In this document: positions 1 to 64,000 of the stretch, in pieces | How positions within the stretch are numbered: position 1 is the first letter of the stretch | How the letters are laid out: each line of letters opens with the position of its first letter | Sequence record: PP400777 | Source of the DNA: Escherichia phage JM10 | Strand: one strand, 5' to 3' | Length of the DNA stretch: 64,000 nt | Notes under the pieces: generated by a model | What the model was told of the DNA's origin: nothing | Database searches by the model: none | The model's input: only the letters and a program-made list of their open reading frames with translations | Program-made: the position numbers and the translations under genes

Positions 1-1810
1 ATTCTTTACGAAGTTCTGAATCATCACCCATCAACATTTCAAAGAGTTCTTTCCAATTTTCAGGAAGTTTAACTACGTCGTACACAGGGTTCTGAATCAT
101 TTCACGATATTCTGACTTTTCAAGGGAGCCCAATCCCTTGATGTATCGAATACTATGCTTAGGCAGTGTATCTTTAACTTCTTCATACTCAGCTACAGTA
201 TAAAACCATTTTTGAGTTTTGCCAATTTGTGCAATAATTACAGGCGTTTTAACAAAGCGAATACGTCCTTGTTCGAACAATTCAGGCCAATTACTAAAGA
301 AAGCAAGCAAAGCCGGATAAATACTTCCAAGACCGTCATGATCGGCATCGGTCATAATTGCAATATTACGATAGTTCGTATTCTCTGCCTTTTCACCAAG
401 AATAAGACCTGTGATAGCACAGATATCAAAGAGCTCTTTGTTCTTCATCATATCAGCATATGACATACCCCAGCTATTCATCACCTTACCACGTAACGGG
501 AATCCGCCGTGTAGTTCACGGTCACGAACATCAATGAGATAACCAATTGCAGAATCACCTTCTGTTAAGAACAATGTCGTATCTGCATCTTTACCACATT
601 GGTTAGCTTTAATATGCTTATGAACCTTAGCTTTAGTTGCCTTTTTAGCTGCTTTAGTTTCTGCAGCCTTTTCTGCCGCCAATTTACGAGCTAATGCTGC
701 TTCAATTATAGGCATTAAAACTGCTTCAGAATTCAAAATATTTTTTGCCAATTTTTTTGTATCTAATTTAATATGCGTCCGAATTTCGCCATAAGGACTT
801 GTTAAACGCTCTTTTGTTTGGGAATCAAAACGAAGGTTCTTCATTCCACGAACGAACATTAAGAGAGTGAGACATTCCTTGATGCGCGCTTTAGTCACGT
901 CGATTTTATATTTGCGTTTAATAGCCGGAATTAATTCTTCGCAAATGTCGTCCATCACACATTCAATGTGATGACCACCGTTTTTGGTATGGATGTTATT
1001 CACATAAGTTAAATGACGGAAGCCATCTGGTGACCGTCCAATGGCAATAGAGCATCCGTCTTGTTCTTGAATGATGGTCTCTTCATCAAATTGTTTAGCA
1101 AACTTCTTAAAGTTACCTTGAATCTTTTTGCCATTAAATTTAAATTCAATACCAGGATAAACAACCGCCAATGTTTGGAGACGGTCTATAGTAATATCTT
1201 GGTATATTTTTTCAAATTGATTCATTTCAAAATGTGAGAAATCAGGAATAAACTCGACCTTAGTACCGTTGTTTTTAGACGGCTTAGATTTCCAAGAAAT
1301 ATTATCAGCGTTATTAGAACAATTAACGGTCAATTCATTTTTACCATCTGAAGTAGTGCCAACAAAAGAGACAGAAAAAATATTTGTTAATGAAGAACCG
1401 ACACCGTTTTGTCCACCCGTAACACGTTCTTTGTCGTCACCAAAGTTGCCACCGGCTTTTGTACGTGTCCACGCCGCAACTGGTCCTGGAATTTCTTCTC
1501 CTTCAGGAGTAATAACTGTTTCTTGAGGAATACCTCGACCATTATCTTCAACAGTCACTTTATTAGAATTTAAATCAATACTAACGGAAATTTTATTAGC
1601 ATATTTGAAATTGGTTCGAATAGCTTCGTCTACTGAGTTGTCAATAATTTCATCAATTAATTTGAGAACACCTGCAACATATTTAACCTTTTTAAATTCA
1701 CCGAATAGGAAACGTTCTTGTTCTTCATTGGCAACACTTCCAATATACATGCCAGGACGCTTCAAACAATGCTCTTTATCAGATAGCATTTCAATTTTAT
1801 TATCAATCAT
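1..1810 (-). CDS. 39: DNA topoisomerase II large subunit (GyrB-like), partial; continuous through the region that is a separate gene 60 in T4
   Basis: Hand translation from ATG at 1810: MIDNKIEMLSDKEHCLKRPGMYIG...DNSVDEAI...EDNGRGIP (GHKL ATPase), later EGDSA and IMTDADHDGLGS (Toprim), open to position 1. Absent from ORF track because it has no stop inside the window. Confidence 0.85.
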   Translation of the reverse strand, partial: MIDNKIEMLSDKEHCLKRPGMYIGSVANEEQERFLFGEFKKVKYVAGVLKLIDEIIDNSVDEAIRTNFKYANKISVSIDLNSNKVTVEDNGRGIPQETVITPEGEEIPGPVAAWTRTKAGGNFGDDKERVTGGQNGVGSSLTNIFSVSFVGTTSDGKNELTVNCSNNADNISWKSKPSKNNGTKVEFIPDFSHFEMNQFEKIYQDITIDRLQTLAVVYPGIEFKFNGKKIQGNFKKFAKQFDEETIIQEQDGCSIAIGRSPDGFRHLTYVNNIHTKNGGHHIECVMDDICEELIPAIKRKYKIDVTKARIKECLTLLMFVRGMKNLRFDSQTKERLTSPYGEIRTHIKLDTKKLAKNILNSEAVLMPIIEAALARKLAAEKAAETKAAKKATKAKVHKHIKANQCGKDADTTLFLTEGDSAIGYLIDVRDRELHGGFPLRGKVMNSWGMSYADMMKNKELFDICAITGLILGEKAENTNYRNIAIMTDADHDGLGSIYPALLAFFSNWPELFEQGRIRFVKTPVIIAQIGKTQKWFYTVAEYEEVKDTLPKHSIRYIKGLGSLEKSEYREMIQNPVYDVVKLPENWKELFEMLMGDDSELRKE

Positions 1811-2486
1811 TAGATTTTCTCTCAAATTGCATGACTATATTTTTGTATGAACCTTCCGGAAATCCACGTTTAATGCTTTCTTTAGCAAATTTCCCAACCT
1901 TTGGTTTATCCAATTCTAACCATAATTTATATAAAGCAGATTCATATTCCCATACAGGACTTTTACGATTTTTAAGCCCACACTTTATAAGTGCTTCCTT
2001 TGTATGTTTCTTATTATAAAATGGATTGTTTTTGCCACTCATTGCTTTAGAATGTTCCGGGCGCTTAATTCCATACATCGGATTAAGATCGCCTTTCTTG
2101 ATAACGGATTGTAGTTCAATAGTTTCTTCAGAGTGATTGTGTCCATAAAATGGATTTAACTCTTTTGAAACATCCATACCAAAGCACCCATCGACTGTGG
2201 CATAAGACATGTTGAAAAATTTTTCAGATTTAACCACATTATGCAATTTCTGGTAATACAACTCACAAAACGTCGCTTCTTCCCGTGTATCAAATTCGCC
2301 AATAATACATGAATCAAATAAATGAGGATTATCTTTTATCTCTTTATCATAAATTTGTTTATATTTTTTCGACTTTACCGTACCATGATAGTGATTGTTT
2401 GTATGTTTATCAAGATAAGTAGACCCTATATAAAACGGTGGCAACTTATCGCCTGTGTATATTGTTAAGTATGTTATGTATTTCAT
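1803..2486 (-). CDS. GIY-YIG homing endonuclease with NUMOD3 repeats (Seg-like), free-standing
   Basis: N-terminus YITYLTIYTGDKLPPFYIGST (GIY...YIG); three NUMOD3-like repeats NPFYGHNHSEETIE / NPMYGIKRPEHSKAMSG / NNPFYNKKHTKEA; stop overlaps gene 39 start. Confidence 0.7.
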   Translation of the reverse strand: MKYITYLTIYTGDKLPPFYIGSTYLDKHTNNHYHGTVKSKKYKQIYDKEIKDNPHLFDSCIIGEFDTREEATFCELYYQKLHNVVKSEKFFNMSYATVDGCFGMDVSKELNPFYGHNHSEETIELQSVIKKGDLNPMYGIKRPEHSKAMSGKNNPFYNKKHTKEALIKCGLKNRKSPVWEYESALYKLWLELDKPKVGKFAKESIKRGFPEGSYKNIVMQFERKSND

Positions 2487-2492
2487 AAAGGT

Positions 2493-2519
2493 ATTCTATC
2501 ATCCGAAATCTAAAGCAAA
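2493..2519 (-). promoter_or_regulatory. MotA-dependent middle promoter (MotA box TTTGCTTTA, 12 nt, -10 TAGAAT)
   Basis: Minus strand reads TTTGCTTTAGATTTCGGATGATAGAAT, 7 nt upstream of the ATG at 2486. Confidence 0.55.
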
Positions 2520-2535
2520 AAGGGCCGAAGCCCTT
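2514..2535 (-). terminator. Rho-independent terminator (6-bp GC stem, UUCG loop, U-tract)
   Basis: Minus strand AAGGGC-UUCG-GCCCUU followed by UUUUUG; directly after stop of 2534..2959. Confidence 0.6.
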
Positions 2536-2959
2536 ATTTAAATTTAATTTTCTGAAGTGCATCAATTGCAGCCAAACGTCCTTGTTCACTTTTAACTGTA
2601 ATGACCACATCGCCTGATACGATCACCGAACCATCAACAAATTCTATAGAGCCTTTTTTGAAATCGACAGCTGTATCTGGTTCCTGAACTTCTTCAAAGA
2701 ATTTAAATTCTGCACCATAAAGCAGAATATCACCTTGCATACTATGAATAGTTCGGCCATAATCGCCTACGGCTTCTACAGCAATAACCGAAACACCGTA
2801 ACCAATCATCTCTTCCACAATAAAATCTTTGGACAATAAAGTAGTATGCAGATTAGTATTAAGACGTTTACCAGTCGTATTAAGAATTCTCAAGAAATTA
2901 TCTTCCTGTCCTTTGATAATACGATATTTCTTACCAACTTCAAAACCTTTAAAAGCCAT
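2534..2959 (-). CDS. hypothetical early protein, 141 aa (position and size resemble T4 goF; not verified)
   Basis: ORF track; ATG preceded by SD; followed by terminator. Confidence 0.6.
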   Translation of the reverse strand: MAFKGFEVGKKYRIIKGQEDNFLRILNTTGKRLNTNLHTTLLSKDFIVEEMIGYGVSVIAVEAVGDYGRTIHSMQGDILLYGAEFKFFEEVQEPDTAVDFKKGSIEFVDGSVIVSGDVVITVKSEQGRLAAIDALQKIKFK

Positions 2960-2962
2960 AAT

Positions 2963-3141
2963 TAACCCTTCTTAAGTAAGTCGTAAAAACCACCATTCAC
3001 ATGTTTAGGAGCAGAAACCCGACGAGTAGACAGATGATGACATTCAGGGCAAACATCGTTTTCTCGTTCAGAAATTCTTTTAATTTTTTCATATTCATGA
3101 CCACAATCTTCAGATTGACATTTATAGTCGTATAACGGCAT
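2963..3141 (-). CDS. small zinc-ribbon protein, 58 aa (FmdB-like CxxC...CxxC)
   Basis: Hand translation [59 protein letters not shown]; start overlaps upstream stop (TAATG); below ORF-track size cutoff. Confidence 0.55.
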
Positions 3142-3572
3142 TATTGTTCCTTAAAATGTGCTTTCAACATTTGATACAAAGACCATGCCTGGTCGTTATT
3201 TTCGATAGTAATTGTCATCACCGGAAATTCAGACAATTCGTCAAGTTCACCAGAATCTTGCTCTTCGGACGCTTGATACGGATTTCCCACTTCGTCAAAG
3301 AACTCTGCTTCATTCGTGGAGAGCCAGATAAAGTTTTCATCAAGAATATCACCGCCTGTTGCGTATCCAACCGTGCCAGTAGATGTCACAATTTTAGTAG
3401 GACGACCAAGATGGTCAACATCTAATACTTTAAATGGTTCCATGCCAAGACGTCGTGCATAAATCCCATTATCAGTGTGGCCTTTAATAAACTCTTCTTG
3501 GGCACGTTTATCTTTAAATTGGTACCATGAGTTAACGCGGAATTTATTAGCCATTAGTAAGTTTCCTTCCAA
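3141..3572 (-). CDS. hypothetical protein, 143 aa
   Basis: ORF track; tightly packed minus-strand operon. Confidence 0.55.
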
Positions 3573-3778
3573 TAAGTTGTACCGTTTTCAGTGATTTCAC
3601 GGAAGATACCATAGATAGGCATTTCATCACCGAGTTTTTCGTAAACGTAAACCACTTCAGTGTAGCATAAAAATTCAGTCCAGTTTTTCTGTACAACAAC
3701 TAAATCAGGATTAAACAGAACATCTTCAAACTCATCGATGTTTGAATCAGTAGTTACGTTTTTAATGATTTGACGTTT
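3554..3778 (-). CDS. hypothetical protein (start adjusted to MKRQIIKN; track ORF 3554..3826 extends into the SD/promoter)
   Basis: N-terminal ...SKQEENIM is a translated SD (GAGGAG). Confidence 0.45.
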
Positions 3779-3838
3779 CATAATATTCTCCTCTTGTTTT
3801 GATATGTCTATAGTATCATAGACCATAGTTGTTGTACA

Positions 3839-4363
3839 TCATTTTAGCAAAATAAAATCAACTTGTTCCGCCAATGAACGTCTGAACATTAATTGACAAC
3901 TTCCGAGGATGAAATCAGGTGCTTCATAGACCGCGATGTAGTATCCTTTAGCTTTCAAGAGTTCAACATCCACCTGGTCATCAAACCATGCATAAACCGC
4001 GTCAACACTTTCAAATCCAAAATAGAACCCTTTAGCCCAATCTTCACTCAATTCAAATGTGTGCTCAATTCTATAGTATCTTAAGATATTTTGTTCAAGG
4101 AGTTTGTCTTCATTTACTGTAGGACGATTAGGGACATTATAGTTGTCGCCGTGATGGTAGAAGTTACCTGAGAGTATTCCATGCTTATCAAGGAACTCCC
4201 ATGTTTCTTCAGAGTTGTCGGTGCCCGACCAACCGTATGGCGAACGAGGTTCTTTATTCCAAGAGGTTTCCCAAATTCTGACGGCTTTACCATCTTCGAT
4301 AGCAATTCCTGGTAATGATTCACGTTGAGTACAAAAACTACGTTCTACGCGGTAAACTAACAT
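3839..4363 (-). CDS. hypothetical protein, 174 aa
   Basis: ORF track; own early promoter and SD. Confidence 0.6.
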   Translation of the reverse strand: MLVYRVERSFCTQRESLPGIAIEDGKAVRIWETSWNKEPRSPYGWSGTDNSEETWEFLDKHGILSGNFYHHGDNYNVPNRPTVNEDKLLEQNILRYYRIEHTFELSEDWAKGFYFGFESVDAVYAWFDDQVDVELLKAKGYYIAVYEAPDFILGSCQLMFRRSLAEQVDFILLK

Positions 4364-4389
4364 ATTATTCTCCTCTGGTTGATATAGTT

Positions 4390-4418
4390 ATATTACCAAA
4401 ACCAGAGGAGAAGTAAAC
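4390..4418 (-). promoter_or_regulatory. sigma70-type early promoter (-35 GTTTAC, 17 nt, -10 TAATAT) with spacer/SD inverted repeat
   Basis: Minus strand GTTTACTTCTCCTCTGGTTTTGGTAATAT; spacer CTCCTCTGGTT complementary to AACCAGAGGAG at the SD. Confidence 0.6.
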
Positions 4419-4422
4419 AACT

Positions 4423-4842
4423 TTATGCGAAAGCAGCTGGGCTATATTTTTTAATTTGGAATTCAGGAACTACCATGAACTGTCCAGCGAAAACGATGTT
4501 ATAAAGCTTAACACCATCTTCTACCCAACGGTCGCTAATAAATCCAGCGATTTGCTTAGTTTTCCACGGTGTTCCATCAGTTGCCGCAGCAATAGTGAAT
4601 TCATGGTCTTTTTCAACAGAAACTGATCTGCATAGTCCCCATTTGAACGCTTTTTCTTCTGGTTCAATGAACTGGCTTGAGACGTAGCCAATATTACCAT
4701 TAGCATCACGAACTTTAACTTGGTTATGACCAAAAACCGGATCACTCACAGAAAGAACTTCAACCAACTTACCGGCAACTTTAGAGCGAGAAGCAACAGA
4801 TACATATACGTAATCACCTGTAGAGAGATTTACAATATTCAT
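4423..4842 (-). CDS. hypothetical early protein, paralog 1 of a tandem triplet (motB-region family?)
   Basis: C-terminal block ISDRWVEDGVKLYNIVFAGQFMVVPE shared with the next two genes. Confidence 0.6.
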   Translation of the reverse strand: MNIVNLSTGDYVYVSVASRSKVAGKLVEVLSVSDPVFGHNQVKVRDANGNIGYVSSQFIEPEEKAFKWGLCRSVSVEKDHEFTIAAATDGTPWKTKQIAGFISDRWVEDGVKLYNIVFAGQFMVVPEFQIKKYSPAAFA

Positions 4843-4851
4843 AATAATTCC

Positions 4852-5307
4852 TTAAGCTTTACGAGGAGACACATAGCGAGTGATTTCAGATTCTTTAACA
4901 ACTCGGAAGTCACCTAAGAATACGATATTGTATAACTTTTCACCATCTTCAACCCATTGGTCACTAATGAAGCCACACATAGTATCAGTTTTGCTTGGAT
5001 AGCCGTATTCATCGATGAAGTCAAATTCTTTATCAGTCTGGAATTCAACACCTTTACACAAGGCCCATTTGAACTGTACATTAGGCTCAGTAGAAGCAAA
5101 AGCACCACTCACACGAGTTTCCAGGAATTTAGGACTTACGTAAGCGTACTGAGTATCCTGATGTCCAAAACTAGGAATGATTCGAACTTTAACTTCTTTA
5201 ATACGTCCCATGCCATTAGTACGAAGTCCTACTACTTCAACCAGCTTTCCTGCAGCTTTAGAACGAGACGCTGTCGATACACGTTTAATTTCACCAATAT
5301 TAATCAT
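4852..5307 (-). CDS. hypothetical early protein, paralog 2 (start adjusted to MINIGEIKRV)
   Basis: FISDQWVEDGEKLYNIVFLGDFRVV; track ORF N-terminus translates the promoter. Confidence 0.6.
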   Translation of the reverse strand: MINIGEIKRVSTASRSKAAGKLVEVVGLRTNGMGRIKEVKVRIIPSFGHQDTQYAYVSPKFLETRVSGAFASTEPNVQFKWALCKGVEFQTDKEFDFIDEYGYPSKTDTMCGFISDQWVEDGEKLYNIVFLGDFRVVKESEITRYVSPRKA

Positions 5308-5337
5308 ATTTTTTCTCTCTTTGTTTAAGTTGAATTC

Positions 5338-5367
5338 ATTATACTCCATCCATCCTTGGATGTAAAA
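5338..5367 (-). promoter_or_regulatory. early promoter (-35 TTTTAC, -10 TATAAT)
   Basis: Minus strand TTTTACATCCAAGGATGGATGGAGTATAAT. Confidence 0.55.
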
Positions 5368-5369
5368 CA

Positions 5370-5864
5370 TTAATTAAGAATATTAACTACTGCACTACGT
5401 GGAACAACACTAAAATCACCAGCATGAACAACGTTAATAAGTTCAACACCATCTTCAATCCACTGATCAGTTACCCATCCACTCACTGGACCTGCGAACG
5501 GACGTCGAATTGAAACAGCTTTACACAACAAATCAGTAGGCTCAATAGGCTTAATCAGAGTACCGTACATACAAGCGATATCCATATCAATACAGATGTC
5601 TTTAACGGGTTCTACTTCTTCAATAAACAGTTCAAAGTCGGTGCTTGGAAGGGCGGTAGTAGAAATTGTACCGTATGAATTTTTAATTTCTAAGAATAAC
5701 CAAGGGCCTTCCGTTTGTTTGATGAAGTTAACAATAGTGAAACTATTACCTTGAGTGGCACCTAAAATTTCACAAAACTTTTCATAAGCTCGCACTGAAG
5801 CACCGTACCAGTTGATTTGTTTTTCGTCTTTCAGGATGTAAGTAGCCGTAGTATTGATATTCAT
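5370..5864 (-). CDS. hypothetical early protein, paralog 3 (start adjusted to MNINTTATY)
   Basis: WVTDQWIEDGVELINVVHAGDFSVVP. Confidence 0.6.
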   Translation of the reverse strand: MNINTTATYILKDEKQINWYGASVRAYEKFCEILGATQGNSFTIVNFIKQTEGPWLFLEIKNSYGTISTTALPSTDFELFIEEVEPVKDICIDMDIACMYGTLIKPIEPTDLLCKAVSIRRPFAGPVSGWVTDQWIEDGVELINVVHAGDFSVVPRSAVVNILN

Positions 5865-5894
5865 AATGTTTTCCTGTTTGGTTAAGATAGAAAG

Positions 5895-5924
5895 ATTATA
5901 CTCCAACCATCCTTGGATGTAAAC
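5895..5924 (-). promoter_or_regulatory. early promoter (-35 GTTTAC, 18 nt, -10 TATAAT)
   Basis: Minus strand GTTTACATCCAAGGATGGTTGGAGTATAAT; same spacer as promoters at 5338 and 47417. Confidence 0.6.
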
Positions 5925-5929
5925 TGGTT

Positions 5930-6607
5930 TTATCGCTGTTTTACACTTAACGGGTCAGGATTCTCAGGGACATCTTCAAGGCCAAGCGCATAACGCTGAG
6001 CATATTTTAACATCAAAATATCTTTAGCACAATCATGAATACTATCATGGGCAACGAATCCTTTTAGCGTACCCATCGGTAATGGACACATACTTAATCC
6101 TCGTGTCAACGAGTAAGCTTCGATTGCCGTACGAATATCGCGTTGAGCCCAGAATTTAACCGGTTCTAATTTATCAGTATCAATCTCTGGTTCAAGAACA
6201 CCTTCATCACGATAGAGGTCACGAATCAAATCGACCAATATTGGGAAGTCAAAGCTCATACCACGGCACCACATCTGTGATTTCCATTGGTCAACTTTAT
6301 TAGCTCGGCAATAGTCTAAAAAGATTTTAATGCCTTCAAGCGTAGTGACATCATCTTCAGACGGAGCCAGGTTTTTACGCGCTTCAGCCGATTGTTCTTT
6401 CCACCATTTCATAGTGGATTTAGCGAAAACTCGCTTCCCTTTCTGAGAAGCTAAATTAAATTTAATTCGCTTACCTCGTTGAACAAGTTCTTCAAATGAT
6501 TCAACAACTTCAGGGTCGGAATTATATGCAATAACCGCAAGGTCAATAACAGCCGCTTTTGATGTATTGCCGAATGTTTCAAAATCTATAATAACATCAG
6601 TGCTCAT
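5930..6607 (-). CDS. dexA: exonuclease A (DEDD-type 3'-5' exonuclease)
   Basis: 225 aa; N-terminal VIIDFETFG; T4 synteny next to dda. Confidence 0.8.
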   Translation of the reverse strand: MSTDVIIDFETFGNTSKAAVIDLAVIAYNSDPEVVESFEELVQRGKRIKFNLASQKGKRVFAKSTMKWWKEQSAEARKNLAPSEDDVTTLEGIKIFLDYCRANKVDQWKSQMWCRGMSFDFPILVDLIRDLYRDEGVLEPEIDTDKLEPVKFWAQRDIRTAIEAYSLTRGLSMCPLPMGTLKGFVAHDSIHDCAKDILMLKYAQRYALGLEDVPENPDPLSVKQR

Positions 6608-6616
6608 AATTTTCTC

Positions 6617-7930
6617 TCAAATAAAATGGACGTCAAACCGACCACGAGTTGTGCCGACATACAATAACTGTTTAGCTAATTCTGAATCGGCATAATGGAT
6701 ACACGGCGTATAAACAAAGGCCGTGTCAACAGACATACCCTGGGCCTTATGGAAGGTTGATACTGGTAGTGCCTTCACCTTAGTGAACATACGTTTAGCA
6801 TCCCAGAATTCGCTCCATGGAGCTTTACCACCTTTATTCCAGAATTTGTATGTTTCTGCGGTCTTAGCCAAAAACAAATTGAATTTATAAAGCTCTTCTT
6901 CAGAAGAAATAACCTTTATATCTTCGCGGATGTATTCTTCATCATCCCCGTATGTTTCTACTGTAAGATTCCAGTATCGTATCATATATTCGCCTGAAAC
7001 ACCGCGTGCTTTAACGAATGTAGACGTTTCTACAGCGTCTCGAATACGAACGAATTGCCCGTTATTGAAAAGCATTTCGGTCATATTTTTACCATCTAGC
7101 TTATATGTCTTAGTAAATGGCTCTTGTAGAACAATGACCTCGTCTTTAATAAATGGTTTTTCTGTTTCAAGAAGTTTTCGGCGAATAATTGAATTTAACT
7201 TGTCCACCGACTTATTTGTGAATGCCATCATTCGATTTTCGAAAAGGTCTTCAGGAGTTTTAACGATGTTAAAATAGTTCATCATATACGATTTAAGGTC
7301 TGTATATCCGTGAACACCGTGTCCATCAACTACTTTATCGTAAATCCATTTGCCATTACGAATATCAGTCGCAACATCAATAATTGGTGCATTGCTACGT
7401 TTAACTTCTGTAAGGTCGCATTGCACAAAGTCTTTGTGAGTGAAGAAAGGACTTAGATACGCAGTTGATTCGCCTGGGTCTACCGGACGAATCTGGCATC
7501 GGTCGCCGATTCCAATTACTGTACACCATTTAGGGATACTAGCTAACATTATTTTAAACAGAGAACGGTCGCACATTGACGCTTCATCAAATAACAGTAC
7601 ACGACACAAGGCTAAGTCGGGAACCTTTTTCTGTTCAAACAATACGTTTTCTTCGTATGTAGTTGGGTTGATTTTAAGAATGCTATGAATAGTCGATGCT
7701 TCTTGACCCGCAAGTTTGCTTAGAACCTTTTTAGCAGCATGTGTAGGGGCTGCTAAAATAATACCTGATTCTCCGGCAGAAATAAGAGCTTCAACGATGA
7801 ATCTAGTAAGGGTTGTTTTACCTGTACCAGCGGGCCCATTAATAGTTACGTGATGTTTCTTTTCTTTAATAGCGTTCATAACAACGTTGAAGGCGTTTTT
7901 CTGGCCTTCAGTCAAATCATCAAATGTCAT
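6617..7930 (-). CDS. dda: Dda DNA helicase (SF1)
   Basis: 437 aa; Walker A GPAGTGKTT; Walker B LLFDEASM. Confidence 0.9.
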   Translation of the reverse strand: MTFDDLTEGQKNAFNVVMNAIKEKKHHVTINGPAGTGKTTLTRFIVEALISAGESGIILAAPTHAAKKVLSKLAGQEASTIHSILKINPTTYEENVLFEQKKVPDLALCRVLLFDEASMCDRSLFKIMLASIPKWCTVIGIGDRCQIRPVDPGESTAYLSPFFTHKDFVQCDLTEVKRSNAPIIDVATDIRNGKWIYDKVVDGHGVHGYTDLKSYMMNYFNIVKTPEDLFENRMMAFTNKSVDKLNSIIRRKLLETEKPFIKDEVIVLQEPFTKTYKLDGKNMTEMLFNNGQFVRIRDAVETSTFVKARGVSGEYMIRYWNLTVETYGDDEEYIREDIKVISSEEELYKFNLFLAKTAETYKFWNKGGKAPWSEFWDAKRMFTKVKALPVSTFHKAQGMSVDTAFVYTPCIHYADSELAKQLLYVGTTRGRFDVHFI

Positions 7931-8238
7931 CGTAAAGTCCCTGCAATTGGAATACTAACAATACGGCCTGTGTCCAGAATTCGTTGATACAATCTTTGCG
8001 TCTCCGCATCTAGTTTAATGTGTTTCATTTCAAGCTTATTAAACCAGAACTTACGCGGAGTTTCGACCATTCTTAGAACTCCCATTTTTAAATCTGTTTT
8101 ATACTGCGTTTTCAAAGTATCGAAAACTTTATCTGCAATATCCTTTCTAAAAAATACTGCAGGACGATGCTCATCAAGTGGAACCGGGACAGTAAATCCT
8201 TCCATATCTCGATAAACTATTGCATATACATAAACCAT
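7927..8238 (-). CDS. hypothetical protein, 103 aa (dda.1 position)
   Basis: ORF track; start overlaps dda. Confidence 0.5.
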   Translation of the reverse strand: MVYVYAIVYRDMEGFTVPVPLDEHRPAVFFRKDIADKVFDTLKTQYKTDLKMGVLRMVETPRKFWFNKLEMKHIKLDAETQRLYQRILDTGRIVSIPIAGTLR

Positions 8239-8240
8239 AA

Positions 8241-8987
8241 TTAACCTTTAATCAGTTGGAATAATGATGCGCTAAGTGGTAAGCCACGTTTCAATTTTAA
8301 TTTACCAATGAAACCAATCTTTTCAAAACGTTGCAGACCTTGGATAACTTTATCATATGTATCGAAAAGCGATTCAGCGTCAGTTAATTTAGTTTTAGTT
8401 TTCCAGTCAGAGCCTTTAAGAAGAACGTTGAGTTTAGTAAGTTCATGGCCTTCTGCTTGATGTGAGCCATTAATGCGTGCTTTCAAAGCAACAATTCTAA
8501 GTTTAGATTCGTTAGATAAAGGTTGATTTTTCATCATGTTCGCCATATGCTTAACACGATTTTCACGTTTTGCTCGGATTTTTAAAATAGTACCATAAAC
8601 ATTTTTAATTTGGGCCCATTTCTTCTCGTCGAGATTAAGTTTCTCTACTTTACGGGCAGAAGGATTAGCGATACGTCTTGCAATGGCATCACGTTTCACA
8701 ATAAGTTCTTCTAATGTTAAATCAGAACGAGCCGTGTTATATTTTTTCTTAACTGGGATAACATTACCTTTAATGTAGCCTATATCGTTATTAAAACGTT
8801 CTAAGGATAATTTCTCACCTTCAACAGAGTTATTGAAAGATTCGCCTGAGTAAGCGCAGACCTTTTGATCAAGAATGTTTTTAAGGTAATTAAAGTCTAA
8901 GTTAAAATCCTTAGAGCGTCTCTTCGCAGAAGCTCTGGTGTGGTCAAGACGACGATTGATTTTGTTAATTTTATTATTTGATAACAT
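8241..8987 (-). CDS. srd: hypothetical basic protein, 248 aa (T4 srd position)
   Basis: Size and synteny only. Confidence 0.45.
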   Translation of the reverse strand: MLSNNKINKINRRLDHTRASAKRRSKDFNLDFNYLKNILDQKVCAYSGESFNNSVEGEKLSLERFNNDIGYIKGNVIPVKKKYNTARSDLTLEELIVKRDAIARRIANPSARKVEKLNLDEKKWAQIKNVYGTILKIRAKRENRVKHMANMMKNQPLSNESKLRIVALKARINGSHQAEGHELTKLNVLLKGSDWKTKTKLTDAESLFDTYDKVIQGLQRFEKIGFIGKLKLKRGLPLSASLFQLIKG

Positions 8988-9139
8988 AATATTTTCCTCT
9001 GTCTTACGGACGTTAGGTCATTTAGCTGATAAGCTTATAGTATCATGCCCTCAGGTAGTGTACACTCTTTTTTCATAAAATGCTTTAATTTTTTATGTGT
9101 TATAATGGTTCTGAGTTCCATCCGGTTATTCCAATTCAG

Positions 9140-9748
9140 TCAGTAACTGACAATAGACAGATTCCAGATTGTATAACGTCCATCTTGAATAATAGAATCT
9201 ACACGCAGTGTAGTCCCTATAGGGAGCATAAATTCACATTCGTCGGATATAAGTCTAGCATTAGACCGTCTTGTAGCTTCAGGGAAAGCTCCATTGAACT
9301 CACAAGATGGCGCAGCCAGAATCATGTTAAGCATATGTTCACGGAAGTTGAAAGCAAATGGTGCATCTTTGATGCAGAACATATTAAATGTTCCGTAAAA
9401 ATTATACGAAGCAAAGTTACGTGCTACACCGAACACTGGACTGAAGCTCATTACTCTGTCAAATTTAATAATACTACCAATGCCTTTATCATCAAGTGTG
9501 GCCATAGTTTTCTTAGAGATTCCACGATACATTGTCTCAGGAACAGAAGACGTCCAATTTCTACGAACGATTGAACTTAACTCCTGTTGAATACAGTCTG
9601 GCTTGTTTTCCATACACTGCCACAGTACACTTTGTTCAATGTCGCTGAATTGACTATCAATTTCGTACTGCAATACATCTTGATATTCGGGGTTTTGAGC
9701 ACGACGAACCATTTCTTCAATTTCACACTCGTTATACGGCATAAACAT
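9140..9748 (-). CDS. modA: ADP-ribosyltransferase, ModA/ModB family
   Basis: 202 aa; ...TSSVPETMYRGISKK... paralogous to next gene; synteny. Confidence 0.65.
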   Translation of the reverse strand: MFMPYNECEIEEMVRRAQNPEYQDVLQYEIDSQFSDIEQSVLWQCMENKPDCIQQELSSIVRRNWTSSVPETMYRGISKKTMATLDDKGIGSIIKFDRVMSFSPVFGVARNFASYNFYGTFNMFCIKDAPFAFNFREHMLNMILAAPSCEFNGAFPEATRRSNARLISDECEFMLPIGTTLRVDSIIQDGRYTIWNLSIVSY

Positions 9749-9805
9749 TTAGGTTTCTCCTGTGGTTGATAAAGGTATAGTATCATCATCGGAAGAGTTT
9801 GTACA

Positions 9806-10387
9806 CTAAAAATTCAACATTTTCAAATGAATGATTTTGTATAATCGAGATAAAGGGTCATATTCTAAGTCTTCAATTTCCACAATCTCAAATCTAGAGA
9901 TACCTGAGACCATGTACTCTTGTTCAGATTCAATCATATCTAGGACGTCAACACGCGTTTCTTCCATAACATGCTTAGGGTTCTTTCCGGCGAGTACAAT
10001 GTTAATCATGTTTTGGTAGTAATCAAAAATGAATGGAGCATTCCTGAGACTAAGAATAGTGTACGTCTGATATTCCCATCTCCCAGAGAATTGACGAGCT
10101 GTACTGAAATCAGTTGTGAACGATGTTACTCGTCCAGGAGACCAATGGCATCCAACAGAAAGAAGGGAAAGACGTTCTACTTCTTCTGGAGTTACACCAC
10201 GGTAGAGTTCTACTGGTACTGTAGAAGTCATATGCTTACGAACAAGATGGTCTAATCCATAGTGGAAATCCGGGTCTTCCTTAGAATCGGTGCAAGCCCA
10301 GAGAATGTTTTGTTCTTGGCGGGTGAATTTGCTATCAATCAGATTTGTTAGGTATTCACGTTCTTGAAGTTCAGATTGACATGTCAT
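9806..10387 (-). CDS. modB: ADP-ribosyltransferase, ModA/ModB family
   Basis: 193 aa; ...TSTVPVELYRGVTPE... Confidence 0.65.
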   Translation of the reverse strand: MTCQSELQEREYLTNLIDSKFTRQEQNILWACTDSKEDPDFHYGLDHLVRKHMTSTVPVELYRGVTPEEVERLSLLSVGCHWSPGRVTSFTTDFSTARQFSGRWEYQTYTILSLRNAPFIFDYYQNMINIVLAGKNPKHVMEETRVDVLDMIESEQEYMVSGISRFEIVEIEDLEYDPLSRLYKIIHLKMLNF

Positions 10388-10414
10388 GATAGACCTCCAT
10401 TTAAAGATAAGCCT

Positions 10415-10443
10415 ATCATAACACGAGAGGAGGGAATGTAAAC
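10415..10443 (-). promoter_or_regulatory. early promoter (-35 GTTTAC, 17 nt, -10 TATGAT)
   Basis: Minus strand GTTTACATTCCCTCCTCTCGTGTTATGAT upstream of modB. Confidence 0.6.
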
Positions 10444-10603
10444 TACTTTTTAAGCTTTCCTACTAAAGGTCCATCAGGGCCAGGTTGTTCTAACATGAAT
10501 AAGGACGCTTTAAAAAGCAATGTCAACCCTTTCACCATTCGATACCATGTCTCAAAGTCTTTTTCCTTGATTTCTAGTAAGAATTTCTCTTTCAATTTCT
10601 CTT

Positions 10604-10792
10604 TCATTTCCATGGACTCCATGGTGGAGGGTCGTCATAATAAGATGCAAGGTCTTTCAGGGCTTCAACAGGTAAACTAAAGCCGTGACGTTGTATAATA
10701 CTATCTAGTTCATCAACAAGTTCACTACGATGCACTTTAGGAGCCTCAACTTCAGGCTCGCCAAACATACTCATAAGGTCCATATTATTCAC
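10604..10792 (-). CDS. hypothetical protein, 62 aa
   Basis: ORF track. Confidence 0.4.
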   Translation of the reverse strand: MNNMDLMSMFGEPEVEAPKVHRSELVDELDSIIQRHGFSLPVEALKDLASYYDDPPPWSPWK

Positions 10793-11249
10793 CTAAATAA
10801 AAACTAGGCTGCTCGGAGAATGTTTCTAGCGCTACACCTTTTGTCTTAAAAAATTTCCAAATAGCTCGTTGCAAATGGATTAAATCTGCTAATGATGTAA
10901 TAAAGTATTTTTTGGCAAAATACTTATGGTCTCGCTTTTCAAACAAGTCTAAACGCTTTTCAGGATTCACATAAACGGCATTTTCCGTAGATTCATAACC
11001 TAAGTCCTTTATGCCTTCTTCAAGACTAAACGGAGAATTTTTAGAACGAGTAATAGCTCCAACTCGCTCTACACGAATTTTGTAACCTTTAGGAATCTGC
11101 AATTTGCAGAATTCTTCTACGATATATTGCGGATTATTTAGACTTTTGTTAATGAGAATAGCTATTTCTAGTGGAGTCTTATCTTCTACTGGTATATGTT
11201 TAAATGACTTGGCTTCAAGCAAATACATTTTAAATAACATAGCATCCAT
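10785..11249 (-). CDS. hypothetical protein, 154 aa (mrh region)
   Basis: ORF track; synteny. Confidence 0.5.
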   Translation of the reverse strand: MDAMLFKMYLLEAKSFKHIPVEDKTPLEIAILINKSLNNPQYIVEEFCKLQIPKGYKIRVERVGAITRSKNSPFSLEEGIKDLGYESTENAVYVNPEKRLDLFEKRDHKYFAKKYFITSLADLIHLQRAIWKFFKTKGVALETFSEQPSFYLGE

Positions 11250-11424
11250 TATAATTTCCTCGATGGTTCACCCATATAAAGTTTTACAATACGTTCGCCT
11301 TCATCTTCGACGAGCTTCTCTTCATGTTTCTGGAGTTCTTTGACCATTTTCTCTTCAAAAACATCTAACCAATCTTCTGGTTCGACTCCATCATTCCAAC
11401 TTTTAAACCATTTTACTATTCTGT

Positions 11425-11625
11425 TCATTCACAGCTCCCTGAGCTTGAACCACAATCAGAATAACTTGACCCAGAATCACCAGGCCAAGACGATACGTAT
11501 GAATGATTATAACTTGAAGAGCTTGAAGCATTAACCTGTTTTGTTTTTGGACGAATAACTTCTTCCATCATGCCGTCACCAATGTATTCCCAACTTTTTT
11601 CGTGTGTATCAGGAATAGGCATCAT
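11425..11625 (-). CDS. hypothetical protein with Ser-rich C-terminal tail (start uncertain)
   Basis: ...SSSSSYNHSYVSSWPGDSGSSYSDCGSSSGSCE; track ORF 11425..11748 overlaps the upstream ORF. Confidence 0.35.
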   Translation of the reverse strand: MMPIPDTHEKSWEYIGDGMMEEVIRPKTKQVNASSSSSYNHSYVSSWPGDSGSSYSDCGSSSGSCE

Positions 11626-11638
11626 ACCTTCGCCTGGT

Positions 11639-11866
11639 TTAACAGCAAACAACTTCTTCAGCATCGTAAGCATTAATTGTTCCTCGAACAAAACGAACAC
11701 CACCGTCATCCCAACGGATTTCGGCATTAAATTTGACGTCTTCACCATCCATCATGAATGAGTGTACGACTACATCATCATAATATCCAAGACCGTATTT
11801 CAACGAAACTTCTTGAGCAATCAAAGCACCTAATGTGTTATTAGGTTTAATCCAACGATTTAACAT
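11639..11866 (-). CDS. hypothetical protein (start adjusted to MLNRWIKP)
   Basis: Track ORF 11639..11935; N-terminus translates the SD region. Confidence 0.4.
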   Translation of the reverse strand: MLNRWIKPNNTLGALIAQEVSLKYGLGYYDDVVVHSFMMDGEDVKFNAEIRWDDGGVRFVRGTINAYDAEEVVCC

Positions 11867-11933
11867 ATTGTTCTCCTCTTGAGTAAGTAAAAATATCTTA
11901 ACACAGTTTTTAGTTGTTGTAAACTGTAGAAAC

Positions 11934-11962
11934 AAAAAAAAAAAGGAATCCTTCGGGATTCC
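11934..11962 (-). terminator. Rho-independent terminator downstream of soc
   Basis: Minus strand GGAAUCC-CGAA-GGAUUCC followed by 11 U. Confidence 0.8.
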
Positions 11963-11971
11963 TTAAATTAT

Positions 11972-12208
11972 TTAACCACTTACTGGTGTAGGGGTAAACA
12001 TTGCAGCGTTCTTAGTTTTCCAGTCAGCTGCATCAGAAACTACAGTAGAATATGCAGCCTTTTCAGAAGGAAAGGTCTGATAATGAGAATCTGCAATCCG
12101 ATGTTCGTTTGAATAAATTTCAAACGGTACAGAAACTTCCATACCTTTAACTTCTTTGCCTTCACCAGCCGGATGTGTAAAGGTTTTGATATTAACGTAA
12201 CCACCCAT
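11972..12208 (-). CDS. soc: small outer capsid protein Soc
   Basis: 78 aa; GYVNIKTF...HYQTFPSEKAAYSTV matches T4 Soc from memory. Confidence 0.85.
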   Translation of the reverse strand: MGGYVNIKTFTHPAGEGKEVKGMEVSVPFEIYSNEHRIADSHYQTFPSEKAAYSTVVSDAADWKTKNAAMFTPTPVSG

Positions 12209-12239
12209 AATTAACTCCTTTGTTGTTTAATTACAGGTG

Positions 12240-12247
12240 TATTTATA
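12240..12247 (-). promoter_or_regulatory. late promoter TATAAATA upstream of soc
   Basis: Plus tatttata; 32 nt upstream of soc ATG; SD AAGGAG. Confidence 0.7.
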
Positions 12248-12253
12248 ACTTAA

Positions 12254-12775
12254 TCAGTAACCATTATCCTGGCGTTCAAAGTTGTGTTGGTTTTTCAAGT
12301 AGTAAAGTTTAAAGATTTCTTCAGCGGAAAGACCCAGACCTTGGAACATATTCAGAACAAAGTGGAGGATATCAATCATTTCGAATTTAATTTCAAGCTG
12401 GTCTTCAGGAGACAGTTCATCGATACGACGATTTCGATATTCAGCATGTTGTGCTTTCCATGGCTTCCATACACTGCTGGCGGCTTTTTCACCATTGCTC
12501 ATACCACCAAGTGAAGTCAGCAGTTCACGGAATTCATCATCAATATAATCTTTCTGATTACGCAGCCAATCAACAACATCGCCAGCAGTGGCCAATTCAT
12601 CAGGATGTTTGTTATGTTCAGGCTTGTCATTTGCCAGACGAACCTGTAAAGATTTCTGCATATCAAGCATTACCTGCAGTGGGTCTTTATCTTCGTGAAT
12701 CAGAGCATTAAAATAAGCTTCTTCTGCTTTATCAACACCAGAAATAAGTTGGGAACATTCGTTAAAGTGTGCCAT
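12254..12775 (-). CDS. 56: dCTPase/dUTPase gp56 (MazG-like), start at MAHFNECS
   Basis: Synteny soc-56-61; size ~173 aa. Confidence 0.7.
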   Translation of the reverse strand: MAHFNECSQLISGVDKAEEAYFNALIHEDKDPLQVMLDMQKSLQVRLANDKPEHNKHPDELATAGDVVDWLRNQKDYIDDEFRELLTSLGGMSNGEKAASSVWKPWKAQHAEYRNRRIDELSPEDQLEIKFEMIDILHFVLNMFQGLGLSAEEIFKLYYLKNQHNFERQDNGY

Positions 12776-12864
12776 TATTTTTCCTTTCAATTCAGTATAA
12801 GAGAGTTAATTCTAACATTAATTTTATAAAGCGTAATAAATAATAAGGTAACTAAGGAGATATT

Positions 12865-13062
12865 ATGTTTAAACTTCCATCGTTAATCAACGCTATTAAA
12901 GGCAATAAAAAGAAAACTGCTATCGCTGCAATAGTTGTAGGTGGCATTATTTCATGGAACTTCGGGATTGCACCATTGTTAGTTGCCCATGGTGTTATGG
13001 TTCCTTCTGTTCCATTGGATACTGTAGTTGACCTAGCTTTTGCTGTTATAGGGCTGGTCTAA
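12865..13062 (+). CDS. small hydrophobic membrane protein, 65 aa, plus strand
   Basis: SD ctaaggag 7 nt before ATG; fills the only gap between 56 and 61; TM-like AIAAIVVGGIISWNFGIAPLLVAHGVMV. Confidence 0.55.
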   Translation: MFKLPSLINAIKGNKKKTAIAAIVVGGIISWNFGIAPLLVAHGVMVPSVPLDTVVDLAFAVIGLV

Positions 13063-14081
13063 ATTTTAGAATACTGAGATAATCTCATTTTAGCATGCAA
13101 CCCACTTGAAATATTCTGTTTCATATATTCTAAAATTTCTTGTGGTGTTGCATTTTCTTTCATTACCATATCATTCACATCCTTTGATCTCCATGGAGCT
13201 CGATCCCAGAACATGACACGTTCGCCCGCATCAACTAATCGCTTCATGCGAGCTATAGTATCTGGATGCCTAGGTTCATTATCCATTACCCATACCCGAC
13301 GTTCTTTAAATGGTACCACATCTAAATCTATTGAGCCGCCTGTAATAGCGATTGCATTGGGTATGAATAAACTATCAATAGGGCCTTCCATTACCCAGAC
13401 GTCCCCTTCCTTAACACGTTCAACACCATAAATTTTTGTTGCAGACTCAAACGCTTTAATAGTGATATATTTCTGAGGAGCATCTTTACGAAGTGCACGT
13501 CCTTGGAATGACTCGGCCTTCCCATCTTTATTAAAAATAGGAATCACTAAACGTGGTTCAGGAATCTCTTTCTTATATGTGCCAGGTTGAATCTTGTTGA
13601 CCAATTTAGGCCATTCTAATGTGAACCATAATCTGTTCCATGATTCTTTAGGAATACACCGAGACTTAACATATTTCACAATAGGATGCTCTTCAGGCAA
13701 CTTGTCTAGACGAGAACAAGACGGCAAAGAATTTATAGTCTTTTTCTCCGGTTCTGGTTTATGTTCAGGAACCTTTTCAATTTTTGGTTCCATTCTAGCT
13801 TTTTCTTTACGAACTTCCATTAGATATTCGCGATAAAGCTCTTCATCATACTCCTTTAAGTATCCGGAAATTGTATTGTGGTATTGACAGTTATAGCAAT
13901 GTACATTACCAGGAGTACCGCCATAATACCATCCGCGAGCTTTCATTGCATCTGTCTGGGAGTCGCCACAAACTGGACATCGAAATGTTAATTTAAATGT
14001 GCTTGAATTATTGATTTGTCTAAAACGAGGTAGGTGAGAAAACGCACGATAAGCAAATTCATTATCTATCCATTCAGCCAT
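13059..14081 (-). CDS. 61: DNA primase gp61
   Basis: 340 aa; zinc ribbon CPVCGD...CYNC; TOPRIM-like C-terminus. Confidence 0.9.
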   Translation of the reverse strand: MAEWIDNEFAYRAFSHLPRFRQINNSSTFKLTFRCPVCGDSQTDAMKARGWYYGGTPGNVHCYNCQYHNTISGYLKEYDEELYREYLMEVRKEKARMEPKIEKVPEHKPEPEKKTINSLPSCSRLDKLPEEHPIVKYVKSRCIPKESWNRLWFTLEWPKLVNKIQPGTYKKEIPEPRLVIPIFNKDGKAESFQGRALRKDAPQKYITIKAFESATKIYGVERVKEGDVWVMEGPIDSLFIPNAIAITGGSIDLDVVPFKERRVWVMDNEPRHPDTIARMKRLVDAGERVMFWDRAPWRSKDVNDMVMKENATPQEILEYMKQNISSGLHAKMRLSQYSKI

Positions 14082-14120
14082 AGTATTCTCCAGAGGCCTT
14101 AAATTAATAAGGCCATCTTA

Positions 14121-14615
14121 TCACAACTTATTAATATTTACTTTAATTCGCTTTCTTTTCTTGGAATGAATTTGTTCGGGGCCTTTATTTACGACTGCAC
14201 CTGTAGTTGTTCCTGATGCAATAGCTTGAGGGCTGCCACCTGAATCGCCAGCAACCATATCCTCAAATAAAGGGAGCTCTTTAAATATTTCTTTCTGTTG
14301 TTCTTCCGTAATGTTATAGCGTGAAGCTACAGCACTCCAGGCAGACATCATTGAGGCCATTCCATTAAGACCTGGAACAGTGCTCATCATTCGCTTCATT
14401 GAACGAACTGAAGCATGAAAAGGTGTATACGCCGCTTTCTCTTCGGGAGTGGAAGGGCGTTTAAGAACACTTCCACGTTCATCGATGATTTTGGCTTCAT
14501 ATGCTTTCCATTCGGTAAAAGGTTTTTGCATTAGTCGAATAAACTTATATGCGTAAACAGAATCTATTGCAGTGTTAATAATACCCATAGGTACCTCCTG
14601 AGTATATTTAATCAA
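14121..14615 (-). CDS. hypothetical protein, 164 aa (61.1 position)
   Basis: ORF track. Confidence 0.55.
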   Translation of the reverse strand: MIKYTQEVPMGIINTAIDSVYAYKFIRLMQKPFTEWKAYEAKIIDERGSVLKRPSTPEEKAAYTPFHASVRSMKRMMSTVPGLNGMASMMSAWSAVASRYNITEEQQKEIFKELPLFEDMVAGDSGGSPQAIASGTTTGAVVNKGPEQIHSKKRKRIKVNINKL

Positions 14616-14805
14616 TTACAAAGATTGCTTTGTCGCCATTTATATCTGTGACTTCATATGTAGTGCCTTCATACTGTGGAATATTCCAAATTACACCATC
14701 ATTAGCTTTTACGCTAATATGGTATTGGTGTTTTGAAACAACTTCATAATCTTCAAAACTTGTAAAAACACTAATTTTAGAACCAGTGCAAATTGCAGTA
14801 GTCAT
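14608..14805 (-). CDS. hypothetical protein, 65 aa
   Basis: ORF track. Confidence 0.45.
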   Translation of the reverse strand: MTTAICTGSKISVFTSFEDYEVVSKHQYHISVKANDGVIWNIPQYEGTTYEVTDINGDKAIFVID

Positions 14806-14806
14806 T

Positions 14807-15466
14807 TTAACCTCGATTCATAAATGCATTAAATATTTGGTCATCAACAGAAATTTCTAATTCGACTTCAATTGCTTCAGCCTTTTCTTCAAGTGGTAAT
14901 TCGTATCCACACACTACAATTTTTTCATCGATATCAAAATATACAGAAGCAATACGATTAATGTTATTTTCAGTTAAGTCTAAATCAACATCAACATCTT
15001 TTTGACCTACACTTAAAGGATAACTAATACGGGTTATTTTATTATCTTTAACAAAGAGACCACCAACATACTCTGTACTACGTTTGAAGTTTACACGTTT
15101 CCGAAATGAAAGATATGAGGCATCTTTACCATGAGCCCTGCTCATAGGACATAATGAATAGCTAGAATAAGAGATGTCAAATCCTACACCTTCAATATGA
15201 GCCAACGCGCCATGATTAAACCAATTATAATCATATGCCAAATCCATTATATTGTAATATGTGAAAGGCACAGGATTAACATCATATGTTGTACCTTTAA
15301 AATCTGCCCAGGCAACGATTTCGTTATCTTTAACAATTACAAAAATTACACCAATATGGTATCCGTTATTATTTTCATTCGGCGTTATATTATAACATTG
15401 CGCATTAGGAAATTTACCATATTTAAATGGCGCATTTTTGTGCATATAATAAATCATATTATTCAC
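14807..15466 (-). CDS. hypothetical protein, 219 aa (61.2 position)
   Basis: ORF track. Confidence 0.55.
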   Translation of the reverse strand: MNNMIYYMHKNAPFKYGKFPNAQCYNITPNENNNGYHIGVIFVIVKDNEIVAWADFKGTTYDVNPVPFTYYNIMDLAYDYNWFNHGALAHIEGVGFDISYSSYSLCPMSRAHGKDASYLSFRKRVNFKRSTEYVGGLFVKDNKITRISYPLSVGQKDVDVDLDLTENNINRIASVYFDIDEKIVVCGYELPLEEKAEAIEVELEISVDDQIFNAFMNRG

Positions 15467-15752
15467 CTGTGATTTCGGTTACGATATCTTTGTTATCGAA
15501 ATTAGGGTCACAATACAAAACATAGTTGTACTGCATGATACCGCCAGACTTAAGTTGTTCAACAACTTTATTAACCATATTAGGACGGTCTCGTTTAGTG
15601 ATGTTCATGATATCAGAGAAGATTTGTTGTTCAACATCTTCTTGATTTGCAGTCATTGACCACTCACAGAGGTCTTTATCATAACCTGCCGTAACTGGAG
15701 CCGGTGCACATGATACTGCAAGTAAGATTGCTGCCAATGATAACTTTTTCAT
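15459..15752 (-). CDS. sp: periplasmic protein with signal peptide, 97 aa (spackle-like by size and position)
   Basis: MKKLSLAAILLAVSCAPAPVTA signal peptide. Confidence 0.55.
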   Translation of the reverse strand: MKKLSLAAILLAVSCAPAPVTAGYDKDLCEWSMTANQEDVEQQIFSDIMNITKRDRPNMVNKVVEQLKSGGIMQYNYVLYCDPNFDNKDIVTEITGE

Positions 15753-15815
15753 TTTAACTCCTTAGTTGATTTGATAGGACTACTATACTATAGTCCATCT
15801 ATAATGTAAACAAGT

Positions 15816-16064
15816 TTATTCTTTTTCGCGAATAATAATTACTTGTTGAGGCTGCTGAGCAGATTTCTTTTCGGCAACGATAGACCAAATTAAAGTTCCA
15901 ATCCAACCAATCATCGTCCAGTTAAAGAGTAAAGATACAAAGAAGATTGCTGTTGTGCTTTTTGTGCCACGAATAAGTGCGATTACCCAAGGCAACATGT
16001 AAATGATGATTGAACCAATACCTGCGATTAAAACTGCTACTGAACTAGCTACGAATAATTCCAT
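15816..16064 (-). CDS. small membrane protein, superinfection-immunity (Imm)-like
   Basis: 82 aa, two TM; WVIALIRGTKSTTAIFFVSLLFNWTMIGWIGTLIWS. Confidence 0.5.
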   Translation of the reverse strand: MELFVASSVAVLIAGIGSIIIYMLPWVIALIRGTKSTTAIFFVSLLFNWTMIGWIGTLIWSIVAEKKSAQQPQQVIIIREKE

Positions 16065-16125
16065 GTTAATTTCCTCTTGATTTGTTATGTTTATAGTATC
16101 TTATTTTAACTTTGGTGTAAACCAA

Positions 16126-16494
16126 TTAATTAAATTTGTTTAAACGTTCAATACACTGGACGTAGTTATTCGCGATTTGTTTCTGGGTAGGCTCTTTACC
16201 AGTTGTTTCAACATAGCGAATGAATGCGATTTCAGTAGCCTGTAAGCAATGTTCTTTAACGCGTTGTTCTTTTGACAATGCTACAGTATCAGAGTCACGA
16301 TAACGTTGAGCATGGGCATCAGCTTGAATCATTCGATTACCTACAGTAACCGGGTCTTCCACTTCAACTTTAGGTTGTTCATATTGTTTAACATTCGGAT
16401 TGTAAATCAGTTGGCCAACGTTATTAGGAATAAAGCCATGGGCACCACATCCGGTTAATCCGAACACCATTGCTAAAGCGATTAATTTTTTCAT
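16126..16494 (-). CDS. lipoprotein, 122 aa
   Basis: MKKLIALAMVFGLTGC lipobox. Confidence 0.6.
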   Translation of the reverse strand: MKKLIALAMVFGLTGCGAHGFIPNNVGQLIYNPNVKQYEQPKVEVEDPVTVGNRMIQADAHAQRYRDSDTVALSKEQRVKEHCLQATEIAFIRYVETTGKEPTQKQIANNYVQCIERLNKFN

Positions 16495-16554
16495 TTCAAT
16501 TTCCTCTGTAGTTGATAGAAAGATAGTAACACAGTATGTGGTGCTTGTAAACAG

Positions 16555-16806
16555 CTATTTTAAACTTTTGCGAAATTTGCGTTTTTCTTGACGAATCTGT
16601 CGTTTAGTAGGACGTACAGCAAATTTAACGAAGTCTACTTTGCCGTGTGGAAACTTTTCAGATGCTTCACAGTCCATCATTAGTTCCCATCCTTCCAGAA
16701 TAAGAGCTTTCCATTGTGTAGTTGATGCAAATTCATATGTTGATGGTTTAAACACAGTTGAATACATATTATCCTCTGAAATCAGCTTCAAAAACTTTCT
16801 CGTCAT
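16555..16806 (-). CDS. small basic protein with C-terminal VRPTKRQ-R motif
   Basis: ...FAVRPTKRQIRQEKRKFRKSLK; paralog at 44823..45020. Confidence 0.5.
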   Translation of the reverse strand: MTRKFLKLISEDNMYSTVFKPSTYEFASTTQWKALILEGWELMMDCEASEKFPHGKVDFVKFAVRPTKRQIRQEKRKFRKSLK

Positions 16807-16960
16807 TAATAAATGCTTTAACTAATGTTTTGTTCACTTCAGCAAGTTGTACCGTAACCCACTCGATTTCTTCGCGATCACCTGATAACATCATATCTTT
16901 AGTGAACATCTCACCGCTTTTAAACCAACCGATAAAAGTAACTTTAGTTAATTTGCTCAT
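16769..16960 (-). CDS. dmd: small protein, 63 aa, Dmd-like (antitoxin gene 61.5 of T4) by size and N-terminal sequence
   Basis: MSKLTKVTFIGWFKSGEMFTKDMM...; from memory only. Confidence 0.45.
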   Translation of the reverse strand: MSKLTKVTFIGWFKSGEMFTKDMMLSGDREEIEWVTVQLAEVNKTLVKAFINDEKVFEADFRG

Positions 16961-17274
16961 ATTTCCTCACAGAATGCCCATTCAGCATGATAAACTGTAG
17001 CACCTTTAGTATCATTCATTTGAACTACATCTACCGGAGAAATTACTCGATAGAGACGTGGTTCACCTCCATAAGAGCGTGCTGCTCGTCCTGCATAAAT
17101 CTTTGCTAAACCGATATCTTCAGTAAAGAATACACGATCCAAGTTTTTCTTACGTCCAGTTTCAGACAGAACTCCTGTTTCTTCAGGAGGACAAAGCATG
17201 TTTTCGATGTTAGCTGAACTACTTGAGCCGTGATAAAAAATCTTAAATTCTGCTTTACAATCGATGGTTTTCAT
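16957..17274 (-). CDS. hypothetical protein, 105 aa
   Basis: ORF track; early promoter and SD upstream. Confidence 0.55.
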   Translation of the reverse strand: MKTIDCKAEFKIFYHGSSSSANIENMLCPPEETGVLSETGRKKNLDRVFFTEDIGLAKIYAGRAARSYGGEPRLYRVISPVDVVQMNDTKGATVYHAEWAFCEEI

Positions 17275-17300
17275 TTTGTTCTCCAGTAGTTGATAGGTCT

Positions 17301-17329
17301 ATAATAACACAACTACTGGAGAAGTAAAC
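17301..17329 (-). promoter_or_regulatory. early promoter (-35 GTTTAC, 17 nt, TGnTATTAT) with spacer/SD inverted repeat
   Basis: Minus strand GTTTACTTCTCCAGTAGTTGTGTTATTAT; CTCCAGTAGTTG (17281-17292) complementary to CAACTACTGGAG (17311-17322). Confidence 0.65.
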
Positions 17330-17704
17330 TTAAAAACGTAATTTAGATATATCTGCGTTGATTTCGTTTTGGTTTGCGTCGTATGCAATTAAACGAACCG
17401 CTTTAGATGGGTCATTCAATGCATAGAAATGATGGAACATTGCTCGAACGATATCACCATTTACGAGTTCTACCTGGATAGGAGAACCTTTTTCGAGTTG
17501 GAAATGTTCATAAGCTTTGATGGTTCGTAGATAATCAAGTTTTTGATTTCCGGCTCCAACAATTTGTACGATACGTTTGCCAATGTTTTCCATACGAGAT
17601 ACAATAGTTTTAGGAGCAAGAATAACGTAGGTTGCCAGCGGAGAAACTACTTCAACAGTTGTGTTTTCGGTGATTGCAGTAAAAATTGCTTGAGACATAT
17701 TCAT
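17330..17704 (-). CDS. hypothetical protein, 124 aa
   Basis: ORF track. Confidence 0.55.
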   Translation of the reverse strand: MNMSQAIFTAITENTTVEVVSPLATYVILAPKTIVSRMENIGKRIVQIVGAGNQKLDYLRTIKAYEHFQLEKGSPIQVELVNGDIVRAMFHHFYALNDPSKAVRLIAYDANQNEINADISKLRF

Positions 17705-17733
17705 AATGTTTTCCTCTTGGTTGGTGTAAGTAC

Positions 17734-17763
17734 ATCATATCATGCCTAGAGGAAGATGTAAAC
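17734..17763 (-). promoter_or_regulatory. early promoter (-35 GTTTAC, 18 nt, -10 TATGAT)
   Basis: Minus strand GTTTACATCTTCCTCTAGGCATGATATGAT. Confidence 0.5.
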
Positions 17764-17767
17764 CCCG

Positions 17768-17792
17768 AAAGGAGACCGAAGTCTCCTTTTTA
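17768..17792. terminator. GC-rich hairpin after gene 41; U-tract is on the plus-strand side (orientation ambiguous)
   Basis: Plus aaaggagac-cgaa-gtctccttt then tttatt; on minus strand the loop is UUCG but 3' flank is UUUCGGGG. Confidence 0.4.
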
Positions 17793-19235
17793 TTAAAATT
17801 TTAGCTCATTGGCTAAGCTATCTAGGTCAGCCCGTGTTGCTTTGGCTTTACCTACGCGTTCCGTACGATTCACCTCTGCCTGACGCATCTGAGCACCTGC
17901 GTTTTCATTTACTGTGTTAGGTGTGTTCATGCCTTCTTGCTCAATCTCAATCCATTTCTGGTTGCCTTTACGTACACCCATCAGGAATTTATTCCACTTA
18001 TTCTTATCACCGTATCGTGATTTGATTTGTTTGATAAGTTGTTGTTCAGCTTGTGCAAGTTCTTCGGTTTCAATTACAGCCAACATGAAATCTGCCGTTG
18101 CTGGTAAACCTGCTGATTCTGCGATATCACTCATGTTCATGTCTGAAGCATCCCATGCTGCACGTCCTACTTGAGCTGCGGTCCATAGAACTGTTTCAGA
18201 TTCTACTGCTAATGCACGAAGTTCTTCTGCGATAGCTTTAACTAAGGTGTAGCTATTTTCAGTGTAAACTCTGATACGACAAGACCCACAAATACCTAAG
18301 TAATCAACCATGATTACAGATGGCACAAAGTTCTTCTTAAGTTTTAACTCATTAAGCAATGCACGAAATGTATTAGCGTTAGCTCCACCAGTAGGATACT
18401 GTTTAACTACTAAACGTCCTAATGTGGATTTTGAACGCCATTTTTCCATCTTGGCTTTATATTCAGCATAAGATACGTTACCATCATCGATATCATCGAG
18501 TGATACGTCAAGCATGTTTGCATCTATACGCTTAGCACAAACTTCTTCAGCCATTTCCATGGAAATATAAAGAACATTATGACCTGTTTGAAGATAATCT
18601 GCAGCAAGTGAACAAAGGCCTAAAGATTTACCAACGTTAACACCGGCCATTAAAACATTTAGTGTACCTGTTTCAGCACCACCTTTAGTGATTTTATTCA
18701 AAATGTTTAATTTGAACGGGACCTTACGTGCTTTATTTAGATAAGAAAGCCAGCGTGCTTCATAGTCTTCCATCCAGTCATGTCCAACATAACTATCGAA
18801 CGAAATTGAAAGTGCTTGACGCATAATATCAGGAATAGCTCCTACGTCAGGCATTTTCTTGTTACGTTGTTCTGGAGGTAGTTCAGCATTAGACTGAATC
18901 TCAATGATTTTGGACGTAGCATTATACATCGCTTTTTGCTGGACATATTTCTCAGTTTCTTTAACCAACCATTCGTGGTCTTCAGGAGTATCAGCCAATT
19001 TTTCAATTAGGTCTGAAGTTCCTTTATATTCGGCTTCAGTTAAAGAACTGTTATCTAAAGCCACCTTTAACGCATTGATAGATGGCATTGCATTATATTC
19101 GTTAACGTGGCTCTTTATAATTTTAAAGACATTTTTTGCCGGTCCACGCTCAAAGTAATCAGAATCCATATAAGGCCAGACCTTAGAAAAATAAGCCTGA
19201 TCATATACGAGATGAGACAAAATAATTTCTACCAC
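17793..19235 (-). CDS. 41: replicative DNA helicase gp41 (DnaB family)
   Basis: 480 aa; Walker A AGVNVGKS; synteny. Confidence 0.9.
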   Translation of the reverse strand: MVEIILSHLVYDQAYFSKVWPYMDSDYFERGPAKNVFKIIKSHVNEYNAMPSINALKVALDNSSLTEAEYKGTSDLIEKLADTPEDHEWLVKETEKYVQQKAMYNATSKIIEIQSNAELPPEQRNKKMPDVGAIPDIMRQALSISFDSYVGHDWMEDYEARWLSYLNKARKVPFKLNILNKITKGGAETGTLNVLMAGVNVGKSLGLCSLAADYLQTGHNVLYISMEMAEEVCAKRIDANMLDVSLDDIDDGNVSYAEYKAKMEKWRSKSTLGRLVVKQYPTGGANANTFRALLNELKLKKNFVPSVIMVDYLGICGSCRIRVYTENSYTLVKAIAEELRALAVESETVLWTAAQVGRAAWDASDMNMSDIAESAGLPATADFMLAVIETEELAQAEQQLIKQIKSRYGDKNKWNKFLMGVRKGNQKWIEIEQEGMNTPNTVNENAGAQMRQAEVNRTERVGKAKATRADLDSLANELKF

Positions 19236-19244
19236 GATAACTCC

Positions 19245-19607
19245 TTAAAAGAATTTAAATTTTTTCTTGGTTCGTTCATTAAAAGCTTGTTGTACTTGCA
19301 TTGTAACACATTTTTCAACATGTGGTGCAAGTTCTGCTTTTCTGTCCTGGTCAAGAACTGCAAAGTCCATTACGATTTTACCATCAACCCAGTCTAGTTT
19401 TGTAATATAGACTATATGATGAGAACCGTCTTCAAGTGTAATCAGAATCTCTTGAATGACATTTTCCATTGCTGAACGGATAATTTTAAGAGATTCATTA
19501 AACACTCGTTCTTTGCGAATGTCTTCCCCTTCCGAAGAAGGGGATTCATCAACGATTTCTAGATTTAAATCATCGAGATTATTCATCGAAATCTTCCATT
19601 TCGTCAA
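19245..19607 (-). CDS. 40: hypothetical protein, 120 aa (gene 40 position)
   Basis: Synteny between 41 and uvsX. Confidence 0.5.
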   Translation of the reverse strand: MTKWKISMNNLDDLNLEIVDESPSSEGEDIRKERVFNESLKIIRSAMENVIQEILITLEDGSHHIVYITKLDWVDGKIVMDFAVLDQDRKAELAPHVEKCVTMQVQQAFNERTKKKFKFF

Positions 19608-20751
19608 GGTCGTTTTCTATATCTGCTGCAGACGGAGCATCAGAAGTTTTAACCGGAACTTTAGTTGTTGCTTTGCAATTAATAAGGTCGTTAACAGCGT
19701 CATCAACTTCTTTAATAGAAGAGATAGCACCTAGTTTATATTTAGTTTCAATTGCATCTCGGAAAGGCTTATGTTTAAACAACGGCCCCCAGAATTCTAC
19801 ACAATCAGTAGCTTTAGCACGCCATGATTTTTCTTCACGAATCATTTCACCTGTTTCTTCGTCAAGGAATTCACGAGCATACCACCCGGCTTTAGGCTTA
19901 ACTACAAAACCAATTTCAGTTGCCATTTCTAACAAGCCACTGAATGGGTCAATACCGCCATCAAAATTAACCGTGATCGGGAAAGTAGATTTTTCTTTAA
20001 CAGTACGAGATTTTTCAGCTTTCAACGTGAAGTCATAACCGGTCAATTCTGTACCTTCTTTAACCTGACGTTTAGAGATAAAAAATACCGTGTTGGCAGA
20101 ATAAAGAATACCTGTACCACCGCCCATAATCTCTTTAGGATACAATCCGCCGATTTCCATTGCGGTATGGTTAATTGCAACACACGGAATATCTTTAATA
20201 GTCAGATACGGGGTCACAATACGGAAAAGAGATTTAAGTGCCTTAGCACGAGACATATCACCTACAACTTTCTCGTTCAACGCATCTTCGGTTTCTTTCT
20301 TAGATGCAGTATTACCGATTGAATCGATAAAGATAATAACTTTATCACCACGTTCAATCGCGTCAAGCTGATTAGTCATATCGACTTTAAGTTGTTCGAC
20401 AGATTGAATCGGAGTATGAACTACACGGTCTAAATCAACACCCATTGAACGAAAATAAGATTCTGAAGCACCGAATTCTGAGTCATAAAACAAACAGATT
20501 GCATCTTTATATTTCTTCATATACGCTGCAACCATAGTTAGTCCAAACAATGTTTTAAAATGTTTAGAAGGTGCAGCAAAAATAGTCAAGCCTGATTGCA
20601 ATCCTGCATTCAGAGCACCGCCTAGTGCAATATTCAACATCGGAATACGAGTAGGGACTTCATCACGATTATTAAACAGCTTAGACTTAGTCAAGTCTGC
20701 AGTCATTTTAGAAGTAGAAGCTTTAATCAGACGAGATTTTAAATCAGACAT
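19579..20751 (-). CDS. uvsX: UvsX recombinase (RecA family)
   Basis: 390 aa; RecA-like core; synteny. Confidence 0.9.
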   Translation of the reverse strand: MSDLKSRLIKASTSKMTADLTKSKLFNNRDEVPTRIPMLNIALGGALNAGLQSGLTIFAAPSKHFKTLFGLTMVAAYMKKYKDAICLFYDSEFGASESYFRSMGVDLDRVVHTPIQSVEQLKVDMTNQLDAIERGDKVIIFIDSIGNTASKKETEDALNEKVVGDMSRAKALKSLFRIVTPYLTIKDIPCVAINHTAMEIGGLYPKEIMGGGTGILYSANTVFFISKRQVKEGTELTGYDFTLKAEKSRTVKEKSTFPITVNFDGGIDPFSGLLEMATEIGFVVKPKAGWYAREFLDEETGEMIREEKSWRAKATDCVEFWGPLFKHKPFRDAIETKYKLGAISSIKEVDDAVNDLINCKATTKVPVKTSDAPSAADIENDLDEMEDFDE

Positions 20752-20850
20752 TGTATTTTTTCCATAGGCATCATTATATTTTACTCATGTTTAAAAGATA
20801 AGACGATTATATACTAAGGGTTATACAGCATTTAAAACTTTAAATGGCTC

Positions 20851-21399
20851 TTAACGAGCCCATTTGATGATTTCTGTAATCAAATCATTACGTTCGCTTG
20901 CATTAAATCCTATAACTTTGTTAGCACCATCATGATTAAGTAATTGATACGTTTGGATTTTGTTATGAATTGCAAACTCTTCAAAATGTGAAATGACTGT
21001 ATTAAAACCGAATGAAGACAAAGTAATAAGATCGTCTTCAAAACTTTCAGTCATTTCGTTACGTGTTAAAATAATTGTGAACACATCATGGTTTTGGCAA
21101 AGACGAACATAATCCTGTTCATAAACGTCAAGAACCGAGTCCGCATCTTGTCGAATACGTCCATAAACCCAGTTACTAATATATCCACGGTCTAATAGAT
21201 AAATCTTAGTAGGGTCTAAATAATTCAACATCGTTTCGAAACAGCCAACTTCATTTCGAGACTTAACATCGAAACGTCCATCAACTGTTCGTTTAGGGAA
21301 ATCAATCTTTACATATCTTTCACTAATTTCCATTATGTCATTAATGAAAGTTGTTTTACCAGCATTATCCGGGCCATCTACTAAAATAATTTTAGCCAT
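20851..21399 (-). CDS. thymidylate-kinase-like P-loop nucleotide kinase
   Basis: 182 aa; P-loop ILVDGPDNAGKTT; DRY-like motif LDRGYISNWVYG. Confidence 0.55.
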   Translation of the reverse strand: MAKIILVDGPDNAGKTTFINDIMEISERYVKIDFPKRTVDGRFDVKSRNEVGCFETMLNYLDPTKIYLLDRGYISNWVYGRIRQDADSVLDVYEQDYVRLCQNHDVFTIILTRNEMTESFEDDLITLSSFGFNTVISHFEEFAIHNKIQTYQLLNHDGANKVIGFNASERNDLITEIIKWAR

Positions 21400-21400
21400 T

Positions 21401-22300
21401 TTATTCCTCGATTACGACATCTTCGTATTTAGGTATATTATACGGTGAAGAAATTAAAGCGTTAAAGTAGATGAACTCACCAAGACCTGGATGGAATACT
21501 TCTTCAGGATTTTCGAAATATTGAATCTTCGGACGTCCTTTAAGAATTTGATAGTACTCAGTTTTAGTTGGTTTAAAAATTCGAATCAACGCTTCTTCAG
21601 GATACTTATTTCTGTCGAAGCTATTATTTGGATCGGTTATATAAAGCGGTTGGCCTAATTGAATTGCACATTCAACCACTTGTTCAAAACGATAGCACGG
21701 GTCACTAATTCGAAATGGATGAAAAATACCATCTAGATGAATAGGAGCCAAATCACCTACAAGACGCTGCATGATGGAAGGACGTATAACTTTCTGCGTT
21801 ACGATAATCTTATTACCATCTGCACCTGCGTTAACCAGCACTTCTTTTTGACGTTCATTCAACACAGTAGTTTGAAGTGAACGATTAACCGACAACATAT
21901 CAGTTTTTAAGAATTCGTCAATATAAAAACGTGGTTTATTAGGGTCTGCAGTGATATTGAAATTGAATTCCACATCAAAAGCGCCGTCATATCCGGTGAT
22001 ATCTGTGATTAGAAAATCACAATCATAATAAGCAATTAATGAATCAACCACAAATTCATTTTCAGACCAGAAATATTTACGAGTGTTATACGCGTTATCT
22101 TTATACCATAATGGAACAAACTTAAATTCTGGGAAAAGACGTTCGCATTCTTTAATATCGGATGCATTACGTGGATATGTAATCACATCGCCTGGATTAG
22201 CACGGTGCAAATGAAGTTGGAAGTTGCCATCCTTAAGGATAGCATACTGTCCAGTTTCATAAGACCGCATACTCAAAATAGGTACGCGGAAAATAGCCAT
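21401..22300 (-). CDS. hypothetical protein, 299 aa, at the T4 beta-gt position; candidate sugar transferase (inference)
   Basis: No motif recognised by eye; translationally coupled between gene 42 and the Tmk-like gene. Confidence 0.5.
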   Translation of the reverse strand: MAIFRVPILSMRSYETGQYAILKDGNFQLHLHRANPGDVITYPRNASDIKECERLFPEFKFVPLWYKDNAYNTRKYFWSENEFVVDSLIAYYDCDFLITDITGYDGAFDVEFNFNITADPNKPRFYIDEFLKTDMLSVNRSLQTTVLNERQKEVLVNAGADGNKIIVTQKVIRPSIMQRLVGDLAPIHLDGIFHPFRISDPCYRFEQVVECAIQLGQPLYITDPNNSFDRNKYPEEALIRIFKPTKTEYYQILKGRPKIQYFENPEEVFHPGLGEFIYFNALISSPYNIPKYEDVVIEE

Positions 22301-23016
22301 TAGTCAAGGAATCCTTTAACATAATCAAAATCACGTTCAAACACATGGGCACTTACCATGGTATGAGTATAATCACCAACTTCTACACCACATTCGTTAG
22401 CGATATAATGAAGTAATTTTCCTTGGAGATAAAAATCCAACTGCATAACAACAGCACAGTTCTGAGAACGCATATGACAGTGGGTATAAAGCTTACCATC
22501 ACGAATATAATAAGTCACTGAGTCAGTACATGGATATTCAAGCGTTTCGTCTGAATCAAGCAAAGCCTGATCAGAACTTTCTAGAATTTGGAACACAACT
22601 CTTCGAGAGTTAGGCTTCTCTTTAAGTTCTTTTAGAAGAGTTGGTAATTGGGCCGCAATGCGAGGACCATAGAAAGTGTTGAAGTTCGCCGGCAAAACAT
22701 CTGATTTTGGTTTAGAAATAAATTTAGCGACATTAGGATATGCCTTAAACGCTTCTTCTGCGTTGGTACCACCAGAAATCATAAACTTCCAGAAGTCTTC
22801 GGCATATTCATAAGAGATGCGGTTAATACGTGGGTCGGTCATTTTGAATGATGATGGAGTGTCAACAACTACTGTCATAGACCCAATTTCATTACAACGT
22901 CCAATACGAGAATCAGTTACGAATTCCGGGTTTTCTAAAATTTCACGATTGACTGCTTTAAATGCGGTTTGAAAATCTGCGGCTTTGATATATTTCATTG
23001 TGTTATGTTTTCCCAT
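22300..23016 (-). CDS. 42: dCMP hydroxymethylase (thymidylate-synthase fold)
   Basis: 238 aa; PCTDSVTYYIRDGKLYTHCHMRSQNCAVVMQLDF...CGVEVGDYTHTMVSAHVF parallels TS PCH..FQFYV.DGKL.CQLYQRS.D; synteny. Confidence 0.75.
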   Translation of the reverse strand: MGKHNTMKYIKAADFQTAFKAVNREILENPEFVTDSRIGRCNEIGSMTVVVDTPSSFKMTDPRINRISYEYAEDFWKFMISGGTNAEEAFKAYPNVAKFISKPKSDVLPANFNTFYGPRIAAQLPTLLKELKEKPNSRRVVFQILESSDQALLDSDETLEYPCTDSVTYYIRDGKLYTHCHMRSQNCAVVMQLDFYLQGKLLHYIANECGVEVGDYTHTMVSAHVFERDFDYVKGFLD

Positions 23017-23058
23017 GTTTACCTCAATACAATTTATTATATACTCAATTCGTAAAGC

Positions 23059-23298
23059 TTATTTGAATTTCTTGACAATGTTGATATAACGTAAAGCTTC
23101 AGCATCGATACTTCCAAGAACACTATGAAGAAATGCATCAGCGTAGTATTCCAATTGAACAGGTTCTTTAATCACTTTAGCCGCTTTAGTTTCAAACAGG
23201 CCCATCAGGGCCTGTTTAAGAATTTGTTCATTAGTGTTCAGTTTCATAGTCAAAATCTCTTCATTAAGTTGGTGGTTAAAAGTTTTTCTAGAAATCAT
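23059..23298 (-). CDS. hypothetical protein, 79 aa
   Basis: ORF track. Confidence 0.45.
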   Translation of the reverse strand: MISRKTFNHQLNEEILTMKLNTNEQILKQALMGLFETKAAKVIKEPVQLEYYADAFLHSVLGSIDAEALRYINIVKKFK

Positions 23299-24455
23299 TC
23301 CGGGTACCTCAAAGCGTCATCAGAGTTAGTTATATCAATAATAGATATAGAGTTTTCTGCTAACCCGTTTTTAGATAATTGACGTTTATAATATCTTTCA
23401 CAATATGTACACGTCGTCCCGCAGATTTCATTAGCACAATCGAAATCTGGATGTCTGAACCACCTTTTTTCTAAAAAGCCATCTAACAAAGAGGTTTCAA
23501 TATTTACTGTATGTGAAAACTCAGTTTCGTTTTCAAGAGTGAAAATAGTCTCTAAAGGCTTCCACAGTTCTAACAAATTACCTTCAAACTTTTCAGAAGC
23601 GTATGCTTCAAGAACTTTCAAAATGTAGTCTGTACTACCTGTACGTCCTGAAACTTTGAATTGAGTGATACCAATATCATTATAAAGTTTCAAATCTTGA
23701 GGACGAACAAAACGAGTTCTCAACCAGTTAAATGGGTCTGTATCACGAGCTTTAATACAGTGCTGCATAGGATATCCGTTTAAGGATTTAGCATCATCAG
23801 CTGTAACATCAGTACTATGGAAAATATAGCAAGAGTCACGATAGCTACAATGTGTTGTATACCCTTTACCAGCATTAGAACAGAACTCATTTACAAGAAC
23901 TTCAAATATTATATTGTTCTTATTGCAAAACTCTGCTGCACGCTTCAGGAAAGAAACTGAACGGTTCTTATGAATTCCACAGCAGACCTTTTTGATATTA
24001 TATTGGTCATGCAAGTATTTGATTTGAGTTACAGCATCGACATGTAGAATTGTTGAAACTTCAATCTCAATGTCTTTATTGACTTCACGAACAATTTCCA
24101 TAACAACAGGGTTAGCGATAGTAATACGCCATACGCCTATTGACCAAAGATACTGAACATAATCCTGAATAGCTTTCTTCTTCCACTCAACTAGTTCTCT
24201 TTTTGAACCAGGATTTATCGTGTTGAGTGTATAGTTAAAGCAAATACCTAATTCGTTACAACGTTTAACGTAATCTTCTAACATCTTTTTGTCAACGTCA
24301 GGAAGCCTAAAATCAGGTCTGGCTGCTACAAAAGCCATTTCTCTTGTAGAGCCGTATACTTCGTTTATCAAGCTATTAGGATAAGTTTTATTGAGCTCTA
24401 CGATTTTATCAAGAAGAGCTAAATCAAAATTCGTTCCGATTTTAAAAGTATTCAT
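23295..24455 (-). CDS. hypothetical Cys-rich protein, 386 aa; candidate modification enzyme (inference)
   Basis: C-terminal cluster DFDCANEICGTTCTYCERYY (contains CxxxCxxC); inside the sugar operon. Confidence 0.5.
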   Translation of the reverse strand: MNTFKIGTNFDLALLDKIVELNKTYPNSLINEVYGSTREMAFVAARPDFRLPDVDKKMLEDYVKRCNELGICFNYTLNTINPGSKRELVEWKKKAIQDYVQYLWSIGVWRITIANPVVMEIVREVNKDIEIEVSTILHVDAVTQIKYLHDQYNIKKVCCGIHKNRSVSFLKRAAEFCNKNNIIFEVLVNEFCSNAGKGYTTHCSYRDSCYIFHSTDVTADDAKSLNGYPMQHCIKARDTDPFNWLRTRFVRPQDLKLYNDIGITQFKVSGRTGSTDYILKVLEAYASEKFEGNLLELWKPLETIFTLENETEFSHTVNIETSLLDGFLEKRWFRHPDFDCANEICGTTCTYCERYYKRQLSKNGLAENSISIIDITNSDDALRYPE

Positions 24456-24511
24456 TTTTTTGCATCTCGCGTTAATTGATGCGATGGTTTTTGCAGGTCT
24501 TACTTAAATTA

Positions 24512-24898
24512 TTATAGATTAGGTTTATATGATTTAAATGTTTCGAATTCGCCTTTATTCATAAGAGCTTTGAATTCGTCAGGACGCATAGCTTTGTCGT
24601 CGATAATCCAATCATATACTGGTTTATGTGTTAGCAAATTATGGTACTTCAAGCCAATGTTTGCCAAGTTCTGAATCAGACTTGGGAGAATGTCAATTGC
24701 TATACGTCCAGGACCTACTGACTTCATACCGCGAGCAGTGTAAAGCGTTATTGTATGCCCTGCATCATACAGAGCATTAATGGCAGACACCATTTCGACG
24801 TCTGGTTTGAAGTTCACGTAATCACGATTGTTATTCCACTCTGTTATACAATCATCGACATCAAAACAAAGATTAAGCATGTTTTCTACACGGTGCAT
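24512..24898 (-). CDS. HAD-superfamily phosphatase (sugar-phosphate phosphatase-like)
   Basis: Motif I LCFDVDDCIT near N-terminus; start probably at an internal Met overlapping the upstream stop. Confidence 0.6.
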   Translation of the reverse strand: MHRVENMLNLCFDVDDCITEWNNNRDYVNFKPDVEMVSAINALYDAGHTITLYTARGMKSVGPGRIAIDILPSLIQNLANIGLKYHNLLTHKPVYDWIIDDKAMRPDEFKALMNKGEFETFKSYKPNL

Positions 24899-26583
24899 TA
24901 GATTCGTTCCCATTGATGAGTGATATCGCCACCGATTGGACGATAGGAAACACCAGTTTCTTTATCAGTTAGTACCCATTTACCAGGATTTTTTGTAATC
25001 AGAGTAGCCGTTACAGGTTCTGCTACGTCATAACTAATAGAGCCGTCCTGAAGTACACGGCCCATGTTACGTAATTGCTTAGTCAGAAGTTCCATACCTT
25101 TATAATATGCGGCTACCGCTTTAAGTGGATTATTCTTGAAATAACCACCTAATGCAATCCAGATAATTGCCACTGCCAAATGATGATACTCGTTAAACGA
25201 ACTCATCTTTCCATATTTGTAAACTAATGGATTGATGTTAATAGTCACATTACAAGTTGTTTCATCAATAGTAAACTGTCCCCAGGTCGGATTAGCATTG
25301 AATTCATCATAACCTGAAACAGCATAAAGCACTTTAGCTTCATCATACAATTTTGGCCCGTAAATCTTGGTTTCGCCAAAATATCCACGAGGGTCGATAA
25401 ACTTGACTTCGCCGTTATCAGTAATCATAGTATTACTGAAGTTCGGGTCACCGTGAATAACAGAGTACTGCCCCTGAGAACGGTTATGATAACGAATAAG
25501 GTGTTCTAAAGCTTGTTTCAGCATTGGCTTCAGACGTCCAATCTTAGTGTAGTTCACATGTGTGATTTTACCAAATGAATCAATCAATGGTTGAATGCTT
25601 TCACAACGATCAATAACTTTCGTATAGAATTCTTTAGTGAAATCACGACGAACAGTTTCAGGACTTACAAAATAAGTGTCTGTGCTGAATTTCAGTGCAT
25701 CTAAAATTGCATCAACAATTTGTGGACGAGCAAGACTTGATTTGGATTTAATATATTCAAATGCCGGCTTACCTTTAATGCGTTCCATTTCAAAGTTATT
25801 TTCATTAACAGAAACTAACTGAGGAACTGAATCTGATTTCACTTTAAGATACCATGAAATCTCATCTTTCTGAAGAGCTCGACCTTGTTCAGTTAATGCG
25901 AATTTAGTTACAGTTTCTTCACCAATTTCAACTGCATTAAAACTACGATTAAGTTCACGAACTTCATGAGCTTTTTCAAGTTTAGGCATATCACCTAAAT
26001 CAATTATATTCATAAGCTCTGATTTATTGAATGCGCCGCTGTAAAGGAATTCTACAAAATCACGTCCTTTGCAGTATTCATGAATTTCCTCATCGGTAGA
26101 ACCCATATAGAATTCCCAGTCTTTGAACTGATAAATTCCTACAACATTACCACCTGTTGAACCTACGTTAGTGATATTTTCACCGTCGAAATTATAGCGA
26201 CATTCGTCACCCTTAACATAGATTGCGTTGACATTCCAAGACCATGAACCAAAATCAGGAATAATATCGCACCAGTTAACAATTACGTTATGGCCATCTA
26301 AATCTTTGTGTAATTTAGCAAGAGCATAAGCAGATCCGTATGCTTCATCAACTGTACGAATAGTCACATTGAACCCTTCTTGCTCACAATAAGCTCGAAC
26401 AGTTTCAGCAAATTTTGAATGAACTACTACAATAATTTCATCTGCGCCAAGGTCAGAATAAATTGTATACAAATTGCTCAGAATAGTGTCTTGTTTATAG
26501 TTAACAAGCACCTTAGGAATATGATGCGTTATTGGATACAAACGAGTTGCCAGTCCAGCACCAAGAATAACAGCTTTTTTCAT
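24898..26583 (-). CDS. bifunctional sugar-1-phosphate nucleotidyltransferase (N-terminal) / protein-kinase-like sugar kinase (C-terminal)
   Basis: 561 aa; N-terminus MKKAVILGAGLATRLYPIT (RmlA-like G-x-G-T-R-L); C-terminal HGDPNFSN (HGDxxxxN) and FIDPRG (APH/choline-kinase family). Confidence 0.7.
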   Translation of the reverse strand: MKKAVILGAGLATRLYPITHHIPKVLVNYKQDTILSNLYTIYSDLGADEIIVVVHSKFAETVRAYCEQEGFNVTIRTVDEAYGSAYALAKLHKDLDGHNVIVNWCDIIPDFGSWSWNVNAIYVKGDECRYNFDGENITNVGSTGGNVVGIYQFKDWEFYMGSTDEEIHEYCKGRDFVEFLYSGAFNKSELMNIIDLGDMPKLEKAHEVRELNRSFNAVEIGEETVTKFALTEQGRALQKDEISWYLKVKSDSVPQLVSVNENNFEMERIKGKPAFEYIKSKSSLARPQIVDAILDALKFSTDTYFVSPETVRRDFTKEFYTKVIDRCESIQPLIDSFGKITHVNYTKIGRLKPMLKQALEHLIRYHNRSQGQYSVIHGDPNFSNTMITDNGEVKFIDPRGYFGETKIYGPKLYDEAKVLYAVSGYDEFNANPTWGQFTIDETTCNVTININPLVYKYGKMSSFNEYHHLAVAIIWIALGGYFKNNPLKAVAAYYKGMELLTKQLRNMGRVLQDGSISYDVAEPVTATLITKNPGKWVLTDKETGVSYRPIGGDITHQWERI

Positions 26584-26624
26584 GTTGTGGTCCTCATTGG
26601 TAAGTAGGAGTATTGTACACTATT

Positions 26625-26768
26625 CTAGTTAAAGCATTCATACTTCGCTTGTAGTCCAATCATAATCCATCCGATTATAAGAGTCGGAACCATTACTGGA
26701 GCCGTTAAGCTCCAGTAGATAGTCATGACAAGCATCAATAGTAAAAGTCCTATTGTTATTGCTTTCAT
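26625..26768 (-). CDS. small membrane protein, 47 aa
   Basis: Hand translation MKAITIGLLLLMLVMTIYWSLTAPVMVPTLIIGWIMIGLQAKYECFN; ATGA start/stop overlap with the SIS gene; SD GAGG. Confidence 0.45.
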   Translation of the reverse strand: MKAITIGLLLLMLVMTIYWSLTAPVMVPTLIIGWIMIGLQAKYECFN

Positions 26769-27400
26769 TGCTCGCCTCGTAACATGGCACCTAGTGCACC
26801 GCCTGGATGGAACTTAAGGAAGTCATTAGAGGTAAATCCACGTTCAGACGAAAGGTTGATAGCAAACGTATCGATAAGCGCTAACAACAATGTAGTGGAC
26901 ATAGTCGGAGCCAGAGAATTCTCATCAACCTCTACTGCGATGCCTGTACAGAACGTATAATCAAAAAGAGCTTCGTATTCTTGTGGAATGTCAGGGTTAC
27001 AATGTAACAGAATCTGTTTAACCTGAGGACGAATCATACGAAGATGTTTAGCAACACCTATCATTTCTTCAGTCTTACCAGAACGACTGATGTGAACTAA
27101 TACATCATTAGGTGCAATAAATCCTGCGTCACCATGAGAATAATGCCCGGTGTTCAAATACATGCTAGGAATACCGAGTGAAGCAAAAGTCTCGGAAGCT
27201 TTAGTTGCGATATTAGCATTCTTACCAACACCTGTAATAATTACTCGGCTTTCATAATTACTAAGTCCCGGGCGTCGAAGAGTTTCTAGAATAGCATTAT
27301 AACGAGCAGGGTTTTGACTAATTACTTTGGCCATAGCGGCCAAAGAAGAAGCTTGTTTTATGATTGCGTCAATAGCGATAGTAATAGGAGTAGTTTTCAT
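26765..27400 (-). CDS. SIS-domain sugar-phosphate isomerase (arabinose-5-phosphate isomerase KdsD/GutQ-like, no CBS domains)
   Basis: 211 aa; VIITGVGKNANIA, SRSGKTEE, HPGGALG. Confidence 0.7.
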   Translation of the reverse strand: MKTTPITIAIDAIIKQASSLAAMAKVISQNPARYNAILETLRRPGLSNYESRVIITGVGKNANIATKASETFASLGIPSMYLNTGHYSHGDAGFIAPNDVLVHISRSGKTEEMIGVAKHLRMIRPQVKQILLHCNPDIPQEYEALFDYTFCTGIAVEVDENSLAPTMSTTLLLALIDTFAINLSSERGFTSNDFLKFHPGGALGAMLRGEQ

Positions 27401-27440
27401 ATTTCTCTCATTTAATTAGTTTACCGTCCATGACATTATA

Positions 27441-30152
27441 TCAAAAATCGAACATATCGAACAGAGATGCTTTCTTCTCGTAATCGAGTTTCGCTGCTGA
27501 TGTGAATCCTTCAAGTGGTTTAATAAATGTCTTCTCAAGGAGAACAGTGTAGTCCATCCAATGAAGTACGTCGTCTTTAATTAAATCTGTGATTTCAGTG
27601 CCAGAAGGCCATGCGATACATTTATCACCGAATGGGTTTCCTTCACGTAAAGGCAGAACATATACTTTTTCACCTTCTACAACTTGCGGTGCATCGATAT
27701 TACCTTTGATAGCCCGGTTATACGTCAGAATTCCACGAATATGGAACGGGCATTTGGGACCAGGGAATCCACCGACATCATATTTAGCAATGTTATTCGC
27801 AGAAGATACCGACGCGATGCTAATATAATTCAATTGACGGAATTCTTTTTCAAACTCTTTAAAATATTCTTGTAATGATTCTTCACCTTCTTGAAGCATA
27901 CGACGAATACATTCTTTAAGAGCTTTCTGTACTGCTTTAGGGGTCGAAGATTTCTGAGTCTCTAGACCCATGATTTTGAGTTTAGGCTCAGCGTAACGAG
28001 TGCCTTCCATATCCCACACGTTTAATGCATAACGTTTCTTACCAGTCCAGAATCCACCAATACCTTTAGAACCGAGCGGAGGACCAGCGATAGCTTCTCG
28101 GTCCATGAACATTAAGTGTTGTTTATTGTTCATGTATTCACACATTTCACGGAAACCTCTATCAATAGCAGGTTCCATACGTTCACGAGCGAACTTATCT
28201 AAGAAGTCTACCCAATGGTTGGTATCACGGAATTTAGATTCACCAACCTTATCGATAATTTTATCAGCAGATACGTAAATAGAGTCTGTATCACCATAAA
28301 GAACGAAAGCTTCACCTTCTGTACCACAAACTTCATTCAGATATTCATTAACTTTACGTTCAATCCACTGTAAAGCCATTTGCCCGAATGTTGTGATTGC
28401 AGTAGCATTACGCAAATCATAATAACGGAACCAAACGTTTCCAAGTGCACCATAAAGCGAGTTGATGAGCAATTTACGGTTAATCTGTGCAGTCATACCT
28501 GCAACTTCAGTACGTTGAGCTCTAAACAACATTTCATTAAGAGATTTAGCAGACAACTTTTTAATCTTTTCTTTAATCTCAACGCTGAAGTCGAAACGAT
28601 AATCAACATCTAACGGTTCGTCAACAGAAAGATTAGGATTATGCAATGCCTCTTTAATTATTTCACCATTACGTTGAGCTGCAAGCATGTAACCTTTATG
28701 TTCTTTACGTTGATTAAAGACCTTAGTGATTTCAGTTGGAACTACACCATCACGGTCTTTATAATACATCATGCCGTTAGGAGAACAACTGTACACATCT
28801 GAAGGACGTTCAGCGATTGCGTTAATATAATCATGCAGTGGAGCTACTTTAAACGTTCCTGCTATTGTTTCCGGGCTAATATTCACTTGGCGAATAATAC
28901 TTGGATACAGAGATGTAAGGTCGAAACTCATTACATATTTGTATCGATTTGGAATAGGTTCCTTAACAAAAGCGCCAGGATAAGGTTGAACTGGGTGAGA
29001 ACGACCTTGTGGAATCACCTTGTTCTGTTCTTTAAGGCTATTAAAAATAATAGCATCCCATGTTTTAATTGGGCTAAACACAGATTGAATCTGTATCTTA
29101 GCATAATAACCCATGTCCAAACTCAAGTTGATGAACTGACGCTTAGCATCAATTTGCAATACACGATACACGTCGATAATGTTATAAGAAATATATCGTT
29201 GGTGATTGCTTTCACGAAGCTTAGAAATAGGGCCGTCATATTTCAGTTTACCAACGTTCAATTCAAATTCTGAAATGTAATCCAGAGAATACGACGGTTG
29301 ATTGGTAAAAGAGAATTTTTTGTAAAGGTCAATGTAATCAAGAACAGAGATACCGAACAATGTAATGATTTCACGAGAACCATACATGTTTTCGATAACT
29401 TTAACACGAGTTTTACGATGTGGTGATAAACGTTTCGCAGTAGATTCGCCAAAAATATTCTTGATTCGGTTATACACATATGGAATATCAAATGACTCAA
29501 CGTTCCATCCAGTCAAAATGACAGGAGTTTTCTGTTGCCAGAAGTTGAGATATTCCATCAACAATTCTTTTTCGTTATCGAACGGCATATAAATGATTTT
29601 ATCAATAATTTCGGATGGAACTTCATCACCGCCTTGTTCTTGAAGCTTAGCCGCAATTTCGATAGACCATTCTTCTACATTACCATACGGAGAATTCAAT
29701 AGATCAAATACGTAGAACCTGTCGTCAATTGAGTCATAATGGGTGATAGCATCAATCGGATGTTTTGCTTGTGACGGCTCAGGGAACCCATCCGGAGATG
29801 TTACTTCGATGTCGAAGTTAGCCACACGAATTTTTGTATGGTCGTATTTGATTTCATAGTTATAAGTGTCAGACAAATACGCCAATTTGAAATCGTCCAT
29901 GCCAAGTGCTTCAAGTCCGATATCTTCCATGCGTTTAATCCATTGGGAGGCATCACGCATATTAGCGAACAACTTACGAGTACACGGCTTACCGTAGATA
30001 TCGAAATATTTCGTAGCCTGACTTTCTGGACAATGAGCAAACAGTGATGGTTTATATTCTACTTCACGAGTACGTTCACGGCCATTAGAATCGATGTAAC
30101 GTTCAAAAATTGAATCACCAATCTGTTCAACCGTTAAGTAAAATTCTTTCAT
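27441..30152 (-). CDS. 43: DNA polymerase gp43 (family B)
   Basis: 903 aa; exonuclease and polymerase motifs (YGDTDS); synteny. Confidence 0.95.
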   Translation of the reverse strand: MKEFYLTVEQIGDSIFERYIDSNGRERTREVEYKPSLFAHCPESQATKYFDIYGKPCTRKLFANMRDASQWIKRMEDIGLEALGMDDFKLAYLSDTYNYEIKYDHTKIRVANFDIEVTSPDGFPEPSQAKHPIDAITHYDSIDDRFYVFDLLNSPYGNVEEWSIEIAAKLQEQGGDEVPSEIIDKIIYMPFDNEKELLMEYLNFWQQKTPVILTGWNVESFDIPYVYNRIKNIFGESTAKRLSPHRKTRVKVIENMYGSREIITLFGISVLDYIDLYKKFSFTNQPSYSLDYISEFELNVGKLKYDGPISKLRESNHQRYISYNIIDVYRVLQIDAKRQFINLSLDMGYYAKIQIQSVFSPIKTWDAIIFNSLKEQNKVIPQGRSHPVQPYPGAFVKEPIPNRYKYVMSFDLTSLYPSIIRQVNISPETIAGTFKVAPLHDYINAIAERPSDVYSCSPNGMMYYKDRDGVVPTEITKVFNQRKEHKGYMLAAQRNGEIIKEALHNPNLSVDEPLDVDYRFDFSVEIKEKIKKLSAKSLNEMLFRAQRTEVAGMTAQINRKLLINSLYGALGNVWFRYYDLRNATAITTFGQMALQWIERKVNEYLNEVCGTEGEAFVLYGDTDSIYVSADKIIDKVGESKFRDTNHWVDFLDKFARERMEPAIDRGFREMCEYMNNKQHLMFMDREAIAGPPLGSKGIGGFWTGKKRYALNVWDMEGTRYAEPKLKIMGLETQKSSTPKAVQKALKECIRRMLQEGEESLQEYFKEFEKEFRQLNYISIASVSSANNIAKYDVGGFPGPKCPFHIRGILTYNRAIKGNIDAPQVVEGEKVYVLPLREGNPFGDKCIAWPSGTEITDLIKDDVLHWMDYTVLLEKTFIKPLEGFTSAAKLDYEKKASLFDMFDF

Positions 30153-30199
30153 TTAATTTCCTTTAGACGAGTTATTGTCTTTTGTTTGTTGATGAACTT

Positions 30200-30230
30200 A
30201 TTATACTCCAAATGGGACCGAAGTCCCATT
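30200..30230 (-). promoter_or_regulatory. stem-loop (UUCG loop) plus TATAAT-like element in the regA-43 intergenic region; candidate gene 43 regulatory structure
   Basis: Minus strand AAUGGGAC-UUCG-GUCCCAUU then UGGAGUAUAAU; about 50 nt upstream of gene 43 ATG. Confidence 0.35.
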
Positions 30231-30233
30231 GCT

Positions 30234-30602
30234 TTAATTACCAATTGTATATTTTGCTTTCAAAGTCCAGTCATCTTTCTGTTTAAAAGAGATAACACGG
30301 AAGTTATTAGTAAGGCCAAACAGATCTTCACGAGCAGAGTCTTCAATAACAATCAATCCCCAGTCTTCAAGCAACTGGGCAATCGAATCACGTCGCTTAT
30401 AGTCTTCACCGTCAATATCAACCTGACGTCCATCCATACGCAACATTTCTTTAAAGTGGACGATGTAGTATTTACCTTGCTTTTGGAGGATATGACAGGA
30501 CTGATAAAGAACTTTATCCTTGTTATTAGCGATGCCCATACGGGTCAAAGTCTCTTTGACTTTCAGAAAATCTTCGGGGTTCTTCAATTTAATTTCAATC
30601 AT
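30234..30602 (-). CDS. regA: translational repressor RegA
   Basis: MIEIKLKNPEDFLKVKETLTRMGIANNKDKVLYQSCHILQK matches T4 RegA from memory. Confidence 0.9.
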   Translation of the reverse strand: MIEIKLKNPEDFLKVKETLTRMGIANNKDKVLYQSCHILQKQGKYYIVHFKEMLRMDGRQVDIDGEDYKRRDSIAQLLEDWGLIVIEDSAREDLFGLTNNFRVISFKQKDDWTLKAKYTIGN

Positions 30603-30604
30603 TT

Positions 30605-31168
30605 TTACCATTCCAATGCTAATTTTTTAAATTGTTTTTGTTCTTTCACATTTTTTGTAACTTCTTTGAGAAACTCATCAGTGACCATGGCCTTCAGTTC
30701 TTTAAGGACTATTGACAACTTGTTATTTTTTTCAAGGAGCCGCTTATACTCAGTAGCATCATTCATGTTGATTGTGTAATGTTTCATCAACAGTTTGATA
30801 ACTAGTAACTCTGAAGTGTCTTCGACTAGTTTAGCCCATTTAGAGAATCGACGACCACGAGGAATTGCCGCCATCATATAGTTGAAGTGTGCTTCATCAC
30901 TTAATTCGGAACCGACTAAGTTCATCATGTAAACAGCTGGCATACATTCTGGGAACTGGGATAATGAGTTCTCAACCATAAATTTTGAGTAGTCGACCTG
31001 AGCAATTGACATAGATTTCTTTTCATTAATAGCATTAATGATTTTAAAGAATTCATTCTCAGGTTTTTCTTTAAACATGTCAGCACATTTTTGAATCGCA
31101 TCAGCGTCATTAGACTTCCATGCAATTTGGTGCTCGTTAAGCTGGACGTCATCATCGAATAAGTTCAT
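30605..31168 (-). CDS. 62: clamp loader small subunit gp62
   Basis: 187 aa; synteny 44-62-regA. Confidence 0.8.
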
Positions 31169-31169
31169 A

Positions 31170-32132
31170 TTATTTCCAAGTCAGTTCGCAGGTCAGTTGA
31201 AGAAGCATATACATAACATGTAATTCAATATTACTTGCTAGTCCATGAAACTTATTGTTTTCGCCTGCAATTTCATAAAGCGAAATAATACTTTTACCAG
31301 GTGCAACTTGGTCATAACATTCTGAAACTAATTTATCGATGAACCATGAATAATCTGCGGCATATTTTGGAGCTAATGCACGAAGCTGTTTGATATCTTT
31401 GTTCTTCATTGCTTCGATAACATCAGAGACTGTGCCACGGTCATTAGTTACGATAGACAAAATACCCGCATCAAGAACACCTTTAGACGAGTACTGGTCT
31501 AATTGACCAATTGTACGACGAAAGTCCGGGAAGTTCTTTTTAACCAGAGCTGCAACAACTTTCATATCAGCGATTTCGATATTTTCGTTCTTACAGATTT
31601 CAACCATGCGATGAATCATTTTCTTCATCATTGAGATTTTATCTTCTTCGGTTGGACGTCCGAATTCGATAACTCGACAACGACTGCGTAACGGTTCGAT
31701 AATTCCATCGATGTTGTTGGCAGTAATAATAATAGAACAGTTACTAGAGAATTCTTCCATGAATGTACGAAGGTGCCGTTGTGATTCAGCAAGGCCACTA
31801 CGGTCAAATTCATCGATAACGATAACTTTCGGCTTGCCTTCCATTGAGACTGAACGAGCGAATGCAGTTAACGGACCACGCACAAAATCAATCTTACAAT
31901 CAGAACCGTTGACGAACATCATTTCGGCATTGATATCATTACATAATGCTTTTGCTACGGTTGTTTTACCTGTACCAGGAGAAGGAGAGTGCAAAATAAT
32001 ATGAGGAAGTTTTCCTTTAGATACTAAAGACTTGAATGTTTCATGGTCATACGCAGGCAGAATACATTCGTCAATGGAAGAAGGACGATATTTCTGTTCT
32101 AGAATGTGTTCTTTGGAATTGATAGTAATCAT
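31170..32132 (-). CDS. 44: clamp loader ATPase gp44 (AAA+)
   Basis: 320 aa; Walker [11 protein letters not shown]; Walker B VIVIDEFD. Confidence 0.9.
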
Positions 32133-32207
32133 GTAATTTTCCTCATTATCATTAAACTGGAGGATTTCTCCTCCATAATCGTATCACAATAAACGTAAAG
32201 CTTTGAC

Positions 32208-32894
32208 TTAGAAGTCGTGAGTAGAATCGGCTTCCATCGCAATAACATAACTTACTTGAGAGCTTTCAAACTTAGCTGCAACTTTATCACCAGATCCCCA
32301 CAACATTACTTTATAGTTACCTGGCTGGATTTTCATATTAGCCATATTGATTACGAAGTTAAAGTTATTAGAACCGTCATAATCAGTAAGAGTCAAAGAA
32401 TACTTAGGACGAGTTAGTCCGGAATCTTCAACTTTATTATAGCCATTGATAACAATTTTACCATCTTTATTTGTAATAGCAATTGTATCAATCTGAAGAC
32501 CACGTGAAACTCGAAGTAATTGTTGAAGGTCTTCGGCTTTAATTTCAGTAATCACAGAAGCCACTGGGAATTGAATTGGCTTATTAGGAAAAACAATGGT
32601 GCTCTTGTCAGCGGCAGGCCAATAAACTGTGGAACGTGTATCTGCAATTTTAATATTGCCATCAGTGTGCATTGAAATTTCAGCATCATCAGACACTAGA
32701 CTCAAAATGCTTAAGAAGCTATTCAAATCATAAAGTGCTACGTCAAAATCAATTTCATCAGAGATATTTGCTTCCGCATAAGTGGTGCCATTAACTGCAC
32801 GAGTCATAATAAATTTACCTTGACTCAGCAGAATGCCGGAGTTAATAGAGGCAAAGTTTTTCAGAATAGCGATAGTATCTTTAGACAGTTTCAT
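32208..32894 (-). CDS. 45: sliding clamp gp45 (start at MKLSKDT)
   Basis: Near-identical to T4 gp45 from memory (FIMTRAVNGTTYAEANISD...EADSTHDF). Confidence 0.9.
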   Translation of the reverse strand: MKLSKDTIAILKNFASINSGILLSQGKFIMTRAVNGTTYAEANISDEIDFDVALYDLNSFLSILSLVSDDAEISMHTDGNIKIADTRSTVYWPAADKSTIVFPNKPIQFPVASVITEIKAEDLQQLLRVSRGLQIDTIAITNKDGKIVINGYNKVEDSGLTRPKYSLTLTDYDGSNNFNFVINMANMKIQPGNYKVMLWGSGDKVAAKFESSQVSYVIAMEADSTHDF

Positions 32895-32936
32895 TTTATT
32901 TCCTTTCAAGACAATTCAAAGTTTATAACAAATTTA

Positions 32937-33353
32937 TTATGCAGCAACCATCTGCTTTTTAATAGCTTCAGGCAGTGATTCAATATATTCTGGAATTTTA
33001 GAAGCAACAATTTCGCCAGCTGCAATTAGTTGTTCGTCGGCATCAACACAGTAGAAATCTTCAAGGCGTTCAGAACCGTCTTTATCAAGAACGATTTTAG
33101 CACCTGCTTCGATAGAATCTTTATAGTGCTTACGCATCAAATGAATCCACATATCAGACACATCGTTATCAATAAAACCATAAATCATAAAACGAGTTTC
33201 TTGTGGCAAAGATTGGAGTTTTTTAGCACTTGCGTCATCACAATGCAGGACCCATGCTTTACGAACACGATTATGGTTATGCGGGTTAGCGTCAGTACGG
33301 ATAGAAGTAACTTTCAGATCAGCAGCAGTGAAACCTTTAGCAGTAGTAAACAT
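32937..33353 (-). CDS. rpbA: hypothetical protein, 138 aa (T4 rpbA position)
   Basis: Synteny between 45 and 46. Confidence 0.5.
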   Translation of the reverse strand: MFTTAKGFTAADLKVTSIRTDANPHNHNRVRKAWVLHCDDASAKKLQSLPQETRFMIYGFIDNDVSDMWIHLMRKHYKDSIEAGAKIVLDKDGSERLEDFYCVDADEQLIAAGEIVASKIPEYIESLPEAIKKQMVAA

Positions 33354-33365
33354 ATTATTTCTCTC

Positions 33366-33566
33366 TTATTCGTAGAAGTCGGTAACTGTCCATGCGGAAT
33401 TGCGATTAGACATTATTTTATTATACTCATCTTTAAAAGCAGATTTGAGCATTTGTTCAGTAACAATATGTTCTTCACCTGAAAACGTATTGGTCAAAAC
33501 ATATTTTTTAATTTCAGGGACAACTAGAAGATGTTGGCCAGTTGAATACTCCATGTTGTTCTCCAT
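33366..33566 (-). CDS. hypothetical protein, 66 aa (45.2 position)
   Basis: ORF track. Confidence 0.45.
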   Translation of the reverse strand: MENNMEYSTGQHLLVVPEIKKYVLTNTFSGEEHIVTEQMLKSAFKDEYNKIMSNRNSAWTVTDFYE

Positions 33567-33608
33567 TTAATTTGATGTGGTCATTATAACCACATCATGT
33601 TAAAGCGT

Positions 33609-35297
33609 TTATGAAACAGTCATTACCGTAAATCGTCCAACTTTGCTCATTTGAAGATGTTGTCCATAAGCTTGTGGGTCATGGTCTCTGTGACTAATTA
33701 TAAACACGTTTGCATCGGTTAGAGAGTTAAGAATTGTTGAAATAGCTTTAATACCTTCAGAATCAGTCGCGGAATCCATGACTTCGTCCATAATTAATGT
33801 ATTGATTCTAACACCAGAGACCTTTTCAGCGATATCTCGCCATGTAAACAACAATGCGATATCGATACGTGCCTTTTCACCTTGACTAAATGAAGCATAA
33901 CTGAATTCTTCACGTCCACGTGATTTTATAGATTCATTGAATTCTTCGTCAATAGAAAACACATAATCAGCTTCCATGATTTTAAGATAATGGTTAATCT
34001 GCTTGTTGAACAGAGGCACATATTTTTTAATGATAGCACCTTTAATACCAGAATCTTTTAACATATCTGTGATAATACCACGATGGTATTTTTCAAGAAC
34101 GATATCCGATTTTGTTTTAATGATTTTATCAAGTTCTTTTTGAAGCAAAGCTATCTCATCGGCATGGTCGATAAATTCCGCCGAGGCTTGTTCTATTGCA
34201 GCTTTAACTTTCTTAGCTTTATCAATAGTGGCAATCATTGCTTGTTTCTTGGTACGAATATCAGATGCAAGGTCCTGTTTAGTCTTAACATTAGCTCTAT
34301 ATTCGTCCACTAGGACACTCAGATTATCTCTGTGACATGTAAGTTGCTCGAATGAGTGATTACATTCGTGAAGCTTATCGGTAATCTTAGAGACAATAGG
34401 ATCACCCTGGTGCAACTGCGATGCACAAGTAGGACATGTACCACCATCATGATACATCTTAATAACTTTGTTATACGAGTCAATTTTAGATTTAATCAAG
34501 AATGCTTCTTGTCCGATCTTGTTGAATGCCTCAGTAGGGTCTTCATCAAGAACGATATTAAGTAGACGCTCGTTAGCTTCTTCGATTTCTGCTTTTAATG
34601 AACGAGCTTCTTTGGCTAGGTCGTCATACATATTCTGTAGACGCGCTACATTATCACCAGATAATTTCTTTTGACGTTCGATATTCTCGTTATAAATCTT
34701 AATTTGTTGGATAATACCATCTTTCTTGGCATCGAGAACTTGTCCCTGGGAATTAAGTTCTCGAACTTGAGACTTATTGATTTTATCCATTTCAGCGAGT
34801 GTGCCGACTTCTAAAAGGTCTTCGACAAGTTTTCTACGAGCAGGGGTGCTAAGAGCCATGAAAGGGGTATACCCTGCCGTCCCAAGCACAACGATTTGTT
34901 TAAAAGACGCGTATGACATTCCGATGCTACGTTCAAATTCTTCTTGGAAGTCACGACTGCTGGCAGATTCATCGAGACGAACACCGTCAACGGAGATTTC
35001 GAAAATATTGGGCTTTTGGCCACGTCTAATGAAGTATTTTTTATCATCGAATTCCATCCAAAGCTCAACTAAGAGCTCTTTCTTGTTCGTGCTATTAATG
35101 ATTTGTCCTTTCTTAACATCACGAAATGGTTTACCGAAAAGTCCGAAAGTAATGGCTTCTAACATCGTAGATTTACCACCGCCATTTTTACCAGTGATTA
35201 ATGTCTTTTGGACTTTATCTAATTGGATATCAATAGGATTCCCACCTACCGACATGATGTTTTGATAACGAACACGATTTAATTTAAATGATTTCAT
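33609..35297 (-). CDS. 46: recombination endonuclease subunit gp46 (Rad50/SbcC-like ATPase)
   Basis: 562 aa; Walker A GKNGGGKST; coiled-coil middle; C-terminal ABC signature region. Confidence 0.9.
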   Translation of the reverse strand: MKSFKLNRVRYQNIMSVGGNPIDIQLDKVQKTLITGKNGGGKSTMLEAITFGLFGKPFRDVKKGQIINSTNKKELLVELWMEFDDKKYFIRRGQKPNIFEISVDGVRLDESASSRDFQEEFERSIGMSYASFKQIVVLGTAGYTPFMALSTPARRKLVEDLLEVGTLAEMDKINKSQVRELNSQGQVLDAKKDGIIQQIKIYNENIERQKKLSGDNVARLQNMYDDLAKEARSLKAEIEEANERLLNIVLDEDPTEAFNKIGQEAFLIKSKIDSYNKVIKMYHDGGTCPTCASQLHQGDPIVSKITDKLHECNHSFEQLTCHRDNLSVLVDEYRANVKTKQDLASDIRTKKQAMIATIDKAKKVKAAIEQASAEFIDHADEIALLQKELDKIIKTKSDIVLEKYHRGIITDMLKDSGIKGAIIKKYVPLFNKQINHYLKIMEADYVFSIDEEFNESIKSRGREEFSYASFSQGEKARIDIALLFTWRDIAEKVSGVRINTLIMDEVMDSATDSEGIKAISTILNSLTDANVFIISHRDHDPQAYGQHLQMSKVGRFTVMTVS

Positions 35298-35548
35298 ATG
35301 TATTCTCTTCGAATGAAGTCCTCTACATATTTTAACATGTCATCCCTATCAGCAAAATATTCATCTAGTTCTGCATACATAACAACACCTGGTGCGTACT
35401 CACAGGTAACATATATTGTTCCAAAGAAACGAGGAGTTGATTCCTCGTAATTCTCAGTCCATTCAACGATACCAATATAACCGTCACCAATACTAAATTC
35501 ATGACGATGGATTTCATAATCAGTCTTCGTCATTATACGCATCCTCAA
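35294..35548 (-). CDS. hypothetical protein, 84 aa (46.1 position)
   Basis: ORF track. Confidence 0.45.
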   Translation of the reverse strand: MRMRIMTKTDYEIHRHEFSIGDGYIGIVEWTENYEESTPRFFGTIYVTCEYAPGVVMYAELDEYFADRDDMLKYVEDFIRREYI

Positions 35549-35774
35549 TACACGCTTCAGCCATTTTAAGAATAGAGCCGGGAGTATCGTTGTCCATTAT
35601 ATTAAAGCTAAATTCAATAGCCCAGTCGGTGCAGACATGAACTGCTTTAACTTCATTGCCTTCAACACGTAATGGTTCAATCCAATACTTGATAGTGTTC
35701 TCGAATCCATCATCTTTAACGTCTATTTCAACTTCAAGCCCAAGACCAGCATTATTAAATTCATCTAAAGTCAT
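35520..35774 (-). CDS. hypothetical protein, 84 aa (46.2 position)
   Basis: ORF track. Confidence 0.45.
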   Translation of the reverse strand: MTLDEFNNAGLGLEVEIDVKDDGFENTIKYWIEPLRVEGNEVKAVHVCTDWAIEFSFNIMDNDTPGSILKMAEACIEDAYNDED

Positions 35775-36790
35775 TGTGTCGCCTCAATATAAAGTTCGTT
35801 GGAATATTTGACCAGCGCTTCTCTGTCTTCGTCTGAGATATCTGGAATCGCGTCAATATATTCTTTAATGATATCTTGAAGTGATTTAATCTCGATTTCC
35901 TGGTCGTCATCAGATTCAACACTGTTATCAACTTTAGAAACCATACGAAGAGAGTGAACTACTTTTTCAAGTTCAGATTCAAACTTAGTCAACTCTGAAT
36001 CAATTTCTGATACTATAACACGTACGGCTAGATTAGTATAATCAGAATAATTGATTTTGCCTTTAAATGGATAAGTGATTCGTCGATGCCATGTTGTTTC
36101 ATTAGGAATAAATTCCATACGTTCAACATCAGTGTCAAATACCCAGAATCCGCGAGGGTCGTTCTCATCACCTGCAGTAAGGGTCCATGGTGTCCCAATA
36201 TATTTGACGTTAGCCGCTTCAGAGATTGTGTGGAAGTGGCCGGACCAGACTTGTTTATAGGTCTTTAAGAAATCAGGTTCAAGCCCGTGAGACTTCATCC
36301 CTTTATAGAAATAAAAGCCATTCAGTTCCCAATGACCAACACAATACGCGGCAGAAGAAGTCTTGATGTGCTCTAAGATTTCACCTGTATTTTCTTCGCA
36401 CATCCATGGAACGATATCAATCAGACATCCGTCAAAATCTACAGTAGTCGGATGCTCGTAAATAGTAAAGTTTTCAAATTGAGTTAACAATTCAGAAACA
36501 GTGTTAGGTGTTATTGTATTCTTAAACGCCATGTCATGGTTTCCTATCGTGACATGAACGTGAATGCCTGCTTTAGAAATCATATCAACGATTTCACGAT
36601 TGAATTCCATTGTACGATGTGTTATTGCTTTACGGACGTCAAACCAATCACCGTACTGAATCCAAGTTTTAATCCCGTGTTTCTTAGAGTATTCAATTGC
36701 TTGACGAATACCGTCACGTTGAATATCTTGAACCCATGGGTCGTCTTGTTTGACTCCGATATGGAAGTCGCCTAAGTGCAAAATTTTCAT
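35771..36790 (-). CDS. 47: recombination nuclease subunit gp47 (Mre11/SbcD-like phosphoesterase)
   Basis: 339 aa; MKILHLGDFHIG; GNHD. Confidence 0.9.
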   Translation of the reverse strand: MKILHLGDFHIGVKQDDPWVQDIQRDGIRQAIEYSKKHGIKTWIQYGDWFDVRKAITHRTMEFNREIVDMISKAGIHVHVTIGNHDMAFKNTITPNTVSELLTQFENFTIYEHPTTVDFDGCLIDIVPWMCEENTGEILEHIKTSSAAYCVGHWELNGFYFYKGMKSHGLEPDFLKTYKQVWSGHFHTISEAANVKYIGTPWTLTAGDENDPRGFWVFDTDVERMEFIPNETTWHRRITYPFKGKINYSDYTNLAVRVIVSEIDSELTKFESELEKVVHSLRMVSKVDNSVESDDDQEIEIKSLQDIIKEYIDAIPDISDEDREALVKYSNELYIEATQ

Positions 36791-36813
36791 ATTATTTCCT
36801 CATTAGTTAATTC

Positions 36814-36839
36814 ATTCTATCATCCGTTTATAAAGCAAA
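36814..36839 (-). promoter_or_regulatory. MotA-dependent middle promoter upstream of gene 47 (TTTGCTTTA, 11 nt, TAGAAT)
   Basis: Minus strand TTTGCTTTATAAACGGATGATAGAAT. Confidence 0.6.
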
Positions 36840-36860
36840 AAAGGAACTCCGAAGAGTTCC
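36837..36860 (-). terminator. Rho-independent terminator (UUCG loop, U6)
   Basis: Minus strand GGAACUC-UUCG-GAGUUCC-UUUUUU. Confidence 0.65.
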
Positions 36861-37033
36861 TATCCACATAGTACACCGTACAAAGGCTCATTTGAACTTT
36901 TAAATCGAATGGGCTTGTATGTAATAGTTCCTTCGGCTTTAGCTTTATCGTAAGACTCTTTAAAACGTCTCATTCTTTCTGCTTTGCCTTTACGGATTTT
37001 ATCGAAATTTTCAGAGGTCAGGTCGTTCGTCAT
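36860..37033 (-). CDS. small basic protein, 57 aa
   Basis: Hand translation MTNDLTSENFDKIRKGKAERMRRFKESYDKAKAEGTITYKPIRFKSSNEPLYGVLCG; ends at the terminator; below track cutoff. Confidence 0.4.
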   Translation of the reverse strand: MTNDLTSENFDKIRKGKAERMRRFKESYDKAKAEGTITYKPIRFKSSNEPLYGVLCG

Positions 37034-37072
37034 GCATAATCATCTCTCAGAAAATACCTAAACCGATTTCTC

Positions 37073-37294
37073 TCATCGTTTCCACCATTTCTTAACTTGA
37101 AATGAATCAACCCACACGAGTTGTTTTGGGTCAGCCTTTACAATAGGCGGACAAATTTCTGTAATAGAACCGTCGTGATATTCCTTTTCAGAGATTTTAA
37201 CACAAAGAGGACCTCCCAATTTAAGGGTGAACCCTGCGTTCAGCTTCAGACGTTTAAACTTTGTTTGAACTAGCGCCATTAATGATGTCCTCAA
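37073..37294 (-). CDS. hypothetical protein, 73 aa
   Basis: ORF track; overlaps next ORF, start uncertain. Confidence 0.35.
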   Translation of the reverse strand: MRTSLMALVQTKFKRLKLNAGFTLKLGGPLCVKISEKEYHDGSITEICPPIVKADPKQLVWVDSFQVKKWWKR

Positions 37295-37577
37295 TAGCCT
37301 GACGTGTAGTAACCCACTGGATTTTAATTAACTTGTCATTATATGGTTGTCGTAGAATATCCCGAGATTTCTTAATAGCATATTCGTAAGCTTCGAAGTT
37401 GTTTTTAATTGCTGCTTCTTGAGCATGAGCATAAAGACGGTTTAGTTCAAAACGATTCTTTTTAAGAATCTTTTCGGATTTTTTACGTGCTTCAGCTTCA
37501 TTTTTCTTTTGGATTTCTTGTAGCATTTTAGCTACTGCATCTTCTGCTTCTTTATTTTCAATAATCTCGGTAGTCAT
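37254..37577 (-). CDS. hypothetical helical, Lys/Glu-rich protein, 107 aa
   Basis: ORF track. Confidence 0.45.
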   Translation of the reverse strand: MTTEIIENKEAEDAVAKMLQEIQKKNEAEARKKSEKILKKNRFELNRLYAHAQEAAIKNNFEAYEYAIKKSRDILRQPYNDKLIKIQWVTTRQAIEDIINGASSNKV

Positions 37578-37578
37578 A

Positions 37579-37794
37579 TTATCTCATTAAATTAAAATAA
37601 AAACGTCCATCCTCTTCAATACAGAACTCATACTCAACCGGAGTCCCATTTATCGAAAATGACACGTCATGTGGGTTCAAAGGGTCGATGTCAAAATTAA
37701 TTTTAAATTCACGACCCAACAATTTTACCAAATAAGGGATTGCTTCGTCAAAAGGTTCTTCTAAGTAGTTAGAGATGTCAATTGTCATCCTCAT
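37579..37794 (-). CDS. hypothetical protein (start adjusted downstream of gene 55 stop)
   Basis: Track ORF 37579..37872 overlaps gene 55 by about 95 nt. Confidence 0.4.
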
Positions 37795-38353
37795 ATAAAA
37801 AATCCAAACTAGGCGAATCGCTAACAACTTCCTTCTTTTCAGCCCCAGGAGCTTTATAAGCGGATTCTTCATAACGCGTCATTTTATCGTAGATGTCTTG
37901 AATAAACGTTTCATCTACCAACGCTACCATATCATCGTCATGACTGTCGTAGACATTATGAACGAAGTAACTATATTTCTTTGCAACTTCCTTACGTTCT
38001 TTTTTGATACGTTGGACAAAAGCATTAAAACAAGCTCGAGTTATGTATGCATGTGGGTTATTGTACTTAGTTTCGTCGAAATTATGAAGTCCCTTAATAG
38101 AGGCTTCAATACCATCTGCAATCATCTCCTGCTTCCAAGACTGGGTATATCCTGAAAAGTTGAAACGTTTGGACAGGCCTTCGGCGATAAGCATAATTGC
38201 TAAACCGATGGTATCATTCTGACGAATAATTTTGTTTGGGTCTTTATTATTTAAGAGCTCCTTTTTCCACTCGATTATAGCGGCGAGAAGCTCTTTATTA
38301 TTCACATAGTTATTTTTATGTTTTTGTTCAGTCATAAGTACCTCTTGGCTCAA
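37778..38353 (-). CDS. 55: late-transcription sigma factor gp55
   Basis: 191 aa; synteny; sequence pattern recalled from T4 gp55. Confidence 0.85.
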
Positions 38354-38490
38354 TTCATAGGTCTATTATATCATAATATTTAGAGACCTATCTTAAAGCA
38401 CGAGATACTATCAAAGATACGTAACTTTCATAAAGTTGTCGACTTAAAATTCACTAAACTTTTCTTCGGTTATAGCGATTCAAGATAGTT

Positions 38491-38718
38491 TCATTCTATT
38501 TCCTTTGCTGCAAATAAGGCAGCATCCAACGAATCAAATTGGTCAACAAAATCAATATTTAACGCATCGTCAACCGTAGCATATAACCACCATTGTTTGA
38601 ATTCATATTCAAGAATAAATCCAGGACCTTCAATCTGAGGAAGACCTAGGCTATTTGTACCAACTTCGTAACCAGCTAGACGCAGGTCATTAATCAAAGT
38701 TTCTGTTAATACGCTCAT
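38491..38718 (-). CDS. hypothetical protein, 75 aa (55.x region)
   Basis: ORF track. Confidence 0.45.
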   Translation of the reverse strand: MSVLTETLINDLRLAGYEVGTNSLGLPQIEGPGFILEYEFKQWWLYATVDDALNIDFVDQFDSLDAALFAAKEIE

Positions 38719-39086
38719 TTTGCCGCCTTAACAATTTTCAGGTCAACGAATTTTTTCTTACGCTGATTTTTCATACGACGGATAGTCTTTTCAGAGATTT
38801 CATGTTTCTGATAAGCTTTAGATTCAACACCAAATGCAGCAACGTCAAATTCAGAAAGAATATATTGTACTAGAATTTCGCGAATAGAATTACGTCCAAT
38901 TTTCTGGTCGTGTTTTTGCATGATTTCATAAAGACGGAATTCCCACGCGTCAAGAACTTGAGGAGTAACAATATTGCCGGATTCCAGAAGAGCAACAACT
39001 TTATCGAAAGCGAAAGAATTAACTACGTTTTTGATTTTAGTAGACATATTATTTTCCTCGGTTATTTTATTATCCAATGAGAGCAT
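38715..39086 (-). CDS. hypothetical protein, 123 aa
   Basis: ORF track. Confidence 0.5.
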   Translation of the reverse strand: MLSLDNKITEENNMSTKIKNVVNSFAFDKVVALLESGNIVTPQVLDAWEFRLYEIMQKHDQKIGRNSIREILVQYILSEFDVAAFGVESKAYQKHEISEKTIRRMKNQRKKKFVDLKIVKAAK

Positions 39087-39116
39087 TATACTCTGCTCTC
39101 AAGAGTTTGTAAATCG

Positions 39117-39329
39117 TTATCCGAACTTTTTAGCGCCTTTCCAGCCTTCGTACATAACTGCACAAGTCAGTAGTACAGCGTGCTGGCATTCTTTGTATTT
39201 GTAAATCCAGAACCAGCGTAAGAAGTCTTCATCCTCAACACCGTTGAGTTTCATATTGGCAAAGAATTCGGCACGTTCTTCACGAAGCTTTTGCGATAAC
39301 ATAGATTCAGGATTCATTTTGTGTTCCAC
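39117..39329 (-). CDS. hypothetical protein, 70 aa
   Basis: ORF track. Confidence 0.4.
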   Translation of the reverse strand: MEHKMNPESMLSQKLREERAEFFANMKLNGVEDEDFLRWFWIYKYKECQHAVLLTCAVMYEGWKGAKKFG

Positions 39330-39541
39330 GCCCCATTTTCATCGATGAACTTAATCCAGTCATTTACAGACCATTTAGTTGTATCACCCTTTGAATTAAC
39401 ATTTAAAGTATATAATCCATGCTTAAAAAGCATTCGTTTTATATTCATAATTTCCTCAACTGTAACGATAACATTCGTTAGCTTTACGTTTGGCTTCAGT
39501 ATGAGAAGTATTATAATCATAATCTTCTTTACTGTAAACAT
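39314..39541 (-). CDS. hypothetical protein, 75 aa
   Basis: ORF track. Confidence 0.4.
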   Translation of the reverse strand: MFTVKKIMIIILLILKPNVKLTNVIVTVEEIMNIKRMLFKHGLYTLNVNSKGDTTKWSVNDWIKFIDENGAWNTK

Positions 39542-39776
39542 CTTTTTTCAACTTACGAACTTCTTTGCGGAGTTGTCGATTCATTTCGTTCTTGACTTCA
39601 GAATCAACGCCTTTCATACGTTTCCATTTATCTGAGCGGAAAATGTTTTCAACCATGTCTTTGTGGCTAACACCGTCAGGAGCTTTACGTTTACCAAAAT
39701 AGTCATAATCACGAACTTTCAAATCTTTACGACGATACGTTTTACCCATAAGTACCTCAGAGGTTGATTGATACAA
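39456..39776 (-). CDS. hypothetical basic protein, 106 aa
   Basis: ORF track; overlaps neighbours, start uncertain. Confidence 0.4.
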   Translation of the reverse strand: MYQSTSEVLMGKTYRRKDLKVRDYDYFGKRKAPDGVSHKDMVENIFRSDKWKRMKGVDSEVKNEMNRQLRKEVRKLKKDVYSKEDYDYNTSHTEAKRKANECYRYS

Positions 39777-40005
39777 CGCGTTTGATAAAATTCACTTCAC
39801 TTACTGAAAGGTCTTTAAGACCGATTGATTCTAAACGCTGAATAAAAGTCAACATTGGGATATAGTCCCAATGTGTTTTAGACGTTTGATAAGTACGGAC
39901 GCCATTAGCAATTTCAACGTTCAAATCGGAAATGGTAACGAATACCGGTCGCTCATCATTAACTTTAAGGGTTAGAACAACTTTCTTTGAATCTAAACTA
40001 ATCAT
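39757..40005 (-). CDS. hypothetical protein, 82 aa
   Basis: ORF track. Confidence 0.45.
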   Translation of the reverse strand: MISLDSKKVVLTLKVNDERPVFVTISDLNVEIANGVRTYQTSKTHWDYIPMLTFIQRLESIGLKDLSVSEVNFIKRVVSINL

Positions 40006-40304
40006 GGCTTAATTTCCTTCGCAATTGAACAGAAGATACCACGGTCACAAAGCATTTCACCAATTTCTGGATATTTGATTGAACGGTACCAAACATCCAG
40101 GCTTGAAACTCTGGTTATCTGTACTGCATTACCGTTGACAGAATAGTACTGGTCAACCTTAATTTCTTTATCTTCAATTGTCATTTTATTTTCCTCTATA
40201 GTAGATGGTTTAATCTTAACACATCTATTGAGGATGTAAACTGTTTTATGAAAATATTTTTGTTTTGAGAGGGGCACAAGGAGATAGTGAAGTGAAGATT
40301 CCAA
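40002..40304 (-). CDS. hypothetical protein, 100 aa
   Basis: ORF track. Confidence 0.45.
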   Translation of the reverse strand: MESSLHYLLVPLSKQKYFHKTVYILNRCVKIKPSTIEENKMTIEDKEIKVDQYYSVNGNAVQITRVSSLDVWYRSIKYPEIGEMLCDRGIFCSIAKEIKP

Positions 40305-40349
40305 TGGATTATATTAGAAATGAGATAAAGAAGACCAGGCGGCACCTGG

Positions 40350-40658
40350 TCAATCTTCTATGATATCAGAGTCATATCCTAATGAAATCAAGGACTTTTT
40401 AAACTCTGCAATATTCTTTTGTTTCTTATCATTTAAAAATATGACAGGATAACGAATATTAAGTGAAGTGAATCCTGCACGTTTAGCAAGAGATACGATT
40501 AAAGGACGGTCATATTCAATCTTACCATTATTAGTGAGGACTTTATAAAATGTATAAGGAGCATTGAGTTCCTTTAAAAGTTTTGTAACAGTATAACATC
40601 CTGGACAACGTCCAACTTCTTCAGGGATGCCATAAATTTCAATCTTGTTGTGTTCCAC
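40350..40658 (-). CDS. nrdH: glutaredoxin-like protein NrdH
   Basis: 102 aa; CPGC redox motif near N-terminus; synteny with nrdG/nrdD. Confidence 0.7.
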   Translation of the reverse strand: MEHNKIEIYGIPEEVGRCPGCYTVTKLLKELNAPYTFYKVLTNNGKIEYDRPLIVSLAKRAGFTSLNIRYPVIFLNDKKQKNIAEFKKSLISLGYDSDIIED

Positions 40659-40660
40659 AA

Positions 40661-40873
40661 TTATTCCTTGCCAAGAACAGAATTCAGTTTATTAGTAATT
40701 TTGTCCAAACGTTCATTGAATTCGCTGGAGGATAAACCCTTTTCCGGAGAAATTAAACTAATCATGAAAAATACAACAGTAAAAGGAATAAGAAAAATAG
40801 CTCCAACTGCCATAAACAAAAAGAACGTTACAGTTGTAAGAAAATCAGCTAAACCTTTACGAAATTTATACAT
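40661..40873 (-). CDS. small membrane protein, 70 aa
   Basis: TM segments FLFMAVGAIFLIPFTVVFFMISLI. Confidence 0.45.
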   Translation of the reverse strand: MYKFRKGLADFLTTVTFFLFMAVGAIFLIPFTVVFFMISLISPEKGLSSSEFNERLDKITNKLNSVLGKE

Positions 40874-40983
40874 ATTTACCCTTAATTAACTAAGCATTGA
40901 TAAGCACTAAACTATATTGCGAATAAAATTCTGGACCAAAACGAAAAATCATATCATTTATAGTATCCATAATGTAATTCAAT

Positions 40984-41454
40984 TTAATCATGTTTCCACA
41001 CCCCATCAGTATTTGACCAAAGTCGCTGATTATCTGATCCTCGCCACAGCTTTTTAGTCGGAAGATTTTTCTCATACTTCCCATCAATAATAACATCAAC
41101 ATATTTAAGCATTTCTAGTTGTTTAATATCTTCAAACTTATATCCTGTCCACAACCAAATGCTTTTATTTGGATAAAGATTTTTAATAGTTTGAACCACA
41201 GAGTGAATCACATCTCTGTTATCAGGATAGAGAGGGTCACCTCCGGTTATAGTCAATCCTTCTATATAATCATTATTCAAACATTCAATTAATTGTTCTA
41301 GTGTTTCACCAGTGAATGGAATACCATTTCTAGCATTCCATGTTGATTTATTATAACACCCTTCGCATTTATGCAAACAACCTGTGACGAAAAGAACGAC
41401 CCTGCAACCAGGGCCATTCACAAAATCGCAAGGATAAAATCTATCATAATTCAT
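40984..41454 (-). CDS. nrdG: anaerobic ribonucleotide reductase activating protein NrdG (radical SAM)
   Basis: 156 aa; CDFVNGPGCRVVLFVTGCLHKCEGCYN. Confidence 0.9.
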   Translation of the reverse strand: MNYDRFYPCDFVNGPGCRVVLFVTGCLHKCEGCYNKSTWNARNGIPFTGETLEQLIECLNNDYIEGLTITGGDPLYPDNRDVIHSVVQTIKNLYPNKSIWLWTGYKFEDIKQLEMLKYVDVIIDGKYEKNLPTKKLWRGSDNQRLWSNTDGVWKHD

Positions 41455-42756
41455 TGGTGTTTAACCCTATGCATGATTTCTTTATTTTTACCAAGATTAA
41501 ATCCGCGTTCGTTCGGATTTCCCAAATAACCGCATGTTCTTCTTATGGTGTTCATCTTTTTAGGATCACTTTCTCCACAAACTGAACAAACAAATCCGTT
41601 TTCAGTAGGAGTCATTTCATGGGTACTTCCACATGTAAAACATTTATCTACTGGCATATTAACACCAAAATAATCTAAATGTTGTGCAGCATAATCCCAG
41701 ACAGCCTCAAGTCCCTTTAAATTGTTTTTCATATCTGGAAGTTCAACATAAGAAATGTGACCACCTGTCGCAATGAAATGATATGGCGCTTCACGAGAAA
41801 TCTTTTCAAACGGAGTAATATTTTCTTCTACTGAAACATGGAAACTGTTAGTGTACCAGCCTTTATCGGTGACATCCTTTACACTTCCATATTTTTCTGT
41901 ATCAAGTTTACAGAAGCGATAACAAAGGTTTTCAGCAGGAGTAGAATATAAACTAAAAGCAAATCCAGTTCTTTCAGACCACTGTTTAAGATGAGCATTC
42001 ATTTTAGTTAAAATTTCTTGTCCAATATCACGACCGACAAGAATATTCAATTCGTGAATACCGATGTATCCCAAAGACACTGAACTTCTACCGTTTTTAA
42101 ATAACTCAATTATGTCGTCATCAGGTTTAAGACGAACCCCGAATGCACCTTCTTGGTAAAGAATAGGAGCTACAGTTGCTTTAACACCCTTTAAAGAACT
42201 AATTCTACACATCAAGGCTTCAAAACACAGATCCATTCGTTCATTAAATAGCTCAACAAATTTCTGTTCATTGAACTGTGTTCCAATATAAGAATCTAAC
42301 GCAATACGAGGAAGATTCAATGTTACAACACCAAGATTATTACGTCCGTCAAGAATTTCATTTCCAGTTGAATCTTTCCATACACTCAAGAAACTACGAC
42401 AGCCCATTGGAGAAACTGGAACTGAAGAACCAGTAATAGCTTTATTATTCTTAGCTGAAATAATATCAGGATACATCCTTTTGCTTGCGCACTCTAAAGC
42501 AAGTTGCTTAATGTCGTAATTCGGATCGTCTTTATAAAGATTAACGCCTTCTTCAACGAACATAACAAGCTTAGGGAAAATAGGAGTTATCCCATCACGT
42601 CCAAGACCTTTAATACGATTTTTCAGAATTGCTTTCTGAATCATTCGTTCGGTCCAGTCAGTTCCCGTACCAAATGTAATTGTTACAAAAGGAGTCTGTC
42701 CGTTTGAACTGAAAAGTGTATTTACTTCATCATTATATTCAGCATGAGTCGCAAAT
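41451..42756 (-). CDS. nrdD: anaerobic ribonucleotide reductase NrdD, exon 2 (5' boundary approximate)
   Basis: C-terminal zinc ribbon CFTCGSTHE...CSVCG and glycyl-radical region; ends KNKEIMHRVKHQ; upstream exon separated by about 1 kb. Confidence 0.8.
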
Positions 42757-43527
42757 TCATGCCCGTTTATATGAAACAACAAAATTTGGATAGTCCATAG
42801 ATATGCAACGTTCTTTTATAGTGCTAGGATGAAAATTTAGCGCTTTAGCTGCTTCTATATAAGACGTATACTTAATACCGTCAACAACCACATATTCAGG
42901 AACTTTATGAATAGTAGTCTTAATACTCAAAACAAGAGGATGAGTTTCGACTTCACTTTCAGTGCAATTTAAATATTCCGCTGCTTTTTTAAAACTTCTA
43001 AAAGTTTTATTTTTAAGCTTTATCGATACTTGTTTTTTACTTTTTCGACTATTGATATTATTTTGCACATGTTCCTTAGATCTTCCGTTTTTAGCATAAT
43101 ATTCAGCTACAGAAGATTTTATATTGTTTTTATGAGATTCGGATAACACTTTACCCTTATGAGCATCTCTTAATTTTTGAATATGTTCTTCAGTATCCGG
43201 ATGCTTATAAAACTTTTTACCGCCTATGGATTTATTTAAACATTTTTTGCTATAAAAATATTTACGTATGACCTCTTCTTCATGTTTTAATGCATCTTTA
43301 TAACTATCAAATGTTTTTAAAATTATCCATTTAGTAGGTGTATCAGTTTTTAAGCGTTCATTTATATACTTAGATGACGTTGTGTAAGTTTTCCAGTTTG
43401 TGGGCTTGTTTTTAATTGTTCTAAATTTTTTATAACCGATATAAATGTCGCCATTAGAAAACTTAACTAAGTATGTAAATGCGTCTTTATCTTTTATTTT
43501 AGTACAACGTCTTTTTATCCATTTCAT
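42757..43527 (-). CDS. intron-encoded GIY-YIG homing endonuclease (I-TevII-like)
   Basis: 256 aa; DAFTYLVKFSNGDIYIGYKK (GIY-YIG); NUMOD3-like AHKGKVLSESHKNNI; inside the nrdD intron. Confidence 0.75.
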   Translation of the reverse strand: MKWIKRRCTKIKDKDAFTYLVKFSNGDIYIGYKKFRTIKNKPTNWKTYTTSSKYINERLKTDTPTKWIILKTFDSYKDALKHEEEVIRKYFYSKKCLNKSIGGKKFYKHPDTEEHIQKLRDAHKGKVLSESHKNNIKSSVAEYYAKNGRSKEHVQNNINSRKSKKQVSIKLKNKTFRSFKKAAEYLNCTESEVETHPLVLSIKTTIHKVPEYVVVDGIKYTSYIEAAKALNFHPSTIKERCISMDYPNFVVSYKRA

Positions 43528-43790
43528 TGTTTCACCTCGTATTCATAAGATAATCTTATTTATACAAGATGACTGCTGCATGTCGCCATGCAGATTAGAC
43601 TATATCTTCATCTTTCGATGCCGGCCGTTTCGAATAGCATTAGCTTCTATTCTACACCGCTACATTCATCACGGTTAGTCGTTAGGCATTTAGTTCAAAA
43701 GAACATTTAGCACGGGATTGTCTACTAGAGAGGTTCCCCGTTTAGACCGGTTTTACATGAGCCTGAATTAAATTAACTCATACGCCTGGA
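42757..43790 (-). mobile_element. group I self-splicing intron interrupting nrdD (boundaries approximate)
   Basis: NrdD reading frame broken between 42782 and 43768; intron RNA contains CUAAACGGGGAACCUCUCUAGUAGACAAUCCCGUGCUAAAU, recalled as T4 nrdD (sunY) intron core. Confidence 0.75.
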
Positions 43791-44313
43791 ATGCATCGTA
43801 TACATCTTTTTCTGTTTTAGATTGAGCATAATTCAACGCATCAGCGATTTGCCATTTTTCTGCATCCTCAATATGTTTTGCATAGGTGCGTTTAACATAA
43901 GGAGAAAGAACTTTATCTACATTCGCAAATGTAGTTCCGCCATACTGGTGTGAAGCAACTTGTGCGGTAATTTGTGCCATAATTGCAGTAGCAACACCAA
44001 TAGATTTAGGCGTTTCAATTTGAGCATTGCCTAATTTAAATCCATTCTCAAGCATCCCCTTTAAATCGACTAAACAGCAATTGGTAAACGGAAGAGCAGG
44101 AGAATAATCAATATCATGCATGTGAATGATTCCACTTTCATGCGCATTCATAATAAAAGACGGGACCATATTTTTGGCAATGTGCTTAGACACAATACCA
44201 GCCATAAGGTCCCGTTGAGTTGGAAAAACACGAGAATCTTTATTAGCATTCTCGTTTAAAAGATCTTTATTAGTTTTATGAATCAGTCCTTCAATTTCTT
44301 TTTCAATTTTCAT
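43768..44313 (-). CDS. nrdD: anaerobic ribonucleotide reductase NrdD, exon 1 (3' boundary approximate)
   Basis: 181-aa ORF ending inside the intron; exon 1 plus exon 2 total about 605 aa. Confidence 0.8.
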   Translation of the reverse strand: MKIEKEIEGLIHKTNKDLLNENANKDSRVFPTQRDLMAGIVSKHIAKNMVPSFIMNAHESGIIHMHDIDYSPALPFTNCCLVDLKGMLENGFKLGNAQIETPKSIGVATAIMAQITAQVASHQYGGTTFANVDKVLSPYVKRTYAKHIEDAEKWQIADALNYAQSKTEKDVYDAFQAYELI

Positions 44314-44783
44314 TTTAAACTCTTTCTAAGCTGCTTTTTGAATGAAGCTATTAATTGTGTTTTAGTATCAGATTCATTATATTCAAATCCTCTTTGAAGC
44401 ATCTCAGCCATCATTTCCTCTTTACCTAGTCTTGAGAACTCTTTAGTTTTGTCTGGAACAAAATTAGGATGGATATTATTATCAGAATAATCTTGTTTCA
44501 AATAAGCAAGAAGAGCTTCAAGCCATTCGAGGTAGTCAACATCACGTCCTTTAAGACCGGAACGGTTGAACTTATGCTTCATTTGACCTTCTGCTGCGTT
44601 GCACAGATTACAGAGTAATCCACGAACTCTACCGGCTTTTGGCCCGTTTAATTCGTGGTCGTGGTCAAGATGGTTACCTTGAACATCAGGGTCTAATTCA
44701 CGGTGGCAAATAGGACACTTACCGTTCTGTGCATCATAAAATTTTTGTTTTTCTTCTTTATATTTTGCGCCTGATAATAACAT
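44310..44783 (-). CDS. 49: recombination endonuclease VII (Holliday junction resolvase) gp49
   Basis: 157 aa; KCPICHRELDPDVQGNHLDHDHELNGPKAGRVRGLLCNLCNAAEG; near-identical to T4 gp49 from memory. Confidence 0.95.
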   Translation of the reverse strand: MLLSGAKYKEEKQKFYDAQNGKCPICHRELDPDVQGNHLDHDHELNGPKAGRVRGLLCNLCNAAEGQMKHKFNRSGLKGRDVDYLEWLEALLAYLKQDYSDNNIHPNFVPDKTKEFSRLGKEEMMAEMLQRGFEYNESDTKTQLIASFKKQLRKSLK

Positions 44784-44822
44784 GATAAACCCTTACCTTA
44801 AATAGATAAGGGTATTTATAAT

Positions 44823-45020
44823 TTAGTAAACGTTATAAAAGTTACGATGAGAACGTTTAGCTTTGCGAAGCTGACGTTTAGTAGGACGAACTGTAAATGG
44901 TTGTCCAGAGAAAAAATTCGGATCGGTTTTAATAAGCAAATACCAATCATGCTTGCCATTTTTTAATAAACGGTACAATAATTTAACTTGCATAATAATC
45001 TCTTCCCATTTCCATGTCAA
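44823..45020 (-). CDS. small basic protein with C-terminal VRPTKRQ-R motif, 65 aa
   Basis: ...FTVRPTKRQLRKAKRSHRNFYNVY; paralog at 16555..16806. Confidence 0.5.
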   Translation of the reverse strand: MTWKWEEIIMQVKLLYRLLKNGKHDWYLLIKTDPNFFSGQPFTVRPTKRQLRKAKRSHRNFYNVY

Positions 45021-45121
45021 TTAATTCATTTATTGAAGGCTCATCATAACATGTTTCTTCGTCGTTGTAAACTGTTTCGACGTCTGGCTCGACAGTCTCC
45101 CATCGAGCCGAATACCACGGT

Positions 45122-45457
45122 TTAACCGCGGAGTTTATTGAGCTCTTCATAATCAATCCAGGATTCTAGTCCGGATGGCAAAGCTGATTCAATGTTCCAC
45201 AGAAGCTCTTCGATGGCTTGTAGGCGATTATATTCTTCAACAGTAATAGTAACCATTGTTTCAGGCTTTTTAACCAACATGTCATTCATCAGAATATACA
45301 GGTCTTCACAAACAGCCGGGTCGTCCCATGTCCATATTTCAGCATCTCGAACCAATGAAGTCGGAATCGAATTTAAAACTTCAAGCTTAGTAGGAGCGTC
45401 AGGGCCAAGAAGAGTTGCTACAAATTTATATGCTTTGGCGAAATCAATATTGTTCAT
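45122..45457 (-). CDS. hypothetical acidic protein, 111 aa
   Basis: ORF track. Confidence 0.5.
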   Translation of the reverse strand: MNNIDFAKAYKFVATLLGPDAPTKLEVLNSIPTSLVRDAEIWTWDDPAVCEDLYILMNDMLVKKPETMVTITVEEYNRLQAIEELLWNIESALPSGLESWIDYEELNKLRG

Positions 45458-45717
45458 TTAAAATATTCTCGCAGTTGGTCAAATCCACCAATATGACTTC
45501 CGTCAGGAGCAAACACTTGAGGCATAGTCAATCCGACTTGTGATTCACGCCCAAGCTTAACCAGAAGCTCAGCAATTTTCTCATCATCGAACACACCTTT
45601 TTCTGGCATAACATTAATGAATTCGAACGGCTGTTTCTTAACAGCCAGCAATCGTTTCGCATTATCACAATAAATGCATTTATGAATAGTAGAGTCATAA
45701 CCGTACACTTTAAACAT
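45454..45717 (-). CDS. nrdC: glutaredoxin/thioredoxin NrdC (start at MFKVYG)
   Basis: YGYDSTIHKCIYCDNAKRLL...GGFDQLREYFK matches T4 NrdC from memory. Confidence 0.9.
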   Translation of the reverse strand: MFKVYGYDSTIHKCIYCDNAKRLLAVKKQPFEFINVMPEKGVFDDEKIAELLVKLGRESQVGLTMPQVFAPDGSHIGGFDQLREYFK

Positions 45718-46123
45718 TATTTTTCCTTTCATCGATTAAATATGCAACACCAAATACAATACATGTAATAAAACCTGTGATACCGATAGAGAACATCAAC
45801 ACTGTACCAAAGAACCAAATCAGGTTATCTTTAGTAGTTTGTTTGATATCCATCTCACGAATTTCTATAGCTATCGTATCACCTTTATTCAGAAGCGTAT
45901 AAAATGATGGAGATACATGCCTGTCAAAAACTCGTCCTTGTTCATCTTTATAAACTGCAATAAATTCTAATTTAGAATATTTTCCTGTAGATTGTCCTGA
46001 GATTAGCTCTACTACCTCCACAGGAATTACTTTAGTTTCCATATAAGTATTCTGGCTGTTCCAAATGAATGGAATAATGGCAAAAACTAAAGCTGCGATA
46101 AAACAACGAAGGCTATATCTCAT
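45710..46123 (-). CDS. membrane protein, 137 aa
   Basis: N- and C-terminal TM helices. Confidence 0.5.
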   Translation of the reverse strand: MRYSLRCFIAALVFAIIPFIWNSQNTYMETKVIPVEVVELISGQSTGKYSKLEFIAVYKDEQGRVFDRHVSPSFYTLLNKGDTIAIEIREMDIKQTTKDNLIWFFGTVLMFSIGITGFITCIVFGVAYLIDERKNNV

Positions 46124-46428
46124 TATAATGTTCTCTCAAATTTGTGGAAGCATTTACGACATTTCAATTTCAAGTTATCAGTGGTCCAGTTAACCAGTTG
46201 GACTTGGATAGTTCCACATTCCGGACATGGGTGTTTTGCTGCCGATTTGGCAGCATTTTCACGTCGTTCAACCATTTTCATTATTTCGTCCCATGCCGGA
46301 GGAACGAACTCTTCTTCACCGTGGATTTTATTTCTCTGAACAAATTCAATCTTTGAACTATCGTCAATAAACTTAACCAAGCGGTGACTAGTGTTCATAT
46401 CAATATCCTCTAAAAGACGTAGGTTCAT
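46123..46428 (-). CDS. zinc-ribbon protein, 101 aa
   Basis: CPECG...CRKC. Confidence 0.5.
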   Translation of the reverse strand: MNLRLLEDIDMNTSHRLVKFIDDSSKIEFVQRNKIHGEEEFVPPAWDEIMKMVERRENAAKSAAKHPCPECGTIQVQLVNWTTDNLKLKCRKCFHKFERTL

Positions 46429-47378
46429 TATAACACCTCAATGGCATTTCGTAAACCATCCGCTTTCGCATTCAGAGCTTTTAACGATTTAGTCTGTTCT
46501 TTAATCTGAGCTTCGACTTCTTTCAGACGAGATTTGAGATATTCGCGTTCTTCTCTTAAGTTATCAACTTTTTCTGCTTTAGGCTCTTTAATAGGCTTAG
46601 GTTTATACGTATTAGGGTTCTTCAGCTTAATTTGAATACGAGAACTGAATAACATTGAACCGTTATCTTCGGATTCGTCGAACGTTTCAACAACATCCAT
46701 AGTCTCTAACAATGTAATAAGTTTATAAGACAACGAACGAACGGTTTTGTTATGCTTATTAATTTCTTCGGCTTTCATGGTACCGAGATTACGTGAGTAG
46801 TAATAAGGAACCTGGATATCAATTGACAATGATGCGTTACCATTACCAGTTGGTTTGAATACTGCAGTAACCCAATCTTTAACATGAACTTTATTTGTAC
46901 GACCATCACCGCCTGTGAATAATTTACGAGAATGTTTAAAAAGCATATTCACTTGGTTATTGAATTCACAAGCAAATTTATCAGCAAATTTAGTTTCAGG
47001 AATGGTAGAGAACCAATCAGCCAAATGAGCCTTTTTAACATCATTAACAATAGTGAATTCAACCAAATCGGTTTTAGATGTCACAGATTTAATAAAGCTC
47101 GGCTTCATAAAGTTTTTGATGTTATCACGAGCTACAGTAGAAGATAATAAACGAGAACGTTTGAACCATTGAAGCAGTGTCCCTAATGAATGAGAATATG
47201 CATTCTGAGTATCTTTACAGATATGATTTTCTTGGCCTGTGTATGTACCAAAATCGCGAAGAATACCACTTACTACATCTCGGTGTGGAACATCAAATCC
47301 TAGTGCACCAGAAGCGCGCTGAGCATGAACGTTAGCGATAAGACCGGCAAAGTATTCAATGTAATGTGAACGTGTCAT
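46428..47378 (-). CDS. hypothetical protein with C-terminal coiled coil, 316 aa
   Basis: ORF track; own early promoter. Confidence 0.6.
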   Translation of the reverse strand: MTRSHYIEYFAGLIANVHAQRASGALGFDVPHRDVVSGILRDFGTYTGQENHICKDTQNAYSHSLGTLLQWFKRSRLLSSTVARDNIKNFMKPSFIKSVTSKTDLVEFTIVNDVKKAHLADWFSTIPETKFADKFACEFNNQVNMLFKHSRKLFTGGDGRTNKVHVKDWVTAVFKPTGNGNASLSIDIQVPYYYSRNLGTMKAEEINKHNKTVRSLSYKLITLLETMDVVETFDESEDNGSMLFSSRIQIKLKNPNTYKPKPIKEPKAEKVDNLREEREYLKSRLKEVEAQIKEQTKSLKALNAKADGLRNAIEVL

Positions 47379-47416
47379 AATATTTTCCTCTCGTTAAGAT
47401 AGAAAGATTATACTCC

Positions 47417-47445
47417 AACCATCCTTGGTTGTACATCATTCCTTA
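47417..47445 (-). promoter_or_regulatory. early promoter (-35 TGTACA, -10 TATAAT), same spacer cassette as promoters at 5338 and 5895
   Basis: Minus strand TGTACAACCAAGGATGGTTGGAGTATAAT. Confidence 0.5.
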
Positions 47446-48431
47446 AGAAGTTTTACTACCTGAATAAGATTAGCTCGTTCTGTTTTATTTTTACCATTTA
47501 AGCCTGCTAATCGTGAGATTTCATAGTCAGTCTGTTGAATAGTTACATTAAGTTCGTTAATCAAAGCTTCAAAGTATTTGATTTGCTCAGCATGTTTTGA
47601 TTCAAATTTCTGAACCGGAATAACGTCTTGGTTCAGTTCATCAATAAGGTCTTTAAGAGCATCTTCTTGGTTGATATCATATTCAACTTCTTTTATTTCT
47701 TCAGCGAGCTCGTCTTTATATCTAACGTCTTTTAGTCCTGGTGCTGGTCCTGAAATCTCTTCTTTAAGAGTACAAACATATCCAATACGGTATCCAATGC
47801 CGTCTCGCTTGATATCAACTTCGTCGATAAATCCACAATGTTTAAGACCGGAGCCGATTAGGTCAAAATATCCTTGACGTCGTCCTTCAAACGTTACACG
47901 AACTACTAAAACGGTTTTACCTGCAACCTTTTGAAGCTCGCATTTATAAAAGTCTGTTGAACCTGAATAACGCGGATGAGTTTTAAAGTTCATCTGACGA
48001 TCTAGACCCATTTGTAAGCGTGCTGATACAGCCAGAAAACGTGTTTGGTTCTCGTTAAGATGAGCAACAATCCATTTCAAAGGCATTTTACCCTGTTCAC
48101 GACCGAACAAATCAGTACGTCCTAAATTACGCAGGATATTGTTAGAGTTAATCATCGACAGAATGTTAAGTTTATTCAGCGCGCTGAAGATTCCATCGGC
48201 CATTGATTTTCCGTAACCTTTACACGCTTTAATAAGTGCTCGCGGTAGATTAGTATAGATTTCAGGCGGCATATGAAAATCAAATTTACTAACCAGTAAT
48301 TGATGAACTTGGATAGCAATTTGTTCATAATTAAGTGCTCTGCGATCGTTATGGTCTTTAAACCACACTTTAATCTGTGAAGCACATAAACCGTTAATTT
48401 CATGTTTTACCGCATCAGATGTAATGCTCAT
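47436..48431 (-). CDS. hypothetical protein with C-terminal coiled coil, 331 aa
   Basis: ORF track. Confidence 0.6.
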   Translation of the reverse strand: MSITSDAVKHEINGLCASQIKVWFKDHNDRRALNYEQIAIQVHQLLVSKFDFHMPPEIYTNLPRALIKACKGYGKSMADGIFSALNKLNILSMINSNNILRNLGRTDLFGREQGKMPLKWIVAHLNENQTRFLAVSARLQMGLDRQMNFKTHPRYSGSTDFYKCELQKVAGKTVLVVRVTFEGRRQGYFDLIGSGLKHCGFIDEVDIKRDGIGYRIGYVCTLKEEISGPAPGLKDVRYKDELAEEIKEVEYDINQEDALKDLIDELNQDVIPVQKFESKHAEQIKYFEALINELNVTIQQTDYEISRLAGLNGKNKTERANLIQVVKLLKE

Positions 48432-48493
48432 AACTATTTCCTCAGATTGAATTGGAACTCAAAACCATTATAACCCGTCCTTGGGTAAAGCGT

Positions 48494-49021
48494 TTATGCG
48501 TGAACCGTCTTTAAACGTTCTTCAAATTTCCGAAGAGTACTAATACGTTCTGCTTTCTGTTTTGTATAGTTTGCAATACGTTCTGAAGTGAGAGCGTATC
48601 GTTCGTTTACTGTTTCTTTCATGAAGTCAGGGATTTCACGAGAAGCTTTAATTTCATCAAACTTATCGAGTACTGCCTGGTCTTCAGCGATTAAATTTTC
48701 GTACATCTCGATATCTTTCTTGATAAACTCGATATCTTCCTGGGTTACTTTGGATAAATGAGATGCTTTATCCTTTTTGTACTGCTCGTTAGTTTCACGA
48801 GACCAGAATAATGTACGTTTTTTGTTAGTGTTTTTGTAGACTTCCACAATTCCAACCGAATCGATGATAACAATCCAATTCCAGCGAGATTTGAAAATCT
48901 GACCTCCGTCCACGGTAATCTCGTTACCATAAGCAACGTCATTAAAGAACTTGCTTTGTGCTTCAGATTTAAATTTACCGTCGTTATAATTTACCAGGTT
49001 GAAAATATCTTTAGCGTTCAT
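48494..49021 (-). CDS. hypothetical protein, 175 aa
   Basis: ORF track; early promoter and SD upstream. Confidence 0.55.
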   Translation of the reverse strand: MNAKDIFNLVNYNDGKFKSEAQSKFFNDVAYGNEITVDGGQIFKSRWNWIVIIDSVGIVEVYKNTNKKRTLFWSRETNEQYKKDKASHLSKVTQEDIEFIKKDIEMYENLIAEDQAVLDKFDEIKASREIPDFMKETVNERYALTSERIANYTKQKAERISTLRKFEERLKTVHA

Positions 49022-49048
49022 GTTTTACCTCCAGTAGTTGATAGGTCT

Positions 49049-49077
49049 ATAATAACATAACCGTAGACCTTGTAAAC
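49049..49077 (-). promoter_or_regulatory. early promoter (-35 GTTTAC, 17 nt, TGTTATTAT)
   Basis: Minus strand GTTTACAAGGTCTACGGTTATGTTATTAT. Confidence 0.6.
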
Positions 49078-49079
49078 AA

Positions 49080-49367
49080 CTAAAAGAAACTTTTTTCGGT
49101 ATTTTTTCCACTGAACCAAACAGACTTCGGGATTTTTTGTAATTTTTCAGATTTAAGTTTCTCTTCCTGTTCTTTCTTATATACACCCTTGTCGTACTGG
49201 AGCATCTCTATGGCATTCTTTTGCAAACGATCTAAGGTAATTAAGGCTTTAGTTTTTCCTTTCAAGGAAGAGTCCTGGCGAACCTCCTCACTATATTGCA
49301 TCGTAGAACTAACCATACGATGAGCATAGAGTTCGACTGCGGCTTTAATTTTTTGCATAAAATCCAT
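49080..49367 (-). CDS. hypothetical protein, 95 aa
   Basis: ORF track. Confidence 0.45.
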   Translation of the reverse strand: MDFMQKIKAAVELYAHRMVSSTMQYSEEVRQDSSLKGKTKALITLDRLQKNAIEMLQYDKGVYKKEQEEKLKSEKLQKIPKSVWFSGKNTEKSFF

Positions 49368-49505
49368 AACATATCCTCTTTGATTTGTACATCATTATTT
49401 TTAAATATTTCTATGCCCTCAGTAGGTTCCTGGTGTCCTTCTTTGAGGTAAGCCATATGATTATTCATCTTTATGGCTTTTGTTACCTCAGAACTTCCTA
49501 TAAGC

Positions 49506-50507
49506 TTATTTCAGTAAAGTTACTTCAGAGATTTCCTCCCAACCATCTTTATCAGTTGAAATAAAATCTGCTACATAAAGAGCCGTACGTAATGATACAT
49601 TGCGAAGACGAGATACGTTAGCCTTCATCCAGGACAATGCTTTATACGTTTCTGCATCCGTCAGACCACGTTTCTGCATCATGTCAGTAGATAATATTAC
49701 ATCTTCAACTCGAACCATAATCTCTTCATTAGAGTGTACTCCAAGGTCCAAATACACTGAACGAGATACTAAAGCTTGAAGGTGTGGAGCAAGTTTAGAA
49801 CCGCGTTCTAACTCTTTATCGATATCAACGTTTGTAATGAAAACGATAGTACCTTCAAACTCAAATTCTTTATCAATACCCTTATCATCGAGATAAGATG
49901 ACGCAGTGCTCCAACAAACTTTGCGTTTATCTCCGGTATCTAATGCTGCTTTAAGAAGGTTCAAGATGTCCATATCTGAGAATACGTCAACGTCGTCGAT
50001 TAAGAGAACGCTGTCTGCATCACGGTTGAGCCAAAGTTGTTCGTAAAGGCCGATACCAGAGATTTTACCATTAATGCTTTTGTATTTGATGAAACCATTA
50101 TCATTAGCATTATTAAGCGCTTTATCCAGAGAATACGTCTTACCAATACCGGCTGCACCTGAAATAATGAGTGAACGAATTTTGCCATCAATAATGCCAT
50201 TCGTCATCATGTTCATTACTTTAAAGCGTTTGTTGATACGAGTTTTCATATCTTCAGTGCTTTCAACAACTGCAACCGGTGACGTCTCAACTCCTTCCAT
50301 TACGATGTCTGATTTGAAGACCCATACTCCACGTTCAGAACCATCAATCATAACGAAAATTTTACCATCACCTAAGTGGGAACATTCAGGATTAAGCTTT
50401 GCCGGGAACCAGGTCTTTGTGGCGACATAAGAACCAGAGATTTCGTTATTACGGTAGATACCTTTTTTGATTTGAACGTTGAACATTTTATTCTCCAATT
50501 TACTCAT
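49506..50507 (-). CDS. P-loop ATPase (AAA-like), 333 aa
   Basis: Walker A ISGAAGIGKTYS; Walker B VLLIDDVDVF. Confidence 0.6.
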   Translation of the reverse strand: MSKLENKMFNVQIKKGIYRNNEISGSYVATKTWFPAKLNPECSHLGDGKIFVMIDGSERGVWVFKSDIVMEGVETSPVAVVESTEDMKTRINKRFKVMNMMTNGIIDGKIRSLIISGAAGIGKTYSLDKALNNANDNGFIKYKSINGKISGIGLYEQLWLNRDADSVLLIDDVDVFSDMDILNLLKAALDTGDKRKVCWSTASSYLDDKGIDKEFEFEGTIVFITNVDIDKELERGSKLAPHLQALVSRSVYLDLGVHSNEEIMVRVEDVILSTDMMQKRGLTDAETYKALSWMKANVSRLRNVSLRTALYVADFISTDKDGWEEISEVTLLK

Positions 50508-50524
50508 TTCGTTTCGATAGGTCT

Positions 50525-50553
50525 ATAATAACATGTTTAAAGCAAAAGTAAAC
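50525..50553 (-). promoter_or_regulatory. early promoter (-35 GTTTAC, 17 nt, TGTTATTAT)
   Basis: Minus strand GTTTACTTTTGCTTTAAACATGTTATTAT. Confidence 0.55.
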
Positions 50554-50555
50554 AA

Positions 50556-50774
50556 TTATTTGCGACGAGATTTTTTGGTAAGAGGTTGAAAGAACACTGC
50601 TTTACCGGCTGGGGTTAAGGTGACTCGTAACGCATTACCGATTCCTAAGGATGCTTTAACTAGACCTTTAGCTTTCAGTTCACCGAATGCTTGACGTTGG
50701 TCTGCATCACGAGTGTTAACCATAAGACCTTTATCACCAGTTTCACGAATCATTTCTAACATTTTGGTTTTCAT
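50556..50774 (-). CDS. small protein, 72 aa (start adjusted to MKTKMLEM)
   Basis: Track ORF 50556..50831 N-terminus translates promoter/SD. Confidence 0.45.
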   Translation of the reverse strand: MKTKMLEMIRETGDKGLMVNTRDADQRQAFGELKAKGLVKASLGIGNALRVTLTPAGKAVFFQPLTKKSRRK

Positions 50775-50882
50775 TTTGTTCTCCTCTTGTTTTGATAGGT
50801 CTATAATAACATATCCTAAAAGCATGTACACTACTTTTTAAAAATATTTTGACCCCCTAAAGGGACCCGAAGGTCCCCACAT

Positions 50883-51164
50883 TTACTTATCGCACTTAGC
50901 AACATAATTAGGCATATCACAGAATACGGAGCGAGTAACTACTCGACCCTTTGACCATGCTTCAGTTGCTTGTCCGGCCGTGCTATTAATATAGCTTGAT
51001 TTAATGTTCTCAATACCCTGAGAATGTGATGCATTTACCGAACCATTAGAAGGCCCAGAAGTCTGGTTACCACCAGCTCCTGTACTACCGTTGGCTGCAC
51101 CCGTGGTAGCACCAACAGAGAATGCCATCATTACTGCGAATAAACCAATTACTAATTTTTTCAT
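50883..51164 (-). CDS. secreted Gly/Ser-rich small protein with signal peptide, 93 aa
   Basis: MKKLVIGLFAVMMAFSVGA signal; late promoter TATAAATA 33 nt upstream. Confidence 0.55.
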   Translation of the reverse strand: MKKLVIGLFAVMMAFSVGATTGAANGSTGAGGNQTSGPSNGSVNASHSQGIENIKSSYINSTAGQATEAWSKGRVVTRSVFCDMPNYVAKCDK

Positions 51165-51195
51165 ATTTACCTCAAGTTAATGGTTATTTATCTAT

Positions 51196-52182
51196 TTATT
51201 TATAGTAAGAATTATGATTTTCGAGATAGACTTGCTCAAGGAAATCATCCCAGAAACTCATATCTACTTTTTGTTGCATACCATTCTTGGCAGCTTGTTC
51301 CGATGCTTGTTCAACTTGGTCAACGATATCTTCTAGGAATTCTTGTACAGTTTTAAACGTATGTTTACCAAGCTTAACATCGAGAATAAATGGAGCATCC
51401 TGAAGTGGGTAAACCAGGTCGCCGGTTTTGTAAATTTCCAATAATTGAAGTCCACCACGACATGCATGACTCAATGCTTTCCAGTCAATACCTTCGTTGG
51501 CTTCAGCCTTACGAGCACGTTCGCCATAGTTCTCTTCCAGTTTAACCAGGATGGCATTGAACTCTTTATTGGTTAACGTATCTTGGAATTTACGGTCTAA
51601 CAGATTATAGAATGTTTGCTTACCTGTTTTCTCGTTTTCGGTTTCAACCCACGAAGCAAATTCACCTACAGGCAGAACATTCTTCATATGTGATAAACGA
51701 ATTACTGCACCATTATCAAAGTATTGTCCCCATTCATTAGAACGTTTAAGGGCTTGACGAAGAACAGCCAGTCGAGAACCCTTGACACCGTATTTAGAAG
51801 CTTGCTTACGGACATACCCTAAATAAGATTTCATGTTAGTGGTATAGAAACGAGACCTGTTATCTTGAATATACTTCCATACATCAGGCAAATCAGATTT
51901 AACTACTAGACTTTGTGGAGTGTGAAGCATATCTAATGCGACGGTTTCACCATCCGCAGCTAGTTTAAAGAAATATTTGAGACTATATAACTCATGGTCC
52001 ACGTCGTCTTTTGTGTTCTTAGAAGATGTGTTATTCGTGTTCTTGCTCATGTGTTCTTTAACGTTACCGGACAAGATATCACGAGCATGAGGGACATAAA
52101 TTTCTTTAAAATCGACGTCAGATTCAGGAGTAGACGTTCCATAAAGGTGGCTACCAAAGTAAGCCTTAACAATCGTTTTCAT
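51196..52182 (-). CDS. nucleotidyltransferase (Pol-beta superfamily) with C-terminal helical domain, 328 aa
   Basis: N-terminal YFGSHLYGTSTPESDVDF (G-S...D-x-D) and third acidic residue in VALDMLH. Confidence 0.55.
   Translation of the reverse strand: MKTIVKAYFGSHLYGTSTPESDVDFKEIYVPHARDILSGNVKEHMSKNTNNTSSKNTKDDVDHELYSLKYFFKLAADGETVALDMLHTPQSLVVKSDLPDVWKYIQDNRSRFYTTNMKSYLGYVRKQASKYGVKGSRLAVLRQALKRSNEWGQYFDNGAVIRLSHMKNVLPVGEFASWVETENEKTGKQTFYNLLDRKFQDTLTNKEFNAILVKLEENYGERARKAEANEGIDWKALSHACRGGLQLLEIYKTGDLVYPLQDAPFILDVKLGKHTFKTVQEFLEDIVDQVEQASEQAAKNGMQQKVDMSFWDDFLEQVYLENHNSYYK
51197..51204 (-). promoter_or_regulatory. late promoter TATAAATA upstream of the secreted-protein gene
   Basis: Plus tatttata at 51197-51204. 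Confidence 0.5.
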
Positions 52183-52580
52183 TATTTAGCCTTATATTCA
52201 AGAGTAGGACAGACTTTTTCTTTACGAGCTTTAAGGTATTCACCTATTAATGATTTCTTACGTTCAATAGGCTCAAGTCCATTTTTAATTCGTTCTTGGT
52301 TTTGCGCAATGAGCTCAATTTCTTTATAATATTTTCTGTCGTTATATTTGTCTAACAACCAAGACGGACCAATTACTAACCCGGTAGCAATAAAATCCAT
52401 GACTGCTACAATTAAAATGCCTAAACCAATTGAAGCCGGAACTAATGTCCATAGACTGCTAAAAACAAAGAATTTAGTTAAAATTTCCTGGCAAATGATT
52501 GTGACTGCTGCTAAAATCACAAATCCAATAATTGAAGCAGCCAATACCGGGATTAACGTTTTCCAAAAATAAGCACACAA
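52182..52580 (-). CDS. membrane protein, about 3 TM; start codon uncertain (track ORF begins at TTG)
   Basis: TM segments LIPVLAASIIGFVILAAVTIIC and LGILIVAVMDFIATGLVIG; stop overlaps the NTase start. Confidence 0.4.
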   Translation of the reverse strand: MCAYFWKTLIPVLAASIIGFVILAAVTIICQEILTKFFVFSSLWTLVPASIGLGILIVAVMDFIATGLVIGPSWLLDKYNDRKYYKEIELIAQNQERIKNGLEPIERKKSLIGEYLKARKEKVCPTLEYKAK

Positions 52581-52664
52581 CGTTTTCGGACGATTCTATG
52601 TACTATTGAACGCGGTATAAAGTTTAAAGTGCCAAGAGTTTTCATTGATAATCATAATAATTCC

Positions 52665-53207
52665 TTATTTCAAAGTTGGGATAATAGAATCGAGATAAGC
52701 TTTAAGAGCAACTGCCTCATCTTTGTCTAATGTAATGATATGTTGACGAAGGTCATCAATTTGGCGAATAACTACGACATCACCATCTTCATAAGAAGGA
52801 TTAACGCCTAGGACTGTTGTATAGTCAGGGCGGTCCTGATTTGTAATAAAAGCATTACGGCATTTAGCCCATTGAAGTTTGGCCTTTTTGGCTGTTTCAG
52901 ATTCCATGAATTCTTTCACCTTAGTGACAAATGTTTTCCAATTATTAATAGAAAAACATTCATCTTCGGTTTCGATATTAACCCCACTATAAAGTCCGTG
53001 ATAAAAACGAACTTGAAGGTCTTCATCAATGTTAATTACAGATGCATGACCCGGTGGATTGAGTTTCAAAATCTTGTCTAGTTCCATAGGAAGAATAGTA
53101 ACAACATCATCTTCTTGCGTCAGAACGTACGCATAACCACGTTTTTCGATACATAAATCACCAAACAACTCAGTCGTTTCAATTACAGTTTTCATATTAT
53201 TCACCAA
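52665..53207 (-). CDS. hypothetical protein, 180 aa
   Basis: ORF track. Confidence 0.55.
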   Translation of the reverse strand: MVNNMKTVIETTELFGDLCIEKRGYAYVLTQEDDVVTILPMELDKILKLNPPGHASVINIDEDLQVRFYHGLYSGVNIETEDECFSINNWKTFVTKVKEFMESETAKKAKLQWAKCRNAFITNQDRPDYTTVLGVNPSYEDGDVVVIRQIDDLRQHIITLDKDEAVALKAYLDSIIPTLK

Positions 53208-53295
53208 TTAAAGTTTCAACAAAATTCACCAAATCATTCTGACGAGCATCAACCTGATTTCTATAAAAATTAAATAAGATTAGCTTGTTCACAGG

Positions 53296-53406
53296 TCATT
53301 TTACCATACTCGCTTCAATAAGATTCATTACACCATTTACCATGTTATACGTAAACATCGGATAATTGTATTGTATCACAACGTATACGATAAGCAAAAG
53401 TTTCAT
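53296..53406 (-). CDS. possible small hydrophobic peptide, 36 aa
   Basis: Hand translation MKLLLIVYVVIQYNYPMFTYNMVNGVMNLIEASMVK; SD GGAG; own early promoter; below track cutoff. Confidence 0.3.
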   Translation of the reverse strand: MKLLLIVYVVIQYNYPMFTYNMVNGVMNLIEASMVK

Positions 53407-53425
53407 TTTGTTCTCCATTTGTTTT

Positions 53426-53464
53426 GGTAGGACTACTATAACATAGTCCTACCAAGTTGTAAAC
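53426..53464 (-). promoter_or_regulatory. early promoter with perfect 10-bp palindrome flanking the -10
   Basis: Plus ggtaggacta-ctataaca-tagtcctacc; -35 GTTTAC at 53459-53464. Confidence 0.5.
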
Positions 53465-53697
53465 TACCGATTGTGTTTTAAATGTTGATAAAGTTCTTCA
53501 ACTTGTTTAGGGTCCAAAACAATTAAGTCATTTTCTTGACGAAGATAAATCCATCCCTTATCCCCAGGACCATTTTTACAAAACATCACCACCATATCAT
53601 CATCTTTAGCGCTTTCAGGTAAAAGTTCAAGTACACCGTCTTCAGATTTTCCAGTATAATCGTAAAGCATAATATCCTCACATAATCTCGTTAACAT
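53464..53697 (-). CDS. hypothetical protein, 77 aa
   Basis: ORF track. Confidence 0.45.
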   Translation of the reverse strand: MLTRLCEDIMLYDYTGKSEDGVLELLPESAKDDDMVVMFCKNGPGDKGWIYLRQENDLIVLDPKQVEELYQHLKHNR

Positions 53698-53926
53698 ACA
53701 TTTGCAATTCGGTGTGGGCGTCAGCCATCTTTTTCATAGCTCTGTTAATGTCGATGTCTCCATCTTCGCAACCATGAGCATTTTCCCAATCAGATACCGC
53801 ATTAGCGTACTCTTCAATCAAAAACATTAACTTAGAAATTTTTTCTTTACGTGACATAACGTTCTCCTCTAGTAAGTAAGGTTTACTATAACACAACCTG
53901 AGGAGAAGTAAACTGATAGATGCCAA
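53678..53926 (-). CDS. hypothetical protein, 82 aa
   Basis: ORF track. Confidence 0.45.
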   Translation of the reverse strand: MASISLLLLRLCYSKPYLLEENVMSRKEKISKLMFLIEEYANAVSDWENAHGCEDGDIDINRAMKKMADAHTELQMYVNEIM

Positions 53927-53958
53927 AAAGCCCCAACCTTTCGGAAGGGGCTAGTAAA

Positions 53959-54261
53959 TTAGATAGATGTAGGCTCTAATTTTATTTTCATGAACTCAGC
54001 AAATTGTCTGGCAGTTTTTATGCCTTGTTCATGACATTCAAATGCATCATCACAGGGGCTATTTTTGTAATGCTTTGCCATATACTTATAGAATTTTTCA
54101 GAATTCTCGACATTTTGAATTTCAAACAAAGTATATACGTTTTTAATCCCTGATTCCATAAAGTTATCAAAATATGGGTCGATATATGCAGTACCAACGA
54201 TAGGAGTTGTTGCTGCAAAAAACCACAGCATCGCCATGACAGCTATCGCTCTTAAGGCCAT
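53959..54261 (-). CDS. rI: lysis inhibition regulator RI (periplasmic antiholin-like)
   Basis: 100 aa; N-terminal signal-anchor; DPYFDNFMESGIKNVYTLFE...NSPCDDAFEC matches T4 RI pattern from memory. Confidence 0.8.
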   Translation of the reverse strand: MALRAIAVMAMLWFFAATTPIVGTAYIDPYFDNFMESGIKNVYTLFEIQNVENSEKFYKYMAKHYKNSPCDDAFECHEQGIKTARQFAEFMKIKLEPTSI

Positions 54262-54273
54262 ATAGGCCTCCTG

Positions 54274-54486
54274 TTAATTTTGGCCAGTATTTATTTTTCG
54301 CCTTTGGACGGCCTTAACATCTGTGAGGTATTTTTCCAGCTTGCGCTTGCGTGTATAATCAGCTTTAGAACCAGTTTGACGGATATCCTCGTTTAAATGA
54401 GAAATAGAATGTCCTAATTCTCTTCGGATTTCATCCAATTGGGTTACAGTAAGATTACGAAGTTGTCTTTCGTTTAATTGCTGCAT
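54274..54486 (-). CDS. hypothetical protein, 70 aa
   Basis: ORF track; between rI and tk. Confidence 0.45.
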
Positions 54487-54513
54487 ATATACCTCTTGGT
54501 TAGATATTAGTAT

Positions 54514-55095
54514 TTATAACAACCCTGTCAAATCATTCCAATGCTTCCGGCATAATGACACGTATCTATCGGTATCACCAATTTCAATTTGACTGCCATC
54601 TGTAATTGGAAGTCCGTCTTCCGTGACTCTAGCTACCATTGTGGCCTTTTTACCGCAATGACAGACACCTTTAAGTTCAACAAGCTTATCGGCAATAGCC
54701 ATTAATGCTTGAGAACCTTCAAATAGATTACCTTTAAAATCTGTTCGTAGTCCATATGCCATTACCGGCACATTGTATACGTCAACAATACGACTAAGTT
54801 GATACACCTTTTCAGTAGTTAAGAACTGAGCTTCGTCAACAAATACACAATGAATATCCTTTTGTGCTGCAGCCCATTTATAGAATTCAAAGATATCCAT
54901 GTCTTTTGTAATTATATTGGCATCCTGACGAATACCAATACGAGAGACTATTTCACCTTTTGAATCACGAGTATCAATAGCCGGTTTAAGAACTAATACA
55001 CCCATGCCACGTTCTTTATAGTTATGTGCGGCAGTAAGTAATGAAGCAGACTTACCGGCGTTCATAGCGGCATATGTAAAAATTAAACTAGCCAT
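54514..55095 (-). CDS. tk: thymidine kinase
   Basis: 193 aa; P-loop MNAGKS; C-terminal zinc motif CHCG...CRKH. Confidence 0.9.
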   Translation of the reverse strand: MASLIFTYAAMNAGKSASLLTAAHNYKERGMGVLVLKPAIDTRDSKGEIVSRIGIRQDANIITKDMDIFEFYKWAAAQKDIHCVFVDEAQFLTTEKVYQLSRIVDVYNVPVMAYGLRTDFKGNLFEGSQALMAIADKLVELKGVCHCGKKATMVARVTEDGLPITDGSQIEIGDTDRYVSLCRKHWNDLTGLL

Positions 55096-55104
55096 AAGAG
55101 TCCC

Positions 55105-55287
55105 TTATAGTGAATTCACGTAGTCAATGAGTTCTTGTTCTTTCCTGTCAAATGATTCCATCAATGCGTGATATTCTTCGTCCGTCAAAGGAGCATATTC
55201 ATCGTACGCATTGGTGGCTGCTTGTTCATCCAATAGGTCATGGATAAGTTCGAACAGTTTAGCTTTCTCTTCTTTAGTTAATTTCAT
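55105..55287 (-). CDS. hypothetical acidic protein, 60 aa
   Basis: ORF track. Confidence 0.45.
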   Translation of the reverse strand: MKLTKEEKAKLFELIHDLLDEQAATNAYDEYAPLTDEEYHALMESFDRKEQELIDYVNSL

Positions 55288-55778
55288 TTAGGTTCCAAAT
55301 CAACAATCACAATTTCTAGTTTAGTGGAATACGTATCTAAAATCTCTTCGATGACATCCCAGTTTCCACCACCAATACCTGCACCAATTCTTGGCATATA
55401 AATTACAGGCTTTGTTATCTTATTCTTTCCGAATTCATTTAATTCTATTATACAATTCATTAAAGCAGAGTACTCAAAATTAGGTCCCGGCTCAAACTGT
55501 GTATAAAGATTAAAGCAATAAGCTTTATGGGTCTTAAAATATTTTTCATAAACCGAATAAGACCCGAGTTTAGACTCATCTCCGAATTCGGTTTGAAGTT
55601 TATCGGCTTCCAGAATTTTTGGATAAGCCTTTGCTAATTGTCCTGCTACACCAGCGCCCATTGTATGAAAACAATTACACCCATGCGCAATATTATTACC
55701 TTTAGAAAACAGGGCGACAATATCGCCCTTGATATAGTTTTTAATCACTTGCTGCAAGTCCTCTAGTATAAGAGTCAA
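55284..55778 (-). CDS. macro-domain protein (ADP-ribose binding/hydrolase-like)
   Basis: 164 aa; NIAHGCNCFHTMGAGVAGQLAKAYP and GAGIGGG. Confidence 0.6.
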   Translation of the reverse strand: MTLILEDLQQVIKNYIKGDIVALFSKGNNIAHGCNCFHTMGAGVAGQLAKAYPKILEADKLQTEFGDESKLGSYSVYEKYFKTHKAYCFNLYTQFEPGPNFEYSALMNCIIELNEFGKNKITKPVIYMPRIGAGIGGGNWDVIEEILDTYSTKLEIVIVDLEPK

Positions 55779-56088
55779 CTAGGCGGTCCACCATAGAATT
55801 GCATGCTGCCTTATCTTTAGGTTCCGCCACCGAGCATTCTAATATTTGCCATTTTTTATAGTATCTTTTAATTAAGGTAGACGCCTTGAACCTACTAGAC
55901 GCCCCATCTTTTTCTCCGTCTTTATACGCATATAACAATTTTTGTGAAAAATCTACTTTACACTCTTGACTTTTACCACAATAATCAGACGCCGTTCTGT
56001 TTGTATACTCCGTTACATCAGTATATGTAGTATTAGCAAGAGCGTTAAATGAAACCAAGCCAACTATTAAAGCCAACATTTTGGTCAT
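55741..56088 (-). CDS. vs: secreted protein, 115 aa (T4 vs position)
   Basis: Signal peptide MTKMLALIVGLVSFNALA; synteny. Confidence 0.5.
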   Translation of the reverse strand: MTKMLALIVGLVSFNALANTTYTDVTEYTNRTASDYCGKSQECKVDFSQKLLYAYKDGEKDGASSRFKASTLIKRYYKKWQILECSVAEPKDKAACNSMVDRLVDSYTRGLAASD

Positions 56089-56627
56089 TCTTTTATTTCC
56101 AGTAGTTTATTTGATTTAAGGTAATTAGCCTTTTCTAGGACTTCAGAAGCATATTTACTTCCAGCACTTGTCTTCCATCCTGCATTATATGAGGATATAG
56201 CTTTTCTTATATCCCCGTTATGTATATTTAACCAATAAGAAAATTCGATATAAGCCCATCTGGCTGAATTAGACCGCTTAGATAGCATTTTCTTAATTTG
56301 GGCATCAGTCATATTATAACCAAGCTGGTTAATTCTTGCCCTCATTGTCGGTAGATAATTTTGGAACATTCCATACGCATGGTGACCTTTCTTATCTTTA
56401 AGATTAATACCGGCAGATGATTCCTGCCATAGTATTGCGGCCATTATGTATCCAAGTCCTTTCTTATGCATATTTTCATGCGTTTTAAATTTTCCGTCCT
56501 TAGAAAACTGTTCCCCAAACTGATAAGCATAATTCAAGTTATCGAGTTGGACATTACTAAAAGTATGCTCGGAGCTATGTGCTGATAATGAAAGAGCAAA
56601 TAGACCAGCGAGTAGTGCTTTTCTCAT
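56085..56627 (-). CDS. secreted lytic-transglycosylase-like protein (vs.1 position)
   Basis: Signal peptide; AAILWQESSAG catalytic-Glu context. Confidence 0.55.
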   Translation of the reverse strand: MRKALLAGLFALSLSAHSSEHTFSNVQLDNLNYAYQFGEQFSKDGKFKTHENMHKKGLGYIMAAILWQESSAGINLKDKKGHHAYGMFQNYLPTMRARINQLGYNMTDAQIKKMLSKRSNSARWAYIEFSYWLNIHNGDIRKAISSYNAGWKTSAGSKYASEVLEKANYLKSNKLLEIKE

Positions 56628-56635
56628 GTTTACCT

Positions 56636-57094
56636 CTAGATTTTAATCACTGCTTTAGAAGCTTTTCCTGGTAGTCGTTTATTGTTAATAATAGCCATTC
56701 TGCATTGAAGAGACTTCATTTTGAATGCTGGATTTTCGCGACAAACTGTAAGTCCTAACCAAAGATTTCCATCAGTTATTTCTAAACGGCCTGGGCGATA
56801 TTCGACACCTTCGACAAAATCTTCATCAACATCTGGACGTGCCGGCATTGATAAAAATTCTGCAACTTCTTTAACATGATTTTTTACTTTATGAAATAAT
56901 TCAAAAACGTAATTCTCATCTATTTCTCTCTGGATGGCACGATCTAAGAGATGTTGAGAATACTTGATATGAAAGCCTGGTAGTCCAAGAGACTTTGCAG
57001 CATCTTTTATACTGGCATTTATTTTGCGGAACTCCGTTTCAAAGATTCGACGGAGTTTATTACGGCGGATAAAAACGTCTGAATTGATAGTCAT
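56636..57094 (-). CDS. regB: endoribonuclease RegB
   Basis: 152 aa; MTINSDVFIRRNKLRR...YSQHLLDRAIQREIDE...LQCRMAIINNKRLPGKASKAVIK matches T4 RegB from memory. Confidence 0.9.
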   Translation of the reverse strand: MTINSDVFIRRNKLRRIFETEFRKINASIKDAAKSLGLPGFHIKYSQHLLDRAIQREIDENYVFELFHKVKNHVKEVAEFLSMPARPDVDEDFVEGVEYRPGRLEITDGNLWLGLTVCRENPAFKMKSLQCRMAIINNKRLPGKASKAVIKI

Positions 57095-57122
57095 TTTGAT
57101 TTCTCCTCTAGTTGACAGGTCT

Positions 57123-57151
57123 ATAGTAACACAACTAGAGGAGAAGTAAAC
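57123..57151 (-). promoter_or_regulatory. early promoter upstream of regB with perfect 12-bp spacer/SD inverted repeat
   Basis: Minus strand GTTTACTTCTCCTCTAGTTGTGTTACTAT; CTCCTCTAGTTG (57103-57114, SD) complementary to CAACTAGAGGAG (57132-57143). Confidence 0.65.
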
Positions 57152-57155
57152 TACT

Positions 57156-57371
57156 TTATTGATAAAATGGAGTTAAAGCCCAAGATTCTTTAGATACTAT
57201 ATTGGCGAAATGCCTCATCTCTTCGATTTGGCGACGACGCTGGTCAGCATAGTCTTCTTCGCCTTCTTCCTTACAATCTTCAAGGTCTTCTTCAAGATAC
57301 TTTAAGTATTCACTACAAATTTTGTTGACCTTTTCTTGAAAGTCCAATAACCCAGTAATAGTAGAAGCCAT
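57156..57371 (-). CDS. hypothetical acidic protein, 71 aa
   Basis: ORF track. Confidence 0.45.
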   Translation of the reverse strand: MASTITGLLDFQEKVNKICSEYLKYLEEDLEDCKEEGEEDYADQRRRQIEEMRHFANIVSKESWALTPFYQ

Positions 57372-57373
57372 TA

Positions 57374-57637
57374 GTATTTTTCCTCAGGTCGAAATACTGC
57401 ACGACATGCCCACATGCTGGCTTCTTTTAGATGTTGCTTAGCATACTTAAGAGCCTGCACTGCATCCATATCTTCTTTGGTTTGTTGCTCTGTTTCATTT
57501 TCTTTCAAGATATATGCTTCTTCAATCAGAGCATCAAACAACAATCCAAGACGGACTTCGGCATCTTTAATAGCGTTCACTTTACCGATTTTATCATCGG
57601 TATGCGGCTTGTAGCCTTTGATGTCTTCAATCGACAT
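57374..57637 (-). CDS. hypothetical protein (start adjusted to MSIEDIKGYK)
   Basis: Track ORF 57371..57805 overlaps next ORF. Confidence 0.4.
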
Positions 57638-57851
57638 AAGGAATTTCCTCATCAGTGGCAAGGTCATATTCGACCAATTGGATAGGCTCATTAATACCAT
57701 ATCCACGTACAGTGATATCAGTTGACGGATATTTTCCAGTAATATCACCCGTTCTAAATGCTTCAATGAATGATTGCTCGCCTGAGCAACTAAACCAGGC
57801 GGCAAAACATTTTAAAACATCTTCAGACCCTTCTATAATCAATTTAGCCAT
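57627..57851 (-). CDS. hypothetical protein, 74 aa
   Basis: ORF track. Confidence 0.45.
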   Translation of the reverse strand: MAKLIIEGSEDVLKCFAAWFSCSGEQSFIEAFRTGDITGKYPSTDITVRGYGINEPIQLVEYDLATDEEIPYVD

Positions 57852-58213
57852 TATAGACTCTCAGTAAAGGTACGAGCGATAACGTCGCGCTGCTGTTCCG
57901 GAGTCAGAGAGTTAAAGCGAACTGCATAACCGGATACACGGATGGTCAGCTGCGGATATTTTTCCGGATGCTTAACTGCATCTTCCAGAGTTTCACGACG
58001 CAGAACGTTAACGTTCAGATGTTGACCACCTTCAATTTTAACTTTAGGTTGATGTTCAATTTCAATTTCACGGGCATGCAAACCGTAGAAAATTTCCGGG
58101 TCTACAATAGCGTCTTCTTTAAAAGTCTTAGAGACAATAATCCGGGCTTGAGTACCGTCTTCAAAATAAATAGTGCCTTTATGCGCACCTTCAAGAATTT
58201 GATATGCTTTCAT
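57851..58213 (-). CDS. autonomous glycyl radical cofactor (GrcA/YfiD-like)
   Basis: 120 aa; C-terminal half [59 protein letters not shown] recalled as essentially identical to E. coli GrcA, including RVSGY. Confidence 0.8.
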
Positions 58214-58219
58214 ATAACC

Positions 58220-58528
58220 TCAATTAGAAAATAAATTTATCCAAGTTTTTTCTTTAATCAAAAATGGGTCGGAATTAAACGCCATTAAACTTTGAGTGAT
58301 TAATCCCTTAAATGGCCCATCAATAAATTCCATTTTGAAATGCGGAATACTAGTCATCAACCGTGCATTAGGAGCAGTACAAAGAACCTGCTGCCCTGCG
58401 AACGGACCTTTAGTCAAACGATATCGTTTAGGTTTAAAATGGTAAATCTCGTAATTTTCTACAAGAGCCCTTTTATTGCATACTGGGCTGTTATAACAAT
58501 ATTCAAAAACTTCAATAGTGGTCATCAT
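58220..58528 (-). CDS. hypothetical protein (start adjusted to MMTTIEVF)
   Basis: Track ORF 58220..58591. Confidence 0.4.
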   Translation of the reverse strand: MMTTIEVFEYCYNSPVCNKRALVENYEIYHFKPKRYRLTKGPFAGQQVLCTAPNARLMTSIPHFKMEFIDGPFKGLITQSLMAFNSDPFLIKEKTWINLFSN

Positions 58529-59064
58529 TGCATTCCAATCACAAAAAATTGAGGACGAGCAATACCGCCGATGCAATATTTGCTTTTGCAACAGTGTTGG
58601 ACTGTTTTAATATGGACATTGTAAATCTTATCCATATCAGGAGCTTTAATAGGCTCGTCAATTATGTACAGAATACGAGAAAGCGTTAATCCACGGAATT
58701 TAGAACCTTCATTGCCAATAAAACTACGAACAGAATCAGTAAATAAACGGAATCGAATATCATCGCTAGAATAACGAGAAAATTCTTTTTTAATGTTGCC
58801 AGCAGAAATTTTAGCATAAGCTGAAGTATTAGAAAGAACAATAACAGTTCCGCCATCATACAACCAATTAGCAGCGAAGTTAGTCACAGCAATTGATTTA
58901 CCTGATTGTCTGCCGCCGTCTAAACGAAGTGTACAGTACTGCTTGAGTACATCTTCAAATGGTGGGACATAACCGTTCTTACAAATTTCTTCTACTCTAG
59001 CATCAGAATGGTGTGTAAAAGCATTCATCAGGGATAGATAAGGTCCAGTTAAAAATGTTCTCAT
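58525..59064 (-). CDS. P-loop NTPase, 179 aa
   Basis: Walker A DGGRQSGKS; Walker B ILYIIDEP. Confidence 0.55.
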   Translation of the reverse strand: MRTFLTGPYLSLMNAFTHHSDARVEEICKNGYVPPFEDVLKQYCTLRLDGGRQSGKSIAVTNFAANWLYDGGTVIVLSNTSAYAKISAGNIKKEFSRYSSDDIRFRLFTDSVRSFIGNEGSKFRGLTLSRILYIIDEPIKAPDMDKIYNVHIKTVQHCCKSKYCIGGIARPQFFVIGMQ

Positions 59065-59177
59065 TTAGTTTCTCTTTTAGGTTGGGCCATTCCGTGGCGC
59101 ATGAATTGTCCATTTCTGTATTTACCCCTCCAAGTAATTATGAATATACTATCACAATTCTAGGAGAAAGTAAACTG

Positions 59178-59480
59178 TTATTTACCTTTAATTACTTTAG
59201 CTGCTTCGATAGCCGCTTGCTGAAGGTCATCCATAGACATACCGAATTTAGAAGCAAAGTTATCAATTTTCTTTTCGACAGCATTCAAAGGCTTTGCCTG
59301 TTTACCTTCATTAGCGCCAGGAAGAGCGAGAATACGCTCTTTGTCAATATAAAGGCTTACAAGTTTCTTACGGTCTTTATCGGACAAATCATGAAATGAA
59401 TGGGCCTTTTTATTTATAGCGGCTTCTAATTTACCTGCACTCACTCGCGCTTCAGTAATAAATTCTTGATAGGTTTTCAT
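59178..59480 (-). CDS. internal protein (IPII-like) with capsid-targeting N-terminus
   Basis: 100 aa; starts MKTYQEFITEA. Confidence 0.7.
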   Translation of the reverse strand: MKTYQEFITEARVSAGKLEAAINKKAHSFHDLSDKDRKKLVSLYIDKERILALPGANEGKQAKPLNAVEKKIDNFASKFGMSMDDLQQAAIEAAKVIKGK

Positions 59481-59508
59481 GTGTTTCCTTGTTTGTTTTG
59501 ATAGAGTA

Positions 59509-59538
59509 ATTATACCATATTAATACTTAAGCGTAAAC
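59509..59538 (-). promoter_or_regulatory. early promoter (-35 GTTTAC, 18 nt, -10 TATAAT)
   Basis: Plus attata 59509-59514 and gtaaac 59533-59538. Confidence 0.5.
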
Positions 59539-59541
59539 CGT

Positions 59542-59804
59542 TTAAGCTTTACCGCCAGAAATAATTCCGAAGTTGTTAAAATCATATCCAATATCGTCAA
59601 CATCTACTTTAGGACTTGCTACAACATAAGCAATTTCACTACGTTTTGCATAGGTGTTTTGATTTCTTTACCATCGCCACCTAAGAAAGAATACCCATTA
59701 CGTTTTAATGAGCCAAAGTCTTCCGCATCACCAATGAAAGCTTTAACTTTAAATTTAGGACCTTTGGCATCTGCTTCAACGATAAATTCTTGATACATTT
59801 TCAT
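59542..59804 (-). pseudogene. internal-protein paralog interrupted by an apparent frameshift
   Basis: 61-aa ORF begins MKMYQEFIVEA and stops at 59619; an adjacent frame is open from 59667 to 59542 (RNQNTYAKRSEIAYVVASPKVDVDDIGYDFNNFGIISGGKA); A/T runs near 59643-59660. Confidence 0.4.
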
Positions 59805-59971
59805 TTTTCCTTAGTAAATTGATTTACCAAAGTATTTGTACCAAGTCGGGCGTTGAGCAATTTTTTATCTAAGCGTGCTTGACTTATCGCAATGGACGCT
59901 TCGGACGGGTCATAATTTCCTCCAAGTAGTTGATGAATGTATAGTATCAAAACCCTTGGAGGAAGTAAACA

Positions 59972-60253
59972 CTATTTTTCTGAAGCGCCTGAAATATATT
60001 TTTCAAGACGTTGTTTCATCAGCGAGCCGTTCTTAGCAATTTCTTCCGGTTTATCGCACATACGCAACAAGGCTTCAAGCTTAACGATATCACTGGTGCG
60101 CTCAAATTTGCGAGTATCTATCTTACTAGCAAGTTCAGAAATACGTGCTAATAGACTTTCAGCTTCAACCAAAGCTGCACCTAGCTTAGTTGCAAATGTG
60201 TCAGTAGCTTCGTTAAGAATAGATTCTGATAAAAATTCACTATATGTTTTCAT
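59972..60253 (-). CDS. internal protein (IPIII-position) with capsid-targeting N-terminus (start at [11 protein letters not shown])
   Basis: MKTYSEFL; synteny adjacent to e. Confidence 0.6.
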
Positions 60254-60738
60254 ATATACGCTTTCCAAGTTCCTGTTTTAAATGTTGAGATTACGCGTTT
60301 CGCGCGATTAGGTGTCTGACGATACCATTTAGATTGGGCTAGATTTACTGCCGCCTCGTCCCAACGTTTCTGTTGAAGCATACGAAGAGAATTAGTAAAA
60401 CCGGCGACGCCTGCTACACCCATTTGGAAGACCATATTGACCAATGCACATCGACGAACCGCATCTAAAGAATCATATACCGGTTTAAGTTTAGCATTAC
60501 CCAAGATTCCGCGAACGGCTTTATCAACGTCTTCATTAAATAGCTTTTCAGCCTCATCAAGGGTAATTGTACCGTTGCATTTACGACCGATAATTCTGTC
60601 AAGTTCAGCTTTAGCTACGGCTAAAGACGGGTTCTTTGTTACTAAATGGCCTATGCCAATCGTCCAAAAGCCTTCAGTGTCTTTATATAAAGTCAGTCTA
60701 AGACCTTCGTCATTACGAAGCATTTCAAATATATTCAT
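60250..60738 (-). CDS. e: lysozyme (endolysin), start at MNIFEML
   Basis: [31 protein letters not shown]...[29 protein letters not shown] matches T4 lysozyme from memory. Confidence 0.95.
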
Positions 60739-60740
60739 AA

Positions 60741-60764
60741 TACCTCCCACGTTTATAGGAGGTA
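60741..60764 (-). promoter_or_regulatory. SD-sequestering hairpin with embedded late-promoter-like TATAAACG upstream of e
   Basis: Minus strand UACCUCC-UAUAAACGU-GGGAGGUA; 3' arm is the SD GGGAGG. Confidence 0.6.
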
Positions 60765-60772
60765 TTTATTAC

Positions 60773-61231
60773 TTATAGGAGGGTAGTGAGCACCTTATAT
60801 AATGATTTGCCCATTACATATTCCCATTGAGAAGGTTTAATTAAAGCGAATGCATCAAATTCAGGAATCTGTCGTCCGTCTGGGAATGTATGATAGGAAT
60901 TACAAACACTGTTTCTGAATTGCTCGTGCTCTACAGGGATGGTATATTGGAACAGATGAATATTCTTATTGTCTGAGTAATGATGTTCACCTAGGTCTTT
61001 CAGGAAGGCAGGGTCATATTGTGTAAACCCAGTTTCTTCTTCGCATTCACGAATAGCGGCTTCAATAGGAGATTCGCCAGGTTCGACACGGCCTTTAGGA
61101 ATATCCCACCGATGGGCTAATGCACCTTTAGGACGAGAACCAGTTACACGCCCCATGAATAATTCTTTATCTTTGGTAAGGAAAATAATACCGGCTGATA
61201 GTTCTTTCACTTTATTTTTCTTACTCATCAT
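60773..61231 (-). CDS. nudE: Nudix hydrolase
   Basis: 152 aa; Nudix box GRVEPGESPIEAAIRECEEETGF. Confidence 0.85.
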   Translation of the reverse strand: MMSKKNKVKELSAGIIFLTKDKELFMGRVTGSRPKGALAHRWDIPKGRVEPGESPIEAAIRECEEETGFTQYDPAFLKDLGEHHYSDNKNIHLFQYTIPVEHEQFRNSVCNSYHTFPDGRQIPEFDAFALIKPSQWEYVMGKSLYKVLTTLL

Positions 61232-61472
61232 CTCGGTCCAATGATTTGGCCATTAATTCGGACATAAATTCTTCAAGGCGCGTTTCTTTAGATGGACTTT
61301 CACTATTAGAGATCGCAAGTTTGTAATCTGCAATAGGACAGAACATATCAAGGTCCATATTAAGGTCGTCTTTGATTTTTTCTTCTGACACATCTTTATC
61401 GTATGTGTACAGATAACTATCACATGATTCTGATTTAATGTAAATTGCTATACTCATCTCAAATTCCTGCAT
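61221..61472 (-). CDS. hypothetical acidic protein, 83 aa
   Basis: ORF track. Confidence 0.45.
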   Translation of the reverse strand: MQEFEMSIAIYIKSESCDSYLYTYDKDVSEEKIKDDLNMDLDMFCPIADYKLAISNSESPSKETRLEEFMSELMAKSLDRDDE

Positions 61473-61945
61473 TCGGTAATAAAACGTTCAACTTCATTAT
61501 TCTTGGCTTTTATCTTGTCTTTATGTTCTTGTAAACTACTTTTAATAAGATTAATAATGATGCCTACAGTACCTCCACCAATAATACCACCAATAATACT
61601 TACAATAGTAGATGATAATAAGATAGCGATAATATCTAGTACAGCAAAGGCACTTACTTTAGTACTAAAAAACCATACCGACGGTACAAATATAATCCAT
61701 CCTGTTATCCATTGGCACTTATTGAAAAACTTTTCAAGCTCAGCTTGGGTTGTTCGTATTACTTCATCGATAGGTTGATATCCATTAATGTATCTGTTCA
61801 CGATAATACCTGCTGGTTTGTCGATTTTAAATGCTTGACAATGGTGTTTCACTAAGTAGGATGGACATCCTGTCCAATCTACTGAATAGTATGAAATACC
61901 TTCGTCGCCATCGCCCATGTTTGACCAGTGAATTTTCTGTATCAT
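61454..61945 (-). CDS. membrane protein with Gly-zipper TM region, 163 aa
   Basis: TM IIFVPSVWFFS... and IIGGIIGGGTVGIIINLI. Confidence 0.5.
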   Translation of the reverse strand: MIQKIHWSNMGDGDEGISYYSVDWTGCPSYLVKHHCQAFKIDKPAGIIVNRYINGYQPIDEVIRTTQAELEKFFNKCQWITGWIIFVPSVWFFSTKVSAFAVLDIIAILLSSTIVSIIGGIIGGGTVGIIINLIKSSLQEHKDKIKAKNNEVERFITECRNLR

Positions 61946-62631
61946 TACCAGCCTTCCATAGGGAATTCCAGATAAACTTGGGCATTGACACGAATTTCAT
62001 TGGTAATCTTTTTAACTCGGTCTGTACTACGAGATACACGTCCGAACCAACGCCATCCGTTACTAATTGCACGAGAACCAGTGTGCCATGTTTGCCAATC
62101 AAACTGAAGAAGAGTACGATCTGGAGCTTCCCATTTCTCTAGTTCACCTTTTTCAATTTTTTCGAGGACTTCTTTGTGCCACTGACGATAGATAAGTTCG
62201 CCATCAGGAATCTGACTGAACTCTGCAGTTCCTGTTGCAAAATGAGTAGGACACACATCAGCGTTAACAAGACCAAGAATATGTTCAGACAAATAGCGAG
62301 GATTGTCATAGTCAGGTTGTCCTGCAGTAATAAAGTGTTGACCAACTGGAATATCAGGGCGAGGAACATCATCATGGTGATATCCAGGAATAGCAGGGTA
62401 CCAGCCAGGCATCAGCATGTGGACTCGTGAATCAAATACTACATCCGAGTCTTTCCAATCGTCAGGAAGATTTTGGATAAAGCTACGAGTAATTGGGCCG
62501 CCATTATCAAAAGCAAAATTTAAATCGCAGTTAAAGAACATAGGCTCGTTTTTAATCTGGTCGTTTTTAATCGCATGAGCAAAACCACCTACTGCACGAG
62601 CTTGACTATTAAACACTTTAGAACTATTCAT
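61945..62631 (-). CDS. hypothetical protein, 228 aa
   Basis: ORF track; coupled start/stop. Confidence 0.55.
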   Translation of the reverse strand: MNSSKVFNSQARAVGGFAHAIKNDQIKNEPMFFNCDLNFAFDNGGPITRSFIQNLPDDWKDSDVVFDSRVHMLMPGWYPAIPGYHHDDVPRPDIPVGQHFITAGQPDYDNPRYLSEHILGLVNADVCPTHFATGTAEFSQIPDGELIYRQWHKEVLEKIEKGELEKWEAPDRTLLQFDWQTWHTGSRAISNGWRWFGRVSRSTDRVKKITNEIRVNAQVYLEFPMEGW

Positions 62632-62632
62632 A

Positions 62633-62938
62633 TTATTTTCCTCGGCATTCTTTAATGAAATTTTCTAGATTGGTAGATTCAATAGCTTTTTTACGAGCTT
62701 CTGCGTGTTCTTCTTCGGACAATTTACATTTATAATTGACCCAGACATTATGGTCAAAACTAGTCGTGGCATATAATAACAAAGCTCCGACGAATAATAA
62801 AAACGGTGATAAGAATACAAAACCAGGAACACCATCCATACTGTAAGCCTTTTGTAATACTGCAACAGAAAGAGCTACGTAAAAAGGTGTTGCAAATATT
62901 GTAAAAAGACCGATTCGATTGGTTTCGCCTAATTTCAT
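62633..62938 (-). CDS. membrane protein, 101 aa
   Basis: Two TM helices; palindrome-containing early promoter upstream. Confidence 0.5.
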   Translation of the reverse strand: MKLGETNRIGLFTIFATPFYVALSVAVLQKAYSMDGVPGFVFLSPFLLFVGALLLYATTSFDHNVWVNYKCKLSEEEHAEARKKAIESTNLENFIKECRGK

Positions 62939-62959
62939 AATATTCTCCTCATGTTTTAA

Positions 62960-62996
62960 TAGGACTACTATAACATAGTCCTATAATTGTGTAAAC
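62960..62996 (-). promoter_or_regulatory. early promoter with TAGGACTA/TAGTCCTA palindrome flanking the -10
   Basis: Plus taggacta-ctataaca-tagtccta; -35 GTTTAC at 62991-62996. Confidence 0.5.
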
Positions 62997-63008
62997 AGTT
63001 TTGCGAAA

Positions 63009-63965
63009 TTATTTGAAAGGTTTTACAATATTGAAATTTTGTTTGAAACGTTTGACGTAATCATCATGTCCTAAGCTTTGGTACATACTTACTACTTTGC
63101 TGTAGTTTTCCCAGGCATACTCACGGAACCAACCGGAGGTTATGCTTGTACAGACTTTTTCCAATGCCATCATGAAACTGGCTTCAGGGTTAATTTTAAA
63201 GTCATTAGGAATCTGAGAACGTTCTAATGCTAGTACACATGATTCTTCATATACACCGGCCAATTTGACCATTTCTGGTAACGATTCGAACTTCTCGCGT
63301 GAGGTCATTACTTCAGAACCATCTTTCATGTAAAATGTATAAGCCGGACGGTCTGTTAGTGCAATGGCTTCGTGAATAGTATCGTGGTCATATGTATAGA
63401 TGTCATCTTTAAAGAACGCACTTTTAGAAGTGTCAAGAACCGGGTGAGCATAGTTCAAGGTTTCTTTCTGGCGTTTCAGCATAATTTCGGTAAGTTCATC
63501 GTTCAGTGTAACACCTTTACCACGAAGATACTGAATATGGTTCATAGTCTTTAAAAAGAATGGATTATTTTTCTTGAAACGATGAGACATCTTAATTGCA
63601 AGACATATCTCAGGAGTTGCCCAGTAAAACCCGTTCAAACGGTCTTTAGTCAAATTTTTCTTGGCGTATTTTAAAAGGTCATAAGAAGACGTGAAATCTT
63701 CAGGAGTGAGTTCACCGACTAATTCACGGACATTAGTGATTGCCGGAACAATATATGCTTCAAAATGAGTTTCGCGTCCATTATGGAAGCATTTGAAAAC
63801 TTGGACATCAGGGTTATCTTGGTGAACATATACACCCATCATTTGATTTTTGAATGCATTCCAAGAACATTGGTCCGCAATAAAGTCCCAATCACTATTT
63901 TTAATAGCGCTAGAATCAATAAGACCGTGATAGTGAAGTGCACGAGAACCAATAACCAACATCAT
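63009..63965 (-). CDS. hypothetical protein, 318 aa, N-terminus weakly nucleotidyltransferase-like
   Basis: MMLVIGSRALHYHGLIDSSAIKNSDWDFI (G-S...S-D-x-D); speculative. Confidence 0.5.
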   Translation of the reverse strand: MMLVIGSRALHYHGLIDSSAIKNSDWDFIADQCSWNAFKNQMMGVYVHQDNPDVQVFKCFHNGRETHFEAYIVPAITNVRELVGELTPEDFTSSYDLLKYAKKNLTKDRLNGFYWATPEICLAIKMSHRFKKNNPFFLKTMNHIQYLRGKGVTLNDELTEIMLKRQKETLNYAHPVLDTSKSAFFKDDIYTYDHDTIHEAIALTDRPAYTFYMKDGSEVMTSREKFESLPEMVKLAGVYEESCVLALERSQIPNDFKINPEASFMMALEKVCTSITSGWFREYAWENYSKVVSMYQSLGHDDYVKRFKQNFNIVKPFK

Positions 63966-64000
63966 AATATTTTCCTCGGATTAATTCATTAACTTAAATT

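Follow-up and report, generated by a model that had tools for sequence, protein, structure and literature searches.

The region analysed here, a stretch of 64,000 nucleotides from Escherichia phage JM10 (PP400777; in the following termed the window), contains the core of an arabinosyl-5-hydroxycytosine DNA hypermodification operon of an RB69-like phage. For a protein of 386 amino acids encoded in this operon, a predicted member of the U32 family, we propose a function as prephenate-dependent, O2-independent C5 hydroxylase of pyrimidines, beside a GT-B enzyme of 299 amino acids as first transferase. We give this explanation as a whole a slightly better than even chance. The proposal for the U32 protein is based on its family and conserved cysteines and on gene neighbourhoods, namely on the counts for chorismate mutase, DAHP synthase and the transferase, on the rarity of thymidylate synthase (TS) homologues and on the absence of the U32 gene from Acinetobacter phages. 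The link of the U32 clade to chorismate mutase/DAHP synthase and to the transferase, the scarcity of the TS-like hydroxylase and the lack of the U32 gene in the Acinetobacter records are new here, whereas the pathway as a whole and the assignment of the transferase have already been published and that half is ordinary.

JM10 is a T-even phage of the RB69 type (Mosigvirus), and many Mosigvirus genomes share 98% identity with this region. The following features are referred to in the text:

20851..21399, minus strand: thymidylate-kinase-like nucleotide kinase, 182 aa, RB69 gp45 (phrog_761 thymidylate kinase, E 1.6e-45)
21401..22300, minus strand: GT-B glycosyltransferase, 299 aa, orthologue of RB69 gp46:47, putative first (base-proximal) arabinosyltransferase
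22300..23016, minus strand: dCMP 5-hydroxylase (5hodCMP synthase) with thymidylate-synthase fold, 238 aa, named gene 42 in the initial annotation
23059..23298, minus strand: RB69 ORF049c-like protein, 79 aa, from the ORF listing
23295..24455, minus strand: U32-family protein (PF01136) with predicted TIM barrel, 386 aa, RB69 gp50
23388..23447, minus strand: codons for DFDCANEICGTTCTYCERYY, containing CX4CX3CX2C (C340, C345, C349, C352)
23757..23882, minus strand: codons C192 to C233 with the U32-motif cysteines C192, C203, C209 and C233
24512..24913, minus strand: HAD-type phosphatase, 133 aa, RB69 gp51, AfhF-like (phrog_1238; PMC13326640)
24898..26583, minus strand: bifunctional sugar kinase/UDP-sugar pyrophosphorylase, 561 aa, RB69 gp52:53, AfhE-like (PMC13326640)
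26765..27400, minus strand: SIS-domain arabinose-5-phosphate isomerase, 211 aa, RB69 gp55 (Pfam SIS; phrog_5670 arabinose 5-phosphate isomerase)

Gene for gene, this operon corresponds to that of RB69 (94-100% protein identity) and thereby to the arabosyl-5-hydroxycytosine pathway of RB69, HY126 and DLP3, with which He et al. 2026 and Mahler et al. 2025 reportedly deal, too. The shared members are the SIS isomerase, the AfhE-like kinase/pyrophosphorylase, the HAD phosphatase, the U32 protein, ORF049, the TS-fold dCMP 5-hydroxylase, the gp46:47 transferase and the gp45 kinase, whose gene starts one base past the stop of the transferase gene. The N-terminus of the AfhE-like protein matches Pfam NTP_transferase, and its C-terminus gave weak matches to kinase families. 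NrdD, NrdG and a GrcA-like protein are also encoded by the phage. The RB69-type pathway was described by Thomas 2018 (PMC6024577) and Lee et al. 2026 (PMC13326640), and others have shown that UDP-arabinofuranose is made by the SIS isomerase, the AfhE-like enzyme and the HAD phosphatase (PMC13326640). In the RB69 reference the transferase and AfhE-like genes are split, which Lee et al. ascribe to sequencing errors (PMC13326640), whereas both are intact in the window; otherwise there is no structural difference.

The 299-aa and 386-aa ORFs flank the TS homologue as initially annotated, and the stop codon of the latter overlaps the start codon of the 299-aa ORF (TAATG), in agreement with the claimed translational coupling. 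The flanked gene was misnamed: its 238-aa product is a flavin/O2-dependent dCMP 5-hydroxylase (5hodCMP synthase) and not a hydroxymethylase. It matches Pfam Thymidylat_synt (E 1.9e-15), is nearly identical to PDB 9iqc/9ir2 (E 2.9e-160) and shares 98.7% identity with RB69 gp48 and about 98% with the RB69 and HY126 dCMP 5-hydroxylases, compared to only 25% with T4 gp42. The 5hodCMP synthase is distinguished from the T4 gp42 hydroxymethylase by the D169N signature (E. coli ThyA numbering) together with N177D (PMC13326640). We detected both in the window, where MRSQNCAVVMQLD stands against MRSNDVVFGFRND in T4, the D169N signature being MRSQN in place of MRSND of T4 gp42. C5 hydroxylation of dCMP by the TS-fold enzyme with flavin and O2 has been shown by others. 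The DNA base is arabinosyl-5-hydroxycytosine, and the acceptor is 5-hydroxycytosine instead of the hydroxymethylcytosine assumed before (PMC13326640).

The 299-aa protein is a glycosyltransferase with a compact GT-B, GT4-like fold rather than the unfamiliar fold that had been expected. It comprises two Rossmann-like domains with an inter-domain cleft, and its structure is closest to the GT4-type enzymes 6kih, BshA and PimA. It is a GT-B protein by fold only, because it belongs to no sequence profile (e.g. Pfam Glycos_transf_1): a Pfam search at E <= 0.1 gave no family, NCBIfam no meaningful match and the PDB no sequence match, profile search included. Fold and synteny point to a putative role in the transfer of the first arabinose onto the 5-hydroxyl group. 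When others tried the DLP3 orthologue by itself on 5-hydroxycytosine DNA, the result was negative ("data not shown", PMC13326640). The gene does lie, as had been noted, at the position of T4 beta-gt directly downstream of the '42' homologue, but it shares only this map position with beta-gt, there being no detectable sequence similarity (best BLASTP E 3.7). In contrast to the T4 beta- and alpha-glucosyltransferases, its donor would be UDP-arabinofuranose and its acceptor 5-hydroxy- and not 5-hydroxymethylcytosine (PMC13326640). The view that the 299-aa and 386-aa proteins are the only candidates for the transferase step holds within the window and fails beyond it, since the window begins within gene 39 and the second transferase of RB69, gp3, maps just outside its left end.

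The 386-aa protein (RB69 gp50) is a U32-family TIM barrel according to its AlphaFold2 model (pLDDT 94, pTM 0.92). The best Foldseek match of this model in the PDB was the U32 protein Mk0906 (5d88; E 8.5e-7, TM-score 0.69, target-normalised), to our knowledge the only solved member of the family. Residues 94-286 match Pfam Peptidase_U32 (PF01136; 42.2 bits with a cut-off of 22.4, E 7.3e-11), and the protein falls into phrog_5757 'peptidase' (E 5e-267). No DUF3656 or Peptidase_U32_C domain was found with Pfam, and the match to NCBIfam UbiU (E 9e-4) was below the cut-off. Neither of the two proteins is an orphan, with more than 260 homologues of the 386-aa protein and at least 138 homologues of the 299-aa protein, which is present in 348 phage records. 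No other protein of the operon is conserved as well as U32 (86.7% identity with Entb_45, compared to 68% for the transferase).

Ten cysteines of the 386-aa protein are at least 98% conserved among 121 aligned homologues. C192 aligns with C169 of UbiU, C169 of RlhA and C170 of TrhP, C209 with UbiU C176, UbiV C180, RlhA C176 and TrhP C177, and C233 with UbiU C193, UbiV C197, RlhA C192 and TrhP C193. The matching cysteines of UbiU and UbiV are proven cluster ligands, and C169 and C176 of RlhA are essential (PMC6747719, PMC5727448). For the fourth canonical ligand (RlhA C196, TrhP C197, UbiU C232) there is no aligned cysteine in the 386-aa protein. Judged from the alignment, C203, which is invariant and located inside a clade-specific insertion of 10 residues, could substitute for it, or else C158/C177. 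The resulting spacing is CX10CX5CX23C, compared to CX6CX15CX3/4C as the typical arrangement of the four cysteines binding [4Fe-4S] in U32 Fe-S hydroxylation factors (PMC6747719). Upstream of C192 we found E185 (at least 90% conserved) and the invariant E190, in a register one residue off RlhA, where the U32-motif glutamate E161 is nearly essential (PMC5727448). The C-terminal cysteine cluster described initially exists: DFDCANEICGTTCTYCERYY occupies residues 337-356, and its four cysteines are invariant in the 121 homologues and absent from UbiU, UbiV, RlhA and TrhP in the alignment. The suggested binding of Fe-S is plausible, three canonical ligands being conserved. This does not extend to a radical SAM enzyme, as PF04055 gave no match, the motif is C-terminal (345-352 of 386), C340 is a fourth invariant cysteine and the predicted fold is the U32 TIM barrel.

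The gene neighbourhoods were compared by phmmer in the flanks of 15 T-even-like and 41 divergent uncultured-phage U32 loci. A gene for an AroQ chorismate mutase adjoins the U32 gene in 13 of the 15 T-even-like loci. In Entb_45 it overlaps the U32 stop codon, and its product (Pfam CM_2, 40.9 bits) keeps the catalytic residues R11, R28, K39 and E52. This chorismate mutase was found in 56 phage records, and for most of the annotated ones the matched features include a U32 peptidase or a TS homologue. No chorismate mutase gene is present in the 64-kb window. The thymidylate-kinase-like nucleotide kinase occurs in the flanks of all 15 T-even-like loci.

Among the 41 divergent loci, 13 encode chorismate mutase or DAHP synthase at most about 1.7 kb away from the U32 gene, five of them as a fused CM-DAHPS protein. 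The flanks contain a homologue of the 299-aa transferase in 23 loci, abutting the U32 gene in about a dozen, AfhE-like genes in 17 and SIS genes in 10, while a TS-like hydroxylase was detected only once, as a weak match. Locus L005, for instance, has the order transferase, SIS, AfhE, U32, DAHP synthase and no TS homologue, and in L008, L018 and L019 U32 is paired with the transferase without sugar-activation genes. A dCMP deaminase gene adjoins the U32 gene in 8/41 loci, and therefore dUMP is a possible substrate in these phages. Genes for dUTPase, dNK, NT5C and DnaE lie beside U32 in individual divergent loci. A thymidylate-kinase domain appears, in part faintly, in the Pfam lists of L002, L006, L008 and L018, whereas the phmmer census counted it in none of the 41.

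Acinetobacter is a strict aerobe, and the U32 gene is absent from all 57 Acinetobacter phage records carrying the transferase. JS98 and DLP3 lack exactly the cassette of U32 and chorismate mutase and keep the rest of the operon. The correlation with host aerobiosis is imperfect, because the U32 gene is also missing from JS98-like phages of E. coli and from some phages of Serratia and Enterobacter, although their hosts are facultative anaerobes. The Acinetobacter phage DLP3 makes tri-arabinosylated 5-hydroxycytosine (PMC13326640). Since it does so without the gene, the 386-aa protein is not a transferase for a second sugar, as had been considered; the other suggested role, processing of the base, is plausible for a U32 protein.

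RlhA forms ho5C, TrhP forms ho5U and UbiU/V carry out an O2-free hydroxylation, and all of them require prephenate (PMC5727448, PMC6599085, PMC10990095). In the mechanism we propose, the phage U32 Fe-S enzyme would hydroxylate a pyrimidine deoxynucleotide at C5, most likely dCMP, yielding the same 5hodCMP as the TS-fold hydroxylase, with the oxygen of the hydroxyl group derived from prephenate and not from O2. This would be an anaerobic route parallel to the O2-dependent one. One [4Fe-4S] cluster would be bound by the U32-motif cysteines, and the C-terminal CX4CX3CX2C, serving in electron transfer, would coordinate another cluster or a metal. The chorismate mutase of the relatives would raise the supply of prephenate, for which the phage of the window might rely on PheA and TyrA of the host. 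Possible precedents are TrhP beside TrhO and UbiU/V beside UbiI/H/F in the host, and NrdDG beside NrdAB in the phage would be a further parallel. More generally, the large phage-specific U32 clade might consist of O2-independent, prephenate-dependent deoxypyrimidine C5 hydroxylases, with both routes in RB69-like coliphages and U32 only in many uncultured phages, often accompanied by a phage-encoded chorismate mutase or DAHP synthase. To this extension we give a little less than even chances. No U32 hydroxylase has yet been reconstituted in vitro, and an in vitro assay was still awaited by the authors in 2024 (PMC10990095).

The phage U32 protein has the Pfam family and the TIM barrel in common with RlhA and TrhP and keeps the cysteines equivalent to RlhA C169, C176 and C192; additional C-terminal cysteines are needed in RlhA as well (PMC5727448). 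The chemistry of these enzymes, C5 hydroxylation of C or U, is what the phage operon requires, and an indirect link to prephenate lies in the chorismate mutase or DAHP synthase genes that adjoin U32 in relatives. The phage protein differs from them by a very low sequence similarity, the 10-residue insertion with an extra conserved cysteine, the displaced fourth ligand, the clade-unique CX4CX3CX2C tail and the missing DUF3656/Peptidase_U32_C. Furthermore, RlhA and TrhP act on RNA, whereas a deoxynucleotide or DNA is the presumed substrate of the phage enzyme. With UbiU-UbiV it would share the logic of parallel routes, a flavin/O2 hydroxylase and a U32 Fe-S prephenate route for one hydroxylation, and a total of two Fe-S sites (PMC6747719, PMC10990095). 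UbiU-UbiV is a heterodimer with one cluster in each subunit and acts on a prenylated phenol, whereas in the phage both sites would be located on a single chain of 386 aa, with a nucleotide as substrate.

Alternatively, U32 might use prephenate to hydroxylate cytosine, or a different base, in the DNA polymer once replication is over, rather than in the mononucleotide. The substrates of RlhA and TrhP are RNA polymers (PMC5727448, PMC6599085), and the linkage to chorismate mutase, DAHP synthase and the transferase fits equally well. We nevertheless regard this as unlikely in view of the nucleotide kinase in all T-even-like flanks and the partly faint thymidylate-kinase domains in L002, L006, L008 and L018, of the dCMP deaminase, dUTPase, dNK and NT5C neighbours, which point to the nucleotide pool, and of the lack of a nucleic-acid-binding extension (DUF3656, Peptidase_U32_C) on the 386-aa protein. 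Slightly less probable again is another redox step on arabinose or a nucleotide-sugar intermediate. Gp50 is labelled 'sugar or heterocycle reductase' in Table 1 of Lee et al., a label only and undiscussed there (PMC13326640). The co-occurrence with AfhE-like and SIS genes in the divergent loci would fit such a step, which hardly explains why chorismate mutase or DAHP synthase genes recur next to U32 and why U32 is paired with the transferase in L008, L018 and L019. We also know of no U32 member acting as a reductase. Moreover, the isomerase, the AfhE-like enzyme and the phosphatase already explain UDP-Araf, and DLP3 makes its tri-arabinosyl-5-hydroxycytosine without U32 (PMC13326640).

A hydroxylation of phage or host tRNA or rRNA, as by TrhP and RlhA, with merely physical linkage to the DNA modification genes, appears quite improbable. 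T-even phages encode tRNAs, which would suit this role. RNA is, furthermore, the substrate of all characterised nucleic-acid U32 enzymes (PMC5727448, PMC6599085). However, the neighbours in divergent phages are genes of deoxynucleotide metabolism and DNA glycosylation (transferase 23/41, dCMP deaminase 8/41; thymidylate-kinase domains, dUTPase and DnaE in individual loci), T-even relatives lose U32 together with chorismate mutase while keeping the remaining operon, and the 386-aa protein has none of the RNA-associated domains found at the C-terminus of TrhP and RlhA. We consider it very improbable that the 386-aa protein is a second glycosyltransferase, a radical SAM enzyme or a collagenase-like peptidase, in spite of its CX3CX2C string (CxxxCxxC) and of the annotations 'peptidase' and 'collagenase-like protease' in many records. 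The TIM barrel closest to 5d88 is not a glycosyltransferase fold, DLP3 contains arabinosylated DNA without this protein (PMC13326640), and the position of the motif, its fourth cysteine and the missing Radical_SAM match in Pfam speak against the second. The name 'peptidase' is historical, the characterised U32 members being Fe-S hydroxylation factors (PMC6747719, PMC10990095).

The hosts of RB69-like phages live largely without O2. If the prephenate-dependent hydroxylase exists, it would explain how these phages can protect their DNA by modification in the gut although the known hydroxylase needs O2. DNA precursors would for the first time become substrates of a U32 enzyme, prephenate-dependent hydroxylation would extend to them from RNA and quinones, and O-glycosylated 5-hydroxypyrimidine DNA could be built by uncultured phages in anoxic habitats. 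Hydroxylated and glycosylated pyrimidines are thus predicted for dozens of uncultured phages with U32, transferase and shikimate-pathway genes and no TS-like hydroxylase. As a compact, soluble, single-chain protein, the enzyme would be a model for U32 chemistry and a candidate with which to reconstitute it in vitro for the first time. Anti-restriction modification under anoxia could also matter because Mosigviruses are isolated and studied as candidates for biocontrol and therapy.

The 79-aa ORF, located between the genes for U32 and the TS homologue, had been overlooked in the initial annotation. Its start overlaps the stop codon of the U32 gene (ATGA). An AroQ chorismate mutase was considered for it and rejected (no Pfam or NCBIfam match, BLASTP E 6.9, hhalign probability 0.3%). 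Compared to UbiU-UbiV, a UbiT-like partner is lacking for the phage U32 protein, and the 79-aa ORF is the sole candidate partner. The family of the 79-aa protein comprises only 5 representatives and has the conserved motif YYxDAFxHS..G..E..R. In Yersinia phiR1-RT and Serratia 92A1, a gene of the 79-aa type and a chorismate mutase gene are both present and adjoin each other.

The 386-aa ORF of the window is part of an operon situated between the genes for DNA polymerase gp43 (27441-30152) and UvsX (19579-20751). This operon is the RB69 gp55-gp45 operon (94-100% protein identity), and the region from 20.8 to 27.4 kb is shared at 98% identity by over 150 genomes of Escherichia and Shigella Mosigviruses (RB69 group). 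Its genes, all on the minus strand, are in order of transcription:

26765-27400, minus, SIS isomerase
24898-26583, minus, 561-aa nucleotidyltransferase/kinase
24512-24913, minus, 133-aa HAD phosphatase
23295-24455, minus, 386-aa ORF (U32 protein)
23059-23298, minus, 79-aa ORF
22300-23016, minus, 238-aa thymidylate synthase (TS) homologue
21401-22300, minus, 299-aa ORF
20851-21399, minus, 182-aa thymidylate kinase-like ORF

The 299-aa and 386-aa ORFs flank "gene 42" as described in the initial annotation. The 299-aa ORF overlaps this gene (as TAATG), and its stop lies one base before the next start codon. As beta-gt is located directly downstream of gene 42 in T4, the remark that the 299-aa ORF takes the beta-gt position is correct. 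The 79-aa ORF had been overlooked; its ATG overlaps the U32 stop codon, and this ATGA overlap makes translational coupling to the U32 gene probable.

"Gene 42" itself does not encode the hydroxymethylase it was taken for, but a dCMP 5-hydroxylase, with 25% identity to T4 gp42 and 98.7% to RB69 gp48. It is nearly identical to PDB entries 9iqc/9ir2 (E 2.9e-160), which we take as the HY126 enzyme because they share the 9iq* numbering with 9iqz, named "phage HY126 glycosyltransferase". The D169N substitution diagnostic for 5hodCMP synthases (Lee et al., PMC13326640) is present (MRSQN vs MRSND in T4). RB69 gp48, which binds flavin loosely, converts dCMP to 5-hydroxy-dCMP with incorporation of 18O from O2 (Lee et al., PMC13326640), and the O2-dependent reaction of the HY126 enzyme was reconstituted by He et al. 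(as reported in PMC13326640). RB69 DNA contains mono- and di-arabinosyl-5-hydroxycytosine (5hoC), not arabinosyl-hmC (PMC13326640, correcting PMC6024577). In the spacer upstream of the hydroxylase gene (23017-23058) we noticed by eye AAGCTTTA followed after 11 nt by TATAAT, resembling a T4 MotA-dependent middle promoter.

The 386-aa protein is a member of the U32 family. It matches Pfam Peptidase_U32 above threshold, and its model is a TIM barrel (pLDDT 94) with the U32 protein Mk0906 (5d88) as best solved structural match. Ten cysteines (C158, C177, C192, C203, C209, C233, C340, C345, C349, C352) are at least 98% conserved over 121 homologues down to 48% identity. Three of them align with cysteines of E. 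coli U32 proteins (NC_000913.3):

Cysteines of the window U32 protein and their aligned residues
C192: UbiU C169; UbiV none; RlhA C169; TrhP C170
C209: UbiU C176; UbiV C180; RlhA C176; TrhP C177
C233: UbiU C193; UbiV C197; RlhA C192; TrhP C193

The aligned cysteines of UbiU and UbiV are proven [4Fe-4S] ligands (PMC6747719), and C169 and C176 of RlhA are essential (PMC5727448). The canonical motif is altered in the window protein, since no cysteine aligns with the fourth canonical ligand. C203, invariant and located in a clade-specific 10-residue insertion, would be the obvious substitute, and the protein is expected to bind an Fe-S cluster. The C-terminal cysteine cluster noted in the initial annotation is present, but its spacing is CX4CX3CX2C (C340, C345, C349, C352) rather than just CxxxCxxC. 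It is specific to this U32 clade, although additional cysteines near the C-terminus are needed by RlhA, too (PMC5727448). A radical SAM fold, as considered for this protein, is excluded: there is no PF04055 match, the motif lies at the C-terminus, and conservation extends to all four of its cysteines.

Members of the U32 family are required for 5-hydroxycytidine in 23S rRNA (RlhA), 5-hydroxyuridine in tRNA (TrhP) and ubiquinone hydroxylation in anaerobiosis (UbiU/V). All of them depend on Fe-S clusters and prephenate, which was identified by labelling as oxygen donor for ubiquinone (PMC5727448, PMC6599085, PMC10990095). E. coli possesses parallel O2-dependent enzymes, TrhO for the TrhP step and UbiI/H/F for the UbiU/V step. 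The simplest reading is that the phage U32 protein hydroxylates a pyrimidine deoxynucleotide at C5, depending on prephenate but not on O2. It would thus offer RB69-like phages a second route to 5hodCMP during anoxic growth. For anaerobic dNTP synthesis the same genome contains nrdD, nrdG and a GrcA-like gene. Lee et al. labelled gp50, the RB69 U32 protein, "sugar or heterocycle reductase"; they describe the enzymes of the two tRNA pyrimidine hydroxylation pathways as unrelated to 5hodCMP synthase and do not link these pathways to gp50 (PMC13326640). Nothing in the searchable literature ties U32 proteins, prephenate or chorismate mutase to phage DNA modification. The interest of the finding, which we rate as moderate to high, comes entirely from the U32 protein, with the gene neighbourhoods as new evidence; the transferase assignment and the overall pathway are already known.

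Such a neighbourhood is found in Enterobacter phage Entb_45, where a 79-aa gene overlapping the U32 stop codon encodes a genuine AroQ chorismate mutase (Pfam CM_2, 40.9 bits, cut-off 27) with the catalytic residues R11, R28, K39 and E52. By tblastn this type of chorismate mutase was detected in 56 phage records, with Klebsiella, Serratia, Yersinia, Enterobacter, Edwardsiella, Erwinia, Proteus and Providencia as hosts, plus Shewanella phage Thanatos. In annotated records the features underlying these matches mostly include a U32 peptidase or the TS homologue. No chorismate mutase was found anywhere in the 64 kb of the window. The Mosigviruses lack the Entb_45-type enzyme and keep only the ORF049 protein, also of 79 aa; Yersinia phage phiR1-RT and Serratia phage 92A1 carry both. 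The 79-aa ORF of the window was considered as a diverged chorismate mutase, which was rejected; the ORF049 protein is unrelated to this enzyme. It belongs to the tiny RB69 ORF049c family (5 representatives in a set of 1.8 billion proteins; conserved motif YYxDAFxHS..G..E..R) and may serve the U32 protein as an accessory subunit.

Exactly the segment comprising the U32, chorismate mutase and ORF049 genes is missing between phosphatase and TS homologue in JS98 and Acinetobacter phage DLP3. The DNA of DLP3 is arabinosylated, with tri-arabinosyl-5hoC as product (PMC13326640). This cassette is dispensable for glycosylation. Neither the 299-aa nor the 386-aa protein is an orphan, as had been assumed: transferase homologues occur in 348 phage records and the U32 gene in 221. 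Acinetobacter phages account for 57 of the former and none of the latter, hence 0/57 transferase-bearing records of this host have the U32 gene. A strict rule linking its presence to aerobic or anaerobic hosts holds only in part; JS98-like coliphages are devoid of the gene, too, and phages of facultative anaerobes without it exist. Among the proteins of the operon, conservation is highest for the U32 protein (window vs Entb_45: 86.7% identity; TS homologue 81%, transferase 68%). Its identity amounts to 82-89% in phages of Klebsiella, Yersinia, Serratia, Proteus and Shewanella, where the neighbouring transferase is at 47-72%, indicating very strong constraint or a recent horizontal spread of the cassette.

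The 299-aa protein has no sequence match in Pfam, NCBIfam or PDB. PDB sequence searches with single proteins and family profiles gave no meaningful match for it or the 386-aa protein; fold comparison alone succeeded for both. The AlphaFold2 model of the 299-aa protein (alignment of 83 homologues) reached a pLDDT of 96. Despite the common map position this protein has no sequence similarity to T4 beta-gt, and homology was rejected. We regard it as the likely transferase. That the two flanking ORFs are the only candidates for this step holds for the window only: RB69 possesses a second transferase, gp3, which was not found in the window because the window begins within gene 39, but which maps just past its left edge. 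Individual DLP3 transferases were inactive on 5hoC DNA, and the first sugar may be accepted by either nucleotide or DNA (Lee et al., PMC13326640).

The surroundings of the U32 gene were compared in 56 loci (flanks of 8-10 kb to either side), 15 T-even-like and 41 divergent ones (40-56% identity) from IMG/VR and metagenomes.

Genes near the U32 gene (T-even-like; divergent loci)
299-aa transferase homologue: 15/15; 23/41
AfhE-like kinase/pyrophosphorylase: 15/15; 17/41
SIS isomerase: 11/15; 10/41
Chorismate mutase: 13/15; 11/41
DAHP synthase: 0/15; 7/41 (5 fused to chorismate mutase)
Chorismate mutase or DAHP synthase: 13/15; 13/41
dCMP deaminase: 0/15; 8/41
TS-like hydroxylase: 15/15; 1/41 (weak)

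The U32 gene is directly adjoined or overlapped by the transferase homologue in about a dozen of the divergent loci. Locus L005 has the order transferase, SIS, AfhE-like, U32, DAHP synthase, epimerase; its AfhE-like protein shows 29% identity over 522 aa to the 561-aa window protein (E 4e-50), and its DAHP synthase scores 237 bits with the NCBIfam model vs 63 bits for KDO8P synthase. Further neighbours are thymidylate kinase domains, dUTPase, UDG-like proteins, DnaE, dNK and NT5C. Genes for sugar activation and transfer and a shikimate pathway gene are therefore present in these phages, and the visible flanks of the divergent loci contain no candidate base hydroxylase other than the U32 protein.

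dCMP deaminase genes lie close to the U32 homologue in L002 (7447-8004, overlapping the U32 start), L006 (7504-7929), L037, L041, L044, L045, L062 and L064. The substrate there may therefore be dUMP, yielding 5-hydroxy-dUMP, instead of dCMP, a hint at a different U32 substrate in some lineages. Four metagenomic loci, unrelated to each other, have a radical SAM gene, often of the SPASM type, at a distance of a few kb from the U32 homologue; its product might be a maturase or carry out an additional modification:

L002, 1-249
L003, 12160-13185
L018, 7980-9011
L019, 7972-9000

Both L018 and L019 show the order Tmk-like, radical SAM, transferase homologue, U32, DnaE. L017 (7777-16179), from an uncultured phage, contains Gly_transf_sug, the transferase homologue, U32, a TAGT-like glycosyltransferase and dUTPase/dCTP deaminase, followed by UDP-galactopyranose mutase. 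It resembles Rhizobium phage RL38J1, for which galactofuranose-based 5hoC glycosylation was proposed, but with the TS-like hydroxylase replaced by the U32 protein. L003 (8001-15428 of an 86-kb ENA contig) looks like a bacterial context, judging from a nearby dockerin/GH43 protein. Two U32 paralogues are accompanied there by NT5C, a PnuC-like transporter, deoxynucleoside kinase, a truncated AlaRS-like protein, the radical SAM/SPASM protein and nucleoside 2-deoxyribosyltransferase, suggesting a cellular cluster for deoxynucleoside modification or salvage, drawing on the same clade of U32 proteins.

Compared to RB69, nrdD of the window (41454-44313) is interrupted by an insert of about 1 kb (42738-43776), with NrdD residues 1-179 encoded at 44313-43777 and residues 178-605 at 42737-41454. 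In this insert the Rfam "evalue" scan detected a group I intron (RF00028; 70.9 bits; 43576-43811 on the minus strand), which the "gathering" scan missed. The insert also harbours a 256-aa ORF (42757-43527) with the GIY-YIG-like motif GDIYIGY. This arrangement is reminiscent of the T4 nrdD/sunY intron, which contains a homing endonuclease gene.

What the first reader, a model, noticed from the sequence alone, without database searches (positions are those of the whole stretch)
24898..26583. Single-polypeptide anomeric sugar kinase plus NDP-sugar pyrophosphorylase
Seen: one 561-aa ORF has an N-terminal Rossmann nucleotidyltransferase signature essentially identical in pattern to glucose-1-phosphate thymidylyltransferase (GAGLATRLYPIT) and a C-terminal protein-kinase-like domain with the Brenner motif HGDxxxxN and a downstream D-x-x-G. 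Established: this domain pair occurs as separate or fused salvage enzymes (LicC/LicA type, AmgK/MurU type) that convert a free sugar or alcohol to its NDP-derivative. Inference: a salvage-style route to an NDP-sugar inside a phage genome, independent of host UDP-glucose.
Basis: partly seen in the sequence, partly recalled or inferred. Interest (0 to 1): 0.8.

Follow-up and report, generated by a model that had tools for sequence, protein, structure and literature searches.

The report
Phage UDP-arabinose kinase/pyrophosphorylase fusion (AfhE)

Summary
Window 24898-26583 (minus strand) is one 561-aa ORF. Its N-terminal half is a complete sugar-1-phosphate nucleotidyltransferase (G8AGLATRLYPIT19, K24). 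Its C-terminal half has the APH/choline-kinase fold (H377GDPNFSN384, D397PRG400). All these residues are invariant in homologues down to 29% identity.

The window is a Mosigvirus (RB69-like phage). The ORF is the intact form of RB69 ORF053c+ORF052c, shown in 2018 to be one 561-residue gene and proposed then to make UDP-arabinose. A 2026 paper equates it with AfhE of coliphage HY126, reported as a bifunctional D-arabinose-5-phosphate kinase / UDP-D-arabinose pyrophosphorylase. Two neighbouring proteins are 100% and 97.5% identical to solved PDB chains (9iqw, 9iqc).

The published route is not free-sugar salvage. Ribulose-5-P is converted by the phage isomerase to arabinose-5-P. This kinase makes arabinose-1,5-bisphosphate, the adjacent HAD phosphatase makes arabinose-1-P, and this enzyme's N-terminal domain makes UDP-arabinofuranose. 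That sugar is transferred to 5-hydroxycytosine in DNA.

Novelty: already known. Interest is low.

One side lead may be new. The cluster's U32 protein, paired with a chorismate mutase in 48 related phages and found only in phages of facultative anaerobes, may be an oxygen-independent route to 5-hydroxycytosine.

The parts
24898..26583 (-). 561-aa bifunctional ORF (AfhE-type; equals RB69 ORF53_52c / gp52:53), stop codon included
   Evidence: ORF listing. It is 97.9% nt identical to RB69 28094-29780, with one 1-nt indel at codon 218 that splits the RB69 record into p053 and p052; aa identity is 98.2% and 99.7%. It is 100% identical to the protein of phage vB_EcoM_G2285.
25963..26583 (-). N-terminal domain, residues 1 to about 207: sugar-1-phosphate nucleotidyltransferase (UDP-arabinose pyrophosphorylase)
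   Evidence: Pfam NTP_transferase above cut-off. The family profile hits heptose-1-P guanylyltransferase 6jq8 at E 1e-13 and LicC 1jyk at 3e-11. Foldseek gives RffH/RmlA, MurU and LicC, with TM-score to target 0.64-0.70 for MurU/LicC. G10, R14, K24, D106 and D195/D198 are invariant.
26527..26562 (-). Codons for G8AGLATRLYPIT19, the NTP-binding loop signature
25036..25962 (-). Kinase domain, residues about 208-516: APH/choline-kinase fold (arabinose-5-P 1-kinase)
   Evidence: K227 and E241 (N-lobe) are invariant, along with the motifs listed below.
25432..25455 (-). Codons for H377GDPNFSN384 (Brenner motif, catalytic loop)
   Evidence: aligned with HNDfsanN of APH(2'').
25384..25395 (-). Codons for D397PRG400, preceded by I396 (metal-binding loop, DFG equivalent)
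   Evidence: The ID aligns with the ID of APH(2'').
24901..25035 (-). C-terminal extension of about 45 residues (517-561), function unknown
   Evidence: In alignment A1 it is present only in homologues with at least about 36% identity (Straboviridae and relatives) and absent from the shorter, more distant ones. Confidence is lower here: pLDDT 58-84.
26765..27400 (-). Arabinose-5-phosphate isomerase (SIS domain; RB69 gp55 equivalent), makes the kinase substrate
   Evidence: Pfam SIS. NCBIfam KpsF/GutQ E 9e-32 and KdsD E 4e-30, both below the equivalog cut-offs. PHROG arabinose-5-P isomerase. Collinear with RB69p055.
24512..24913 (-). HAD-type phosphatase (AfhF-type; RB69 gp51 equivalent). Its start overlaps the end of the 561-aa ORF (16-nt overlap, or TAATG if the second ATG is used)
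   Evidence: NCBIfam capsule-biosynthesis phosphatase E 4e-13. Residues 5-133 are 100% identical to PDB 9iqw; 1xpj scores E 5e-10. The overlap is shown.
22300..23016 (-). Thymidylate-synthase homologue: 5-hydroxy-dCMP synthase (RB69 gp48 equivalent)
   Evidence: Pfam Thymidylat_synt. 232 of 238 residues identical to PDB 9iqc/9ir2. Function from PMC13326640.
21401..22300 (-). Putative DNA arabinosyltransferase 1 (RB69 gp46:47 equivalent), the user of the UDP-arabinose
   Evidence: Collinearity with RB69. 100% identical to G2285_00042. Assignment from PMC13326640 Table 1. No Pfam or PDB sequence hit here.
23295..24455 (-). Peptidase_U32-family protein (RB69 gp50 equivalent); role in the pathway unassigned
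   Evidence: Pfam Peptidase_U32 E 7e-11. Ten invariant cysteines. Host distribution.
23059..23298 (-). 79-aa ORF overlapping the U32 stop codon (RB69 gp49 equivalent); unknown function
   Evidence: Homologues are found only in Mosigvirus-like sequences. Related genera have a chorismate mutase in this slot, with no detectable similarity to this ORF.
20851..21399 (-). Thymidylate-kinase-like nucleotide kinase (RB69 gp45 equivalent)
   Evidence: Labelled 'nucleotide kinase' in PMC13326640 Table 1.
12257..12775 (-). dCTP pyrophosphatase (RB69 gp28 equivalent); removes canonical dCTP
   Evidence: 100% identical to the G2285 dCTPase. Pfam dUTPase_2.

Best explanation
The ORF encodes the Mosigvirus orthologue of AfhE, a bifunctional enzyme that makes UDP-D-arabinofuranose, the donor for arabinosylation of 5-hydroxycytosine in phage DNA. 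The proposed steps are as follows. (1) The phage SIS-domain isomerase converts host ribulose-5-phosphate to D-arabinose-5-phosphate. (2) The C-terminal APH/choline-kinase-fold domain of this protein uses ATP to phosphorylate the anomeric C1-OH, giving arabinofuranose-1,5-bisphosphate. Catalytic residues are inferred to be D379 and N384 in the Brenner loop, D397 as metal ligand, and the K227/E241 pair. (3) The HAD phosphatase, encoded by the next gene and translationally coupled to this one, removes the 5-phosphate to give arabinofuranose-1-phosphate. (4) The N-terminal nucleotidyltransferase domain (G8-x-G-x-x-T-R14, K24, D106, D195/D198) condenses it with UTP to give UDP-arabinofuranose and PPi. 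(5) Phage glycosyltransferases transfer arabinose to 5-hydroxycytosine, which enters DNA via the thymidylate-synthase-like 5-hydroxy-dCMP synthase. Shown here: the ORF, both folds, the conserved motifs, orthology to RB69 ORF53_52c, and the gene context. Taken from the literature: the sugar, the nucleotide and the order of steps, all measured on the HY126 enzymes. Inferred: that the window enzyme behaves identically, and which residue does what.
For: ORF and motifs. Invariance of the motifs across 37 homologues. N-terminal fold. Kinase fold. Orthology to RB69 ORF053c+052c at 98-99.7% aa identity, with the frameshift at exactly the base reported as a sequencing error. The locus is collinear with RB69 gp45-gp56. 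[quoted passage not shown] The window's HAD protein is 100% identical to PDB 9iqw and its ThyA-like protein 97.5% identical to PDB 9iqc/9ir2/9iqu, so solved structures exist for near-identical Mosigvirus proteins. Distant homologues fuse HAD, SIS, nucleotidyltransferase and kinase in one chain, which links the four activities functionally. Mosigvirus DNA has been shown chemically to carry mono- and di-arabinosyl-5-hydroxycytosine.
Against: I could not read the primary biochemical paper (He et al., Nat Chem Biol 2026); the step order rests on its summary in PMC13326640. Table 1 of that same paper still labels the RB69 proteins with the alternative order ('dephosphorylates Araf5p to Ara', 'phosphorylates Ara to Araf1p'). 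The window protein on its own does not reach Pfam's cut-off for any kinase family. No structure of this protein is in the PDB. Nothing computed here distinguishes arabinose-5-P from free arabinose as the kinase substrate, or UTP from other NTPs.
Confidence: 0.82

Rival explanations
1. True salvage order, essentially the first reader's view. The HAD phosphatase first dephosphorylates arabinose-5-P to free D-arabinose (or free arabinose comes from the medium). The kinase domain then phosphorylates C1 of the free sugar, and the N-terminal domain makes the NDP-sugar, as in AmgK/MurU or LicA/LicC.
Against: The text of the same paper, citing in-vitro work on HY126 AfhE/AfhF, states that the kinase acts on Araf5P to give Araf1,5P and that the phosphatase acts on the bisphosphate. 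A phage-encoded arabinose-5-P isomerase would be wasteful if the phosphate were removed and ATP then spent again. The HAD protein's reported structural neighbour is a heptose-1,7-bisphosphate phosphatase.
Confidence: 0.12
2. Same architecture but different chemistry in this phage: another pentose or hexose, or a nucleotide other than UDP (for example GDP or CDP, as GenBank labels such as 'mannose-1-P guanyltransferase' or 'GlmU' suggest).
For: The best sequence-level matches of the N-terminal domain are to guanylyl- and cytidylyltransferases: 6jq8 heptose-1-P guanylyltransferase and LicC. GenBank records give a range of names.
Against: Mosigvirus DNA contains arabinose. The neighbouring isomerase is specific to arabinose-5-P by family. 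HY126 AfhE is reported to make UDP-D-arabinose. The GenBank names come from weak similarity confined to the first ~100 residues.
Confidence: 0.04
3. The C-terminal half is not a sugar kinase but a protein or antibiotic kinase, or an inactive scaffold.
For: Single-sequence Pfam hits are sub-threshold and spread over RIO1, EcKL, Fructosamin_kin and a viral VP7 family. For the DLP3 orthologue, Foldseek's best PDB hit was a protein kinase.
Confidence: 0.02

Closest known systems
AfhE of Escherichia phage HY126 (He et al., Nat Chem Biol 2026, as summarised in PMC13326640); RB69 ORF53_52c / gp52:53; DLP3 gp82
   Same: Same two-domain architecture and the same neighbours (isomerase, HAD phosphatase, ThyA-like hydroxylase, glycosyltransferase). 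98-99.7% identical to the RB69 protein and 57% identical to the DLP3 protein.
   Different: No meaningful difference was found. The window ORF is intact, whereas the RB69 GenBank record carries a 1-nt sequencing error. Identity to the HY126 protein itself could not be measured.
ADP-heptose pathway: GmhA (SIS isomerase), HldE (bifunctional kinase/adenylyltransferase), GmhB (HAD phosphatase). This is the author's own knowledge of that pathway.
   Same: Identical pathway logic: ketose phosphate, then aldose phosphate by a SIS isomerase, then anomeric phosphorylation to a bisphosphate, then removal of the distal phosphate by a HAD enzyme, then nucleotidyl transfer. In both cases the kinase and the nucleotidyltransferase are fused in one protein.
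   Different: The two catalytic domains are not homologous to HldE's. HldE has a PfkB/ribokinase-type kinase and a cytidylyltransferase-type transferase, in the order kinase then transferase. Here the order is an RmlA/MurU-type transferase followed by an APH/ChoK-type kinase. The substrate is a pentose and the nucleotide is UDP.
AmgK/MurU (MurNAc salvage) and LicA/LicC (choline activation)
   Same: The same pair of folds: an APH/ChoK-type kinase and a minimal RmlA-like nucleotidyltransferase. MurU and LicC are among the best structural matches of the N-terminal domain, and LicA is among those of the C-terminal domain.
   Different: Those are separate proteins acting on a free sugar or alcohol with no phosphatase step (own knowledge). 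Here the domains are fused, the reported substrate is already phosphorylated at C5, and a phosphatase acts between the two steps. Sequence identity is only 11-20%.
APH-fold anomeric sugar kinases: 5-methylthioribose kinase MtnK, maltokinase, N-acetylhexosamine 1-kinase NahK
FKP-type L-fucokinase/GDP-fucose pyrophosphorylases of Bacteroides, plants and trypanosomatids (own knowledge)
   Same: A single polypeptide with an N-terminal pyrophosphorylase and a C-terminal anomeric sugar kinase that produces an NDP-sugar.
   Different: FKP kinases belong to the GHMP family, not the APH/ChoK fold, and act on free sugars. No GHMP signal was found here.

Membership tests
Sugar-1-phosphate nucleotidyltransferase (Pfam NTP_transferase PF00483; RmlA/MurU/LicC fold) | Score above Pfam's curated cut-off | tested here: met
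   39.1 bits against 21.2, residues 3-99.
Sugar-1-phosphate nucleotidyltransferase (Pfam NTP_transferase PF00483; RmlA/MurU/LicC fold) | N-terminal G-x-G-x-(x)-T/S-R-L...K nucleotide-binding signature | tested here: met
   G8AGLATRL15 and K24. G10, R14 and K24 are invariant in 37 homologues.
Sugar-1-phosphate nucleotidyltransferase (Pfam NTP_transferase PF00483; RmlA/MurU/LicC fold) | Complete fold including the sugar-binding half, not only the first ~100 residues | tested here: met
   The model (pLDDT 92.5) aligns over 225-250 columns with RffH, RmlA, MurU and LicC. TM-score normalised to the target is 0.64-0.70 for MurU/LicC.
Sugar-1-phosphate nucleotidyltransferase (Pfam NTP_transferase PF00483; RmlA/MurU/LicC fold) | Catalyses NTP + sugar-1-P to NDP-sugar + PPi | not testable with these tools
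   Reported for HY126 AfhE only, via PMC13326640.
APH / choline-kinase (eukaryotic-like kinase) fold, Pfam APH PF01636 and relatives | Window protein itself scores above a curated Pfam cut-off for a kinase family | tested here: not met
   Only sub-threshold hits: Fructosamin_kin 17.1 against 22.4, EcKL 16.2 against 22, RIO1 16.1 against 22.
APH / choline-kinase (eukaryotic-like kinase) fold, Pfam APH PF01636 and relatives | Family-level sequence relationship to APH enzymes | tested here: met
   16 of 37 homologues hit PF01636, best E 6e-10. The C-terminal-domain profile hits APH(2'') 3uzr/3ham at E 9e-7 and 2e-6 over 184 positions.
APH / choline-kinase (eukaryotic-like kinase) fold, Pfam APH PF01636 and relatives | Two-lobe kinase fold closest to APH/ChoK rather than to protein kinases | tested here: met
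APH / choline-kinase (eukaryotic-like kinase) fold, Pfam APH PF01636 and relatives | Brenner motif HxDxxxxN, a downstream metal-binding Asp, and an N-lobe Lys/Glu pair | tested here: met
   H377GDPNFSN384, I396-D397, K227 and E241, all invariant. They align with the corresponding APH(2'') residues.
AfhE (bifunctional D-arabinose-5-P kinase / UDP-D-arabinose pyrophosphorylase of arabinosyl-5hoC phages) | Orthology to a protein named as the AfhE counterpart (RB69 gp52:53) | tested here: met
   97.9% nt identity; 98.2% and 99.7% aa identity to the two RB69 fragments. Equivalence stated in PMC13326640.
AfhE (bifunctional D-arabinose-5-P kinase / UDP-D-arabinose pyrophosphorylase of arabinosyl-5hoC phages) | Genomic context with the arabinose-5-P isomerase, AfhF-type HAD phosphatase, ThyA-like 5hodCMP synthase and glycosyltransferase | tested here: met
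   All are present, co-directional and tightly packed between uvsX and gene 43. The HAD protein is 100% identical and the ThyA-like protein 97.5% identical to PDB chains 9iqw and 9iqc.
AfhE (bifunctional D-arabinose-5-P kinase / UDP-D-arabinose pyrophosphorylase of arabinosyl-5hoC phages) | Direct sequence identity to HY126 AfhE | not testable with these tools
   The primary paper is not held. The phage is in the taxonomy only as an unclassified Caudoviricetes, and no sequence was obtained.
AfhE (bifunctional D-arabinose-5-P kinase / UDP-D-arabinose pyrophosphorylase of arabinosyl-5hoC phages) | Kinase substrate is arabinose-5-P and the product is the 1,5-bisphosphate | not testable with these tools
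   From the literature only. Table 1 of the same paper still shows the other order.
Free-substrate salvage pairs (AmgK/MurU, LicA/LicC) | Kinase acts on an unphosphorylated sugar or alcohol taken up or recycled by the cell | not testable with these tools
   The reported biochemistry and the adjacent isomerase and phosphatase argue against it.
HldE (ADP-heptose bifunctional kinase/adenylyltransferase) | PfkB-type kinase domain plus a cytidylyltransferase-type domain | tested here: not met
   No PfkB or CTP_transf_like signal. The domains found are NTP_transferase and APH-like. The resemblance lies in pathway logic only.

The most novel reading that the evidence does not exclude
The 561-aa enzyme itself is known. 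The most novel reading my evidence leaves open concerns the module it serves. The U32-family protein two genes downstream (23295-24455) may be a prephenate-dependent, O2-independent cytosine C5-hydroxylase. It would let these phages make 5-hydroxycytosine, and so use the UDP-arabinose made by this enzyme, when the host grows anaerobically and the O2/flavin-dependent ThyA-like synthase cannot work. In 48 related phages a bona fide chorismate mutase, the enzyme that makes prephenate, follows the U32 gene directly. A second open reading concerns the HAD-SIS-nucleotidyltransferase-kinase fusions found in a giant-virus-like context and in a eukaryotic transcriptome; these may be single-chain NDP-arabinose synthases.
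Probability: 0.35. Interest if true: 0.7.

Novelty: already known. Interest (0 to 1): 0.15.

Why it matters
The enzyme gives the phage its own supply of UDP-arabinofuranose, a sugar nucleotide that enterobacteria are not known to make. All cytosines in the phage DNA can then be replaced by arabinosylated 5-hydroxycytosine, which blocks many restriction enzymes and alters sensitivity to other defence systems. That biology is significant, but it has been published (2018 proposal; 2025-2026 chemistry and enzymology). This finding therefore adds only a correctly annotated copy in one more Mosigvirus genome. It does have practical value for annotation. Most of the 373 phage records carrying this gene call it 'hypothetical protein', 'GlmU' or 'mannose-1-phosphate guanyltransferase', and the adjacent phosphatase is often called 'phosphoheptose isomerase' or 'polynucleotide kinase'.

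Tried and rejected
1. Single-sequence searches of the whole protein against the PDB found only the first ~100 residues. The C-terminal half needed a family profile and a domain-only model.
2. A Foldseek search with the full-length model returned only N-terminal-domain matches, so a second, domain-only prediction was made.
3. The primary papers (He et al. 2026; Mahler et al. 2025) are not held. A search for 'AfhE/HY126' found only the NAR 2026 paper.
4. Sigma-70 promoter and terminator scans of the module gave no more sites than shuffled sequence and were not used.
5. The second arabinosyltransferase (RB69 gp3 homologue) was looked for and is not in the window.
6. I tested whether the window's 79-aa ORF is a diverged chorismate mutase. 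There was no Pfam hit, no PDB hit, no similarity to the KLB31 chorismate mutase, and homologues only within Mosigvirus.
7. I considered HldE membership and rejected it, because the domain families differ.
8. I considered a GHMP-type FKP relationship and rejected it, because there is no GHMP signal.
Full report
**1. What is at the coordinates**

Window 24898-26583 holds one ORF on the minus strand: ATG start, 561 codons, with GAGGA 8 nt upstream of the start.
- GAGLATRLYPIT at residues 8-19
- HGDPNFSN at residues 377-384
- DPRG at residues 397-400

From this protein's composition, HGDxxxxN is expected 0.003 times and GxGxxTRL 0.0005 times by chance. In an alignment of 37 homologues reaching down to 29% identity, these residues are invariant: G10, R14, K24, D106, D195, G197, D198, K227, E241, H377, G378, D379, N384, D397, P398, R399, G400.

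**2. The two domains**

N-terminal domain:
- Pfam NTP_transferase scores 39.1 bits against a cut-off of 21.2, but covers only residues 3-99.
- A family profile hits a heptose-1-phosphate guanylyltransferase (6jq8, E 1e-13) and LicC (1jyk, E 3e-11).
- An AlphaFold model built on the alignment is confident (pLDDT 92.5, pTM 0.89).
- Foldseek aligns 225-250 columns of that model with RffH/RmlA, MurU, LicC and GDP-mannose pyrophosphorylases.
- The N-terminal ~207 residues are therefore a complete sugar-1-phosphate nucleotidyltransferase.

C-terminal domain:
- The window protein alone gives only sub-threshold kinase-like Pfam hits and no PDB sequence hit.
- At family level, 16 of 37 homologues hit Pfam APH on their own (best E 6e-10).
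- A profile of the C-terminal half hits APH(2'') structures 3uzr and 3ham at E 9e-7 and 2e-6 over 184 positions. These include the N-lobe lysine, the HxD...N loop and the ID of the metal-binding loop.
- For a domain-only model (pLDDT 89.9), all 50 top Foldseek hits are aminoglycoside, macrolide or capreomycin phosphotransferases or choline/ethanolamine kinases, including LicA.

**3. Which phage, and which gene**

The 6-kb region is 98% identical to about 150 Escherichia and Shigella phages of the genus Mosigvirus. The protein is 100% identical to that of phage vB_EcoM_G2285.

The RB69 reference record is collinear with the window. There the gene is annotated as two ORFs, RB69p053 and RB69p052. 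Aligning the DNA gives 97.9% identity, with a single extra C in RB69 at codon 218. The two RB69 fragments are 98.2% and 99.7% identical to residues 1-218 and 219-561.

Thomas et al. 2018 (PMC6024577) resequenced this region. They found that C-29116 is a sequencing error, expressed the single 561-residue product, and proposed that it and the neighbouring isomerase make UDP-arabinose.

**4. What it does, according to the literature**

Lee et al. 2026 (PMC13326640) report the following:
- RB69 and Acinetobacter phage DLP3 replace cytosine with mono-, di- or tri-arabinosylated 5-hydroxycytosine (5hoC, not hydroxymethylcytosine).
- The base is made as 5-hydroxy-dCMP by a thymidylate-synthase homologue.
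- Citing He et al. [quoted passage not shown]
- AfhF is a Mg-dependent phosphatase acting on arabinofuranose-1,5-bisphosphate.
- RB69 gp52:53 and gp51 are the counterparts of AfhE and AfhF.
- Their own structure comparisons of RB69 gp52:53 gave MurU and LicC for the N-terminal domain. For the C-terminal domain they gave APH 3ham, choline kinase and glucosamine kinase. My searches reproduced this independently.

I could not obtain the primary He et al. or Mahler et al. papers.

**5. A direct link to the characterised proteins**

The window's HAD protein is 100% identical over residues 5-133 to PDB chain 9iqw. The ThyA-like protein matches PDB 9iqc/9ir2 at 232 of 238 residues. These consecutive entries fit the crystal structures attributed to He et al., but the table gives no organism, so that attribution is my inference. 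Whatever their origin, near-identical Mosigvirus proteins of this module have been solved. The 561-aa protein and the glycosyltransferase have no PDB entry.

**6. Context**

All on the minus strand, between uvsX and gene 43:

| Window coordinates | Gene |
|---|---|
| 20851-21399 | thymidylate-kinase-like protein |
| 21401-22300 | putative arabinosyltransferase 1 |
| 22300-23016 | 5-hydroxy-dCMP synthase |
| 23059-23298 | 79-aa ORF |
| 23295-24455 | U32-family protein |
| 24512-24913 | HAD phosphatase |
| 24898-26583 | the 561-aa ORF |
| 26765-27400 | arabinose-5-phosphate isomerase |

These assignments rest.

The end of the 561-aa ORF overlaps the start of the HAD gene, by 16 nt or as TAATG, which suggests translational coupling. 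The dCTPase lies at 12257-12775. The second arabinosyltransferase (RB69 gp3 homologue) is not in the window.

**7. Mechanism and rivals**

Best explanation (confidence 0.82):
1. The phage isomerase converts ribulose-5-P to arabinose-5-P.
2. The C-terminal kinase domain converts it to arabinose-1,5-bisphosphate.
3. The HAD phosphatase converts that to arabinose-1-P.
4. The N-terminal domain, with UTP, converts it to UDP-arabinofuranose.
5. Glycosyltransferases transfer the arabinose to 5hoC in DNA.

The folds, motifs, orthology and context are shown here. The sugar, nucleotide and step order come from the literature. The residue roles are inferred.

Main rival (0.12): free-sugar salvage, with the phosphatase acting first. 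The folds fit this, and Table 1 of Lee et al. still carries those labels. The cited in-vitro work contradicts it, and so does the cost of removing a phosphate only to spend ATP again.

Minor rivals:
- A different sugar or nucleotide (0.04).
- The kinase-like domain is not a sugar kinase (0.02).

**8. Comparison with known systems**

By identity it is AfhE / RB69 ORF53_52c. By pathway logic the nearest classical system is ADP-heptose synthesis: GmhA (SIS isomerase), HldE (fused kinase and nucleotidyltransferase) and GmhB (HAD phosphatase acting on a bisphosphate). HldE's two domains belong to different families, so this is analogy, not membership. Those are separate proteins that act on unphosphorylated substrates with no phosphatase step.

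**9. Verdict**

The finding is real, and the domains were read correctly from raw sequence. The 'salvage' inference is only partly right, and the whole thing is already published. Interest is low.

**10. Seen in passing**

(a) Four-domain fusions.
- Distant homologues of 890-955 aa carry HAD, SIS, nucleotidyltransferase and kinase domains in one chain.
- One lies beside a MutS-HNH gene and RNA polymerase Rpb2, a giant-virus-like context, inside a eukaryote assembly.
- Another comes from a eukaryotic transcriptome.

(b) The U32 protein.
- It is found in 221 phage records. The host genera listed are enterics plus Shewanella.
- Acinetobacter is not among the ten genera listed, although 57 Acinetobacter phages carry the AfhE-type gene. 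The DLP3 cluster has no U32 gene.
- It is 82% or more identical across genera, whereas the AfhE-type protein is only 54-73% identical in the same phages.
- It has ten invariant cysteines.
- In Klebsiella phage KLB31 the ORF overlapping its stop codon is a genuine type II chorismate mutase (Pfam CM_2, 38.5 bits against a 27-bit cut-off).
- That chorismate mutase occurs in 48 phage records. In every fully listed hit it lies next to the ThyA-like gene, and in the best-annotated records also next to U32.
- U32 proteins RlhA and TrhP mediate prephenate-dependent, O2-independent C5-hydroxylation of cytidine and uridine in RNA (PMC6599085). UbiU/V use prephenate, the product of chorismate mutase, as the oxygen donor under anaerobiosis (PMC10990095).
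- The phage's ThyA-like synthase takes its oxygen from O2.
- I therefore suggest the U32 protein is an anaerobic route to 5hoC. Lee et al. label it only 'sugar or heterocycle reductase'.
- No paper in the searchable library makes this link, but I could not read He et al. or Mahler et al.

(c) The window's own 79-aa ORF sits in the chorismate-mutase slot but shows no detectable similarity to that enzyme.

Noticed in passing
window 23295-24455 (-), with 23059-23298 (-); L006 3983-5394: The Peptidase_U32-family gene in the arabinosylation module occurs in 221 phage records. The host genera listed are enterics plus Shewanella, all facultative anaerobes. Acinetobacter is not among them, although 57 Acinetobacter phages carry the AfhE-type gene. 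The protein is 82% or more identical across genera and has 10 invariant cysteines. In 48 related phages a genuine type II chorismate mutase lies beside the ThyA-like hydroxylase gene, directly after U32 where the annotation shows it. Known U32 proteins (RlhA, TrhP, UbiU/V) carry out prephenate-dependent, O2-independent hydroxylations, including C5 of cytidine. This suggests an anaerobic route to 5-hydroxycytosine. No held paper makes this link.
   Followed up: partly
window 23059-23298 (-): This 79-aa ORF overlaps the U32 stop codon. It has the same size and position as the chorismate mutase of Kanagawavirus and other genera, but no detectable sequence similarity to it. Homologues are found only in Mosigvirus. 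It could be a diverged chorismate mutase or an unrelated replacement.
   Followed up: partly
P0084, P0088, P0089, P0091, P0093; L003 6001-8781: Distant homologues of 890-955 aa fuse HAD phosphatase, SIS isomerase, nucleotidyltransferase and the kinase-like domain in one chain, i.e. the whole four-activity pathway. P0084 lies on a 103-kb contig beside MutS-HNH, RNA polymerase Rpb2 and a protein kinase. That is a giant-virus-like context inside a eukaryote genome assembly. P0091 comes from a eukaryotic transcriptome.
   Followed up: partly
window 24901-25035 (-), residues 517-561 of the ORF: A C-terminal extension of about 45 residues lies beyond the kinase fold. In alignment A1 it is present only in the closer homologues (Straboviridae and relatives) and is absent from more distant ~520-aa homologues. 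It is modelled with lower confidence (pLDDT 58-84). Its function is unknown; it could be a docking element for the phosphatase.
   Followed up: no
window 24512-24913 (-) and 22300-23016 (-): The HAD phosphatase is 100% identical (residues 5-133) to PDB 9iqw, deposited as 'Capsule biosynthesis protein'. The ThyA-like protein matches PDB 9iqc/9ir2/9iqu, deposited as 'Thymidylate synthase', at 232 of 238 residues. The deposited names do not reflect the reported functions.
   Followed up: yes
L007 5447-7086 (466-kb metagenomic contig): A 55%-identical homologue of the phage U32 protein directly follows a dCMP deaminase gene, among UDG, DNA polymerase III alpha and SSB genes, on a 466-kb contig. 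This again places a U32 protein in a nucleotide-metabolism and replication context.
   Followed up: no
L002 29902-33703 compared with window 27441-30152: In phage vB_EcoM_G2285 the DNA polymerase gene next to the module is interrupted: a group I intron with an internal ORF is annotated. In the window it is one intact 903-aa ORF, so the window is a different Mosigvirus isolate even though the 561-aa protein is identical.
   Followed up: no
public records matched: Annotations of this module are inconsistent. The 561-aa gene is called hypothetical protein, GlmU, nucleotidyltransferase or mannose-1-phosphate guanyltransferase. The HAD phosphatase is called phosphoheptose isomerase or polynucleotide kinase. 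The U32 protein is called peptidase or collagenase.
   Followed up: yes

Follow-up and report, generated by a model that had tools for sequence, protein, structure and literature searches.

Phage T4 carries an alpha-glucosyltransferase gene, a-gt, between genes 47 and 55, and the shortness of this interval in the phage analyzed here raises the question of whether a-gt is truly absent and, if so, how the phage modifies its DNA. Our analysis covered a 64-kb stretch of DNA (the window), about 38% of a genome of ~168 kb; the remainder was judged from RB69 and HX01. The window comes from an RB69-like phage (Mosigvirus). Its identity to RB69, HX01, and JM17 is 96-99%, and it is a mosaic that matches no single record exactly (96-99%). 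We consider it very probable that this Mosigvirus DNA has a short form of the 47-55 interval without a-gt and that an arabinosyl-5-hydroxycytosine pathway is used instead.

Gene content between genes 47 and 55

All genes in this region are on the minus strand. The left boundary is gene 47, encoding an SbcD-like recombination endonuclease subunit (35771..36790; 339 aa; phrog_100 E 1.6e-135; Pfam Metallophos; RB69 gene 47), and the right boundary is gene 55, encoding the late sigma factor (37778..38335; phrog_234 E 1.1e-67; 88% identity to T4 gp55 by tblastn), whose ORF extends to 38353 from a TTG. We observed that the 987 bp between them (36791-37777) hold exactly four ORFs. Three of these, all supported by the RB69 annotation, are orthologues of a-gt.2 (36860..37033; 57 aa; DUF5486, Pfam PF17588 E 4.5e-28; 75% identity to the T4 protein), a-gt.3 (37073..37279; 68 aa, or 73 aa from an upstream TTG with the ORF to 37294; phrog_1648 E 2.1e-34; 71% identity), and a-gt.4 (37254..37577; 107 aa; DUF2654, Pfam PF10849 E 1.4e-27; 61% identity). 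The fourth is the a-gt.5 orthologue (37579..37788; 69 aa as annotated in RB69; DUF5491, Pfam PF17595 E 1.4e-12; 45% identity), which has an 11-nt overlap with the gene 55 stop. A preliminary description had reported a gap of about 1 kb with small ORFs, none of glycosyltransferase size, and its coordinates, sizes, and identities were correct. The end coordinate that it gave, 37872, corresponds to the longest possible a-gt.5 start and runs into the 3' end of gene 55; from this farthest ATG the a-gt.5 ORF is 97 aa, and the PF17595 match covers this long form only from residue 29 onward. A literature search gave no paper on any of the four genes a-gt.2 to a-gt.5.

The statement in the preliminary description that T4 carries a-gt at this site proved accurate. 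The order in T4T is 47, 47.1, a-gt (400 aa), mobB, a-gt.2, a-gt.3, a-gt.4, a-gt.5, and 55, whereas the window is without 47.1, a-gt, and the homing endonuclease gene mobB. The window order of 47, a-gt.2, a-gt.3, a-gt.4, a-gt.5, and 55 is the same in RB69 and its Mosigvirus relatives HX01, JM17, HY126, and PhAPEC2. Across the 47-55 region, the window is 98-99% identical to RB69, JM17, PhAPEC2, and others (96-98% to relatives outside this region), and each of these aligns in one piece, indicating that there is no insertion relative to the relatives. The alignment to RB69-type genomes that had been proposed as a check came out in this way, as a single piece without a-gt.

Searches for T4-type glucosyltransferase sequence confirmed that a-gt is truly absent between genes 47 and 55. 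In six frames of the whole 64-kb window, the best tblastn match to T4 a-gt had an E value of 2.7 and the best match to T4 b-gt one of 5.6. In the 1-87.5 kb region of RB69, the best b-gt match had an E value of 4.8, and the best a-gt match (E 0.022) was not credible, lying inside e.5, a gene that T4 also has. These searches of the window and of RB69 1-87.5 kb upheld the earlier report of a missing b-gt. In the annotation of RB69 87.5-167.5 kb, all genes of >100 aa have a named T4 counterpart, with no transferase among them. Pfam scans of the 24 window ORFs of at least 150 aa revealed no AGT domain, with the T4 a-gt control scoring 862 bits. We also looked for leftover a-gt, 47.1, or mobB sequence, and neither tblastn nor alignment detected any in the 69-bp spacer beside gene 47 or elsewhere in the window.

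The absence of a-gt and b-gt is the ordinary state of RB69-type phages, as already published in 2018 and 2026: by BlastP, RB69 has no homologue of the T4 genes a-gt and b-gt or of ba-gt from T2 (Thomas 2018, PMC6024577), and the lack of a-gt and b-gt homologues has been restated (Lee 2026, PMC13326640). Among the matches listed, the a-gt homologues in 50,697 phage records came from Tequatrovirus (at least 90%), from Jiaodavirus of Klebsiella (~66%), and from a small number of other phages. The b-gt homologues listed (126 b-gt-positive records) came from T4-proper, from Karam-, Moon-, and Gelderlandvirus, and from others. No RB69-type phage was among the matches listed for either gene.

An empty 47-55 slot alone is no marker of non-glucosylating phages. 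The gene a-gt is also missing at this site in Dhaka-, Karam-, and Kanagawavirus, bringing the short form to at least four genera including Mosigvirus, and Karamvirus PG7 has no a-gt at 47-55, yet b-gt and ba-gt are present. Because Karamvirus retains b-gt, the empty slot is informative only together with a missing b-gt and the sugar cassette described below. The preliminary description was therefore right to argue from all three together.

A UDP-arabinose cassette and 5-hydroxycytosine

In RB69 DNA, the sugar is arabinose, not glucose (Thomas 2018, PMC6024577), and the modified base is mono- or di-arabinosylated 5-hydroxycytosine, which derives from gp45-gp55 plus gp3 (Lee 2026, PMC13326640). 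Arabinosylated 5-hydroxycytosine in virion DNA has been demonstrated for RB69 and is cited for HY126, Bas46, and Bas47 (PMC13326640). We found the RB69 ORF045c-055c cassette in the window, on the minus strand, at about 98-100% protein identity (97.6-100% across genes). These gene identities are our own observation; the chemistry and enzyme activities come from published RB69 and HY126 experiments. The RB69 reference splits ORF046/047 and ORF052/053, whereas the window has each pair as a single ORF (046:47 and 052:53).

The first cassette gene after uvsX (20851..21399) encodes a putative nucleotide kinase with 99.5% identity to ORF045c, a function proposed in PMC13326640. The gene at 22300..23016, which replaces the gene for T4 gp42, encodes a thymidylate-synthase-family enzyme of the 5-hydroxy-dCMP (5hodCMP) synthase type with 98.7% identity to RB69 ORF048c (gp48), for which 5-hydroxy-dCMP synthase activity has been demonstrated (PMC13326640). 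This product is only 25% identical to T4 gp42, the dCMP hydroxymethylase, and is essentially identical to PDB chain 9iqc, deposited as 'Thymidylate synthase' (phmmer E 2.9e-160); it is probably the counterpart of the HY126 5hodCMP synthase. Judged from these matches, the gp42 position in the window appears to hold a ThyA-family, flavin-dependent-type 5hodCMP synthase. The phage probably makes no hydroxymethylcytosine (hmC) at all, so its departure from T4 is deeper than the sugar.

The genes for UDP-arabinose synthesis were all found, at 97.6-99.7% identity to their RB69 homologues and with functions taken from PMC13326640. [quoted passage not shown] The cassette also contains a gene for a peptidase-U32-like protein (23295..24455; Pfam PF01136 E 7.3e-11; 99% identity to ORF050c).

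Combining these identities with the published activities, we propose that the diverged thymidylate-synthase homologue would convert dCMP to 5-hydroxy-dCMP and that the cassette flanked by uvsX and gene 43 would provide UDP-arabinose via the arabinose-5-phosphate isomerase, the kinase/uridylyltransferase, and the phosphatase. GT-B arabinosyltransferases (a 299-aa protein and an ORF003c homologue) would then add one or two arabinoses to 5-hydroxycytosine. According to this scheme, the absence of a-gt would follow from the lineage making no glucosyl-hydroxymethylcytosine, and the phage of the window probably carries the same DNA modification as RB69. The RB69 literature and the cassette at 98-100% identity support the earlier suggestion that this phage lacks T4-type DNA glucosylation and has an alternative sugar cassette. 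The biochemistry of the replacement pathway has been elucidated, and structures of the 5hodCMP synthase and of the ORF003c-type transferase are available from deposited records. Assignment of the window to a phage with arabinosyl-5-hydroxycytosine DNA predicts its behavior toward restriction systems, CRISPR-Cas, type IV enzymes, and sequencing chemistries.

GT-B glycosyltransferases inside and beyond the window

The preliminary description had called for a search for GT-B proteins and had named an a-gt or b-gt homologue elsewhere as evidence against its reading. GT-B proteins were indeed found, but none belongs to the a-gt or b-gt families. In the window, the minus-strand gene at 21401..22300 encodes a 299-aa glycosyltransferase with 99-100% identity to RB69 046c+047c (gp46:47, proposed arabinosyltransferase 1), and we confirmed its GT-B fold. 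This gene occupies the slot of T4 b-gt (PF09198), directly downstream of the gene-42 homologue and upstream of uvsX. That gp46:47 acts as the first arabinosyltransferase is a proposal, and the single transferases were inactive in vitro (PMC13326640). A second GT-B gene, an ORF003c homologue (PDB 9iqz type), is expected just left of the window, whose left edge falls within the 60plus39 topoisomerase gene (2..1810); an ORF003c-type GT-B gene immediately adjoins 60plus39 in HX01 and RB69.

These two proteins could in principle be diverged, relocated counterparts of a-gt and b-gt and still move glucose to hmC. We regard this as very improbable, since RB69 5-hydroxycytosine carries arabinose rather than glucose and the cassette encodes a UDP-arabinose pathway. 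Moreover, the fold likeness of the 299-aa protein is generic GT4-like, with sucrose-phosphate synthase, BshA, and PimA scoring better, and neither protein belongs by sequence to the a-gt or the b-gt family; unlike T4 a-gt (PDB 1XV5/1Y6F), the RB69-group GT-B proteins match neither PF11440 nor phrog_2888. On sequence grounds, the GT-B proteins of this phage appear to be arabinosyltransferases outside both families.

A further alternative is that hmC glucosylation persists as in T4, with an a-gt, b-gt, or ba-gt gene outside the window. The window's limited share of the genome and the mosaic nature of T4-like genomes would allow for such a gene, and the HX01 RefSeq record places a 'DNA alpha-glucosyltransferase' beside the window's left edge. 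However, this HX01 gene is the ORF003c arabinosyltransferase: its product is 99% identical to RB69 ORF003c, does not resemble T4 a-gt in sequence (E 7.2), has no Pfam AGT match, and belongs to a different PHROG. The RefSeq label is a mislabel, and it would mislead keyword-based checks. The lack of a-gt, b-gt, and ba-gt homologues in RB69 and of RB69-type phages among the listed a-gt or b-gt matches also speaks against an outside gene. Furthermore, the gene-42 homologue is of the 5hodCMP synthase type, which would leave the phage without the hmC acceptor. We thus consider a T4-type gene outside the window extremely improbable, and arabinosylation of 5-hydroxycytosine is the reading that we retain.

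The element upstream of gene 47 and the history of the a-gt slot

Only 69 bp separate the start of gene 47 from the stop of a-gt.2, and this spacer is occupied by a hairpin together with a promoter-like element, both on the minus strand. The promoter-like element (36814..36840), found by direct reading and a pattern scan, is of the MotA-box middle-promoter type and consists of TTTTGCTTTA, an 11-nt spacer, and TAGAAT. A MotA-type element lies at the same place upstream of gene 47 in T4, RB69, WG01, PEi20, PG7, and KP17, and the T4 MotA-box consensus suggests that 36814..36840 would act as a middle promoter. The intrinsic-terminator-like hairpin (36842..36861), detected by a terminator scan and RNA folding, overlaps the a-gt.2 stop codon and has an 8-bp stem and a UUCG loop followed by T6; records of PhAPEC2 and other Mosigvirus phages label it 'terminator'. 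We rejected a hidden structured RNA in the 47-55 interval, as the spacer folds as the terminator hairpin alone (z = -1.2), and no structured RNA matched Rfam at gathering level anywhere in the window. The Mosigvirus short form consists of 55, a-gt.5, a-gt.4, a-gt.3, a-gt.2, one terminator hairpin with a predicted MotA-type middle promoter, and 47.

Two genera, Tequatrovirus and Jiaodavirus, have a-gt at exactly the 47-55 site. In T4 and in Jiaodavirus KP17, a-gt is flanked by two UUCG-hairpin plus GCTTTA...TAnAAT elements, one on each side, and the genomes without a-gt (the window, RB69, WG01, PEi20, and PG7) have exactly one such element at the same spot. Published work describes promoter-stem-loop cassettes as the substrates on which modular shuffling acts in T4-like phages (PMC2839356, PMC4122927). 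These observations lead us to suggest, tentatively, that a-gt of T-even phages is a discrete mobile module between duplicated terminator/MotA-promoter (PmSL-type) cassettes; the a-gt segment, with or without mobB, may have been gained or lost between two of them. If so, recombination at the cassettes could explain how lineages switch DNA-sugar chemistry. We considered whether the two T4 cassettes form a true direct repeat and dropped this idea: an ungapped repeat search left them unpaired, and therefore we claim similarity at the motif level only.

The direction of such a change is a separate matter. The short interval might be a secondary deletion, in which a Mosigvirus ancestor lost a-gt, 47.1, and mobB by cassette recombination on switching to arabinosylation. 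The two cassettes that bracket a-gt in Tequatrovirus and Jiaodavirus, the single copy where a-gt is absent, and the published shuffling of such cassettes would fit this history. So would the sole other hairpin-promoter composite on the window's coding strand, at 2516, which likewise lies at the edge of an indel, in this case a homing endonuclease gene that RB69 does not have (the window carries two homing-endonuclease ORFs that RB69 lacks, 1803-2486 and 42757-43527). We nevertheless think a secondary deletion rather unlikely. The short form occurs in at least four genera (Mosig-, Dhaka-, Karam-, and Kanagawavirus), and therefore gain of a-gt in or into Tequatrovirus and Jiaodavirus is at least as parsimonious; in addition, the T4 cassettes are alike only in motifs, and the 69-bp spacer holds no a-gt, 47.1, or mobB remnant.

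The closest known counterparts of 36814-36861 are the PeSL and PmSL cassettes of T4-like phages. The papers on these cassettes (Arbiol 2010, Comeau 2014; PMC2839356, PMC4122927) name neither a-gt, gene 47, nor RB69 and make no mention of an a-gt module. The copies of the 36814-36861 element differ from PeSL/PmSL cassettes in being alike in short motifs only. In architecture, however, the two are the same: a stem-loop precedes a Mot-box (TGCTT) promoter, which includes a -10 box (PmSL, PMC4122927). Like the PeSL/PmSL cassettes, the 36814-36861 element lies at the edge of an indel that distinguishes related genomes, and our comparison suggests that it may take part in recombination.

The gene 47-55 interval

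Every gene discussed here lies on the minus strand. Gene 47 (35771..36790) and gene 55 (37778..38335) are separated by 987 bp containing four ORFs, for which the RB69 annotation supplies the names a-gt.2 (36860..37033; 57 aa, DUF5486), a-gt.3 (37073..37279; 68 aa), a-gt.4 (37254..37577; 107 aa, DUF2654), and a-gt.5 (37579..37788; 69 aa, DUF5491). Their products are 75%, 71%, 61%, and 45% identical to the respective T4 proteins. Since the T4 order is 47, 47.1, a-gt (400 aa), mobB, a-gt.2, a-gt.3, a-gt.4, a-gt.5, and 55, the window differs only by the absence of 47.1, a-gt, and the homing endonuclease gene mobB. These findings confirm the preliminary description, which had reported small ORFs but no alpha-glucosyltransferase gene (a-gt) where T4 carries one; the coordinates and ORF sizes it gave were also correct, with the larger sizes quoted being those of ORFs read from the farthest start codon. 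The strongest sigma-70-like site of the interval (37722-37751, minus strand; TTGACG, an 18-nt spacer, and TG-TAAAAT, 10/12) is contained in the a-gt.5 gene itself, from where it might serve a-gt.4 to a-gt.2 as an internal early promoter, with promoter-like sites in the region not significantly in excess of shuffled sequence (10 found versus 6.5 +/- 2.6 expected).

Approximately 135 Mosigvirus records, including RB69, JM17, PhAPEC2, HX01, and HY126, aligned to the 47-55 region at 98-99% identity, each in one uninterrupted alignment, and the first and last 25 kb of the window were 96-98% identical to the same group. Therefore, the window belongs to an RB69-like T-even phage; no deposited genome was identical to it. 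The left end of the window falls within the fused 60+39 topoisomerase gene, and its right end corresponds to approximately 67 kb in RB69 coordinates. The topoisomerase large-subunit gene (2-1810) encodes a protein 79.5% identical to that of RB69, compared with 92-100% for neighboring genes, and forms a local mosaic patch of higher divergence, to which HX01 is a better match than RB69. In addition, nrdD (anaerobic ribonucleotide reductase; 41451-44313) appears split into 443-aa and 181-aa ORFs around a 256-aa GIY-YIG/NUMOD1 homing-endonuclease ORF (42757-43527), whereas RB69 nrdD is one 605-aa gene; the annotations of several relatives likewise show nrdD in two pieces.

A 47-55 interval without a-gt also occurs in Dhakavirus WG01 (which retains 47.1), Karamvirus PG7, and Kanagawavirus PEi20. 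Kanagawaviruses and Dhakaviruses are among the listed lineages with a 5-hydroxycytosine (5hoC) cluster (PMC13326640). PG7 carries the beta- and beta-alpha-glucosyltransferase genes (b-gt and ba-gt) and is thus expected to glucosylate its DNA. Because even PG7 lacks a-gt at this site, the empty slot is informative only when combined with the absence of b-gt and the presence of the arabinose cassette, and the preliminary description had based its argument on this combination.

Glucosyltransferase searches and the HX01 label

An a-gt or b-gt homolog elsewhere would have spoken against that argument; by tblastn, we detected none, either in any frame of the 64-kb window (T4 queries; best E, 2.7) or in RB69 from 1 to 87.5 kb, where the best a-gt match (E, 0.022) lay inside e.5, a gene also present in T4, and the best b-gt match had an E value of 4.8. 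In the annotation of RB69 from 87.5 to 167.5 kb, all genes of >100 aa had a named T4 counterpart and none was a transferase. Homologs of a-gt among 50,697 phage records came from Tequatrovirus (at least 90%), Klebsiella Jiaodavirus (~66%), Erwinia Cronus, and a few others, and those of b-gt from T4 proper, Karam-, Moon-, and Gelderlandvirus, and others; RB69-type phages were absent from the matches listed for either gene. Thomas et al. (2018; PMC6024577) found no a-gt, b-gt, or ba-gt homolog in RB69 by BlastP, and Lee et al. (2026; PMC13326640) repeat this absence.

The HX01 gene that corresponds to the position immediately outside the left end of the window is labeled "DNA alpha-glucosyltransferase" in RefSeq (NC_018855.1; 2443-3543 of the compared HX01 locus, L012). 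We rejected this gene as a refutation: its product is 99% identical to RB69 ORF003c, does not resemble T4 a-gt in BLASTP (E, 7.2), gives no Pfam AGT match (862 bits for the T4 a-gt control), and belongs to phrog_8302, not phrog_2888. RB69 ORF003c matches 9iqz, the solved glycosyltransferase of HY126, over its full length (E, 5.1e-249), and proteins of this type are proposed to be a second arabinosyltransferase, so the RefSeq label is an over-transfer that would mislead keyword checks.

A terminator-promoter element beside the a-gt site

The 69-bp spacer between the gene 47 start and the a-gt.2 stop contains an 8-bp hairpin (UUCG loop, T-run) followed by TTTTGCTTTA, an 11-nt spacer, and TAGAAT, which reads as an intrinsic terminator and then a putative MotA-box middle promoter. 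This layout is that of the PmSL architecture (stem-loop plus Mot-box middle promoter; Comeau et al. 2014, PMC4122927). WG01, PEi20, PG7, and RB69 have the same element ahead of gene 47 or 47.1, and T4 and Jiaodavirus KP17, from two genera with a-gt at the site, have a second copy across a-gt. The coding strand of the window has just two copies of this composite. The one away from gene 47, at 2516 (~2490-2545), consists of a UUCG hairpin and GCTTTA...CGGATGATAGAAT, and its 13-mer CGGATGATAGAAT recurs unchanged in the copy ahead of gene 47. It immediately precedes a homing-endonuclease ORF (1803-2486; 227 aa, NUMOD3) between the 60+39 topoisomerase gene and an ORF005c homolog. RB69 lacks this ORF, whereas HX01 annotates an "HNH endonuclease." Element copies on both sides of a-gt, and another beside an endonuclease ORF, fit our inference that a-gt is a cassette-bounded module, for which gain and loss are both possible, although the resemblance of the copies is confined to short functional motifs and the repeat finder did not pair the two in T4. 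This cassette-flanked anatomy, the sole mildly new element of our analysis, is consistent with, but not proof of, the published PeSL/PmSL model.

The arabinose cassette and the GT-B proteins

The RB69 arabinose/5hoC cassette, ORF045c-055c, is present between uvsX (19579..20751) and gene 43 (27441..30152) at 98-100% protein identity. Together with the lack of any a-gt or b-gt match, this supports the earlier proposal that the phage carries an alternative sugar cassette and does not glucosylate its DNA as T4 does; the absence of a-gt has been reported before for the genus Mosigvirus, in which experiments have explained it. The thymidylate-synthase-family product of 22300..23016 is 25% identical to T4 gp42 and matches the solved chain 9iqc (named "Thymidylate synthase" in its deposition; E, 2.9e-160), and a SIS-domain isomerase, a 561-aa nucleotidyltransferase-kinase, and a small phosphatase match the UDP-arabinose pathway. 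The product shown for RB69 gp48 is 5-hydroxy-dCMP, not hydroxymethyl-dCMP (PMC13326640). ORF046c/047c and ORF052c/053c, split in the RB69 reference, are single intact ORFs here (21401-22300, 299 aa; 24898-26583, 561 aa), independently supporting the published claim that these splits are sequencing errors.

Other observations concerned neighboring T4 functions. T4 has imm and imm.1 between genes 42 and 43 (6360-6999 of T4 locus L003), whereas in RB69 they lie near sp/61.4 (19011-19689 of RB69 locus L004) and the arabinose cassette occupies the 42-43 interval. The annotation of RB69 ORF054c notes a similarity to the T4 42-imm intercistronic region, and in RB69 the cassette thus seems to have taken the place of imm. 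The RB69 annotation outside the window (23220-24490 of RB69 locus L007) includes arn.1 to arn.4 but not arn. T4 arn inhibits McrBC, which attacks unglucosylated hmC DNA, and its absence would fit a phage making no hmC. The gp61.2 homolog (14807-15466), a full-length Pfam AdfA match (anti-DarT factor A; E, 6.6e-120), is a predicted anti-defense gene.

The 299-aa ORF lies directly downstream of the ThyA-like gene, the position of b-gt in T4, and has no Pfam match or named PHROG assignment. Its 138 homologs, all "hypothetical," are widespread among T4-like phages and include P0006 of PEi20 (72% identity). With 44 of them aligned, we predicted the structure (pLDDT 94.9, pTM 0.89) and compared it with solved folds. 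On this modeling, the phage has predicted GT-B enzymes, one of which, the 299-aa protein, fills the b-gt slot. The GT-B proteins of RB69-type phages and the T4 glucosyltransferases have the generic fold alone in common.
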